Shown here: in pieces, positions 1 to 64,000 of the stretch | Numbering within the stretch: position 1 is the first letter of the stretch | How the letters are laid out: each line of letters begins with the position of its first letter | Source of the DNA: Tubulanus polymorphus | Lineage: Eukaryota > Animalia > Nemertea | Assembly (NCBI RefSeq): GCF_964204645.1 | Contig: NC_134029.1 | Location: 7,962,850 to 8,026,849 of the forward strand | Direction: 5' to 3' | Length of the DNA stretch: 64,000 nucleotides | Position numbers and translations under genes: made by a program | The notes under the pieces: generated by a model | Seen by the model: the letters and a program-made list of their open reading frames with translations, nothing else | Databases searched by the model: none | Told to the model about the DNA's origin: nothing

Positions 1-32
1 TGTTCATCCATTGTTTCCCTTCTGTAACTTAG

Positions 33-1368
33 GATGAAGACCACTCTCATGGACCGACAAGTAGCGCAAAAGATTTGGTTAAGTCTATAAACGAAAAATA
101 CGGTTCAAAGGGCCAGAATTGGGGATCTAGTTCAATGCCAATACCAGACAAACCGAAAGGGTAAGCGTGTACATGCGATAGTTTCTAGTACGGAATGCAA
201 TAGGCCTAATGTACTGTTGGAGTTATCTTACAGTATGCGTGGATTCTGAACAATTTTCCCAAATTGAATTTCTAGGATGCCTAAAATGAAAGAAGACGAG
301 AGACTTAAAAAACTGAAGAGAAAAATGGCAATTAGCAGTTATGCAGAGTGTTACCCTGGGTAAGTGTAGAGATTTGCTTATTCAATACTCCAGTTCTGAA
401 GTGGGTTGGTTTCCAATAGAAATCATAAGGACTTGGTTCTACAGTTCTTTGTCAAATTTGCCCAGGATAAATTCATTGTTTCAACTCTATTGTCAGTTAT
501 CATCTTGCGAGTGTTGAACTGGGTCCAGTACCATTATGAGCTGTATGTCTATTTCAAATTTGCTTGAAAGGATGTCAGGCAGCCTAGCTCAGTCAGTTTT
601 TGTAGAGCATACTTGATTTAGGTCTTAATGGGACCAGCACGGATGGGCAGCCGAACTAAAACATCGATTTCCATCCATTTCACACTGTATTGAAAGATTG
701 TCAGAGAGTTGAAATAGACGTTAGCCTGATCGACCGGGATCCGGCTCAGGGAACTTTATTTTTGAATTTTTCCTAGCTGTTGATTTTTCCTTGTTTGAAT
801 AACTGATATTCATCGATGTATTTTCTAGAATGGCCGAGTCAGCAGATGCTATCGATGATTCCGATGATGAAGTAGACTATACAAAAATGGATATGGGAAA
901 TAAAAAAGGCCCAGTTGGCAGATGGGACTTCGACACGCAAGAGGAATATAGCGATTATATGGCCAACAAAGAAGCGTTACCAAAGTAAGAGATTGAATTA
1001 TTAGTCTTGGTCTATGTACATTTTAGTTTTGTTTGTCTTGACTTAGAATAGCATGAAAATTCGATCCAAGCCTAGCACTGGAACCATAATATTTTGTTGG
1101 CGATAGATGGCAAACATTTGAGTGGAAATTTTTCCCAGTGCTAGCTTTTCTAGCGTTAATATGAATAAGTGTTAATGGAGCGCGATTTCTGAAACATTTG
1201 GTATTGTTTGTTGCTTTCAGAGCTGCCTTCCAGTATGGAGTCAAAATGGCCGATGGCAGAAAAACGAGGAGAGCTGGACCAAAAGACGAGAAGGCTCAAT
1301 TGGATCGGGAATGGCAGAAGATTCAAAACATCATTCAAAAACGTAAAAAGACTGGCGAAGGATACTAA
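33..1368 (+). CDS. IK: Protein Red / IK cytokine (spliceosomal RED), last four coding exons; gene starts before the window
   Basis: Exons 33-160, 276-359, 829-984 and 1221-1368 have GT-AG borders and stay in frame. They encode SYAECYPG, DDSDDEVDYTKMDMGNKKGPVGRWDFDTQEEYSDYMANKEALPKAAFQYGVKMADGRKTRR and LDREWQKIQNIIQKRK, the RED C-terminal domain. AATAAA at 1553. Confidence 0.93.
545..723. mobile_element. MITE in IK intron
   Basis: TIRs atgtctatttcaa...ttgaaatagacgt; same family as the outer element at 8635-8850. Confidence 0.6.
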
Positions 1369-3738
1369 ACTAAGCACTAATACAGAATGCTTTCTCTTAA
1401 GTTATTTTATCGGTTGACCAGCATTAAATGATCGAAAAATATTCATTTCTCGAAGAGATGTTTTATTTTTAAAGCAGTTTATCATTCACTGTACAGTCAT
1501 CATAGTTTACAACTCTTGCTTGAATCTTGTTGTTGAAATTAAGTATTTTGTAAATAAACCTCTACATGTATAAGTGAAGTGTTAGCGTTTAGTTCCTGCA
1601 TACATCGTCAATAACGCGCTGGATCCAGTTCCACATTTCCAACTTAAAATTCAACTTTATATACCCGTATTCAAATATTGGTTCGTTTCTGGTCTGTTTG
1701 ACACCGAGTGGGAATTCAACCTTCAACTGTGAAACATATTCCTGTGGTCCTGGGGCCGGTTCCATAGTAATCCGGCCCCTGGATCATAGTAAAATGTAGG
1801 AATAGCGGGAACAAACAATTGGCAAAACAGAATCCTCACCGAACTCGGACCAGCGAAATCAGTCTGGAGTAAGTGAAGTCAGAGTTAAGGATAGGAAATG
1901 TTTTCTTTTTTGTCTGAGTTAGTAAAAAGTTACTCTGATTGGATGTTTATTGCCATTAGTCTGGACCTTGCGTATTCATTTGAGGATATCGTGGCAAGGA
2001 ATAAACAACTGTATCAAAATGTGTGAGTTAGTTCCAGGCAACATCCCTTCTGTTCTTATCCCTATAGAGAACTAGTGAATTGGTATCTGGTGTGGTTTAT
2101 CCTTTACATCAGATCTGTGCATTTACCGATTAAACTCCAAATGTACCGGTACATAACATTTTTGAAGTGCAACTTTGGGCGAGTTTTGGAACTCCTGTGG
2201 CAGTAAGTAATTTATTATGACCAAACGCTAAGGGCATGGTATTTAGTAAATCCCAGCAAATTTTACATAGCTGTTGTCAAGTCTTGTCTCCTCATGTTTG
2301 TTGGACTACGAAATTCTATACTCAAGAAAGTCGAGAATGATTGGATTCTTGACACTTCCCACAGAGACCAACTTTACTTCAGAAGCAGAATCTCTCAAAT
2401 TGGTATTTCAGTAGCAATTGAGATGCAATCCTTCAAGTCAACGAAACAACAAAAGTTGAAAGTGCATAACTGTTATACATGTACATACAAATATTTATTC
2501 ACAAAACTCTCAAAAATATATGACATACCGGGTACTTTGTATACAATATTCAGCATTATTAATCACCAGATATCTACATGATTGTCAAAACAAACATCTT
2601 CAACGCAATTTGCAACCATCTAAAATACAGTAAACTCTACCTTAAAATTTCACATCGGTTGAATAGTACTACTTTTGAGACAATTCAATAAACATATTCA
2701 TCATTTTGAGACGCGGTCGCTGTAGTTGACCTCTCTTAGGTCTTATCAGACCTGAAAAACCCGCTAGAGTCTACTGTATTTGACAAACGCCAATAGATAA
2801 CAAAATCCCTAGCTATATCCGATCAGGAAGTCTGATGAGGAGGTCCGCTCAAGATAATAACACTTGAATTGACCACTTGCTCAATACTACTTGGAAGAAC
2901 AACAGTTATCGTCAACAAACAATTAAAGGGTATAGCAAACAAATACCAATTTACTGGAATGGAAGGTTAGTGTTTATCAAACAATAATATTTGATCACAG
3001 AACAGTTAACTATATCAGCTGTATAGTATGATTATCTGGTAAATACAAAATAACATATTAATATATATTTGCTATAATATATTTGAGTCACTGATATGTA
3101 TTAACAAGACAAAGCAGCCTAGCTCTCATCGAACACGTAAAACGGCGATAGAAATATTCAAAACAGCATATTGACTACATCGATCAATAACAGATAAACA
3201 TTTATCATTTGAACAAAAGTTAAGATAGCATGAGATGACAACAAAGACTCTTTCCTCTTCAACTTTAGTTCAAAATTCGAAATTTTACCAAATGGAATCC
3301 ATGAACAAGAAACCGCTGGTCCCAATAGTCGATTCTAGTCAGGAGTCATATGCTGTCGGCTAAAATATGTAGTAACAAGACAGATATATTCATCCCCCAA
3401 AAGTAGTTTCATTTTGATAAAAGCCATAACAAATAAAACTGTGTACCGCAATAAGCGCCAGATACAAGTACCAATACTTAACATAAATGTATAAACGACT
3501 AACGCTCAATGTACAACATCTGCCACCGTACAGCGTTTATATCTTGTAGTGTATTTCTAAAAAAGTCCTGAATAAATTTTAAAATACATTACGAACGTTA
3601 AACGATTAAAATCAGTTTTCAAACTTTCAGAATCTGCTTCCGGTATAGATTTGTTTTCTCAACTTGAGAGATCACTTCAGAGATGAAAGCTGGCTAACAT
3701 AAAAGAAATATGTTTGAATAGCAGCCTAGATTCTTCGG

Positions 3739-6700
3739 TTAACTTGCGGTTTCAGCTGTTGTAAGCTTTTGTTCTTCAACGGTCGAATCAGTTGTACCAG
3801 AAGTCGGATCACCATTTTCTAATAGACGATTGTCATTATTAATCATCGTTTCGTTTGCTGTAGGAACATTTTCACTTGAACCTGTCAAAAAAATCAAGAA
3901 ATAATATCATAACGATTTAACTCTTCTTACATGATCTTTAACTACTCTTCTTTCCAAAAACATTGAAGAAGCAACTGATTTGAGATATTGTTGATGTAAC
4001 AAAGTAAATGTCAGTCCCACTATCTGATGATAGGGTTCCCGAAGAAGCAGATAGATGAGAAATTCATGAAAATTGAGGCTGGCAAAAATTCAGGATCGGA
4101 AAAATATATTAGCAGGAACTCAGAAAACAATTTTCTTTTAGTCACAGCAAGTCAACAGTCTGGAAATGGTCAGATCATGAGTTAGACAAGCTTTAATGAA
4201 CCGGTATATGTGATTCATGTATTCACAAAGAACTTAGCCTTACCACGTTTGTCAGCGTCAACTGGATGAGCTAAAGTTGGAATGTCGTTACTTTTGATGA
4301 AACAATTCTGAACTATCACAAACAGAAAGAGACTGATGGCCGCTAAAATGGCCTCCGATATGAATAGCACGTGACCTCCCCATCTTTCGTAGACAAGTCC
4401 AGCAACTAGAGCACCGATTCCTAACCCTGAAAGTAATCAATTATAATATCCGATTATCATCAAAATAGCAAAAAATATTGAGTCGAATACTTCAACAACT
4501 CTATAGAATCTTGTAACGTAAGTACAAAGATACATTTCGATCCAACTTTCAAACAATAGTGGTACATGCATAGTATAGTACAAGTACTGCATACCAGTAA
4601 TACCTCACATGAACATCATTTGCCCAGTCCCAAGTTTTTCCTATCGAAAATACATACATCAGTACCTCCCTATAGCAAACAACAAACAGTTTCTGGTACA
4701 GAATTTTCAATTTACCTCCATATAGTGAACAGTGGTAATTGTGCCAACCCGGCTAATAAGTCAATTGGCTATTCAAAATACTCATTCTGTTCAGGTATTG
4801 TTTAAAACTAACTTGACAAGTTGTGACCGCTTATTCCTTGTGTTATTGACAAGATTAGTCATTGAAATCAAATGAAAGTATATTTCAGTAATGATATAGG
4901 GCGTTTAGCTTTACATGTAGTTGTGGTATTATAGGAGGATTCTAGGGGTTCCCCCACGTCATCATACGCAGACCCTCCCCTCCCTATAGGCGGCCTCTAT
5001 AGTGAACATCTCCGATAGTGAACTCTTTTTGCTCGGTTCCACAGGCATTCACTTACAGAACTTTTAATGTACATCTAGAACAACCACCCCCTGATATGGC
5101 GAATGGCAGGGTTAATTCACCAGTGAATGTATGATCGACAATTGACGAGGCATGAAGTAGAGTTGTACTAAAGCAAGAAGATACTACGTCGACCGCCTAA
5201 TTTTGCTATAAATGAAAACGAGCTTACCGAATCCGAAATGCGTGCCGCTAACCAGTCCTTGTAGCGTCCCGCTCATTCCGGGAGGACTGATTTTGGCAGC
5301 GTACGTCGACGCAGCCGTGTACATCAGACCGAACGTCAAACCGTGCAACAATTCCACGGGTAAAATAAACCATGGATTGAACAAAAACGCTATACACAAC
5401 AGACGTATAATGAACGCGACGTACGCTACGTACAAACAGGCGATTTCGCCGAGTTTCTGGATGATTCGACCGGCGACGAAAAGCACCGGCACTTCGCCGA
5501 TGCAAGTCATCATAATCGACAGCGACAACACGAGCGGCTTCGCGTGCAAATCTTCTAAATGCCAGAACATGTAAAATATGACAGACGCGTACAGAAACCC
5601 GAACATGAAAACGCAACAGAGGAAACAAACGATGTGCAAACGCTTGAGTAAACGCGATACGTTCGTCAGAATCTTCGAACAGTGGAAATTCTTCGGCACG
5701 CGTAGCCGCGACGACGCGAACATCGCACCGACCATAATCGAGGCGTACAGGTAGATGTTCAACGAGAAGTCGTTCGTCGTGCCGCGGCCGGCCTGGTACG
5801 CCGCGATGACGAACCCGATCACGGCCGATATCCCGCCGAATCCGATAGTACCCCACAGACGCTGGTTACCCCATAGGTGGCGCCGCTCTTCGTCGAGCAT
5901 GTCGTACGCGATGCCATCCGTTAAACTGCTACACGGCGAAAACAACGTGTGAGCGATTAAAACGATCGCGCACGTCAGCCAGAACGTCGCGCCATAACGT
6001 TCCTTTTTTTCCAAATTCTTTTTCAACTCAGGCGCGAATTTCAGGCATCGGGTATTGTCACATTTGAATGAACAATCGAGTTCGTTATCGCCGTCACCAC
6101 AAGTCAGCCTTTCGTAAACATTGGAAATATATTGCAAATCGTTCAAGTAATACTTCGCGCATGTTTCGTTCAATTGAAATGGCAAAGAAGACGATGCGCG
6201 TTTTAATTCGCCGTCATTTTCGAGCATTTCAATTGCGACTCGTGTCTCCGTCGATGAGAAGTTTGTATTGTCAATGATGTTAACCCCGATGTTAAACCGT
6301 CCACTTTTCGTATCGACACTTCTATCGCAGGTGGATATATTTCCAGCACCGGATGGCGCATTTTCTAAGTATTCATACAGGCAGATTCGGTCATTTTTCG
6401 AGGCGCCGCAATCAACCGAACATCGAACCAGATCGTACCGACCATTTATCGACGTATTACAATTTCCCTGGTGTAGGATTTTGTCGATAAAACTTCGACA
6501 TGCGTGAACACCCTCCGTTCGACACGTTAAATTCGTCGAGACGCTAAACGTAGTCGTAATCGGAGTCACCGCGGGTACCAATAACAGGCATAAATGTACC
6601 AAACCGTTCGTGAGACAGCACAGCATCAGTATAAGCTTGTGGCGGTTGATTTTGTCGGCGAGCATGCCGAACAACGGACGGAATATGAAGCTAAAAAACG

Positions 6701-7001
6701 GCATCAGCCCGGTGATAATCGAAACTTCTGACGCCGAAAGCCCGATTGAACGGAAAAATACGGACAGATATGGAAGTAAAACGGCAACACCTGAAAATGA
6801 AGACAAAAACTAGAGATAGACACTACTAGTACTACTACACAACTACAGAAATTGTGAAGAAAATGTATTAAATGTTGAGAATTTTTTAGTGCGCTGTGGG
6901 ACTTAAATACCAGCAAAAAATACGAAGTACCAGACTTTCACTGGTAATAAATGCCTATCGACAGTCATCCTGCGACGTAATTCTTCCCATCTCTGAGCCA
7001 T
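3739..7001 (-). CDS. MFSD6: MFSD6-like major facilitator superfamily transporter (~659 aa)
   Basis: Exons 7001-6911, 6790-5228, 4426-4244 and 3881-3739 are in frame (1980 nt). Motifs LLPVKVWYFVFFAG, RPLFGMLADK, WGNQRLWGTIGFG, PVELLHGLTFGL and GTLQGLVSGTHFGFGLGIG, plus a large Cys-rich loop after TM3. Confidence 0.88.
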
Positions 7002-7324
7002 TTTCGAGCCTGAATATTGATCTGCTAAACGAGAACAGCTGATAAATCCATCTTGTGTTGCAGACTCTGGCACGTGAGTTTATGCTCTTGGCGCCGTCTT
7101 GCGGAATTTTTGAAAATCCTCATGAATATATATGAATTACATGAATTGTATCTAATCATCATAATTATGGCACATTTGTTGATAAATCCGATTATAAAAA
7201 TCGGTGTGTTTGTACGACCAAATAAAATGAAATTGGATTGAATTGGTCCACAATAGTTTAGTTGATTGAATTGAATATCCAAAAGCCGGCTTCGTAATTT
7301 TTTATTCCTGAAAGGAAAACGACG
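7002..7324. promoter_or_regulatory. Putative compact bidirectional promoter / 5' UTR region of MFSD6-like and sarcalumenin
   Basis: The two ATGs are only 324 bp apart and face away from each other. A + strand donor (cac|gtgagt, 7074) and acceptor (tttttattcctgaaag|, 7314) suggest a 5' UTR intron of SRL. Confidence 0.5.
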
Positions 7325-12313
<4,989 letters not shown>

Positions 12314-13099
12314 GGTCATATTTGATTTAGCAATTTCTGAAAAATCATTTCTCTAGTCTCAATATATGTACTCTTGACTGTCTCTTAGATTCGACACCAC
12401 GACCCAGTTCCACAGTTCTGATTCAGGATTTGACTCTTGAGTTAACCAACTCATTGAAAATGAACTAACATTAACTCAAGAGTTAACTCATGACTGTACA
12501 ACTGGATCCAGACTTTAATCTATATATATTTCAGTTTTGATTTTGATTTTATTTATATGTTGTACGTTTCACATTTTCATAGAAATCTTTGTGTCTGAGG
12601 AAAAAATGATTGAATGTTGGAAGTGGCTGAAATTTTGTGTGATATGCTTTTAAACATGATTTCACAAGTATTAGAATACCATTGCTGAAGATTATACCAT
12701 GATATGTTTTATATGGATATATATTTGTTTTAGATTATGACAAGCATTCCACAATTCACAATACATCTAAAATCTTTATGTTGTTAAAGAAATAAATTTT
12801 ATGAATCACTTGAACCCGTTTTCTTGCTTACTGCAGTTGATTTTTATGGTGAAGTGTTGATATCACAGGACTATTTGAAAAGTTGGATAGTTGACACAGT
12901 GACTATGAGAAGTTGATTGCTAAACACAGAAATACAGTGATAGCACTGGACTTTGTTAACTCTACTCATTTAAACCTTTTCGAGCAACTGGTTATGACAC
13001 ACACATAAATGATTGGATTAGTAGTCAAATTTGTTCACCCCAAAAACCTTAGCGTCTGATGTACTCATCATAGAGTGACTGAGATCACTGTGGATTAGT

Positions 13100-13433
13100 T
13101 CTACCGGCAACCACGGCCGGCAGTGATCAGGATGGATAATCCATTTTGGACAATTCATATTAGCCTCTGATTCAGATTCTAATTATAACACAAAAAGTGA
13201 CTCTTTATTTTGAGATGGTGAATGTTCAAAAAATGTGTCCGACGTTCCTGAATAATGATTTGAGTGTTTCACGATTGACATTTAATGGTTTCACTGACAA
13301 TAACCCGTAAAAAACATCAAATGGTTTCTGGGGGTAATTAGTTGCACTGACAGGGCTATCGCCACTAGAAACTAACCTCGACCTTGTGGTGTTGTCACTT
13401 GTGAATTTATCGAGAGTTTTGATCAAATCCACG
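13100..13433 (-). pseudogene. Possible decayed RRM-domain gene fragment
   Basis: LLSVKPLNVNRETLKSLFRNVGHI, then across frameshifts NIHHLK..FVFI..LESESEANM..SKMD. This follows the beta1-alpha1-beta2-beta3-alpha2 pattern of an RRM but needs several frame changes. Confidence 0.3.
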
Positions 13434-13659
13434 CTGATCAGAATACAGAATAACTATGGGAATTATCGCTAGACTCGGCTCAAAGCATTTCCAACAAATG
13501 AAAAATTGGTAAGAGATTTTATACCGAAATGATGGCGTCAAAAATGTGCATTTCATTTCGAGAAATAGTCTGTGCGTACTGCGTTTACTCTTCTGGCTGC
13601 TGTTTAAATGATCAAATTTAGTAGTAAAATTTGCACTATGATGGACTAGACACTGGGCC

Positions 13660-15125
13660 CAGTGTAGTTACCTAATCGTTGGTGGTAAGTTTTTTAGCTA
13701 GTGTTATTAAAGATTAGTGTTATGGTAAGGTTAGGTATAGAAACCATTAGGGACAACTGTCAACTGCAGTCATACCCAGATATGGGGCCAAATTCGGTTT
13801 TCGTATCTAGTCGACTAGTGGTTGGAACTAATAACTGAATGCTTGATTTCGAACTATTTCCGGAATATAGTTCCGACTAACCTATTTAGTTACCCAATCG
13901 GGTTAGTTAGTTACCTAATCGTTGGTGGTAAGCTTTTTATAATCGGATGGGCTTATACCAACGTTAGGGATGACAAGGGCCAAAACTCGGTTGAAAAAAG
14001 TAACACTTCAAAAATATACTTTCTATTCACTTCAGTCCATAATTAATGGCTTAATTCACAAACTAACACAGGTACCTTTCGAAATAATCCAATTTTATGT
14101 ATGTTTCGAGTGATTAATCAACAAGCAAATTTCGCCATTAGCCGCCATTTCTCTGTATTGCACATGTGGCATGATAAGACAAGGGGACCTACAAGGATTT
14201 TTATAAAACTTCCAAGACGAAACGACAATTTTTATTTTTGATGGTTTTCCAACTTACATTTCAAATCTTCGTGTTTTCTAAGATAAATAATGAAGTAATA
14301 AATTTTGGTAAAAGAAAAATGGGAATAAGTGTTGATTTCTTAATTTTTTCAATTTCGTCGTTTCGCTTCGTGAGTTTGTGCTGTTGTCCTGGCCTCAGTC
14401 CACAGGTGCCAGCACCTCCAGTAATTTTCAAAATGGCAGCTGTTGACTGGACGGAAATTTACTCTCACTTTACGGCCGATTTGCACATGGATTAAGATCG
14501 TCAGGTGAGGTGTTATAGGTATCAGACAAACTACGAATCTGTTGTACGTCGATTACAGCAAAAATTAGACGGATATCTTAAGAGACAATGAAATGCCAGG
14601 CAAATTACTCGTCAGTCAAATTGGCTGACGAAGATTTCATACAAAAATGACCTTCCCATTCCTGACTGTGGTTTGTGAAAATATCCGATCGTGAAACTAA
14701 ACCACAGACAGGTTACTGACTACCAATCGGGTAAGATTCAAGAATAGGGGACTAGTGGTTAGGATTAGGGTTAGGTTTAGTTCCCTAATCATCATTAATT
14801 ACTATATACATTACTATCATTATATATCATCATTATCAATTACTAATATTATTACTTAATTGATTACTATCACTACATATATATTGCTATAGTCCCCTAT
14901 TCTTGAATCGCACCCCTAATCGTTGGTGGTAAGCTTTTTATAATCAGATGGGCTTATACCAACGATCCCATACAAAAATGACCTTCCCATTCCTGACTGT
15001 GGTTTGTGAAAATATCCGAACGTGAAACTAAACCACAGACAGGTTACTGACTAGTCTAGTACCTAGCCGTCATTCCCCATAATGGGTTATAGGGAACCAG
15101 TAACAGCGACTGGTTTTCAGACTAA
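13660..15125. repeat. Cluster of dispersed-repeat fragments (tagttacctaatcgttggtggtaag / catacaaaaatgaccttcccattcctgactgtgg family)
   Basis: Copies at ~13665, 13905-13962, 14638-14722 and 14917-15054; inverted pair gattcaagaataggggacta (14735) / tagtcccctattcttgaatc (14890). A full copy lies on the - strand at 33725-33874. Confidence 0.75.
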
Positions 15126-16496
15126 CCCATCCTAGGCTGTCACCATGCATATGTGGGTCTTTGATTTAAGAGGTAACCGCAGTTGGAAAAGAAAAAGCTA
15201 AGATGGTTTAGACCAGTCTTATATCTACAGCCATGATTGTGCAACTTTTTAGGTGTAGGCCTACATCGTAATGACCCTGGTTTTCTTGTGTTTTCAGGGT
15301 TCCTACTCTGACAACATTAGGAGGTACAGCAACTTTGGTCGGTCTTTACTTCACCGACTGGAAACTTATATGCCAGTTTATACCTATCTATGGATCTAAA
15401 TATAAGGCTGAAGAATAAGACGTCATTTATTTAGGAATTAGAAACAGCCATTAATATATTAGTAATACAGGTAAATGGAACAAATTATAATGCAATGAAA
15501 TCGAGCCCTTAAAAGAAATGGAAACTTTTATCGTATTCATTTGACTTTTTCAGAACTCGAAAACTACAATGATGCTAGAATTTAAGGACAACTTTTCCCG
15601 GCAAAACTAATGGCAGTTACAATAAATAGCGTTAAAACAATTTTTTTCTATAATATAGTGTGTTAATATGCGTGCGTTAATAAATTGAGGCGTTAATAAA
15701 TTGAGGATTTGTTATTCTACTCCGAGTCGTTTCACTTTTCCAACGGAAAACGAGTGTATTTTCCTGTCAATGTCTTTACTTCTGTGGCAGTATGGCCACT
15801 ATCTACTCAAGTATCTAGCTGTTGTTTCCCATCCTCCCTCGGCAATCAAGGAGAACCTTTAACAAGGGTTTTCAGACTGCCGGCCACATACCTAGACATG
15901 CGTAGAATTACCACACCGGAACGTGGAGAACAAATAATGAGATAAAAACCAACTATATGCCGATTAAAAGTTTTAAAAAATCGAGAATTATTCTATCAAA
16001 AATTGAGAGATGGCACGGCGTTTTCGGTTTTGGGGAGTTGTGGTAGATGTGTCGTGCACTGACTTGGGGCGCCGTTATCTACGTCCGGGCAAAAATTCAA
16101 CCCTGGTACGCGAGTGTAATTCGACCTCTGGCAACTGAGTTCGTTGCGAGCAAAATAGGTTCGAATCCTGAATTTTAAAACGATTGGAATGTATAATTGC
16201 ACGCATATGAATGCTCACTTGGCATGATCCCTTTGAATAACAATCTTTATTAACAAAAATGATTTTGGATTCAAATTTCAAAATCCTTGCTAGATAATGA
16301 TCTGCTCTCATTTTTTTCAATCACATGCAAGTGAAAGGAATGGAAGATCTTGTCGTACTTTGATAATTGTAATTGGGTCGGCTGATCATTTTCTAATTTT
16401 AGAATTCACAATATCTAGCTTTTTAGACCGACGAAAGTTTAAGTTTATTGTCGGTTTCGCCCAAGCAATCACGTAGGCCTACACCTAGCACTGAGG

Positions 16497-16796
16497 ATGT
16501 CGTCAATTTCAGGCGCGGCATTAGCGGCCACATTAGCAGCTGCCGAAAATGCTACTGAAAGCGTCTTAACCGCCGTCGACACTGGAATGAAAGCTTTGAG
16601 AGAACTATCGGAAATCTATTTCGAAAACGAAGGAATAATCGCATTTTGGAACGACCAGAAAAAACGCGACGCAAGAGCAAAAAAAGAGAAAACTTATCGT
16701 CACGGACGTTTTACCGTCGATAAAGACGATGGAACTTGGTACGGCTGCCTCACACAAGTAGCTTGTTTGGCTAAAGGCTACTCACCAGACTTTTAA
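16497..16796 (+). CDS. Orphan 99-aa protein, unknown function
   Basis: ATG-initiated ORF, more GC-rich than its flanks, with protein-like composition: Ala-rich helical N-half and an aromatic/Cys C-half (HGRFTVDKDDGTWYGCL). Candidate acceptor ctttttag at 16426. No family recognised. Confidence 0.5.
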   Translation: MSSISGAALAATLAAAENATESVLTAVDTGMKALRELSEIYFENEGIIAFWNDQKKRDARAKKEKTYRHGRFTVDKDDGTWYGCLTQVACLAKGYSPDF

Positions 16797-17587
16797 TTCA
16801 CACAACAAAACAACCGTTGAAAACCATGCATATCACTGGAATATATAAAACAATATACTTGCTTTCGAAGGAACGACGATGGTATGGTGTATTTAGGGAA
16901 TAAGTTAGAATGTAGTGAAAACAATGAATAAAGGTGATTACACATACTGCTTCATGGATTCTTTATTTTCATTCTGCAAATCTGTAGGACTTGTAATTGA
17001 CTATTTCTGGAGTTATCTCCATTATGTAAGCGACGAAACTAAGATAAACACGGGTGTATATTTGTACATATCATATTGTGGTAGTTTTTTTGTAACAACA
17101 AATCATGGATTGCACTGTCGGAAATATACTTGCAGTCGATTTATTGCGTGGTCTAGATTTGATATCAGACTTTTTATCGGGCTGGAAGGTCTTAGAATGG
17201 AATGAAATTTGTTTTGGTGGAGATCCGAAGTCACTCGTTGAAACCGATCCAAAATGAAAGTTTTTAATGGCATCAAAAGTAGCCTGAGGTATAAGCAGCT
17301 GATATGAAATAAAAATCATCGTATCGAATGGCAGGATTCGTCTTAATTGGACAAATTGGAAAAGCGGAACGATAATTATGACTCTAATTTACCGAATTAC
17401 GGTTAATTGAACCTACGAGCAAATTTATCTCAAGCTTATTTCCCCGTAGACTTAATAGATTAGATGGGGGACAGGGTGTGGTCGTCTACTATATCTGCAT
17501 TGGTATTCGATGATGGAATTCCAAATATTTTTCTAACGGCCACCACCACAGTCGTGGTAGCTGGACAGCGACGAACCGTGGTTGTTT

Positions 17588-18517
17588 TCATTTTGAAAAT
17601 AAACTCCTTATCTCTTTTCTGATTTCCTTGCCCGTAATCAAATAAAAGTACAGATTTGCCGAATAGTTTATCATAAGAATGTCGGCGAATACAGTGTAGA
17701 AGTTCTTTAAATCTTGTGAATTGCTCCGGGCAATGATAGGGTTGATTATGTTAATGGGAAATGTCGTGACCAAGAAGACGAAGCACAGTAACAGAACCAA
17801 TCTGGTTATCTGGTTTGAGTTTTTCGATGCTTTGGTCGATTCTAAGTTGCCTTGTTTTCTTAATAAAGTGACTGATGTTATAGCAGATAGGATGGCTATC
17901 GAACAGAATGGACCCATCGCAAGGAACAACGAAGTAAACAGGGGCCTGATGATATGGCTCTGACCACTGTTGATGCAACCAATATCGCTGACGCTGATAG
18001 TCACAAATAAATAACTGTATATCAGTGCTGCAGAACAGAATACGGCGGTACACAATGTCGAAGTAAATTTCGGTCTCCATAAACGTGGACCTTTAAACGG
18101 AAAGCGAACCACGCACATTCGTTCCATGGCCACTAGAACCAACGTCCACGGACTGACAGTTAAAGCCACTACTGTGAAATACTCAAAAAATATACATTGA
18201 ATTCGCGTCGACGGTTTGACCAGGAGTCTCCCGTAAAAAGCGTAAGAGGTGATGTTGATGTACTTGAGGGAATACGTGCACAGGACCATAGTATCGCAGA
18301 CGGCCAGCTGAACGAACATCCGACTGAAGGAACGCCGCCAAAGCCTACGTCGACACATGACAACAACGATCAGAAGATTACCGGTAAATCCGAGAATAAA
18401 GCAGAGACCGATGAACACAAGGTAGAACCAGAGATAAGTATCATTTATCGCTGTTGTTACCACTACGACGTATATGTTGGTAGGACTGTGCATTGTCCGG
18501 TTCTGAATTGAAGTCAT
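17588..18517 (-). CDS. Intronless class A (rhodopsin-like) orphan GPCR, peptide-receptor/chemoreceptor-like (~309 aa)
   Basis: Seven hydrophobic segments: TM1 GFTGN, TM2 LAVCD, Cys at top of TM3, DRY variant ERM, TM6 FLVTTFP, TM7 NYSANLYFY, helix 8 GKEIRKEI. First ATG at 18517. Confidence 0.88.
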   Translation of the reverse strand: MTSIQNRTMHSPTNIYVVVVTTAINDTYLWFYLVFIGLCFILGFTGNLLIVVVMCRRRLWRRSFSRMFVQLAVCDTMVLCTYSLKYINITSYAFYGRLLVKPSTRIQCIFFEYFTVVALTVSPWTLVLVAMERMCVVRFPFKGPRLWRPKFTSTLCTAVFCSAALIYSYLFVTISVSDIGCINSGQSHIIRPLFTSLFLAMGPFCSIAILSAITSVTLLRKQGNLESTKASKNSNQITRLVLLLCFVFLVTTFPINIINPIIARSNSQDLKNFYTVFADILMINYSANLYFYLITGKEIRKEIRSLFSK

Positions 18518-20786
18518 TTTGTCTACCGTAAGAACGGAGAAACTGATCACCACTGAGCGAACAAGACGGCAGAGATAATATATGTATAAAATTGCTTGTT
18601 GAAAATTCTAAATTTAGACAAATTTTGATTTAATCTCTGAATTAATCATTAATTGTATTAGTCTTATATTCCATCTCATATTTTCATATTAACGTACCGG
18701 TACATACACACATATACATACACATATATAGTTTCATCTTATCATTTCATATATAAATCTAATCAATTGCATTGAAAAGAAATGCTGTTTTTCTTCTATT
18801 TCTACATCGCGAGAAGGAACACGAAATACAGAGAAAATGATATGGATTACAAGATTTATGAATCAAATACACAATAATTGAATATATGAATGTAATTGAA
18901 ATAACATTGTGTTATAATAAAACCTTCTATTCAAAGTGTGAAATCTGTAATATAACATTAAGTCAACTGATTGAGGGATTTATTATCAATTTCATTCATC
19001 AGTAAATACATTCATCATTTTGTTTAAAAGAGTCCATCATAAAACAGTATTCATATCATAAAAGTATTTCAACGGTGAGGTCATAAGACAGAAATTCAAT
19101 TCCCTTTTCTTCGAGGTGTGAAGTTTATACGACACCTACCAGTATTTTTCGAACAAGGGCTCGTAAAAAACAGATCTTGACCGTTTTTCTAACTTCATAA
19201 GGTGCTAAGAATTTGATTTTCGGTCGATGGTTTAAACCGTCGAGACAGTTACAGCTATTATCACGGTGAAAAATATCTCTCACTCTCTCACGCGTACACA
19301 ATCACATAAGATGGGTATTAAATGGTGGATTTGGATACTTTTGTCTGCTGATTTTAGATGCAGGCAAGTTTATAGTGATATCTATAGAAAATTGTCGTTT
19401 AATGGGATAGGTGGACGAATTTTATCTTAACTTTTGGGTTGAACTTATTGCGGACGAAGCCAAGATTGTGGGCTATAAGATTGTGGTGAGGATACTTTTT
19501 AGATCGTAGATTATTCGTGTATTTTCGTCAATCGATAAAATGGTAGATAATTTCAATTCTATCCGTAAATTCAATTAACATTATTTGCATAAACTGTTGC
19601 GAAGAAGCTCATATTGTCAGGTCAGGAGTTAATCGATAAATGTAAAATAAAATTGAAATGAAAGTCACTAAACTAAGTCCAAGGCGCAGAGGAGCGAAAA
19701 TTGTGCTGCCCCTTCAAATTTTCCCCAGAATAATCGCCCCCAGACAACTGCCAACACGCACATTGCTACCCCCAACCTCGAAAATTTACCCCTGGGGGGA
19801 TTTTTTTTCTTACAGGGAGCAATGCTACCGACCTAAATGTTATGCATGTATAAACGTATAGGGCTAAGGTCACCAAATAATACGGGTTCCAGATAACATT
19901 CAGTTATAATCAGTTTATTTCATGGCGGAATGAGAATCATACAATAATTTTGGCTATTTTCTCTAGATACAGGGTTAGTAACACAGAGTAAGAAGGATAA
20001 ATGGATATTTCGTGGCTTTCATGGAGTCGGCTTATTGCTGCCAAATGGCTCTGATTTCTTTAGTAATCTGTAGTTGACCACCTACAATTAATTACCCACA
20101 CATTGAAATTTCGTTCTCGGGAAAAATTATTCCGTTCGAACAAAAAGTATTTCTTCCACACGAAAAGCATCCGGCGGGGCTCTATAGGCGAACGGCAAAA
20201 TGCAATTTCTGAAAATCATCCGCACGGGATGAATTTGACGCAGCGACTTTGCGTAAGAATTTTTCGCTTTTTGTGCGAGAGCCCTAACTTATCGTTGAAG
20301 TTTATAATAAAACTACAAAAAACAAAAGTACTTGTCTAGCATTAATCATTTCGATTGGTTTTGAATGATATCTTTTTATACACTCCACCTTATTTTTCTG
20401 GGCTTTCTTAACCGAATTTGATTCGAAAAATGCTCACTTCAGCTATTTGTGCAGTCACACATTTTAGTTGGTCAATAGTCTGTCTGAAAATGTTCTCAGC
20501 TTCAAACTTGATGGTTGGAAAAGCCGGGTCACATCGCCATTCCACATACAATCCTAACTCTTATTATAAGAACCTCAAGGCATTTTATGAAATGCAATCT
20601 CTGTGGCATATTTTTTTATTTATCTGTGTCCACACATATAAGGAGAGTATTCTCTTCTACCTAATACCATCACCATGAATAGTATCTTTGATAAAACGCA
20701 ATTTTAATTTTGACTTTATCGCTGGGAATGTGAGAAGTCTATCCTTTTTAAAAGTTTTTCTTTTAATACTGAATCTAGTTTTGCAG

Positions 20787-23700
20787 TGAACAGGACGACA
20801 GCTCAAACGATCCTAAATCGTATCCTTGACCCGACGGTATATCAAAAGTACTACCGTCCTTATGACGGCACAGGTAAGAAAAATGTCCGATAATTATCCA
20901 AATTATTGGGGGAAGTCGATATTGATTCAGAGAAGATTATTTCGTTCCAACGAAAATATATATCTATTTATTATTCAAGAATATTCATCTTCGGGGTTCC
21001 ATATAAAATTCGACCGACGGGCCGACTATATTTGTTTTCAAAATCAATTCCCCTATTTAGTTGCCGGTAGCTGTGGTGGATTTTTAAGGAACACACCAAA
21101 TAGATATAAATCAAATCTATCAACCATATCAACGAGAGGGACAACCATCTCTATTTGAGAAAACGAATACTTAACAAACCTTAAGCCTACTAAATCGTCT
21201 TCGAAATAAAGGGCCAACTTTTTAATTATAATTTCGCAAAACTGCATGTATTGCAACAAAAACCTTTCGACAAATCGTTTCCCTTTGCCAGTGCCGACGT
21301 CCTGAGCACCAACAAAATATATTTAAATTCCTGTCCGCTATCCAACTCCGTTTACCTTTTGACTTCGGCTCATAAAATTTGAAATTAAAATGTCAACTGC
21401 TTTTACATAGCCACCCAGACCTGACTCACGATAACATCCTAATCGTGTCGCAAACAGCTAAATTTATCAATAATAATCTCTAATTCTTTCCAATGACATC
21501 ATACGCTCAATTTTCATATTAACTCAGTGCATATATTTCGTCTTTTTTGTTTCATATCTGTAAAACAAGCCTAAGATGTGCCATGCAGCACTTGATATAT
21601 CATGTATATGATTGTAATCCTTCTTCAACAAATCTAACAAAGACTTATTTGATTAAGAAATAAATAACGAGACGAGTAGTACCACAGGGTAACTATTTAT
21701 CTAACGCACGAACTTTCGCTACGATTAAGAAGCTTCATCAGGTGAATCTAAATCTGGTCAACACGGCTACTCTACGAATCTTGATTAAAAAAACAAGTCT
21801 GATTTTAACAAAATTGGCTATCATAAGATAAATGCAATCTGAAGTAACGAAGAATTTAGTGCATACTGCGCCCATTTATACGGTATATATCTCAGGGTAT
21901 TATGGGCTTGATGTATAAGCATCCATCATATTCATATTTTACGGAAACAATGTATAGAAACTGTAAAATTGTTTCGTCTTTTCTAGCTAAACCTGTTGCG
22001 GTTAGCCTTAACTATCATATAATTTCTATAAGTCACGTGGATAGCTCTAACATGGTAAGCATATCTAAAAAATAACGCACAAAGTTCGATTTCGCTGATT
22101 CGATCAGAAAAAAACATGTTTAAAATTCATTCTAAAGTTGATTAGAGAAAAGTTCACAAATAAACGGTCACATTTTTAAAGTATGTCTGTAATATACGAA
22201 GATAAAATATATCAAAAGCTATGGTGGCTGATAAGGGCCATGAAAATATCTCTCGACGAAAATTTTTTATTTTTCATAACGAAATTATTTTCACTACGAA
22301 TATCTCGAATATCTTCCATAGTTGAATCATTATCACTCACGTGAATATTTCGAAGGCGATTTTCTTTCATAACGAAATAATTTAACTAATACAGTACGAA
22401 ATATTGTCTTTTATCTGCCACCATAGACCATAGATGTGGTTTGTGATATTTGGACGTGTACTGTGAAAGGCAGAAAATGTATCACGTTCTTTTGTTCAAT
22501 TTGCTTAATCTCAGGAATATCAGATGAACATGTTAGTGAGGCATTACTGGCATGACCCGCGCCTAGCGTATCAGCACTACAACGATTTTATCACCGTACA
22601 CGCGAACATGCGAAATGAACTGTGGCTGCCAGATACGTTCTTTTCAAACGAGAAAAAAGCCCTTCGCCACATCGAGACAACTCCGAATGTTCTCCTTAGA
22701 ATCTACCCCAATGGAACTGTATTCTACAGTTTGAGGTAATGATAGATCATTTCCAAGTATGTAATTTCGATGATATAGATTGTTCCGCCAAGTCTGACAT
22801 GGCCAGCTTGACGGCAATGGTTAATTTGAGTGCTCTTTCACTGACCTAAACAAGGCATATACATATATTTTATAGGATTACTTTGACGCTTGCATGTCAC
22901 ATGAACCTTAGGAATTACCCATTGGATACACAACGATGTTACATTTTCGCTGAAAGTTGTAAGTTCCATCATCCCCTCTGCATTTCTGTAACGTAAAAAT
23001 CCATAATCCTATAGAAACAGCTCTTATGCGCTCCACAAGATGCTGTCAATCTAAAGATGTGTATTCCATATTCCAAAGTTTCGGAGCATAGTTCGAGAAG
23101 GCTATGCTACCTTATCAGTTCACTTTGCGTTAGAAAAGTTGTCGAGCCTTAGTTGCTTCAATAAGTTATTTTGTTTAGATGCGTTTACTATGAAAGAGGT
23201 AACGATGAAATGGTTTGGCGGTGCTGTGGAACATAACAGAGTGGAAGGTCTGACCCTTCCAGCTTATACAGTCGCTGAGATTCGAGCCGGAGAGTGTCAC
23301 ACTCACTATTCGTCGGGTACGTCCAACCCAGTTGTGACAGACGTCTAGACCATATAGATGAAAAAGCCTTTTGTAGCCGTAGATCTAGAATCCAATCTTT
23401 AATTACATCTAAAAGAATTGATATCAAAATGGAAAACAAAGTGAAGAAACTAGCGGCAAATTTCAAATGATGATTTTGTATTAAAGGTGGTAGGCCTACC
23501 GATATTCTATAGAGATAATATTGTCCATCTATCATATGGTGTCTGATTCGGGCCATACTAAAAAGATTTTCTGTAGGTTAGAGGAACTATAAGAACATTG
23601 TAACATTTGCCCGTTTTTTGTTTTCTCGCGCGAGAAAACAAAACATTTTGGTTTCGAATTGTTTTGTGAACAGCGAGAGGCTAAATAAAAAATCTTTAAT

Positions 23701-25398
23701 TAAGATTGGCCTACTTTTTGTTTTCTTGCGCGATAAAAAACTTGAACTAGGAATTCTCACGCGAGAAAACCAAAATGTTTTGTTTTCTCAAAACAAACAA
23801 AAGAATGGACCAATGTGAACATTTTTATCGTCCGTTTTTATCTTTAGCCGTTCAGGTCAATTGTTTAGTATCGCCCGAATCAGCCACCATAATATACAGA
23901 TCCAAATCAACCTCAGAAAAATCTCAAGTACATAAACTCGAAGATATTCTTATATTAATGTATGAAGTTGTATTCAAACGCGACTGAATATCGGCATCAC
24001 CCATCTTTGATTTCGTACATGCAGGTTCGTATCCTTGTCTAGTGGCAGAATTCTCATTCGAACGCCGGATAGGTTACTTCCTGATTCAGGTGTACATACC
24101 CAGCGGATTGGTGGTAGTGTTATCATTCGTTTCATTTTGGATTGATATCAGCGCCATACCGGCCCGAGTCGCTTTAGGCAAGTATACGCTTTCATTTTCT
24201 ACTATGGTGCAAATACTTTATAACTGCAAATTATTATCGAAAGACAGAGATTATCGCAACAAAGCTTCCATTTTGAAGAACATTCGTGAATTATCATTGT
24301 TGAATTATCCGTGGCAGTTATAGAATAATATGAATGATATCATGCTTACTTAGTCAAAGTGTTTACACTTAATTAGGTGTTTACAATTAATAAGGAACAA
24401 AATTATTATTACAGATGGCGTTACGTTTTGTTTTTCACAATACACTTAATACAGTTTCCCATCGATGATTTTAGAATTCATAGCAAGTTTTTGCACGCCT
24501 TTTGGCCTCGTTCAATGGCTTTCTTTCTTAGTGGTAGTTTTACAGCAAATATAGCGTTTTAGTTTGTGTGTGCTATCATTATACAGAAAATATGTAATAG
24601 GGTTATATTAAAGAATAGTAAGTATTGAAGTGTAAAAGGCAGTTTTATTTTTCAAGGTATAATGACCGTGTTAACGATAACCACACAAAGTTCGTCAGTG
24701 CGCGCGGTTCTACCTCATGTGTCCTACGTGAAAGCTATCGATGTTTGGATGTCGGCGTGTCTCGCATTTACTTTAGCTACGATTATCGAATTCGCTATAT
24801 CCAGCTACTTTTTTCGCGCGGACAAAGACTCGGCAGTCATAAAGACGACCGACAAAACTAAGGCAACAACGACCGACAAAGACGACAAAAACGCATCAGC
24901 TGTAAGTTCGTCTGTTTTTACATTTACTCCTTATGTACTCTCTAACTTGAGACTATCCTCTTCAGGGGTTCGAGAATCTGATTGTAACGAATGACTGGCC
25001 CCACCGAACCCAGGCAAAGAATAATTTTTTTAGTGTATTGGAAACACACTGTCAACAGAAAATATAATCTATTCTTGCTTTTTTAGAATCGGCCATCAGC
25101 GGACTGCAACCACAGTGAACTAAATCTATCGGTCACTGATAGTGGAATTATCGTCGACGGCAAGAATCCGAAGTCAACAACTCCTCGACCTCAGCAGCTA
25201 CAACATTCCATACCTGGCTATATAAAAAGCCTCTCAAGATCTGATTTGATGGAATTCAGCTCAAGATTCATTTTCTTCGGAGCTTTTACCGTATTTACCA
25301 TCATATACTGGAGTTATTACTTATTGAATTCTCGCATCGACAATTCACGAGATACGTATGAAAATGTGATCACTGTATTCAAACAAGCACCCGTTTAA
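20787..25398 (+). CDS. Cys-loop ligand-gated chloride channel subunit, glycine-receptor-like; signal-peptide exon(s) unresolved (candidate 19311-19363)
   Basis: Exons 20787-20873, 21987-22054, 22515-22735, 22876-22958, 23179-23316, 24025-24177, 24657-24901 and 25087-25398. Sizes 68/221/83/138/153 nt match the GABA-A/GlyR layout. Motifs: LWLPDTFFSNEK, Cys-loop CHMNLRNYPLDTQRC, second loop-C Cys pair CHTHYSSGSYPC, M2 PARVALGIMTVLT, YVKAIDVWM, M4 ..FTIIYW. Confidence 0.93.
21706..21744 (-). ncRNA. Minimal type I hammerhead ribozyme motif (Penelope-like remnant)
   Basis: Minus strand reads cac-CTGATGA-a-gct-tcttaatcgt-agc-GAAA-gtTC-gtg: intact core, 3-bp stem I, short stem II, truncated stem III. 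Confidence 0.55.
22220..22425. mobile_element. MITE in channel intron
   Basis: TIRs tatggtggctgataa / ttatctgccaccata with internal cataacgaaa repeats. Confidence 0.65.
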
Positions 25399-25780
25399 AA
25401 AAAACCATACGTGGACGCTGTTTTCACGTGAGTTTCACTGGAGCCGACCATTCTTAACAGTGAATTGGACAATCGATCCTAAAACGTCGCCGATATTTTA
25501 TCATTTTCATAGCGATAAAAGACGATTTGACTTCGACTTCAATAATCGCGTCTCTTTAATCTATATAGGCAGAACATTTATTTCAATCGTTCTCCAATGA
25601 TTCAAAAACAATTAATACGCATGCGTGTAAATTAATTGCTTATTATATGATTGTAATGTTTTTAAATGAGTTTTACTTTTAGTTTCGGCAATTTAACGGT
25701 TTCATTTTTCCATATTCACCTTTCTTAAAAATGAATAAAACGAGCTTCTAAGATGGTAACGTTTGATTTATTCGTTGGTT

Positions 25781-25990
25781 CTATGGCATTGTCGGCATAC
25801 AATCCGGTCCACACTCGTTAAAATAGTGTTCCGTGTTGGAGCAACATTCTTCGTGCGAAACACCCGGCCCGATGCAACCTTGAACGATGCAAACGTAACA
25901 AGCGTTATTCTCGGCCGCGTTTGAGCAGCCTTGAACTCCAGTAGCGACGAACAGCAATCCAGTAAGCAAAACCAATCGCTTGAATCCCAT
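25781..25990 (-). CDS. Secreted cysteine-rich peptide (toxin/neuropeptide/defence-peptide-like), 69 aa, single coding exon
   Basis: Signal peptide MGFKRLVLLTGLLFVATGVQG followed by a 48-aa mature region with 8 Cys (C-x8-C-x2-C-x4-C-x9-CC-x9-C-x3-C). A recognisable paralog lies at 35746-36076. Confidence 0.8.
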   Translation of the reverse strand: MGFKRLVLLTGLLFVATGVQGCSNAAENNACYVCIVQGCIGPGVSHEECCSNTEHYFNECGPDCMPTMP

Positions 25991-26329
25991 GTTGAATGTT
26001 GATTTGTCCTAAAATGAATACGTAAAATATCAATATGCGTCGAAATAGAGACCAAATGAGTCTGCATTAAGATTTATCGAAATATAAATTTGAAATGTCA
26101 CTGAGCGAATTATCCTGAATGAGGGCTTCCAGATCCCCCTTTCGTAACTCGAGGATAGTACCCCTTTTTAGCGATCATTGCCCCTTATTTCGGGTGCTAC
26201 CCTTCAAGCTCTGGATCCGCCCTTGTGGAGGGAGACTATAAAATACCTCTTATTTGCAATCAACAGAAAATACAAACTTGGCTGAATGAAATATAACAAA
26301 GTTACTAACAATACATATATGTACACTAT

Positions 26330-26580
26330 TTACCACATACTAATTATTGGAGGTATATATACATCTAAACCTTTCTTTATGAATTTTGCAAAGTGGATTG
26401 TAGGATTTTTCAGAATATCATTAATTAGATTGTAATTAAAAATAAAATGTAATTCATCGCCTAAAACATCACAAGCGGAACATAATCTTTCATTTCTATT
26501 TAACTGAAAGTGTGATAATTCATTTACAGGCAAAAGGTACCCAATTCTGAATTCGAATAAGTTTATTACTAACCTGCATG
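26330..26580 (-). mobile_element. Non-LTR retrotransposon ORF2 C-terminal remnant
   Basis: NERLCSACDVLGDELHFIF matches the degenerate CCHC zinc-knuckle tail of LINE ORF2. Confidence 0.7.
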
Positions 26581-27343
26581 ATGTGACGTTCCCATCGACG
26601 GTCGTTTGGCGAATCTTCAAAAACAAATTCGCCTATTATATAGTTGTTTGAATCAGATAAAAAAATACGATATGATAAACAGCTACGAAACACAACTGGT
26701 TATCAACTTCCCATCTTGCGAGTCTATCCGCCTCAGAAGATTTGTATTCAGCGATATTCAAATATGGCGATACCGATATTTGAATATCATCACCATCGAG
26801 AATCTATTGGAATATATAAATGTAAAACAGGATTCTGAAGACTTGAAATATATTTGAAGTGTCTGTGTTGTCACGATATTCGGCTTTTTTCAAAGAATCG
26901 ACTAAACTTGCAAAAAACTAAGATAATTTCAGCCTTCGGCAATTATCGGCAATAGGCACCTAAAGAACGCCTTTTCCTAAATGTTCACGGAACTACAAAA
27001 AAAGGACACCGTCCATTCCAAGACAACAAAGGCAAAAAATAAAAAATATACAAATAAACGGAATATTTTATCAAGACAGAATATAATAGACCTTATTCAC
27101 TGATATCATGAGTACTATTCACATGCGTCATATTGGCCGTCAACTGCGACTTCTATACTTCAGATAGTTGCTTGCGCTTGGCAGCCAGTATGACGCGATG
27201 TGACTTCAGACGAACAGGGTTTATTATATATATGCGACACATAAACATATCATAAACATATATAGGTCAATATCAGCGCAGCGTCAACGTGTACATTGCC
27301 CATTACTGTTATATTGATCAACACTGAATCATATATATCAAAC

Positions 27344-28529
27344 ATGTCTGAGTATAAGATACGAAAAGCGGTAAAAGAGGACTGCAAATGTATCCTCGGT
27401 TACATTAAGGTAAGGAAACGATAACCTTCGACAAGAGATTCAGATAAGGTACTTGCACCTTAGTGATTGAACGCGTCAATTCTGTCGTATGATTCAATTT
27501 TCATTCAATGATTATACGTTCCGTTTGTTATGTGTTGGATTATTTGCAGGAATTAGCAGAATTTGAAAAAATGTTGGACGATGTGAAGATATCGTCTGAA
27601 GGTATGTTTTTATGATATATTATACAATATCACATTTTTGTTTCTCGCTTGATAGATATATAGACCTTTAAATGCATGAAAAACGGTATTCATAGCACTT
27701 GACGTGCATCAGCCCAGCTATACATGCAGATTCGTTTATATTTCAATTCAGATTTAGAGCGAGATGGATTCGGTGATAAACCGCTTTACCAATGCCTAGT
27801 GGCGGAGGAAAATACAGGTAAAATACAACATCTAATGAACTATAGAGTGGAACCTCGTTACAACGAACTTCACCGGACCAGAAAATATGTTCGTTAGAAA
27901 CGATAGTTCGTTAAAATCAGTGTGAAATTGATTACATTTTCTTACTTGAGATGAAATTTTATAATTGTTATATCCGATGAATCGTTGTATTCGAGTTCTT
28001 TATAATGGGGTTTCACCGCAAATACTAACATTGAATATACACACAGTTCTACGTGTACTAATTTTTTGATAACCGTATGGTAATTAATTGTAGGCAATAA
28101 AGTAGTGGCTTACTGCTTTTACTATCCCATGTATTCGACATTTGCGGGACGGTCGATTTACTTAGAAGATTTATACGTAACGCCCGAGCATAGGGGGTTT
28201 CGTTTAGCTTCTAGTCTAATCCGTCATTTGAGCAAGGTAAGAATTAAGCCATTTGACGCTGGTTCCAAGATCGTTGACTCTATCTAACCTGACTCTAACC
28301 TAACCAAAAGACCAACCAATCCTTGTAGATCGAGCTGGAAAAAGGGTGCGCAAAAATCAGATTCGCCGTACTGGAATGGAATGAAAGAGCGTATGAAATT
28401 TACAAATATCTGGAAGCGGATGATCTCACGGAAGCGGAACGATGGCGTTTCATGACGTGGAATCAGGAGGCAGTCAAAAAATTGGCGTCTGTCGAACTTC
28501 CTCCAAATATACACGTCGACATGCAATAA
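27344..28529 (+). CDS. SAT2: Diamine/thialysine N-acetyltransferase (SAT1/SAT2-like GNAT), intact copy, 175 aa
   Basis: Exons 27344-27409, 27550-27601, 27752-27817, 28094-28236 and 28329-28529 (528 nt). Motifs IKELAEFEKM, DLERDGFG, YSTFAGRSIYLEDLYV, VLEWN. SAT1 vs SAT2 orthology is not resolved. Confidence 0.88.
27841..28020. mobile_element. Tc1/mariner (pogo/Tigger-like) MITE in SAT intron 3
   Basis: agtggaacctcgttacaacgaac...ataatggggtttcaccg; family copies at 29482-29667 and 31466-31620. Confidence 0.65.
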
Positions 28530-28537
28530 TCTACGCC

Positions 28538-28662
28538 TTTATTAAAACATATAAGGGATATTTCGGGTGGTTACTACCACCCTTCTTCAGTCTAAAAATG
28601 ATTTTTAGACTGAAGAAGGGTGGTAGTAACCACCCGAAATAGCCCTTATATGTTTTAATAAA
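28538..28662. repeat. 61-bp-arm palindrome of a Penelope-like terminus with hammerhead-like cores
   Basis: Arms 28538-28598 and 28602-28662 differ by one mismatch; each contains CTGAAGA-a-gggtggt-agta-accaccc-GAAA. The right arm ends in AATAAA. Confidence 0.85.
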
Positions 28663-28819
28663 CATTTTATCATCTAATTCTTTTATTGTGGGATTTTACT
28701 CGTATCGTTTTATCACGGATATTGTGATATACCATTGATTAATCTACGTCTATTGTGATTAATATTTTGCAATAAACGTTTCTTTTTTTCGTGAATCTCA
28801 ATCTTCTTATCATTACCTA

Positions 28820-29140
28820 TTAAGGACGTACGTATAAGTATTACAAGGTTTAGATAATCTAGCCATGATCTGTTAGTCGAAACTGGACGCTGGGCCAGAC
28901 CCAAGATACCATATGATATAATAATCGTATTTGCAGATGTTGTGATCTGATTGAAGTTGAGGACGAGTACCATTTTGCCTTAATATCTTCTGCATACTCT
29001 GGCTTAAGACTAAGTTATATACCGAGAACGTACTGGACAAACCCGAAGAAAGAAAATTCATCCACTTAATTTCCAGTACAAGTAAATCATACAATCTTTC
29101 CACTTTTCCTAGGAAAGCCTTTGATATACATCTCCAACTA
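28820..29140 (+). mobile_element. LINE (L2/CR1-group-like) ORF2 3' remnant
   Basis: Degenerate translation ITRFR*SSHDLLVETGRWARPKIP..NRICRCCDLIEVEDEYHF..LRLSYIP. Confidence 0.75.
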
Positions 29141-29727
29141 ATGAAGGGGTAATCTAATTATGTGCTGTGTGACCACATAGATGCACATCATGTATTCAAT
29201 GCATTTATATACTTGAATTATCTTCATGTATCCGCCATACAGTATTACGTAATTGTGTTGTATCATAGAAAAATTTGTTTTTTGATATATTAAACTTATA
29301 ATGATAATAATATATTTCATTATGACATCTTATATACCTATAAGTACCTTTTAAATGACGCTTACGGATGCACGCGTGTCTCACAATTCGCTGCCAGCCT
29401 ATGGGGGTGTCAAATTTTTGACTTGTTTTAAAAAAACGTCTTGTTTGAGATATGATTTACCATCTACAACTTCCTTACAATTACGGTGGAACCTCGTTAC
29501 AACGAACTTCACGGGACCAAAAAATATGTTCGTTGTAACCAATATTTCGTTTCATCCAGTATGAAAATGATTAAATTTTCTTACTTGGAATGAAAATCAT
29601 AATCTATATTTGTTATATCCGGATGAATCGTTGTATCCGAATTCGTTATAACGAGGTTGCACTGTAATTCCAACGCAAAATAAAATACATTGTTGTCTCC
29701 AGCTCCCATATCAGCGGTAACTCTGTT

Positions 29728-31463
29728 GGGCGATAACCACCAAAATATAGCATTACTTCGAAAGATGGTGAAAAGATGATGAAAAGATAGTGAAATGATG
29801 ATAAAAAGATAGTGAAATGATGATAAAAAGATAGTGAAATGATGATGAAAAGATGAAACGATGGAAAGGTGAAACAATGAAAAGGTAAAACGATAGTAAG
29901 GTGAAACGATGAACAAGCGAAACGATGGAAAGACGTTGGAAGATGATAATTAAAAAGGTTATTATGTACCAGCTATAGTAATTTAATGTGGTGTTAGAGA
30001 CACAGCCGTTCAAGTTGAAGTTCAAATTTATTTCACAGAAAGCATGACAGGCTATGTACACAGGTTGAGAGAAAACAAACAATAAAATTTGGGTGTCACT
30101 AAACCTAAGACCCCCTAAACCTAAGACCTAAGACCCGTTAGGTCTTATGTTTAGGGGGTCTTAAACAAAAAATAGATAAACGGTGGCCAAACATAACCTC
30201 TTTGCGATACGGCATGAAGTAGCAGCTCAGATAGTTCGAAGACGAGATATTTGGGGGTCTTAGGTTTAGTATATTATATATAGGTGTCACTAAACCTAAG
30301 ACCCATAAACCTAAGACCCGACTCTAAATCATTATTTGTGTACGTAAGACTATTCAAAATGGTTCTAATATATAGATATTAGTTAAAATGATCCATCGAT
30401 GGCCTATTTAAATTTGGTTCATTTATCAGAGACGAGATATTTGGGGGTCTTAGGTTTATGGGTCTTAGGTTTAGTATATCATATATAGGTGTCACTAAAC
30501 CTAAGACCCCCTAATCATAAGACCTAACGGGTCTTAGGTCTTAGGTCTTAGGTTTAGGGGGTCTTAGGTTTAGTGACACCCAATAAAATTTAAAATTGTT
30601 TTAAACAAAGCTCAATTATAAAGAGAGAGAGAGAGAGAACAGTAGCTTTCAGTGTGGGCCAAGCAAAGCCTTTAGGCCGCTGTCGCAAGCACCCAGGGAA
30701 CAAACGAAAGGGAAATGAAGAAACAAAGGGGAAGGAAATGAGAGTTGATGATTTTTGATAATTCGTTAAGTTTCCCAAGTCTCTGTTTATAACGCATGCG
30801 CATTAGTAAGTGTTGGAAGTTCAGAAATTGTTATCGTGCGCATGCGTCACTACGTATGTATTTTTTTCTAAACTGGGTCATGTCAGTACGGTGAAATGAA
30901 CCTGCGTGAACTTTTGCAACGCGAAGTGGCAGTTTGTTTGGTCACTTAAGAGGATCATTTGTATTTTTAGCCATAACAAGTGTTCAAATGATCTTGCTGT
31001 AAGCTGAAAATCTAAGATATATATCGGTATATTAAAATAAATGAATGTATTTTTCTATTACATATTCGGGATTCGAACCTAGCGCATACAAGTAAATCCT
31101 AGGGCTATTAAAGTTCATCATTTCATACTCGGGATGCTATATAACTTTTTTACACGGCAAACTATAAACCAGCGTCATTAAAATTCATGTCGTAACGCTT
31201 GAAATACAATCAGTTATTAATCACCTACAGTGACTTGTATAACTCATCAAAGTTCACATGTAGTGCCGCATTGTTTCACCTTTCCATCGTTTCATCTTTT
31301 CATCACCGTGTATCTTTAGTCTTTTTATCATCATTTTACTATCTTTTCATTATTTCACTATCTTTTATCATCATTCTACTATCTTTTCATCATCTTTTCA
31401 CTATCTTTTCATCATCTTTTTGTTATCTTTCAAATTAATGCTATATTTTGGTGGTTATCGCCC
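29728..31463. mobile_element. ~1.7-kb element with ~170-200-bp low-complexity inverted arms
   Basis: gggcgataaccaccaaaatatagcatta plus gatga/aaaga-rich repeats at 29728-29900 are inverted at 31270-31463. No clear TSD. Confidence 0.65.
30091..30581. mobile_element. Mutator-like MITE with 10-bp TSD
   Basis: aataaaattt|gggtgtcactaaacctaagacc...ggtcttaggtttagtgacaccc|aataaaattt, with internal cctaaga repeats. Confidence 0.85.
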
Positions 31464-31774
31464 GCTATAGTGGAACCTCGGTAAAAAGAACTCGGATACA
31501 ACGATTCATCGGATACATGTATATAACAATTATGTATTTTCATACTGGATATAACGAACTATCGGTTATAACGTACAGATTTCCTGGTTCCGTGAAGTTC
31601 GTTGTAACGGTTCCGCTGTAACTATTTCTTCTCTCATTAGTTATCGCTTAATCTCGAAGCCTCCTATTCGTTTTCATAGTCTTTTCTACTCGTTTTTCAT
31701 TAGAAAGCACATTCCCTTCTCAATTTTGTCCTATGGTCATAGTTTTTGTTTTGTTCGCCAATATTTTGAAACCA

Positions 31775-31941
31775 TGGAGTGGCGGAGTGGCGCACTTGGT
31801 ATGGTCAATCCAGGGTTTATGGGTTCAAACCCTGGTGGCGACAGAGTTTCTTGGACGAATCTCTCTTGGGAAAAACAATTGGGAAAAAGAAACATCGAAC
31901 CCGCGTGGCGCTTAGCAGGTTTAGCCGTAATCACTGCGAGC
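31775..31941 (+). mobile_element. tRNA-derived SINE-like fragment
   Basis: A-box-like tggcggagtgg and B-box ggttcaaacc, but no complete cloverleaf; abuts the acceptor of the truncated SAT copy. Confidence 0.5.
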
Positions 31942-32266
31942 ACATTTCAGATTTAGAGCGAGATGGATTCGGCGATAAACCGCTTTACCAATGCCCGTAT
32001 GAACTGTACACTAAAATAAGACATATAGTTCATGCATACTTATTCTTTGATAACCGTATCGTCATACATTGCAGGCAATAAAGTAGTGGCTTACTGTTTT
32101 TATTATCCCGTGTATTCGTCATTTGCGGGACGGTCGGTTTACCTAGAAGATATATACGTAACGCCAGTGCATAGGGGATTTCACTTAGCTTCTAGTCTGA
32201 TCCGTCAGTTGAGTAAGGTAAGCGTTGTAAATGGTCATATGACGCTCTGTTCGCAAGATCTATTAA

Positions 32267-33703
32267 AGGGTAACTGACACTTTTTAAAAGATTTTCTACT
32301 TTTTACACTAAACGATATATTATAGTATACAATAAGGCTAGGTGATTTCATAATTGGACAAATCTTTTCAATCTAGTCAGAATTGATGATTTTGATGTTC
32401 GCGCACCTGTTCAGTGTATACATTGCTTCTGCTGAACGCGTGGTACTGTGTCTATTAATAGAACTACGTCACTAAAGTAACGGCTCGGAAATGATGTCTA
32501 TAGAAATGAATAGGAAATAAGCTACAAGAGCAATTCAACTTAATTTTATACCTATTTGGCATTCGAATTGAGACAAAATGCCTCTTGATTTTGAAAGTCT
32601 ACATATTAATGATTATACTTAACTGTTGAATGGACCATATCCGTTCCAACTAAGCGCAAAAATAGGATTTGAATAGCAATCCATGGCATTTTCTAGTAGA
32701 CAGCAGGGAACACGGATGTTTAAATCATCGTTTTGTAATATCATTTAGTGATAGTAAGTAAGATCATGGTTAGATCTAAGAATATTTTGACTAATGAACT
32801 GATGATGAAACTTAGACAGAATTAGCTGCAAGAATAATTTCAATTCTTTTCTTGAAATATACCTCGTATTGGTAGCGGCTTTGGTCACAAAATAAGAATA
32901 TTTCCTCATCCATCCTATTTTAAAACTTAGAAATAACATTTGTGAAAGATTTGTGATGTAATCTATCAAAACTCTTCTGCAGCGTGAAACTTTAATCGAA
33001 AAACATTATTCCTTTGAATATTTGTTGTAAAGCTGTAGAAATTTATGAAAGTTTTTGTAGAGTTTTGAAGTGTTAGTTTTAAAACTAGGCCTACTTAGTC
33101 TTAAATGACTTTGAAAAATAGTAAACGAATATGAATCTATTTATTCTTTAGCGAGATCGAAATCTGTGATTACATAAGACATTGTAGTATGCTTGTGGTG
33201 CTGAACTATAGGTGAACTATGGAGCAGCAGTAACAGTGCTGAGAGCTTAGCATAGTGTACTTTAAAATAGCTTCATAGCAGCGGATTGAAATCTGCATCT
33301 TCAATTTGATCGATTTAGCCTATTCAAATTACTCATTGATTCTTTGAAATAGGTTTATGCAATAGACAATAGATCCTTTTAACTCCCTGGCCAGTTTCAA
33401 AGCTGTAAAACAATCTGGCATTGAGATATAACAGAAAATACACGCAGTTTCCTCAAAATTCAACACATTTCTATAGACGCTATTTCTCAGCTCTGCCTGT
33501 AATGACGTTGCAGCGCGCACCTGCTGATTTAGCCGACGCTGAACAGTAAGCGATGTAAACAACGAAATGAGGTCAAAAATCTTGTTACAAAATCACAAAT
33601 TGCGCGTTAACTAAACATTTTGGAACAGAACGGTTGAAGATGAGTGTATAGATCAATAGAATACATCATATTTTGAAATAAAAAAAAAAGTGTCAGTTAC
33701 CCT
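32267..33703. mobile_element. Non-autonomous Kolobok-like DNA transposon
   Basis: TTAA|agggtaactgacacttttt...aaaaagtgtcagttaccct|TTAA. AG...CT termini with TTAA TSD fit Kolobok better than piggyBac (CC...GG). No transposase ORF. Confidence 0.75.
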
Positions 33704-33724
33704 TTAATATATAACCGGATGACC

Positions 33725-33874
33725 TAGTCAGTAACCTGACTGTGGTTTAGTTTCCGGATCGGATATTTTCCCAAACCACAGTCAGGAATGGGAAGGTCAT
33801 TTTTGTATGCAATCATTGGTATAAGCCCATCCGATTATAAAAAGCTTACCACCTACGATTAGGTAACTAACTAC
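33725..33874. mobile_element. 150-bp element with 9-bp TSD
   Basis: cggatgacc|tagt...acta|cggatgacc; the paralogous intron at ~37120 has a single cggatgacc (empty site). Confidence 0.85.
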
Positions 33875-34612
33875 GGATGACCAAGACCATTATTGTATTA
33901 CTTGTAGATGGAGCTGGAAAATGGGTGCGCGGTTATAAGATGCACCGTACTGGAGTGGAATAAAAGAGCGTATGAAATGTATAAACTTCTGGAAGCGGAC
34001 GATCTCACGCAAACAATACAAAGGCGTTGCATGTCGTGGAATCGGGAAGCAATCCGAAAATTGGCGTCTGCCGAACTTCACCCGAATATACACGTCGACA
34101 TACAATAACCTATAAGATTTTTTATCGGGAGTAAACGATTTTTTTTCGTGAATTTTATTCTTCTTATGACATCTGCGACACATGCGAACTGCATGCCACG
34201 TGTCATACAAATTTATTGTCATAATTCGCCAGCCTATGGTGGTATGAAACGTCCAACTTGTTTACAACTTGAATTACTCGTTAAGTTTACGGAAATGCCT
34301 TGTTTGAGATATCTAGAATTTGTGTTTTTGTAAGAATATCTTCACAGATAGTGATATCACCCTCAGGTATTCGCCATTCCTAGAGAATCATTAAAGTTTG
34401 AAGAGTCAATTCTTTAGCGCGATCTTTTTGTCGGTATCTTCCTCCACTTCATTCACGTCCAAGTAGATTCCTATACATTTGTGGCCTTGGCCATCATCAG
34501 ACGAATGCGGTGATGTGTCGAATGTCCTTTCGCTCCTCGAAATAAAAAGTCGATATTTTTCCATTAAAAGATCAGTTATGATTCTATTTCCGCTTTTCAA
34601 GTCTGTCTGTGT

Positions 34613-34903
34613 TACGGAAGCCTCTAGGTGACATACAAGATAATTTTTTCACGATTTCGACTTACTATGTCGAATTCGATATTCGACTTATTATGTCGAA
34701 TTTCGAGTTTTCTTTTTATGTCGAATTTCGACTTAATTGTGACGAATTTTGTTATTTTCATGTAGACTTTCTATCTCGAAATTCGACATAAAAATAAGTC
34801 GAATTTCGACAAAATTAACTCGAATTTCGACTTATTATGTCGAATTTCGAGATAATAAGCCGAAATTGTGAAAAATATCTCGTATGTCACCTAGGCTACC
34901 GTA
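34613..34903. mobile_element. MITE with internal ~20-bp tandem array, copy A
   Basis: TIR tacggaagcctctaggtgacata / tatgtcacctaggctaccgta; flanks ctgtgt/ttgtgt; absent from the paralogous block at ~37840. Confidence 0.8.
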
Positions 34904-34974
34904 TTGTGTCGACCAAAAAGCACGATAGAGGTTTGTAGTACACAATTGTTTTTAGGCTAGCAGAGACCAAATAC

Positions 34975-35455
34975 TACGGAAGCCCCTAGGTGACATATGA
35001 GATAATTTTTTTCATAATTTCGACTTATTAAGTCGAATTTCGACATAATAAGTCGAATTTCGACTTAATAAGTCGAATTTCGAGTTAATTAAGTTGAATT
35101 TCGAGTTTTATTTTCATGTCGAATTTCGACTTATTAAGTCGAAATTCGACTTGTTAAGTCGAAATTCGACTTAATAAGTCGAATTTCGACATAATAAGTC
35201 GAATTTCGTGTTAATTAAGTCGAAATTCGACATGAAAATGAAACTCGAAATTCGACTTAATTAACTCGAAATTCGACTTAATTAACACGAAATTCGACTT
35301 ATTATGTCAAATTTCAACTTAATTAACACGAAATTCGACTTATTGTGTCGAAATTTGACTTATTAAGTCGAAATTCGACTTATTATGTCGAAATTCGACT
35401 TAATAAGTCGAAATTGTGAAAAAACTTTCTCGTATGTCACCTAGGGGCTTCCGTA
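34975..35455. mobile_element. MITE with internal ~20-bp tandem array, copy B, 6-bp TSD
   Basis: aaatac|tacggaagcccctaggtgacata...tatgtcacctaggggcttccgta|aaatac with an internal gtcgaaattcgacttattat array; empty site gaccaaatacattgc at ~37900. Confidence 0.88.
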
Positions 35456-35745
35456 AAATACATTGCAGGATATACATTAATCTCAGAAAATAATGATAAT
35501 CATTGTATGTTTACTTTACACAGTATTTTAATATTCATATTATATTGGCATTTTGTAGTTGTGAAAAAATCTATCGGTCACCGACTTATTGTTGGAGTTT
35601 TTGAATCTTTTCCTTACTCTCAGGTACGGCAATTTAACGGTTTCATTTTGACAGTTGAATTGAATTTATCCGAGTTCTGATATTCGCCGATTCAAGAAAT
35701 AAATAAAACGAACTTCTATTTTTCATTTTCATTTCTTCGTTGGTT

Positions 35746-36076
35746 CTCTGGCATTGTCGGCATACAATCCTCCCCACGCTCGTTAAAATAGTGTTCCTTG
35801 TTGGTGCACCATTCTTCACGCGTGATACCTGGCCCGATGTTACCCAGGGCCCAGTTTTATTGACTTGTATTATCTTTAACCCAGGGGCCAACTCAATTCA
35901 TTTTGAATTGAGTTAACCCCTGGGTTAAAGTTACAACCAGTCTATAAAACTGGCCAATGATTGATGCATATGTAACAATCGTAATTCTCGGCCGAGTTCG
36001 AGTTTGAGCAGCTTTGGACTTCAGCAGCAATGATCTGCAACGCAATTAGCAAAACCATTTATTGCTTGAATCCTAT
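35746..36076 (-). pseudogene. Pseudogene of the secreted 8-Cys peptide
   Basis: ATG changed to ATA; early TAA; ~110-bp MITE inserted at ~35845-35956; three Cys lost (GC>GN, CC>WC, EC>ER); stop lost. EHYFNE and DCMPTMP are still readable. Confidence 0.85.
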
Positions 36077-36371
36077 GTTGAAATATGATTTGTTCTAAAA
36101 TGAATATGCAAAGTACTGAGATCCGCATTGAAATTGAAACCAAATTAGTCTGCATTACGATCTTATTAGATTATAATTTTGAAATGTCACTCCGAGCGAG
36201 GTATACACATTCATCATTTTCTATGCAAGACAATATATTCGAACTAGATATATAATTCGAATAAGTAACGACGTCACATGAATCGGGTTAATATATGTGC
36301 GAGACAAATCATCAGTTGACAAATGTGTCAAAATATCATCACTGATCAACACTGGATCATATATATCAGAC

Positions 36372-37397
36372 ATGTCTGGATATAAAATACGAAAAGCAGT
36401 CAAAGAAGACTGCAAATGTATCATCAGTTACATCAAGGTTAGGACACTAACCTTACTAGCAAAGAATCCGTCCAGGACGCCATTTGGTACCAAAGACCTG
36501 TTAACCCAAAGCGCACCAGTCCGCGCCAACCCGTGACAAAAATTCGCGGAGAGATTCAGACGTGCACCATGAGTAGCGATTGAACGCGTCGATCAATATT
36601 CCGAATGTTTGAATTTCCATTCAACGATTACATTCCGTTGGGAATTTGTTGGATTCTTTTCAGGAATTAGCAGAATTTGAAGGAATGTTGGACGATGTGA
36701 AGATATCATCTGAAGGCAAGATTTATCCGTTTCTCGCTTAATCATATTCATATCACTAGATATGCGCATCAATCAACCCTTTTATAGATCCATTTTAATT
36801 TCATTTCAGATTTAGAGCGAGAAAGATTCGGCGATAAACCGCTTTACAAATGCCTAGTGGCAGAAGAAATTACAAGTATAAAACATCTACGTACACGTAT
36901 ACATATTCTTTGATACCGTATCGTCATTAATTGCAGGCAATAAAGAAGTGGCTTGTTGTTTTTATTATCCCGTGTATTCGACATATGCGAGACGGTCGAT
37001 TTACCTAGAAAATATATACGTAACGCCCGAGCATAGGGGATTTCATTTAGCTTCTAGTTTGATCCGTCAGTTGAGTAAGGTAAGCGTTGTAAATGGCCAT
37101 TTGACGCCTTTTACTCTATAACCGGATGACCAAGACCAATCAATCTTATTGTATTATTCGTAGATGGAGCTGGAAAATGGGTGCGCGAAAATAAGATTCG
37201 TTGTACTGAAGTGGAGTAAAAGAGCGTATGAAATTTATAAACATCAGGAAGCGGACGATCTCACGCAAACAAAAAAAAATGTGTTGCATGTCGTGGAATC
37301 GGGAAGCAATCCGAAAGTTGGCGTCTGCCGAACTTCACCCGAATATACACGTCGACACGCAATAACTTATACACGTGTGTATGGAATCTGTTCATAG
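36372..37397 (+). pseudogene. SAT-like copy 3, probably decayed
   Basis: Exons 36372-36437, 36664-36715 (donor GT>GC), 36810-36875, 36937-37079 and 37164 onward. A +1 frameshift in an A-run near 37271; substitutions LED>LEN, DG>ER, EWN>KWS. Confidence 0.75.
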
Positions 37398-39949
37398 TCC
37401 TTGAAGATTTTCTATCGAGAGTAAACGATTTTTTTCGTGAGTTTTATTCTTCTTATGACATCTTGTACCGAACTGCATGCGCACATGTCATACAAATATA
37501 TTGTCATAATTCACCAGCCTATGGTGGTATGAATGTTTAACTTTTTAACAGCTTCAATTGCTCGTTCAGTTTACAGAAACGCCTTGTTTGAGATATCTGG
37601 TTTTTGTATTTGTCACTGATAATAATATCATCCTATTCAATTCTTTAGCGTGATCTTTTTGTCGGTATCTTCCTCCACTTCATTCATATCCAAGAAGACT
37701 CCTGTACATGTGTGGCCTCGGCGGCTATCATTAGACGAATGCGGTGAAGTGTCGAATGTCCTTTCGCTCCTCGAAACAAAAAAGTCGATATTTTTTCCAT
37801 TAAGAATCAGTTATGATTTTATTTCCGCTTTTCAAGTCTGTGTCGACCAAAAAGCACAATAGAGGTTTGTAGTACACCATTGTTTTTAGGCTTGCAGAGA
37901 CCAAATACATTGCAGGATATACAATATTAATTTCAAAGGGCAAGAGAGCTAGATAGGGAGGCGTTCCGCGGAAGAATTGTCACACAACTGGCATTGAAAT
38001 TTAAGTACGGCACTGAAGAGAGGTTCGTGGGTAATGCCTCTGCAAGAAAACGATGTCTTATCTTTTCCTATCGACGACAAAATATCAGAGCGCCCGCCAA
38101 ATAACTCCCTTGTTCTTTATCTATATATGCGTAATAAAACTAGTCGCTTTGTAGAAGACTCCGTTCGTTATTCGACGATAATCCATACAGACAGAGAATA
38201 TTAATAATCATTACATGTTTACTTTATACAGTATTTTAATATTCATATTATATTGGCATTTTGTATTTGTTTTTTTTTTAAATCGTTAAATTCAAGAGTT
38301 CAATGTATCAAAGTAATCGTTATATAATCACAATCAACGTATCAAAAAGAAATAAACTTTCATAGATTTATCGTGATATATATAATCAAAACTTAAAACT
38401 ATAAAGCTACCCTACGGGAAAGCGAGAGAAATATAAATGACTAATTAATGCGAGCTTTTAGTAGTAACTGCGGTTTAACAGCGTGTAACAAAAAAGAAAT
38501 ATCATGATCATCATCATCATCATCGATTTTGTGTTGTCAATGGTCGTCGAGTAAAAAAAAAGACAAACGAATATACGCGGGTTTTCAGATAATTCAGGAT
38601 AACAGAATAATAATTACGCGCAGTAACCAAGGCCGACTCTGCCTTCGATCGATAATATGCTATATACCATAGTATACTTAATCGATATATGTAAATTGCC
38701 CGGATATAAAATGGATTGTGAATAAATATTGCATAACTAATTTTTATATTTAACTTTAAATAATTTCGCACCAAGTCCAGGGCAGCGGTATGACAATTTA
38801 GAAATCATAATCTATGATACAGTTTTGCAATTTAATTGTATTATAGTGTTGCATAATAAATCGAAAAGAACGTGTCTGCGCTAAACAACGTACACCGAAT
38901 TCGTTTTGGCATTTCGCGTGGACAGCCGACTAAGAAGCGTCAAGAAGAATATACATTCAACATTATACCCGATTACCACCACATCTTTAATAACCACTAA
39001 TTATTACGTTTAATTCGACCAACTCGTCGTCGTCCGATGACGGAAAATCCATTCGAACGCATCGAAACTAGCGAGACGCCGTCAGGTCGATACGGCGTTC
39101 AAATGTCGGCCATTATTTTTCGGTCGCCGGACGACGACGAGCCGGTCTGTGTCGACAAGCGTGGAAGGATCCGTTCAACAAGCTCCCTACTATACGTAAA
39201 CAAAGAAACGACCAAAATTACGGATACGCTTTCAAGAACTAAGATCATTATTAGCAGTCGAGAAAGATTATCAATATAATCATCTCAATATTATCATTAT
39301 CATATACATTTCGATATAAAGACACGAGTTTTACATGCCAGAAAAGACTCCGAATAGATTACTATAATAATTTTCACAATCGCATTTTAGGGATAAATAA
39401 AAAATAAAACTATCAATTTTTTTTCATATCTACAATTCGATTCGGAACTAAAGCTGTTGACATTGTGTTCGCGACTTCTCGTGTTCCGGCAATGGACAGC
39501 AGTTTACCACAAAAGATCGGTAAAAAAAAATTTATTTATCTGTATAAATATGTTTGAATTTTCGATGAACTATATCCGGCCGCCACGCCCGATTACGAGA
39601 TGTTGCCGCGCTGCTGCTAGCGAGATGTTCATCATTGCCGTTAGATGGCGCCACCACACAGTGCCAGAGCTTTAGACATTCCGAAGATGAAGCACACATA
39701 TTTCCAGGCAATCGAAGATTTATTTTCTCTTTTTTGATGAATAAATATTATACTTGTTGTAGTAGTAATAATAATAATAATAATAATAATCATAACATGC
39801 CCGCCCAGTTCAAAATTGTCGAATTAATTACGCTGATGACTAACATGTTATATCGTAATGACGTTTTGTACAAAAAGTGTTCTTTTTCGCGTTTGATGTT
39901 GTGTCGAGTATAAAAAGAACTACGAAACTTGTGTTGAAACGGGCAAAAT

Positions 39950-42900
39950 TTAATAACCGGCCAACTCGGCGAAAGTGACGTCCAATTCGTCGCTGATGGC
40001 CTTGTACTTGAGTTTCTCCGCCAGAAGTTCGTCTGCAATTGAAAAATAGGCGTTCGTTTTAGATAGAAGACAGCACGTCGCCTCAAACTAGTTTTAGACA
40101 TTGTAGAATCAAAGATCTTAAGGACATTAGTCTGTTTTATCGCATTTCATTTAGAAGTACGTGTAGCACAACGTTATTTCAATAAATTGGAATTGGCACG
40201 TATACTTTATAATACAGGGCTCGTCACGTTACAAACATATTAGTCGAAGTAGAAACCAAAATCAAATCCATTTTCATCGCATGTCCTTCGACAATGCATT
40301 TGATTTGTTTCATCACCCCGACTAACCTACATTTACTATCAGCGTAACAAGTTTCGTTTTTATGAAAGTCGTTTAAGAATTGACCGCCAAAAACTAAATA
40401 TATAATACAAATTCATGCTAGAATCAAATAAATTAAGTCCTGAAATGTTCGAAATTGTTTCGAAGTTTCAGAATGATCTTTTTTGGAATCTCTATATCAA
40501 TATCGTCATTAATCGATAAAATCATGAAAAAGCAGTCACATTGATAACAGAAAAAAGGCAGGCGTATTCTTACCCAACCCACCCGATCTCCCGAGTACGG
40601 ACGTGACAACATCAACCATAATATCAACATCGATTTCACACAAATTATCTCCAAAAACATTCATGCATTTTCCATCTTTTCCCACCCTCGTTATCGATGC
40701 CATTAACTGGCACGTAAACGCATCGAACTTTCAATCAACGGGTTGGTCGGAATGTAAGTAATGAACCGAAAAAATATTTCACAAAAAAAAATTCAAAAAT
40801 ATTTTCCAAATAGCCGAGTTCGAGCGACAAAAGAAGATTCCGTGATCATCAAGTTTGAAAGAACAACAAAGTGCGATACATTCAATAATTTGCCTCTCTC
40901 TATCACCAGATAGAGCGTCGTCGTACATCGGACAAACTGAATGAAAATTTCACCGAGACACACAGAATAAGACTCCATTTAGCGAGAACAAGAAGGAAAC
41001 ATTTTGTCGTATTGTTAGCCTCGCTTGGCATATTTCGACTCAAGAGAAATCAAAGATATAGAAATCAAAAATCCATTTTTCATATAAGTATATATATCAT
41101 GATAAGTCGAACATTTTCGTGTGGTTATCATAAACACATTCTGAAGACAAGTCACAAACAATGCAAAGCTACAGTACGTAAACTTGTATCTTAATGTACT
41201 GTAGTTTTGCAACATTTTTGTGACTTGTCTTAATAAGGGGTATATGTTAACTTGAAAACGTTCGACCTTTTTGATTTCAACATTATAAAAAACATTTCGT
41301 TCTTCTATGGATTTTTAATCATTTGAACTCTCTACCAAGGAGAAATCTATCAAAGAGTAAGAATAAGAAGTCGAGGCTATACATTGGTATACCAGATGAC
41401 TTCCTTTTTCTCGATTTCGTAATTCAAATCGTGACGAAACGTAACGTTCTCGTTCGTTATTGAAATGATACAATGAAAACTGGTCAATGGAAACCCGGTT
41501 CAGATACCACCTGCCTTTTAGTATATCATTGACTGAAATTGCGCGATACGCTCCTTCCAAGCGACGACCAAACCTGCGGTTTTTAGAAGTGACAAAACAA
41601 AGACACAAAATGGTGAGAAATTTCATCGAGGCGCGGGGAGTGCCATCATCGGCCTCACGAGAGGCTATCCGTAGTGGAACAAAATTCCAGTGGATAGATT
41701 ATAGGTCCGTTAACCGATGAGTCCGGACCAGTTGATTTGAATTCAATCCAAACTGAGCCATGTATGGAATTCTCTCATACGAGCATTTGGTCAGCAAAAT
41801 ATTTTTTCGATTCGAATAGAAGTGAAATTTACACTGGAATTTTGCGCAACTTCATCCGAACACAAGCTGTTAGTGGCATTGAACTTGTGCAGGTTCCGTC
41901 GTTTAGGGGGGGGGAGGGCGCAGGAGGGTGTCAAAAGGGGCCCCTCGTACTATGGAGAGCCATGGCTCCGCGTCCATTATGTACTTACTTACTTACTTGT
42001 TACACAAATCAGTCGCCGTTAATGTATTTATAGGTCGCTTAGATCATTCAGAGTAGATTGGAACTCATGTTGCAGTTGTTGGTAATTAGTTTGGGTATTA
42101 TGAAGATCATCTGTTCAAACAACATGCAAAAACAATGCGGATTAGTTCACATGAAAACTGGGGACATCGTTGCTGAATAGTTGGTGGTACCCGCTCCTGA
42201 GAGCTCTCTGTCGGCTCACAAGGCACGATCATTCGTCGAAATTAAACAACATAGGTAATCAATCCGATAAGAGTTGCCAACACAAGAATTTCTATAAATC
42301 CAAAAATCTATTTTACCAGTTTCTAATTGTCACCATAAATGATAGCACTGGCGTATATAGCTATTACTAAATACCAGAAATCTGATATGGTTGGAAATTT
42401 CTTTTTCAGATACATACTGGTAATGTATAAGGAGAATGGTATACATGGAATTTCGATCAAAATTTTTGTTTCAAATGAAATGTTCATCATCATGAACTAC
42501 GCAATGTAAATAGATGTTTTGCAGGAACTAGGAATTTGAATGGTTGGCAATTCCGATCAGAACATGCTACAGCGTGAAATCAAATAGTTGTGATGAGAAT
42601 GAAATCAATTAACTTAAAAGTTTTCCATCATGAAAACTATTTGATTTCACAAAATGAAACAAAACAAGACATGAAAAATTTCAATTGAAGTAATTCTAAT
42701 CTTAATTTCTTTTTCAAAGCAGTGTTTGTTAATGGGCAATAATAATACATGCATTATACTTCATCTGATTCCCTCACTGGGTCTTTGAAGTCAAGTTTTT
42801 CTCTCAAAATTTGTAAAATAAATTAAAATCCTTTTTCTCGAAGATAACTTTTTTCAATTCATAGATTTACTAGTTAGTAGTTTCTTTGACAACGCTCTTA

Positions 42901-45900
42901 AAGCCTATGAATCATTTTCATGCTTTTCGCGTTCAAATATTGAACTTTTTTTCTAACTACGGTAGTTCTACTTTGAAAACTTTTCTGCATGCTCTTTTCA
43001 GTCTGGAGACATTAAATCCCTACAACGTGCACTTCGAATCATAGCTTCATAACTAAACTGAACGTAATGGGGTTGTGAAAAAACAAATCTTCATGAGAAT
43101 TCCTTTAGGACAAAGAAATCTCCCATTTATTAGAATCAACGGTTCATGTAAGGCGTCCACTGTACCTTCAAGTCTGTCAACTTCCTTCTGTAATTTGGAC
43201 ACAGTTCTCTCAGCCTCTGTTGCCCTATGTTCAGCCTGAAAAACATTGCAGAAGTTTCGATCAAAATCAAAAACCAGACGAAAAATTAATCTACCATATT
43301 CTAACCGCATCAAGAAGATTCACAACGAAAACACAAGAACTTGATGATTAGATTTCTTTTTCAAATTTTTTCATTTATTCACACGACGAGGCTTACGGTA
43401 GGCTAAGCCAGCAAGTGCCTGTCATAGATTTTGTCACATCGAAAGAGGTTCGACAAAGTCTGCCTGCGTAAAAGAATCATAATCAGAACTCATAAATCCA
43501 AAATTCTTACCTCCTTCAACCTCTGCGTAAGATCACGGATAGTTTCTTCATACGTGTCTTCTCGGGCGGATGCCTGTAAGAAGATTTAAGACAATATATG
43601 AATAGCTGTGGCCAAATAGGGTAATACATTTTACAAACAGTATAACTACCATGAATATATTTACATTATCTCTTTATTTCAATGGCAAATCCTTTATGGT
43701 TTATGAACATTCAACACAGTAACCTTGCAATTCATCGAGCACCCTACCTACCATATTTCGGACTTCAGAGTGGGTGCTGAAGATTTGAAATCAATAAATT
43801 GCAATTTTCAAGAACTTTCTTAGATACATATTGTATCACTCTCTAGACAAAGTACTGCCTGCATATCCATCTATGGAATACATCTTCCATAGTAAACTGT
43901 ATTTCTAATGCTATGCCATGCTTTCCAAGTTTTTCAGAGCTTATAACCTTAGTATTGTTAGTAAGTTCAGTTGACAAGTTTAAATCAATTGCTTTGTCAT
44001 TGTTGTCCGATTCCCAAACACTGGATGGAATGATTAATAGTTAGTAGTTACATTAGTGTCAAAATCAGGGTCCCTACAGATCAGTCATCCTGGATATAAG
44101 GAGTTAATCTGGATATAATGAGTTTTCAAGGAGTTTTAAAAGGAAAAAATTTCAAATTTGGTTTCAAAAGAAGTGTTCGCATCTTTTTCATATCCAAATT
44201 ATTATAGACTCCTGCTAAATCGGTACCATCCATCTGAGTAAAACGTTAATTTGGTGGTTTTGTAAGCAAATTTTCTCAAGTAGCAAGTTTTAATCAATAA
44301 CTGCCTAATTTGGCAAAAGAAAAACCTGTTCCCAACAGTACCCATTTTACCTAGGCGTAGTATGCTGTACAACTACAAACTAACTAGACAAAAATTTCTA
44401 ATTGCCTATTTCTCAAAATTGAAGGCGCTTTTACGCGCGTTTTTAAGGAATCAAGGAGTTGTAACGACCCTGAATATACAAACCACGATCTATTCAACAA
44501 CAAGATAAGTAATATTCATCAATGAAATATTCAAGGAAGTACAGTAGACTCCATACACTTTGGCATATCAAAAACATTTGTAACCGATATTGGAAAGACC
44601 GACTTAGCTCCCAAATACTCATCGTAACATGCCTCTAAAAATATGGCCGAAATAAATGATATTTCGCTATGTTTCAAACATTTGCATCTAATTCGAAAAT
44701 CCCTAAAACATTAGAAAATAAATCTCTGCGTGCAGGTCATCGACCCAACTATGAGATGGCTGCTATTGTTAAGTCCCCTAGAACATCATCAATTACCGTA
44801 GTGACTTGTATTGATATTACCTTTGCATTCTGAGATTAAAGTGGTAATGAATTAAATCTTTTGGATGTATCAATTGTATCCAACTATGAGACAGCCATTG
44901 CGCAATATGCACAGGCTAAATCGACGAAGAACCGGGTTATTAATTTGTTTTGAAAATAATCTTTATCTCTCCCCGCAAATACGCTATATGAATTCAGGTA
45001 TTTCTCTCCCACCAGAAATATCCAAAATATACGATCGTCTAAAAAGTTGTTTGAAACAATAGCAAAACATTGAACGGACGGGCTGGACAACATGCCGAGT
45101 AACGTAACTGTCACGCCATGCACGCGGTCGGTCGATCGTTACCTCAGCTTCATTAATTTCAAGAGATTTCAAGTTGTTGCCAACAACTCTCAGTTCCTCC
45201 TCTAAATCGGTGATTTTGCTGAAAATTTAAGAACACCGCCGATATTTTAGACGATTGAAAAACACGATAAGGGGAGGGGATTGGGGAAGCAGTCGATCCA
45301 AGACACGTCCAACGTCGTCGAAATAGTGGGCTGGAAAAAAAATGATACTGAAGATTAAGATGAAATGATAAATGAGACAGAGCTTTATCAACCGTGGCTA
45401 ATGAACTGGTATTGCAAAGTAGCAATAGCAGAGAATTAAATGAAGTTCAATAATCATTATTACTACAAAAATATGTAGTAACAAAACCAAAAGTTTATAT
45501 TCTAACACACAGGGGCTGCAGTTGCATATCTGGGGCCAGTCGTTGCTCAACAGTTGGGGTTAAAGATAACTTGTGGATAAAAACCATAGTAACAATGAAC
45601 TTTCAATTGTGACTATGCCGACAATCAAACTGGTTAACTCTAACCAACCTTTGAGCAACTGGCCCCTGCCGGTTATCTTAAACCCACTTTTGAGCAACTG
45701 CCCCCGCCGGATAATATTTCTATGCAAGAAAAAAGTTATACACATTCAGGGCACGAGAAAACTCTGTCACAGATGATTAAGAAGCCAAGTGGAACATTAT
45801 TATAAATGTTCCATTTGCCCTCAAGGTGATGACGATGATAATGCGGATGGACAGATGTTAGTTTCGGATGCGGTTAATTTTACCTTATCTTCCAATTGTT

Positions 45901-48047
45901 GTAGATGTTTCAAATCGTTAGTAACCGTTTCCAATTGTCCTTCATAACTTCGGGCTTTTCTACAAGCAATCATAAAAGACAAACGTCATGCAACGGACAA
46001 CCGTAAATAAAGGTCAATCTTCGAGAAACTGGTCGAACATCGAGCAATTTAGTATTTTCATTCCGTAGACGATAACCTGTTAGTTAGTTAGCTTCGAGAT
46101 TTTTTTTTGAGAAACCACGGATTACTTTAACCAATGAATGCTACCCTTTTCATTGTAAATGACATCAAAACGAGGACTTATATTAGTATTCGGATTTCGG
46201 TAGAAAGTATCAAAGAAATTACAAAGGATATATATAATCAGCCAATTCATATTCATATTTGCATAATCAACGCAAATATAGATACAATCGGGTCTTTAAT
46301 TTACATTATTTATATCAATATTTTGATTGTACTGCTGCACAAACAATAGCCACAAATGCAAATCCAACAACAGCCATATTGTCCGAATGTTTTACACCTT
46401 TTGCTGGCGGAAAGCAAGATAGTTCTAAGAGAGCCAATTTTGAAGTATATTCTATGATGTATATACTATACAATGCATTTTCTAAATGGGCCAGTTCCCG
46501 AATGTATTCATACGAATTTATGCTGAATATTTGAAGTTTCATATCGTTATTTAGGAATCGCTCGATAATTATATTGTTAGGAAATAGGCTGGAATTTTGA
46601 AAACTGAAGAATGAAGTCACACATTTGAAAAAAGTAAAACCAAGACATTATCATTCAAGAAAATAATCACCAATGCAAGACAATTCAGATGCTGAACTTA
46701 TGCAAGGAGGCCATGCTGAAGAGCCTGTATTCGGAATACCACATCACATTGCCTAATGGTAGTACATACGGCGATGAAACCGGATATTTTCGAAATGATA
46801 ATGTTCTCGTTTGACTCCGAAAAAAATAAAATTTCATCCAAGCATTCTTTGAGACAAGAATCAGAAACTGTGACCATTTGCAAGTTGTAGTAGATTACGT
46901 ATATAAAATCGTTTCCATACGAACATAGCCAACAGAAAGTAGACTAAGTGCACGTATGATGAATTATATACCATAATCGCTATTCATATACAGGTAATCA
47001 GAGCGCAATTACGCCTAAAATCACAATATAGCGTTAAAATGAATGTGATCTCATTTCGTAATATCTGTATATTCATCGTCATTTAGTTCATGGTTCCCAT
47101 CTACGGCATAGCCAAAGCCAGCGTACCTTCATTGGCAGATTGATTTTGGTAGAAATATTTTCATCATTATTTTAATCATTCCAAAATATTGATCATGACA
47201 GTTATGTATTTCACGAAGATACACAGACTTCGTCGAGATGAAAACAAAACCCAACACCAAGCAGTAGTGTCTCGCGAAAAAGTTAGAAACGTCAAAATTC
47301 GAAGAAAATTAAGTTACGTTATCTTTTTCGCGAGACGCGAAAAATTCACACGATTCCTTCAAAAGGCTCAGGTCAAAACTAGCAACTAGTTTAAACATTC
47401 AATAAATGTAAATGTAAGAACTAATAGTACAGCACAGTATGCCAAGTCAGATCTACAAGAGTCAGTCCAACTCGTACCGAAAATATTCCGCAAGAACTTC
47501 AACAAGGCCCAGTGATGCAGTCTTTATTTCTTAAAGTGTTTTTAAATCTTAAGAATCATTCTCAAGTCGTTATATTGCCAGAAAAGCATTGACCAAGGCG
47601 AACAATTGGCCCCTAGGCATTTATCCTCTAAACCTGACTTGGACAGACCTGACATACTTTCACTACTAGTATTAAGGTTAAATCAGGGTGGCCACTTTCC
47701 TCCCATTTACTAAGACCCCAGTTTTCCCTGAGTTTCCAAGTTTAAAATATTGCTATTCATTCATTTTTCATTGAATCACGTACTGATAAGCACGCAGTCA
47801 ATGGGATTATCCGAATTCCCTGAGATTTCTAGGCTTTTGGTAAAATTTGTTGAGTTTTCCCTGATTTTACGATTCCCTGAGTATTCCAGGTCAGTGGCCA
47901 CCTTGTTACTCAATATCGCAAAGAGTTAAATATCAAATCGAACCCACAACACGTGAAGAAACAATGCTACGATGAGGATTAATAAGAGAGATAAGAAGTG
48001 ATATATAAACGAGATGAAATGAGGTGATGATGATAAAATATGACAGC

Positions 48048-48079
<32 letters not shown>

Positions 48080-51000
48080 GAACGTTGTAGTACTTGTTTA
48101 ATTCTATCGATCGCGTCTCGGTCGTATTTAGTTCACTCTCGAGCATTACGGATTTTCGGTTCATCTGAAACGAGAAAAATGTCGCGGACGCATGCAAAAT
48201 ATGTCAAAGATACATTTTTGGGGGGAGGGGATTGGGGTACCACGTGTCACTGGACGCGATAAAACAGCAGAATATTGGATGATGGCTATTAGTTTATAGC
48301 CGTAACGTTGCTCAAAATAATATAGGTACCGGTATACTCATTTACTCAAGAACTTTCCATCTTTTGCTGAAATTATCATGCGATTTCTTACGTATAATAA
48401 GAAGGAATTTCATTCTCCAAAGCACTTGAAGTAAATGGCATTTCACGAGTACGCTAGTAAATTTGGTCATTCACACCTGAAGATGCAACATTACATTAAT
48501 AATTTGAGTATTTCCTATGAATCGATAATCAAAAACTTGCTTATCGTATATGCTTAATTAAACGGCTGTTTTACCAACTAGATAAAATTCTGACCTGTCT
48601 CGTACATTTTCAAGTCAGAATTACGAGGTGTTGTTACGAAGTATGCCTTTCGTAGTCAGTCAATCGCGGAGAGTAGTACGATGGACGCCGAATCCAAAAT
48701 TTCAAACTTCGCAAAAGTAGAGATTTCGAACGGCACACTTCGCCAAGTCGTACGGGGCATCATGCGCAAATTCAAAGTACAGTTCGATACATACCCCTCA
48801 GCAGATTCCAACCTGGCTTCTGCACGCTCAAGATCAACCTCAGTAATAGCGAGCTTTCTTGCAGCCTGACAAACAATCGAGATCAATTTTCATATTAGTA
48901 CAAAATACGTATCACAGAAAAAAAATTATACGAGATATAGGTTTTAACGAGCGAGACAATTCGCAGCTCTAGTCGCCCTCCATTTTTGGAAAAGCGTTCG
49001 ACAAAAAAGCCATTAATTATACAAAATGAATAAGAGATTGCAAGATGGGTTTTTATGTCGATCAACATCCCAAATTTAGGGAAGTTGAAGGGTAATTTTG
49101 ATTGGAAACTATTTTACAAATCGAATAACATCATTAGTTTGTACGGAACACGTCCAATGCATCGAACTCTCTTCTATAATATAATTTCTCACTATCATCG
49201 GATTATAATAATATGCAAATCAATTAATCAATACATCTCCGAATAATCAATCAAAGTAAAATGGTCTGACAAGCAGACTGATAAGGTAAGCTTTCTCTGT
49301 ATTGCAGCACAAAATACAAAATGTCAATACGACATTTCTCCTGGTTAGTAAAGATACTACTCGACATTCTTAAATAATAATAACTGTTAGAAACTATCAG
49401 GCCTTTTAATCTTATATGTGTACATACAAGGTGCTACAAAGTGGATGGCTATACTGGCACCATTTTTTTCCGAGCCCTATGCAATGGCTCAATGGGACAA
49501 TACCAAAAAGGATCACAAAGGGGACTAGCTGTTATTTGAGGCCATATACTTCAAAACTAAACTGATCGTTAATTTCTCGTGCGATAACTATTTGGTTCAC
49601 CTGAAAAAAATAGCAATTCTTTTCCATGCAATGAGTTAATAACAATAACGATAAACCACGCACTTCTAATCGTCACGCTTCATTAATGGACACGCCGAAA
49701 GAAAACAAGAAATCATCCGAGGAACATTTGAAAAGATGAACACAAATGAAACATCGTATTTCAGTCGGAGAAAAGTCAACAACGAAATATGGGAACGGAA
49801 AATCGAAAAGAACGAAAAATACAATAATCGCGTTCGAATATCGTGTCAGGGGGAATGAATCAAGAAGAAAGAAGAAGATGAACTGATTCTAATCAATCAT
49901 AATCAAAAACGAACGGGGAGATGGTGACTGGCAGTCCCTGGCACTAGGACGGTCATGCTGTATTTTCACCTCGTCGTATTTGCGATCGCCGTCCTCTGCG
50001 ATATTTTTGGCCTCTTTTAATTGTTCCTCGAGGAAGTCAATGCGTTCATCGTCGCCCATGCTGCGTTTTTCGAGCACTTTGCGCATTCTGCATTGTAAAA
50101 CAAGCTACCGGTAACTAAAATCTATTGTTATTTTTTTAAAGCATCGCGAAGAAAGGACTTATATTGGATCATATTCCGCATCTGACCACATTTTCGCCCC
50201 CAAATTTTTTGGGTACAATTTCACAAAAAAAAATATCAAATGCGAAAAGAGTATCTATCTTCTTGTGAAACTCGAAATTGGAAATGTTTTCAAAAAACAC
50301 CGATTCAAAGCTGATAATTGAAACTTAAGTTGTGCTGAAATTGAAGACTCCAGGCTTTATACCATTCTGGAAAATTAGGACAAAAGGAATAAGATTATAT
50401 CCCCTCTAACAAATGAGGATGAGAAAAGTAATAAGTCACAATCGCTGTAAAAATTTTCATCGCAAGACTGAATATCTTTTTTTTTACCGACTTTCTATCA
50501 TAGGAAAGTTTGTGAAAGAATAATGTTACAACCAGTCACTTAAGAAAAATCGGATTCATATTTGTCAGATTTATATTTGTTCGGCTATAATTGACCCAGT
50601 TAATTCATACGAATACCACACAGTAAGCCAAGCTTACCAAACACTGAAACAATAGCGTCAAAACCGTATATCTATAGGCCAGCTATTCATTATTTCAAAT
50701 ATGCTGTCGGAAAATGTGTGTGGTGTGTGTGTGACTAGCAATACTAACAATCCCGATTATTCGAGGAATGCTTCTAGAAGGTCACCTAACGAAAGCCGAG
50801 GACTGGCTGGACAGTATAATACCGAAAGTATGCAGTTCGCATGCAGTACTTCATTTAGAACTAGCAGTACAGCTCGACGCGTTCATATACGGTACTTCGA
50901 AGGTATAAACCTAATTCTGCCGCGAAATACATAATCGACCTAGTATTCATCGAGATATTAAATACATAATTTATACGCTCTCAAGTTGATGGCCTTATAA

Positions 51001-54000
51001 TTAAACAACAGCGCTCTATACACAACTATGTAGTGTCACACAGATAGCGCGGATAATTTTCGGCCCGACTACAATTAACTCTCGCGGTGGCGAGAACGCG
51101 CATTATATAGGCCTAACAGCGCTATGGAAAAAACAATTGCGCCGAAAAATCTTATCAATCAAATATAAATCACAGTCTTGCGGCAAATTTATACAGCGGT
51201 GAACAATTTCCCAAGATTTTTTTCCATCAACAACAAAAATAGACCTCCCAAATTTCTTTAGTAGTAGTAGTAGTAGTACTAGACCGCTGCAAGAGATTTT
51301 CATGGTTAGATCGAGACGAGAAATATGCAAATACGTGAACAAATATAACAATTAGCATACGGTGAATACGATCTATAGATATATATATATATATACTGTA
51401 TATTACAACAACACATACGAAGCCATACATTTTGATCAGCGCCACTAATAACATGCATCGCGTCGGTCCAGTGTCCGAAAAGGTCTATATCAACGAACTA
51501 GTCGCTAAATATTCGCATTTTCGACGGGAATTTCGTTTCGAAAGTATTGTTGATATAGACCTCGACGATGGATTTTTCGCTTTTTTTTCTCGTTTGTTCG
51601 AACAGGCGTTGATTCACCTCGTCGTATTTGCGGTCGGCGTCTTCTGCAATGTATTTGGCTTCTTTAAGTTGACTCTCCAATGTGTCGATTCGCTCGTCGT
51701 CGGCCATACTGCGGCTTTCTAATACTTTTCGTACTCTGTCGGTTTACAGGAAAAAAAAAACGAGTCATGAAATGGACGAGTCAACGAACTAGAATATCCC
51801 GACACCACGCCAAACACCGGGTCGGAATGTTCATCTAACAAACACGTCCGAACAACCGTGCCGAATCGGCAGGCCTCTCTGAAACAAATTCTGCGACCTC
51901 ATTCGCGACAACCTGCCTTATAAGGGCGTAGACGATGACATGACGATACGCGGTGATTTCCAGTAATAACAGTTCGCCATCATTATCGCGTTAATTGGCA
52001 CCGTTTTCATAACTAAAGAATGAATGTCAATGAATGAATGAATCAATTAAGAGAAATATATACATCATTGAGTTACGCTTTGTAATGCATAAAACTCGTG
52101 TCAAATCGTATCTCCTGACTTTATATGGAATATACACGTCGAGTGGTAAACGCGTGTGACGTCTATCGAACGGCTCTTAGCTTAGTTCGCTTCGAGAGAT
52201 AACCGAGCATCTGTCCATGTATTACTAGTCTGCATCGTGAGGCCGATGACATATTGCAAATACCCCGTGAGTCATCATACACCTGACATTTGTTGTTGAG
52301 AAAACAAGGACGTTTCGCAAATTGCATACAGTACGACCCATTCACAAAATTCGACACTTCGCGAATAGTAGAGATCAGGTTCGCACACAATTGAATTAAG
52401 GCTACAATTTTATGTACTACCGGAGCCAATCGTTTGGTATTGAATGCGCAATGCAACACTAGTCACAACACTAGTCACGACTAAACGATTGACTACCTGC
52501 AGTCAAGCCTTAAGTTTTAAAAACGACTAGAGTTGTGCCAGATACTTGAACTCTTGCTCATTCATCGTACAGATGGCGGTGCAAAAATATTCCGATAAAA
52601 GGCAGCTGTTATTACTGGTGTAACCGTATTCGAACCATCGGTAAAAATATAATAATCAAGACACGTCCTGCAACACGATGAAGAAACACGACGATTAAAA
52701 AACGCCTGAAAATAACATTTTCAAAACAGCCGAACTACACGTCTTACGCTTACCCAGCCTCTGTCGGCAAAGCGCCCCCATTTCGGTGGACCATCGAACT
52801 TTCGATACATACCTCTTCGTACTTGTACTCCCATTCTAATGACTCTTGGTGGTACATTTTAACGGTGCGTTCTAGTTCTTCGACTCGTTCGTCGTCCATC
52901 GCGCTTTTCACTTCTAGAACTTTCCTCTGTCTACAAATGGTTAAAAAAACACAAACGCATGCGTGTTAATAGGGCGTATAGCATGTCTTCTGCTAAGGGG
53001 GCAATGCGTGGACAAAATCCACGGTTGAGACTTTAAAGTTACATAGATAATCTATCACCAACTTTATCAAGGATGTCCTTTAAATATATTAAATCGAGTC
53101 GATTTTTACCGGTCTTTGCCAAAATCGATGTTCCAATTTTAGATTTTGAGCATTTAGATGGACATTGGCTTTCGGGCAAGCCCAATTTTTGCGTTTGAAC
53201 ACCATGAAGATTTTAAGCTCATTTGTGGACAAAAGTCTCAACTGTGGAGGGATGGGTGGTGGATGTTAGTGAATTAATCAACAAGGCCACAGACTTAATC
53301 CAAACCTTTCTATCTTAAACATGAACTCACAATATGTTCTGAGAGCAGATATAAACAATACATTTCGCCGAATTTGAATCTCATGCTAAGGATTATTGCG
53401 AGCTATGGTAATATTATTCGCAATGTCCCAATAACTAGGTTGAACATTGAATTGAATTAACAACAATCAAATAGGCCCCATGATAAAATCGATAGTCAAC
53501 AGGTGGGTTTAAATCCACACAACTCTCACTAGATATTTCTATAAACAACCCGAGCCTAGATTTTGAAATAGTTTTATTTTGGTCCCTCTGTCTCAGGCAG
53601 ACAATGGAATACTTAAAATAAAAACATTGATAGCCCACCTGAAAACTCTAATATCTCGGTGTTATGTTGAAATCATTAAATTCTGATTTCTTGAGTCTGA
53701 AATTCATTATTTAAGGGCTAGTACTGCTCGGGTATTGGTGTCATACATGCTGTTATGTTTACCGGTCTAATGTCTAAAACCTAATACGTGTTAATGACAT
53801 GCAGAGCCTTGTGCATGCTGTATGCTGTACGCACCTACCAGAAATGATGAAAATACATAGGCCTACATGTTGCAACGCCATCATTCTTCGAGAAGGGGCT
53901 AAAATCGCTTACACACTAACCTTACTTACGAAATCGATTTTCTCACGAGAAAAATTCATTAACATCAATTTCCACTATAATCATTACACACACATGCAGT

Positions 54001-57000
54001 AGATTTTCATTAGGCCCATAGTTTAAGCCCACTTTTAAACAGACCAAAGCATTTAACTAAAACCAGTTCAGATGAAAGTATTTGATCGAAGAGGCCAATG
54101 TATGAAAATCAAAGCTGAAGCAACAACTTAAATCAACACTTTCATTTATACACAAACTTTCAATAACTGGCTGCCTGGTTTATGGAACAGCGGTGCAAGG
54201 CATTTGTCCGAATTATCCAAAAACGTGGATTGAAAAGGTAAGATTGACCATATTCTATTTTCTATAAATACAAAATGGCGTAGTTTTCCTAATTGACTTA
54301 ATTATTACTGCAGATTTGACAAACCTACCGTTCGCTCTCATCTGCAGCCTTGGATGCCTCCTCCAACATCGTTGTGGCCGTTTCAAGTCTGGAATTGGTG
54401 CTCTCGATATCATCTTCAAGAAGTTGTATCCTCCTGTTCAGGGCGGCTACTTCTGCTTCAGCCTGAAATTCAAACGCGAGAGAAAAGCTTACTCGCCGCA
54501 TCGCGAGGGAACAGTCGAAATTTACTGCAGGGAAGATTCCGTTTTTTTTTTAAATTCTATTGATATACGAAATAGTTCATTTTCAAAATCCAAGGAAAGG
54601 AAAATGCTATGATGAAAACGTCAATTACTATCAATTCAAATTCATTTCCACCAAAGTCGGGCCTATAAAATTTTAATTAATTTCAATTTTTCTACATTTC
54701 TTAACAGGGTAGGTTTGCCAAATCAAAAAATATATTCTCATAAAACATCAACAAAAAGAAGACAGAAAGCATAGAGGTATGTTACTGATATAGCCTAGTT
54801 TTTTAACACTAAACAACATTCTCATTCTCGAATTAGGCTAATTGAAAATGAGATTAAATCCCTTACAATCTTTGAGAAACTGAACGCGGTTGATGGAAGT
54901 GGCTTGTGACAGCAATGGCGTGAAATGGGATCACCTTCATTTCACAGTTTTGAACATGTTTTCGTATGCTAGCGTAAGAGTGTGTAGAAATATAGTAGGC
55001 CAGGCCTATTCAGGTTTGCAGACGTGCCGTATTTTCTATGAACCAAACCGACGCAACCATTGTACTAGACCATTACTAAATTGACTAACCAATGAAAGAC
55101 GCATTAATTATCCAAGGTCGTAGGTGTCTTGGAACGCATTACTTCGCAGCTACACCTCGTTTTAAAGGAAATATCACATTCCAAGATTCAATATTTTTCT
55201 TAACCCAGTATAGGTCTAACGAAAGATAAATCAATCGATATCAACATGACGAGAAACCTAATCCTAATAAAGATATTCCAACTAGCCTATTTTTCTTATA
55301 GAAGACCTAGTTCTTATCATTTATGGAGAAGAAATGCATAAGATATAAGATATGCAATTGAATAGACTAGCCTACCTATGCTTTTGAGCTTGCCTCTAAA
55401 CCCTTTGACAGTCACGTCATGTGCCTTAAGTGTAGCCTAACTCAAATATTCCCATTCTTAATTAGTAAACACAGTGAAAATTTGATCCTACCCATTTTAT
55501 CAGTATTGTCAGATATGTTTCATAAGCATACAGAATCCATATTCTCATGTTTTGCTCTTGTAGTTTCCTCTAGGAGGCTTTGATATGTTAGACTATATCT
55601 ATATAGCCTAGTAGGCCTACTTTATCAATAGGCCTGCCTGCACCCAGTCCGGGAGTCCCATGGCCACGAAGAACTATAGCCCTATGACAGTCAACTGGCC
55701 CATGCCCAGCATACAGCTGCTGCAAATTACAATTTTCTTATGATGCTATCAATATCATATTTAGTTTAAAATCTATCCTAAGAATTACTGCCCAAAATAC
55801 AACTAAATTCCAAGCAAATAATTGAGACCCAGATACGTATATGACTGACGGCCATTTTGATAACCGGCCTCAACTAAAAACGCCTGTTACGTTAGTATAT
55901 TACTGATCTACCGAGACATTCGAAAACTCCTGAAATATCTTTGGAACCCCGAAATCAGTATCAATATCAACACGTCTTGGAAATGCACCCGCGGGAAGAA
56001 TACGCGAAAAGCGGTGGATAGAAATTTTTTCAATAAATAACGAAAGGGCAACACCTACTGTCGACCGCAATTTCTCCTCTTCTTTTAATCCCCTTTGGAG
56101 CTCTTCGACGTCGTCGCATTTGATTTCTAATTCCTTTCGAATCTCGGCGAATTTAGCCTTTAGTTTATTCATATGTTCCGCTGCCATGATGTTCGCTAAT
56201 TAATTGGTTGGGCGTTAATTTTCCTTACTAAAATTCCTAAAAGAATTTCTGGTAGCTCGCGACCGAACAACACAACGAACTAGCATTCAGTTCAGACGCC
56301 ACCGCCGCCGGTACGTCATCGACAAATAGTGCCGTCATAAATCGTGTCGTTGACAAGTTTTGAGCGAGTGGCATTTATAAAATAATCTAAGAATCCCGTC
56401 GGATACTCGAATAATAGCAGTTGCAGTTTCAAAACAAACGAGATGCTGGTGAAATATCTAGATTTTAATGAAAATAGGTGTATCGTAAGCCACTAATATA
56501 TTGTCAACTACATAATCGATTTTCATATTCAAACGCTACAAGTAGTTCCATACCGTATGTCCCGAAGACTAGGTCAGAGTCCCGTCAAAAAACCTTCGTT
56601 TAATCGCGGTGACCTAATTTTTAGGGTCCTGTTTCAGCTAATCGGGATTGATTTAAATTGCCTATGTCACCAAAATAAGAAGATTGCAATAGCGGGTGCA
56701 CTCCAAAAAGTTCATTTAATGATTATTTTCGTTATGTACACCGTTATACTTTGTCTAATTCTGAGTAGATATGAAACACCCCACGAAACATGATCAAGAC
56801 TTTAATCAAAATATAATTTTATTCATACTAATGCGAAAAAAGTTTGTTAAGTAATTAAACCAATTTTAATTTTTTTCAGTAGCATCAAAATATATAAAGA
56901 TCCTCGAGTCTTTATGTATTTTCGATTTATTGTCAAACCCGATAATTGTTTATTTCTTGACTTGATAAATTCATATATTGATCTCATAGAATATTTTGAC

Positions 57001-60000
57001 GATGATGAATTAAGAAGTACCTTTTTTATTTCCGTACCGTATACATTAAGAAAACTGTCTAAATTATACGTAAAAATTTTGCCTAGATCTAAAATGTCAA
57101 GTATACCATAGATTTAGTTCCAGATATTATTCATAGGGGGCACCACAAGCTACGGTATCAGCGATAGACGCGTAAGTTGGTATGTTCTAATTTAATATAA
57201 TTGGGTCGTGATTATTAACATATTCAATTAGCAAACTATAAAAAGGTATCGTTGCCATTTTCAACAAGGTCTATACTTTTGTATACTAACATAAATCCGT
57301 ACATATTTCCTGTTCTTATAAACAAAACAAAATACCCTAATCCACACAGATATAAATCCGTCCGAAAATAAAGAGGAAAGGCTCAAATGAAACTCACGCA
57401 CACCAGAAAAAGCAGAAAAAATAAACAAAGCAATGAAATTCACTAGTATATATGCATATTTTACCCTTTTCATGGAAACATTTATTATATTGGAAAGTTC
57501 GGACGAAATTATGGCAAATCTAAGCCCCACCGGGGACGTTAGCGCTACCGGTAAAGTAGCGGGGAAAAGTCCATAGCTAGTAGTCCTTCGGATTGGTCGC
57601 GACGGTACAACGCGATTGGTGCTGTCGTCGGCATCGCTATCTGATCCGAGATCGGAAAATAATGGTTTATTGTTATAGATAATGTAATCGTAGTCGTCGT
57701 CTGGAATAAACGTGGCCCCTTCCGGTTCCGGTCGATTTGAAGTCGATGAAGTCAACGACTTCCTACTGCTGGAAGTTTTAGCTTCCGCAGATTTGGTTTT
57801 CTTTGTTTTCTTTTCTTTTTTCTCTTTCTTTTCTTCTTTAATTGACCCATCATCGGGATCCTTTTTCTTTTTCTTTTTTCTACGTTTCGTAGTTCCTGAA
57901 CATTCACTCCCAGTGTCCTCCTCCCCTCCGGGATTTTCCGAGTCTTTGTCTTTCTTTTTAACTTTCTTTTTCTTTTTCTTACCGGATTCGAGTTGAAGCT
58001 TTCGTTCTAGTAAAAGTGACGTCACACTGCAGTCACATTGCGTTTCCGGTAATGCCGAATCGCCGTCATTAGCGACGGAATGTCGTTTGAACTGATGTTG
58101 ACAACCGCATTTTAATCCATGAACGACACTAGTCCTATCACTGGGCAATATATCAGATTTAGAACTTTTAAAATCCGAATCGATGTCATTATCAACGGTA
58201 AGGATATCTGCCGCCATCTTGTTTCAGAATCTCAGTACTGTAATCCAGGTAGATCGTAGTGCGCAAAAAGTTTTCTGAAACTTGGCATTGCCGCGTGATA
58301 AATTCATCGATTAATCCGATTTATCATTACGTATTTTTCCAAGGTCGCATCAGATAAACATCAACAAAAGTTTCGTATCGGTGATTGCTATTATTCTGTT
58401 ACACAATAACGCTTATGATATCTATAAATATTCCGGAGGGGTGGAGCCCACTAACCAGCACCGGAGATACGCCGTCTCGCTTCCTTGCTTCTATACCGTA
58501 GCATTCCGAGCTAGCTGTATTTCCAAATTAGGGTTATGACGTCACCAGCTGCTAAAAATACGTCCACCACTCAGTACTCGGCTTACTGCAGTGAGCTAGG
58601 TTGGCGAACATTCCTCGTTCAGATGTATGATGCTAATTTTACACCCCTTCCCCGTACAGCTGCATATACGCGAAGTTTAAGTGAATGAAATGTAAAAATC
58701 CAGATATACGTATCTTCTCGACTGTACACGCCTTTGCCGTCTAGCCGGTAAAACCTTTTATTTTATGATGTTTTTATTCACTTTTAAGTGCGCTTTCCCG
58801 TGTTATTTTACTGGATATGTTTGAAATTTTACGTTTCTACACATCGAGATTTAAGTAGACCCATCCATGTATTTTTGAATTTTCTATACTTATTGGAATG
58901 AAGATAGATGAAAAGTGTATTTAATAACTTTTGCTTGCAACAGTGATGAAAATGATTGAGTATGATTATAGGCGTAATTTATACTAGATGGCGCATAGAG
59001 CGACCACGAAGTATTCTTACGGTATGTCAAAAAGCGTTCTACCAGTTCTTGATTTTGGTTTTAACCTATTAAATTGATTTGAATATTGGTTACTTAATTC
59101 ATTTGACATACGATTTTATGTTTCAAAATTGATTTTACAACTAAAATGACTTTGTGAACTATTTCATATATACTCAATATATCTATATATGGGGGACGTG
59201 GTTATGAATATAAATCTTACATCAGCCTGTGATTTCTCCGCAGCTTCCAATTTACCATTGGCATCTGAAAGTTGCTCTTGAGCTAAATCTAAATCACCTT
59301 CCAACTGCGAGACCTTCTTCTGGAGGTTGGTAAGGTCTTCTTCTGCCTGAAAAATACAAGGAAATACATGTTGGTAAATGTGTGGCTTTCTTTTGGATAG
59401 AAAACTTAGTTTAACTAAGTACCCAAACAGCCTGAATAACAAGTCGTCTCGAATATGCATTTCGGACATATTTGGCTAATTCATTCTCTCGATTGATGTG
59501 ATTTTTTGAATAACCAAGGTTCACCGCTGAATGCAATTTAGAATTTACTATACTCTTGGATTCAAATTCGATGTAATAAGGTAACATCATAAGGTATTCG
59601 GGTCTAATGTAAACCGATGATCTATGAATAATCTGTTCGGGGATTGAGTGGAAGAAGCTGAAAAATTGTCTATTCGTAGACCATCGGTATCTAAGTAAGT
59701 GCAAGGGAGCTAAATTTACCGCAACAGACTCAGGGAACGGTCGGTAGAGAGGGGTGTAGCATATGTTACAGCTAATGCAAGTAGCATCGACATATCTTAC
59801 TAAGAATAGCTCGATATATATGTATGAGCAACAGGTGTACTATATCCTATGTCAGAAGACGACCAGGTAATACTAACCCTCTTCTTATATATATATTTGA
59901 GACACATTGAAAAGGTGTAACGGAAATGGATTGAATTCTTCTGCTTTTGTGAAGGTCAAATTCGTACATAGTTTATGTGAAGATCATCCCTAATGTATAT

Positions 60001-61056
60001 ATAGGATTTATGGCGGATAGCGAAGATGGGATCCTATTTTGTATGGTGGATTTTTCCTTACATCTGCAATCTATTTTTATAGAAATGAAACATGACCAAC
60101 GTATTTCTTTGAACGTTAAGATTTATTCTAACGAGGTTTTAGCCTCATGTAGAAGATACGCGTATTTCCTTTTCTTTAGTGATGTTTGAATAATAATGCG
60201 GCATCTACATCGACGCTGAGACGTCAGTAGACGATGTACGTCAGTATAGACGATGTTTTTATGTTTTGCTCATATTCAACAGTAAGAACACAGTTCACGG
60301 GGAAATGATTTTTCAAAATATTTACATCAATTTCTAACGAGGTCGTCTACGCTTTAGTTAACGGATGTAAACGCTCAAAATAACCAGGCTTGTGGGTCAT
60401 AAGACAGTGGTGCCTTCATTCATGAATTCCTATGAAGCGACGCAATATGAATGTAATACTGGTAGTCATACAGCCGTTTTAATTTTGGACAAAACAAAAA
60501 TCTGAACTAATTGAACTATCTGGGGCCAGTTGCTCAAAAGTTGGTTAAAGATAACCGGCCGTTAAATACCATAGTAACAATGAAATTTCAATTGTCACCA
60601 TATCAACTATCTACTGGTTAACTCTAACCAACTTTTGAGCAACCGGCCCCTGAACATTTGAAGGAGTTATTCAGTATTAGGTATCATAAGTTATTGCTTT
60701 TGTTCGGTCTTTTAGTTACTAAGGAAACATTTCCGATTGTTATTTGTAACAACGATTTGACGGAAAAGTCCGTTATTAATTCATCGAATACTCGATTATT
60801 TTCGTTTTGACTCGCTTATCTGTCATTGAAACTTTGCAGATCGAATAGATATTAGTCATTATAGCTACTGTTGGTAACTGTTGATTACAGAATCCAAGAT
60901 GGTGGATCGTGTCGAGTTACTGAATGAGAAGCAAAATTTTACCTTGGCCGTTTTGTCTTGCTCTTCCTTGAATTTCTGCTCAATTTGATCGGCGTTATCC
61001 ACTGCAGCTTCTTTCTCCAGCTTCATAGCCAACATCTTTTTCTTGATGGCGTCCAT
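39950..61056 (-). CDS. Tpm: Tropomyosin, canonical 284-aa isoform
   Basis: Exons 61056-60943, 59346-59221, 54462-54329, 51735-51618 (or 50087-49970), 48865-48795, 45218-45143, 43573-43511, 43235-43166 and 40032-39950. Sizes 114/126/134/118/71/76/63/70/83 sum to 855 nt. MDAIKKKM...[11 protein letters not shown]. Confidence 0.97.
42028..42110 (-). CDS. Tpm: Tropomyosin alternative terminal exon (divergent)
   Basis: 83 nt, same phase as the canonical terminal exon; [27 protein letters not shown]; acceptor gtttgaacag. Confidence 0.85.
45533..45665. mobile_element. Harbinger-type MITE (CTG TSD)
   Basis: ctg|gggccagt...gagcaactggccc|ctg; same family as 60523-60649. Confidence 0.75.
45884..45959 (-). 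CDS. Tpm: Tropomyosin alternative exon 6 (divergent)
   Basis: 76 nt, phase 2/0, ag...gtaaaa; [25 protein letters not shown]. Confidence 0.85.
47684..47905. mobile_element. hAT-like MITE
   Basis: cagggtggccact...agtggccaccttg with internal ttccctga repeats. Confidence 0.6.
48048..48079. repeat. (ATG)n microsatellite beside the divergent exon 5 donor
   Basis: About ten gat units. Confidence 0.9.
48094..48164 (-). CDS. Tpm: Tropomyosin alternative exon 5 (divergent)
   Basis: 71 nt, phase 0/2, tttcag...gtac; [23 protein letters not shown]. Confidence 0.82.
49970..50087 (-). CDS. Tpm: Tropomyosin exon 4 variant (canonical-like duplicate)
   Basis: 118 nt; [39 protein letters not shown]. Confidence 0.93.
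52813..52930 (-). CDS. Tpm: Tropomyosin exon 4 variant (divergent)
   Basis: 118 nt, ag...gtatgt; [39 protein letters not shown]. Confidence 0.9.
56059..56187 (-). CDS. Tpm: Tropomyosin internal first exon (1b-type), giving a ~247-aa low-MW isoform
   Basis: 43 codons [43 protein letters not shown], then a phase-0 gtaggt donor; heptad pattern. Confidence 0.88.
57465..58217 (-). CDS. Tpm: Tropomyosin long internal first exon (low-complexity, Lys-rich), giving a ~455-aa atypical isoform
   Basis: 251 codons from an ATG in aagATGGCGG context to ...[21 protein letters not shown], then a phase-0 gtaaaa donor compatible with exon 3 ([11 protein letters not shown]). Confidence 0.8.
60523..60649. mobile_element. 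Harbinger-type MITE (CTG TSD)
   Basis: ctg|gggccagttgctcaaaagttggtta...taaccaacttttgagcaaccggccc|ctg. Confidence 0.85.
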
Positions 61057-62912
61057 TTTGGCGAATTTCGGAGGAGAGTAGACCTAACGCGAGCAAACTA
61101 AGAGCAAGAGTGTACTGGAAGATGAAGGCTCGTTGCCGGGCTGCTGAGAGAAACCTCGAAAGCTAAAGCTCAATGCTTTCAATGAAACAGTAAACGCCTC
61201 TGGAATGGCAACTTTTGGCCAATCAGAGACAGCGTTAGAAATGCGGTTTCAGTAGCTGCAGCGATCGTAGCGCCGTTTACTAGGTCGAGGATTAGGTTAC
61301 TCCCTTGTTAGGAAAAGATCCACCGTGTAGATGATCTCATCTTCATTATCCGTAGGGATGATCGCTTCTACAGTCTGTTCTACGCGGCGTCGAAAAGTTT
61401 CCACATGACAAACTTTCGGTGATCAGAACTTTCGAAGGAATACTTATTACAAATCAGAGTATTTCAGTGTGTTTTTATTGAGTTTATATATCAAAAACCC
61501 ATGTTGTAACCTTTCACCCCTACAGTATTTTCATAATTGAGCGGAAGTTGGGATAGCTGACTTACACTTGGTATATATCGTATAGTAACTCGAATCTTTA
61601 GATCGCATATATATGCTTAACTCATGGACCCTCTGTAATATATCATGCCTATGTGATTATCAGTCAGCTCAATCATCTCAACCTCTGCTTGAGCTCAGTT
61701 GCTACCGTGTATTGTTAAATCCGTTTTTAGATTTGAGTAGTGTTTTATAATTGAATAGCGCATTGCATTGATCTTACATTCGTTTCAAAAATGTCACGAT
61801 AGCCACACGGGTTCCACGGGTAAGAAATTGTTTCTGCTGAGCCGGCCGCCTATCCACCCTGTAAATTACTTTTTTTCAACCATGATCAAGATCGGCAGCT
61901 ACAGAAATAAACTGATTACACATTTTATTGCGGTTTACAAATTACCCGCCCGATTAGGAGAAACAAGGTATTATTTGAGTCTTGACAAAACCATATCGTG
62001 ATATAGATCATTATACGTAGATGACTAGTAGTTAAATGTTTTACATTTAGTCGTCGAATAACGGCGAGTTTGCCGGTGAGATGTGTGTATTTACCAATGA
62101 AATATGAGACATCGATCGGCCAGCATGATCTCGAAACAAATTTCAGAAAATTCGTTTCTTATCAGATATAGTCGTCAGGTGCAACTGGTTACTCCATCAA
62201 TCCAAGGTCTGCGCACTCGAATGCGCGAAATTCATAACTTTCATACAGTATTTATAAAACTTTACCGACAACTTAGGAACTGATCCTGTGTCTTCGGACG
62301 CAAACAATAAAGGCAGGATAAAAACGTAGAAATCAACCGATTATTTAGATTTATAACCAACCATAAGATGTGTCTCGTGTTAAAATCATTTTTATTTGAA
62401 ATAATGAAGAGACTGCGACCAATCGTAATCGATGTTTTAAAGAGAAAACCGCCCACGTACCGCACGCGCACGATCACACCTTGGAGTAATCAAATGATTA
62501 CTCCCAGCTCACACATACACATACATTTTCTCATGGACACAACTCAAAAGAATACTGCAAGACTATCGAAAGAAAAGCAAGGTGGTTGCTCAATCAAACT
62601 TTCACTATATTCCCTATAGAAAGTATTCGAATACAACTTTGAATAATATAATTTGATAATTGTAAATCTAATAATTTCTATGAATAAAGTCTTATGCCGG
62701 TGTATTTCGTTAATGTATAATTTTTCAGACCACGTCTGATTCTAGACATCCGTCATTCGACTATAGGCACTGGAAAATTAATGTACATACATTACGAAGA
62801 CACTGGTCGATAAAAACCATATAAGGATATTACATCGTGGGGCGCCATTTTCGCATTGTGCGGGTCAGACGATGGTATATATGACTGTTCATCAAAATAT
62901 ATCCTCAGTCGC

Positions 62913-63758
62913 CAGGGGCGGATCCAGGGAGATGGGTAGACAGTATTGGAAGGAAATTTAAGGGCACCTTTCTGATCTTAGGGCACACCCAGTATCCAGG
63001 TCAATGCGAGCGCCGAAGGCGCGAAGTCCTTAGAGGGAGGTCTGGGGGCCCACCCCCAAAAAATTTGAAAATATGGTACCATTTAAAGGCTTTTAGAGGG
63101 CTTCTAGAGGCTAGCAGAGCAATCCAGAATAAACGAATTCGAGACAAGATTTCAACACATGCGGATAAAAAATGAAGCTGGCGAACCCATGAAAGAATGG
63201 TTGTCGCCAACTTCGCCTAGTGTCCCTATAATCTTTAAAAGTGCCCCTTAACAATTATACAGAATACGGCTAAGTGCCCCTTCATTGTTAACAATCGGCA
63301 AAAATTGCCTCGTCTTCACATTTGTCCTTATGTCGTGTGCCATCTTCCAAACCAAAAGTGCCCCTAAAATTTTAAAAATTAGGCAAAAAAGTGCCCTTTT
63401 CTTCAACATTTTCCGCGTATAGTGCCCTCTTCTAAAGTACGAGTGCCCCTTTAGCCCTCCCTGAAAAGGCAAGGAAGGACAAGGTGCCCTCATCTAAAGC
63501 ATGAGTGCCCCTTGCAAAAGGAAAGTGCCCTTTTTAATTTATCATGATTAAAGGCTTTACAAATATGGTTATCTCTCCTCACTTTCTTGGCAGCAGTATA
63601 TACCGATTAATTTTATAATTATGCCCGGATTACGGACACGGAATTAACGGTTGCTGAAATAATGCCGTAAAAAATATTGCCGGTGAAATTTCGAAGGGCA
63701 CTTAAAAATTCTAGACCGTATTGGGCAATACGGCTAATACGGTCTGGATCCGCCCCTG
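62913..63758. mobile_element. Non-autonomous hAT-like element with 5-bp TSD
   Basis: gtcgc|caggggcggatccag...ctggatccgcccctg|gtcgc, with many internal aagtgccc repeats. Confidence 0.8.
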
Positions 63759-63806
63759 GTCGCCACACGAGATTATCACGAAAAATTTCTAAGAATCTAT
63801 ATATGT

Positions 63807-63810
<4 letters not shown>

Positions 63811-63882
<72 letters not shown>
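63811..63882. repeat. (AT)n microsatellite
   Basis: About 70 bp of pure AT dinucleotide. Confidence 0.97.
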
Positions 63883-63885
<3 letters not shown>

Positions 63886-64000
63886 AAGGCGCCGTGTTCT
63901 ATTCATTCAAAACGTTCAGTAATATATACAAGCTAATACTTCACTATAAGATGTTAGTAATCAACATCGTTGTTGGGAACCGGGGAGCGCTGCACGTGAA

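Follow-up and report, generated by a model that had tools for sequence, protein, structure and literature searches.

RBFOX/Fox-1 proteins act on splicing according to the position of their binding sites (PMC2018636, PMC5840707). In the RBFOX/Fox-1 map, which includes human F1-gamma exon 9, calcitonin/CGRP exon 4, Mef2D alpha2 and the alpha-actinin SM/NM exons, repressed exons have (U)GCAUG on their upstream side and activated exons have it on their downstream side (PMC2018636, PMC5840707). The tropomyosin locus described here resembles this map, with the motif before the exons for which repression is predicted and after those for which activation is predicted, but differs in that four separate choices lie in one pre-mRNA and the upstream sites fall on the predicted branch point or between it and the AG. 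For F1-gamma, Fox-1 is reported to act by blocking the downstream intron, and the step blocked here may differ. Rat Tpm1 is a tropomyosin gene with linked choices, and its non-muscle exon 6a, of the 6a/6b pair, is repressed by RBFOX2 (PMC8419188); one internal pair is described there, while the motif is found here at three internal clusters and at a stop-codon cassette. The protostome tropomyosin Tm1 of Drosophila, studied with Rbfox1 and Bruno1, changes its C-terminal exon use on Rbfox1 knockdown (PMC8742874), although the fly work compares muscle fibre types. The invertebrate pair of mutually exclusive exons 7a/7b of C. elegans unc-32 is controlled by ASD-1/FOX-1, with UNC-75 as a second factor (PMC3585155); that system is neuronal, and a single intronic UGCAUG mediates the RBFOX effect at one of its two clusters.

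Tropomyosin exon duplications arose independently in most bilaterian lineages (PMC3342872). As at this locus, the paralogy described by Irimia et al. 2010 (cited in PMC3342872) combines two promoters with duplicated exons that are each assigned to one isoform; the section of the review that treats it gives neither a cis-element nor a factor that would account for this assignment, and the present locus offers one. Literature searches, which reached only a minority of subscription journals, turned up no description of a GCAUG code in the tropomyosin gene of any spiralian. In rat and fly, tropomyosin is already known to be under RBFOX control.

The gene lies on the minus strand of the window, the whole 64-kb stretch of DNA that was analysed; all features below are on that strand and are numbered by window position. 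Its Pfam match (PF00261) and its standard exon lengths and phases identify it as a tropomyosin gene of the protostome two-promoter type. The gene is that of a worm- or mollusc-type animal; its best matches are annelid, flatworm, nemertean and mollusc proteins, and frames of 284 and 247 amino acids are both open. Splice junctions were taken from X2, a public run that we judged to be RNA by its GT-AG joints and exon-peaked depth, no matching run being recorded as RNA, and from X5, a run of another study whose source is 85-90% identical to the locus.

The long isoform starts with exon 1a, its first coding exon with the ATG (60943..61056, placed by the sequence map), followed by exon 2 (59221..59346; junction to exon 3, depth 4096 in X2). 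The short isoform starts with exon 1b (56059..56187; junction to exon 3, depth 2301), which is 39-42% identical to the 1b-type segments of arthropods and nematodes. A further alternative first exon, L (57465..58217), encodes an atypical head of 251 amino acids and is covered by an X2 contig (57464-58408, depth 270) with 26 extra letters past the donor. Exon L has homologues in Octopus, Lineus, Ostrea and Mytilus, with no PDB match and no Pfam family above cut-off. Exons 3 (54329..54462), 7 (43511..43573) and 8 (43166..43235) are constitutive according to the map and junctions.

The remaining exons fall into two sets. The canonical set comprises 4B (51618..51735, 118 nt), 5A (48795..48865, 71 nt), 6B (45143..45218, 76 nt) and the last exon, 9B (coding part 39950..40032). 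Its X2 junctions have depths of 5000 (3>4B), 5319 (4B>5A), 4869 (5A>6B), 4974 (6B>7) and 5148 (8>9B, 806 in X5). The divergent set comprises 4A (52813..52930, 118 nt; 3>4A and 4A>5B, each at 2097.2), 5B (48094..48164, 71 nt), 6A (45884..45959, 76 nt; 6A>7, 2287) and 9A (41989..42110; 8>9A, 2076). The earlier note had taken 9A for a terminal exon, a reading that the contigs contradict: its stop codon ends at 42028, but it splices on to 9B from tandem GTAAGT donors at 41997 and 41989, both of them used (depths 1296 and 1171), with a summed outflow of 2468 against an inflow of 2076. Exon 9A is therefore a stop-codon cassette, and exon 9B is 3' UTR in the transcripts that include it. A third copy of exon 4, 4C (49970..50087), is placed by sequence and contains an exonic GCATG. 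It shares 82% amino acid identity with 4B (14 synonymous and 7 non-synonymous codon differences), and no X2 contig joins it to exon 3 or exon 5.

Partner exons at homologous positions are equal in length and phase (118/118/118, 71/71 and 76/76 nt), with identities of 41%, 26% and 36% for the exon 4, 5 and 6 clusters, and are identified by these features as tandem duplicates. Duplicated exons 4, 5 and 6 are present also in Mytilus, Lineus, Octopus and Schistosoma proteins. The canonical exons are 87-96% identical to the corresponding mollusc, nemertean and annelid segments (exon 6, up to 88%), and the mRNA of a relative (L001) reads 1a-2-3-4B-5A-6B-7-8-9B. The divergent exons reach at most 44% identity to matching segments of 44 homologues, and among 141 proteins no close match to them was seen except P0025, an orthologue of 4A (61% identity) found by HMMER search; when exon 4A was used in a word search, no protein matched. 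Taken singly, exons 4B and 4C pass the Pfam cut-off, 4A (E 8.5e-4), 5A, 6B and 9B match tropomyosin weakly, and 5B, 6A and 9A show no tropomyosin match.

Two main paths lead through exons 4 to 6, namely 4B-5A-6B and, with a probable 5B-6A join, 4A-5B-6A. Between 45100 and 54500, at 98% likeness, each of the five joints listed for X2 stays within its set (3-4A-5B; 3-4B, 4B-5A and 5A-6B). Each of 4A, 4B, 5A, 5B, 6A and 6B takes part in splicing, and the listed contigs, from which rare forms are dropped, contain no tandem join. The 5B>6A junction is unlisted in X2, in which a joint next to the weak 5B donor (CAA|GTACTA) was lost at the CAT repeat that follows it (19 YCAY in 150 nt); flow balance and X5 point to a 5B-6A join. 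In X5, two unbranched paths of 323 nt connect exon 3 to exon 7. One is 4B-5A-6B; the other opens with 3>4A, and its remaining 248 letters, which lie on neither 5A nor 6B, equal the sum 73+71+76+28. The divergent share in X2 is 0.345 at the first exon (1b) and 0.295, 0.283, 0.315 and 0.287 at the other four choices, and these contig depths, a poor measure of expression, suggest that 1b and 9A are linked to the divergent set. In both runs the canonical path has the greater depth (about 70% in X2; 784 against 172 in X5). Contigs drop rare variants and may miss minor mixed isoforms. The earlier note had proposed that one factor flips four choices together. The two-set travel of the exons in X2 and X5 agrees with this, but the fifth coupled choice, 1b against 1a plus 2, is a promoter choice with no GCATG nearby.

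Each divergent exon carries GCATG within 40 nt upstream of its acceptor. The sites are at -32 to -28 of 4A (52958..52962, in the context CGCATG, 4 nt past the predicted branch A at -36), at -31 of 5B (48191..48196, TGCATG, 9 nt past the predicted branch A at -40), at -32 of 6A (45987..45992, TGCATG, overlapping the branch candidate GCATGAC with its A at -27) and at -17 of 9A (42123..42128, TGCATG, in the pyrimidine tract after the branch candidate AACTAAT with its A at -32). At all nine motif coordinates of the earlier note the minus strand has GCATG or TGCATG, and the upstream distances of the note are exact, the last motif base lying at -28, -27, -28 and -13 of 4A, 5B, 6A and 9A. It had placed three of the sites at branch-point distance; all four lie on the predicted branch point or between it and the AG. 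Its observation that canonical acceptors lack the motif also holds, with none within 200 nt of the nine other acceptors (2, 3, 4B, 4C, 5A, 6B, 7, 8 and 9B).

The difference between four of four divergent exons (40 nt) and none of nine other acceptors (200 nt) is significant (Fisher p=0.0014). The probability that a 40-nt window of the gene holds GCATG is 0.046, which gives 4.6e-6 for four of four. Of all 1024 5-mers, GCATG is the sole one present in all four divergent windows, whether these are 40, 50 or 100 nt long. As a look-elsewhere check, an exclusive 5-mer of any kind is common to the members of 5 of 715 four-exon subsets, and such a 5-mer arises in 0.44% of 20000 draws of random intron windows. 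The upstream positional pattern is far beyond chance. Exons 4A, 5B, 6A and 9A are not paralogous to one another, so the common motif cannot derive from a single duplication.

The downstream half of the positional code is weaker than the upstream half. GCATG occurs at +162 past the 4B donor (51452..51457, TGCATG), +12 past 4C (49954..49958), +30 past 5A (48761..48765) and +22 and +48 past 6B (45117..45122, TGCATG, and 45091..45095), and none is found within 300 nt downstream of the 4A, 5B and 6A donors. These are the coordinates that the earlier note assigned to the canonical partners, and they are right, except that 49954-49958, the best of these sites, follows 4C, which is not seen spliced in X2. 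Within 200 nt downstream, the motif is present for four of four canonical exons against 1 of 10 others (Fisher p=0.005), or three of three against 2 of 11 when 4C is not counted as canonical (p=0.027). The site at +162 is the only downstream site of 4B, and at that distance 22% of random windows hold GCATG; constitutive exon 8 also has downstream copies, at +174 and +243.

GCATG is also biased towards the sense strand of the gene (28 sense, 7 antisense), while outside the gene the counts are 26 and 24. Introns 3 to 9B hold 26 sense and 7 antisense copies (expected 8.6, p=1.4e-6), and 17 sense copies remain when the nine named sites are removed (p=0.0075). Introns 1a to 3 contain a single sense copy, so that the bias is restricted to the alternative region. 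Extra clusters lie upstream of divergent exons, in introns 3-4A (5 copies) and 8-9A (4 copies).

A second motif, GGACGUGU, marks the canonical exons. Sequence scans located GGACGTGT at -114 of 4B (51842..51849; another copy at 52661-52668), at -290 of 5A (49148..49155) and at -92 of 6B (45303..45310), all within 350 nt, and GACGTG at -47 of 9B; neither was found upstream of divergent exons. GACGTGT occurs 7 times in sense and 0 times in antisense orientation in the gene. A shared 8-mer with at least 5 G/C appeared in 0/5000 and 5/5000 random draws, the GC cut having been chosen after the motif was seen, and any shared 8-mer in 5-7% of draws. TCATCG follows 4A, 5B and 6A, and CCCGT follows 4B, 4C, 5A and 6B. 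The presence of GGACGUGU before canonical exons and of YCAY and TCATCG after divergent ones counts against a one-factor reading. We also considered pairing of GGACGUGU with the GCAUG regions and rejected it: no consistent partner pattern emerged, z being at or below -2.8 in 3 of 20 pairs, among which only 9B/9A are partners.

We consider it likely that an RBFOX-family protein is the main switch between the two exon paths, acting through GCAUG at each choice. The homology of the exons suggests that the two programs are probably muscle (canonical) and non-muscle (divergent). Where RBFOX is present, probably in muscle, it would keep 4A, 5B, 6A and 9A from being recognised by binding in their pyrimidine tracts or on or just past their predicted branch points, and would also promote 5A, 6B and 4B from the downstream sites; together with promoter 1a this would yield the 284-aa isoform 1a-2-3-4B-5A-6B-7-8-9B. 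In cells that lack RBFOX, probably non-muscle cells using promoter 1b, exons 4A, 5B and 6A and the cassette 9A would be included, giving the predicted 247-aa isoform. The canonical exons would then probably be held back by a second factor, for which GGACGUGU is the candidate element. A tentative extension is a toggle of two factors, in which RBFOX shuts the four non-muscle exons at their branch-point or pyrimidine signals, a protein reading GGACGUGU shuts the muscle exons elsewhere, and the motifs were gained convergently by independently duplicated exons. If true, it would explain how duplicated tropomyosin exons come to be assigned to one of two isoforms.

The coupling might instead be set mainly by promoter choice (1a or 1b), or by a non-muscle repressor and activator acting through GGACGUGU and YCAY elements, with GCAUG only sharpening the switch. 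The first-exon share of 0.345 does resemble that of the four splice choices (0.28-0.32), exon assignment is tied to alternative promoters in a review (PMC3342872), rat Tpm1 exon 6a needs PTBP1 as well as RBFOX2 (PMC8419188), and the restriction of GGACGTGT/GACGTG to canonical exons, with the set-specific TCATCG and CCCGT, would suit such a factor. We regard this as unlikely, however: for each of the four divergent exons GCAUG lies inside the 3' splice signals, a placement hard to call secondary, whereas the GGACGUGU sites are more distant and scattered (-47 to -290). Furthermore, one literature search returned no splicing factor for GGACGUGU, only Bicc1, described as a 3'UTR binder of AGACGUGAC (PMC12439600). 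Less likely again is that RBFOX is the switch but the programs are two muscle types, or neurons and muscle against other cells. RBFOX proteins act in both neurons and muscle (PMC2018636, PMC3585155), the short C. elegans isoform LEV-11E works in pharyngeal muscle (PMC11702560), and X2 and X5 carry no tissue label; yet the canonical set corresponds to the long tropomyosin conserved among protostomes and is the deeper path in both runs, and 1b resembles the first exons of short isoforms.

It seems very improbable that the motif pattern arose by chance or as a by-product while base-pairing of the RNA or steric hindrance determines which exons are used. Exon 4A and the 3' splice region of 4B are mutual best duplex partners across 14.5 kb (19-nt core, -24.5 kcal/mol, z -3.2), but the unrelated pair of 4C and the region upstream of 6A scores better (z -4.0, among 66 pairs), and no such duplex was found for the 5A/5B, 6A/6B and 9A/9B pairs; we therefore reject pairing as a general mechanism, the full duplex scan having covered 7 of 22 queries. 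Chance alone would produce the motif pattern in at most about 0.4-0.7% of cases after allowing for look-elsewhere. Steric exclusion of the kind seen between alpha-tropomyosin exons 2 and 3 is rejected as well, since the AG-exclusion zones are 19-114 nt in partner introns of 630-1995 nt, which leaves no distant branch point near an upstream donor. Nor can frame surveillance or NMD explain the coupling, because partner exons are equal in length and mixed paths would stay in frame.

A metagenome scan covering 27 of 64 parts yielded 26 loci, most of them spliced or intronless. Duplicated exons were found only in L008 and L013 (arthropod-like, the latter without flank upstream of its first exon), and L015-L020 have a single copy of each covered exon. 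The arthropod locus L008, the only arthropod one with full flanks examined, shares the exon order for 4 and 5 but, unlike the present locus, lacks GCATG around all six of its alternative exons, over 250 nt on the upstream and 300 nt on the downstream side. No genomic locus of a close relative was found in the parts scanned; for the source contig of P0025, 142 stretches fit a pattern and 0 were confirmed.

Outside vertebrates, flies and nematodes, few studies have addressed how several distant choices in one pre-mRNA are coordinated. The present locus is an unusually clean and testable case: four unrelated exons each have a 5-nt site in their 3' splice signals, and RNA supports their co-travel. 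If confirmed, it would add spiralians to the animals in which RBFOX controls the contractile apparatus and would provide a compact model of multi-exon coordination, together with a candidate second element.

The minus strand carries a complete tropomyosin gene, running from 61056 to 39950 with its exons in the order 1a, 2, L, 1b, 3, 4A, 4B, 4C, 5A, 5B, 6A, 6B, 7, 8, 9A and 9B. Two products without internal stops can be read from it, one of 284 aa (1a-2-3-4B-5A-6B-7-8-9B) and one of 247 aa (1b-3-4A-5B-6A-7-8-9A). The first order is exactly that of an mRNA of a relative (metagenome locus L001; 80% nt and 92% aa), whose best matches when used as query are tropomyosins of annelids, flatworms, nemerteans and molluscs, which points to a spiralian animal. 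Against the corresponding segments of these tropomyosins, the canonical exons reach identities of up to 90% (4B), 96% (5A), 88% (6B) and 92% (9B), and the divergent exons, among 44 homologues sliced, no more than 44% (4A), 35% (5B), 40% (6A) and 31% (9A). One closer relative of exon 4A is a single-exon ORF (P0025, 61%). Metagenome contigs L023 (9623-12373) and L024-L026 carry tandem, mostly intronless, divergent tropomyosin genes and are crustacean-like by appearance.

Five public sequencing runs were found, none of them recorded as RNA. Over 39800-59500, run X2 displays joints of GT-AG type where exon ends had been predicted, and its depth peaks on the exons; X3 and X4, from the same sample, have none of these joints and are DNA-like. 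X2 comes from the same study as the probable source of the window. Among the 15 joints listed of its 80, depths (a single value for each contig, reflecting expression poorly) are 4096 for 2>3 and 2301 for 1b>3; 5000 for 3>4B and 2097.2 for 3>4A; 5319 for 4B>5A and 2097.2 for 4A>5B; 4869 for 5A>6B, 4974 for 6B>7 and 2287 for 6A>7; and 8271 for 7>8, 5148 for 8>9B, 2076 for 8>9A, and 1296 and 1171 for 9A>9B. The divergent share is 0.345 at the first exon and 0.295, 0.283, 0.315 and 0.287 thereafter, so that the first exon is a fifth choice with a share similar to those of the splice choices. At 98% likeness over 45100-54500, all five X2 joints listed are within-set, and no mixed, tandem or 4C joint is among them. 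One X2 joint is lost at a CAT repeat beside the 5B donor, leaving 5B>6A without a direct view; we infer it from the flow, since 5A>6B accounts for almost all of 6B>7 and no other inflow into 6A is listed. In run X5, which belongs to a different study and is 85-90% alike, one 323-nt contig covers 4B, 5A and 6B (depth 784), and a second 323-nt contig (depth 172) starts with 3>4A and lies on neither 5A nor 6B. The 248 unaligned letters of the latter equal the remainder of exon 4 plus 71, 76 and 28, with a middle that is not readable. This suggests that in the relative behind X5 exon 3 leads to exon 7 by two paths, neither of them branched. The evidence of X2 and X5 consists of contigs, from which rare variants are dropped. 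The proposal of the earlier note that the exon choices flip together thus agrees with the listed X2 joints and the two X5 paths, although 5B>6A is read indirectly and linkage across exon 3 and across exons 7-8 is drawn from the equal shares.

All nine motif sites of the earlier note are present, and its upstream rule holds without exception. GCATG starts at -32 (4A), -31 (5B), -32 (6A) and -17 (9A); none of the other 9 acceptors has it in the preceding 200 nt (Fisher p=0.0014). Given the gene's own background of 0.046 per 40-nt window, the probability of four hits in four windows is 4.6e-6. GCATG is the only one of 1024 5-mers common to all four windows, whether these are 40, 50 or 100 nt long. 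An exclusive shared 5-mer of any kind occurs in 5 of 715 four-exon subsets and in 0.44% of 20000 draws of random intron windows; the motif itself precedes 9 of 262 pseudo-acceptors. Within the gene it is found 28 times sense and 7 times antisense (26 vs 24 outside the gene), as expected of an RNA element. The introns from 3 to 9B hold 26 vs 7 by strand (expected 8.6), with 17 still there when the nine named sites are removed (p=0.0075), and introns 1a-3 hold 1. Among sense-biased 5-mers GCATG ranks tenth, mostly below U/G-rich words. By the simple branch-point consensus TRAY, candidate branch points are predicted at -36 (4A), -40 (5B), -55 or -27 (6A) and -32 (9A), and therefore all four GCATG sites, for three of which branch-point distance had been proposed, lie on, or between, the predicted branch point and the AG.

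The downstream half of the code is real (p=0.005 to 0.027) but weaker. GCATG follows 4B at +162, 4C at +12, 5A at +30 and 6B at +22 and +48, and none follows the 4A, 5B or 6A donors; however, constitutive exon 8 also has sites, at +174 and +243. The +12 site, which had been credited to a canonical exon, is present but follows 4C (49970-50087, minus strand), one of three copies of exon 4 and one without observed use. Exon 4C looks intact (its codons differ from those of 4B by 14 synonymous and 7 non-synonymous changes) and has a further GCATG within it. No splicing of 4C is seen among the X2 joints, and the exon could be a rare variant of some cell type. Exon 9A, taken previously for a terminal exon, is instead a stop-codon cassette spliced to 9B. 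Its donors are tandem GTAAGT sequences 31 and 39 nt beyond the stop codon; three such donors, 4 nt apart, end the exon (41985-42000, minus strand), and two are among the joints listed, at similar depth. If the mammalian 50-nt rule of nonsense-mediated decay holds in spiralians, the 9A-including transcript would escape decay.

Partner exons are of equal length, so mixed paths would remain in frame; to couple the choices, a signal that acts in trans or is tied to the promoter is required. Steric exclusion was rejected, the introns being 630-1995 nt long and the AG-exclusion zones at most 114 nt. A 19-nt complementarity joins 52870-52888 (exon 4A) with 51776-51794 (4B branch region), each the best partner of the other over 14.5 kb, and a duplex here could block joining of 4A to 4B. 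As a means of coupling it was set aside: among 66 pairs an unrelated one scores higher, and the other clusters lack such a duplex. RBFOX proteins bind (U)GCAUG, repressing from upstream and activating from downstream sites according to passages of PMC2018636 and PMC5840707, and fly Rbfox1 recognises the same motif (a passage of PMC8742874). The likeliest model, which we consider probable, is that, in muscle, RBFOX would mask the 3' splice-site signals at 4A, 5B, 6A and 9A and would promote 4B, 5A and 6B, and that cells without RBFOX would use the divergent set together with promoter 1b. A short tropomyosin isoform is not necessarily non-muscle, as part of PMC11702560 indicates.

Of the single-factor switch proposed earlier, the factor stands as the likeliest, but RBFOX probably does not act alone, other set-specific motifs being present. 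The candidate element is GGACGUGU, a motif marking canonical exons. It occurs (GGACGTGT) at -114 (4B), -290 (5A) and -92 (6B), with GACGTG at -47 of 9B; neither is found within 350 nt of the divergent acceptors. GACGTGT counts are 7 vs 0 by strand. Random draws gave a shared GC-rich 8-mer in 0 and 5 of 5000, with the GC cut set post hoc, and any shared 8-mer in 5-7%. A literature search for a splicing factor for GACGUG returned only Bicc1, a 3'UTR binder. TCATCG/YCAY follows all three internal divergent exons. A C-rich 21-nt repeat (90% identical; 45271-45291 and 48222-48242) lies about 60 nt before 6B and 5B, in both cases the second exon of the pair, whichever the set, and might tag the downstream partner for a protein that binds poly(C) or pyrimidines. 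The donors of 5A (48783-48798) and 4A (52801-52816), the first exons of their clusters, are alike at 15 of 16 nt around GTATGTATCGAA. ACTAAY elements, which we take to be of QKI/HOW or branch-point type, occur near several alternative exons (46092-46080, 53270, 45862 and 49139, minus strand), two of them in tandem roughly 125 nt before 6A; they have no strand bias in the gene (ACTAAC 11 vs 8; ACTAAT 11 vs 5).

Exon L (57465-58408, minus strand) is a third first exon; X2 shows it spliced (depth 270), and X5 covers part of it. It encodes a 251-aa Lys-rich head, which had no match in PDB. The core RPEPEG...PLFSD...FAII.SEL.N...VS.KR is common to Octopus, Lineus, Ostrea and Mytilus, and the end of the head to tardigrade, Folsomia and Trichinella isoforms. 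The head presumably resembles the atypical Tm1-I/C-type head, which suggests a protostome-wide exon. Elsewhere in the window, ORFs named by eye are MFS transporter-like (5184-6809, minus strand), EHD/sarcalumenin-like GTPase (11414-12313, plus), GPCR-like (17588-18607, minus) and Cys-loop chloride channel-like (23988-25398, plus).

An arthropod locus (L008) has exon-4 and exon-5 variants in the same order as here, but around each of its 6 alternative exons GCATG is absent from the 250 nt before and the 300 nt after; the code is thus not protostome-wide. Comparable regulation is described in parts of several reports: in rat Tpm1, RBFOX2 represses exon 6a, opposing PTBP1, and exon linkage is seen in long reads (PMC8419188); in fly Tm1, Rbfox1 changes C-terminal exons (PMC8742874); and in C. 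elegans unc-32, RBFOX proteins choose exon 7a together with UNC-75 (PMC3585155). Tropomyosin exon duplication is recurrent, its copies being assigned to two promoter-defined isoforms (PMC3342872, in part). A search of the literature, incomplete in its coverage, brought up no description of a comparable motif code for a spiralian. The underlying principle is already known; the exon group looks like an RBFOX-switched exon set, and the four-choice layout overlapping splice signals, with RNA support in this lineage, appears to be new.
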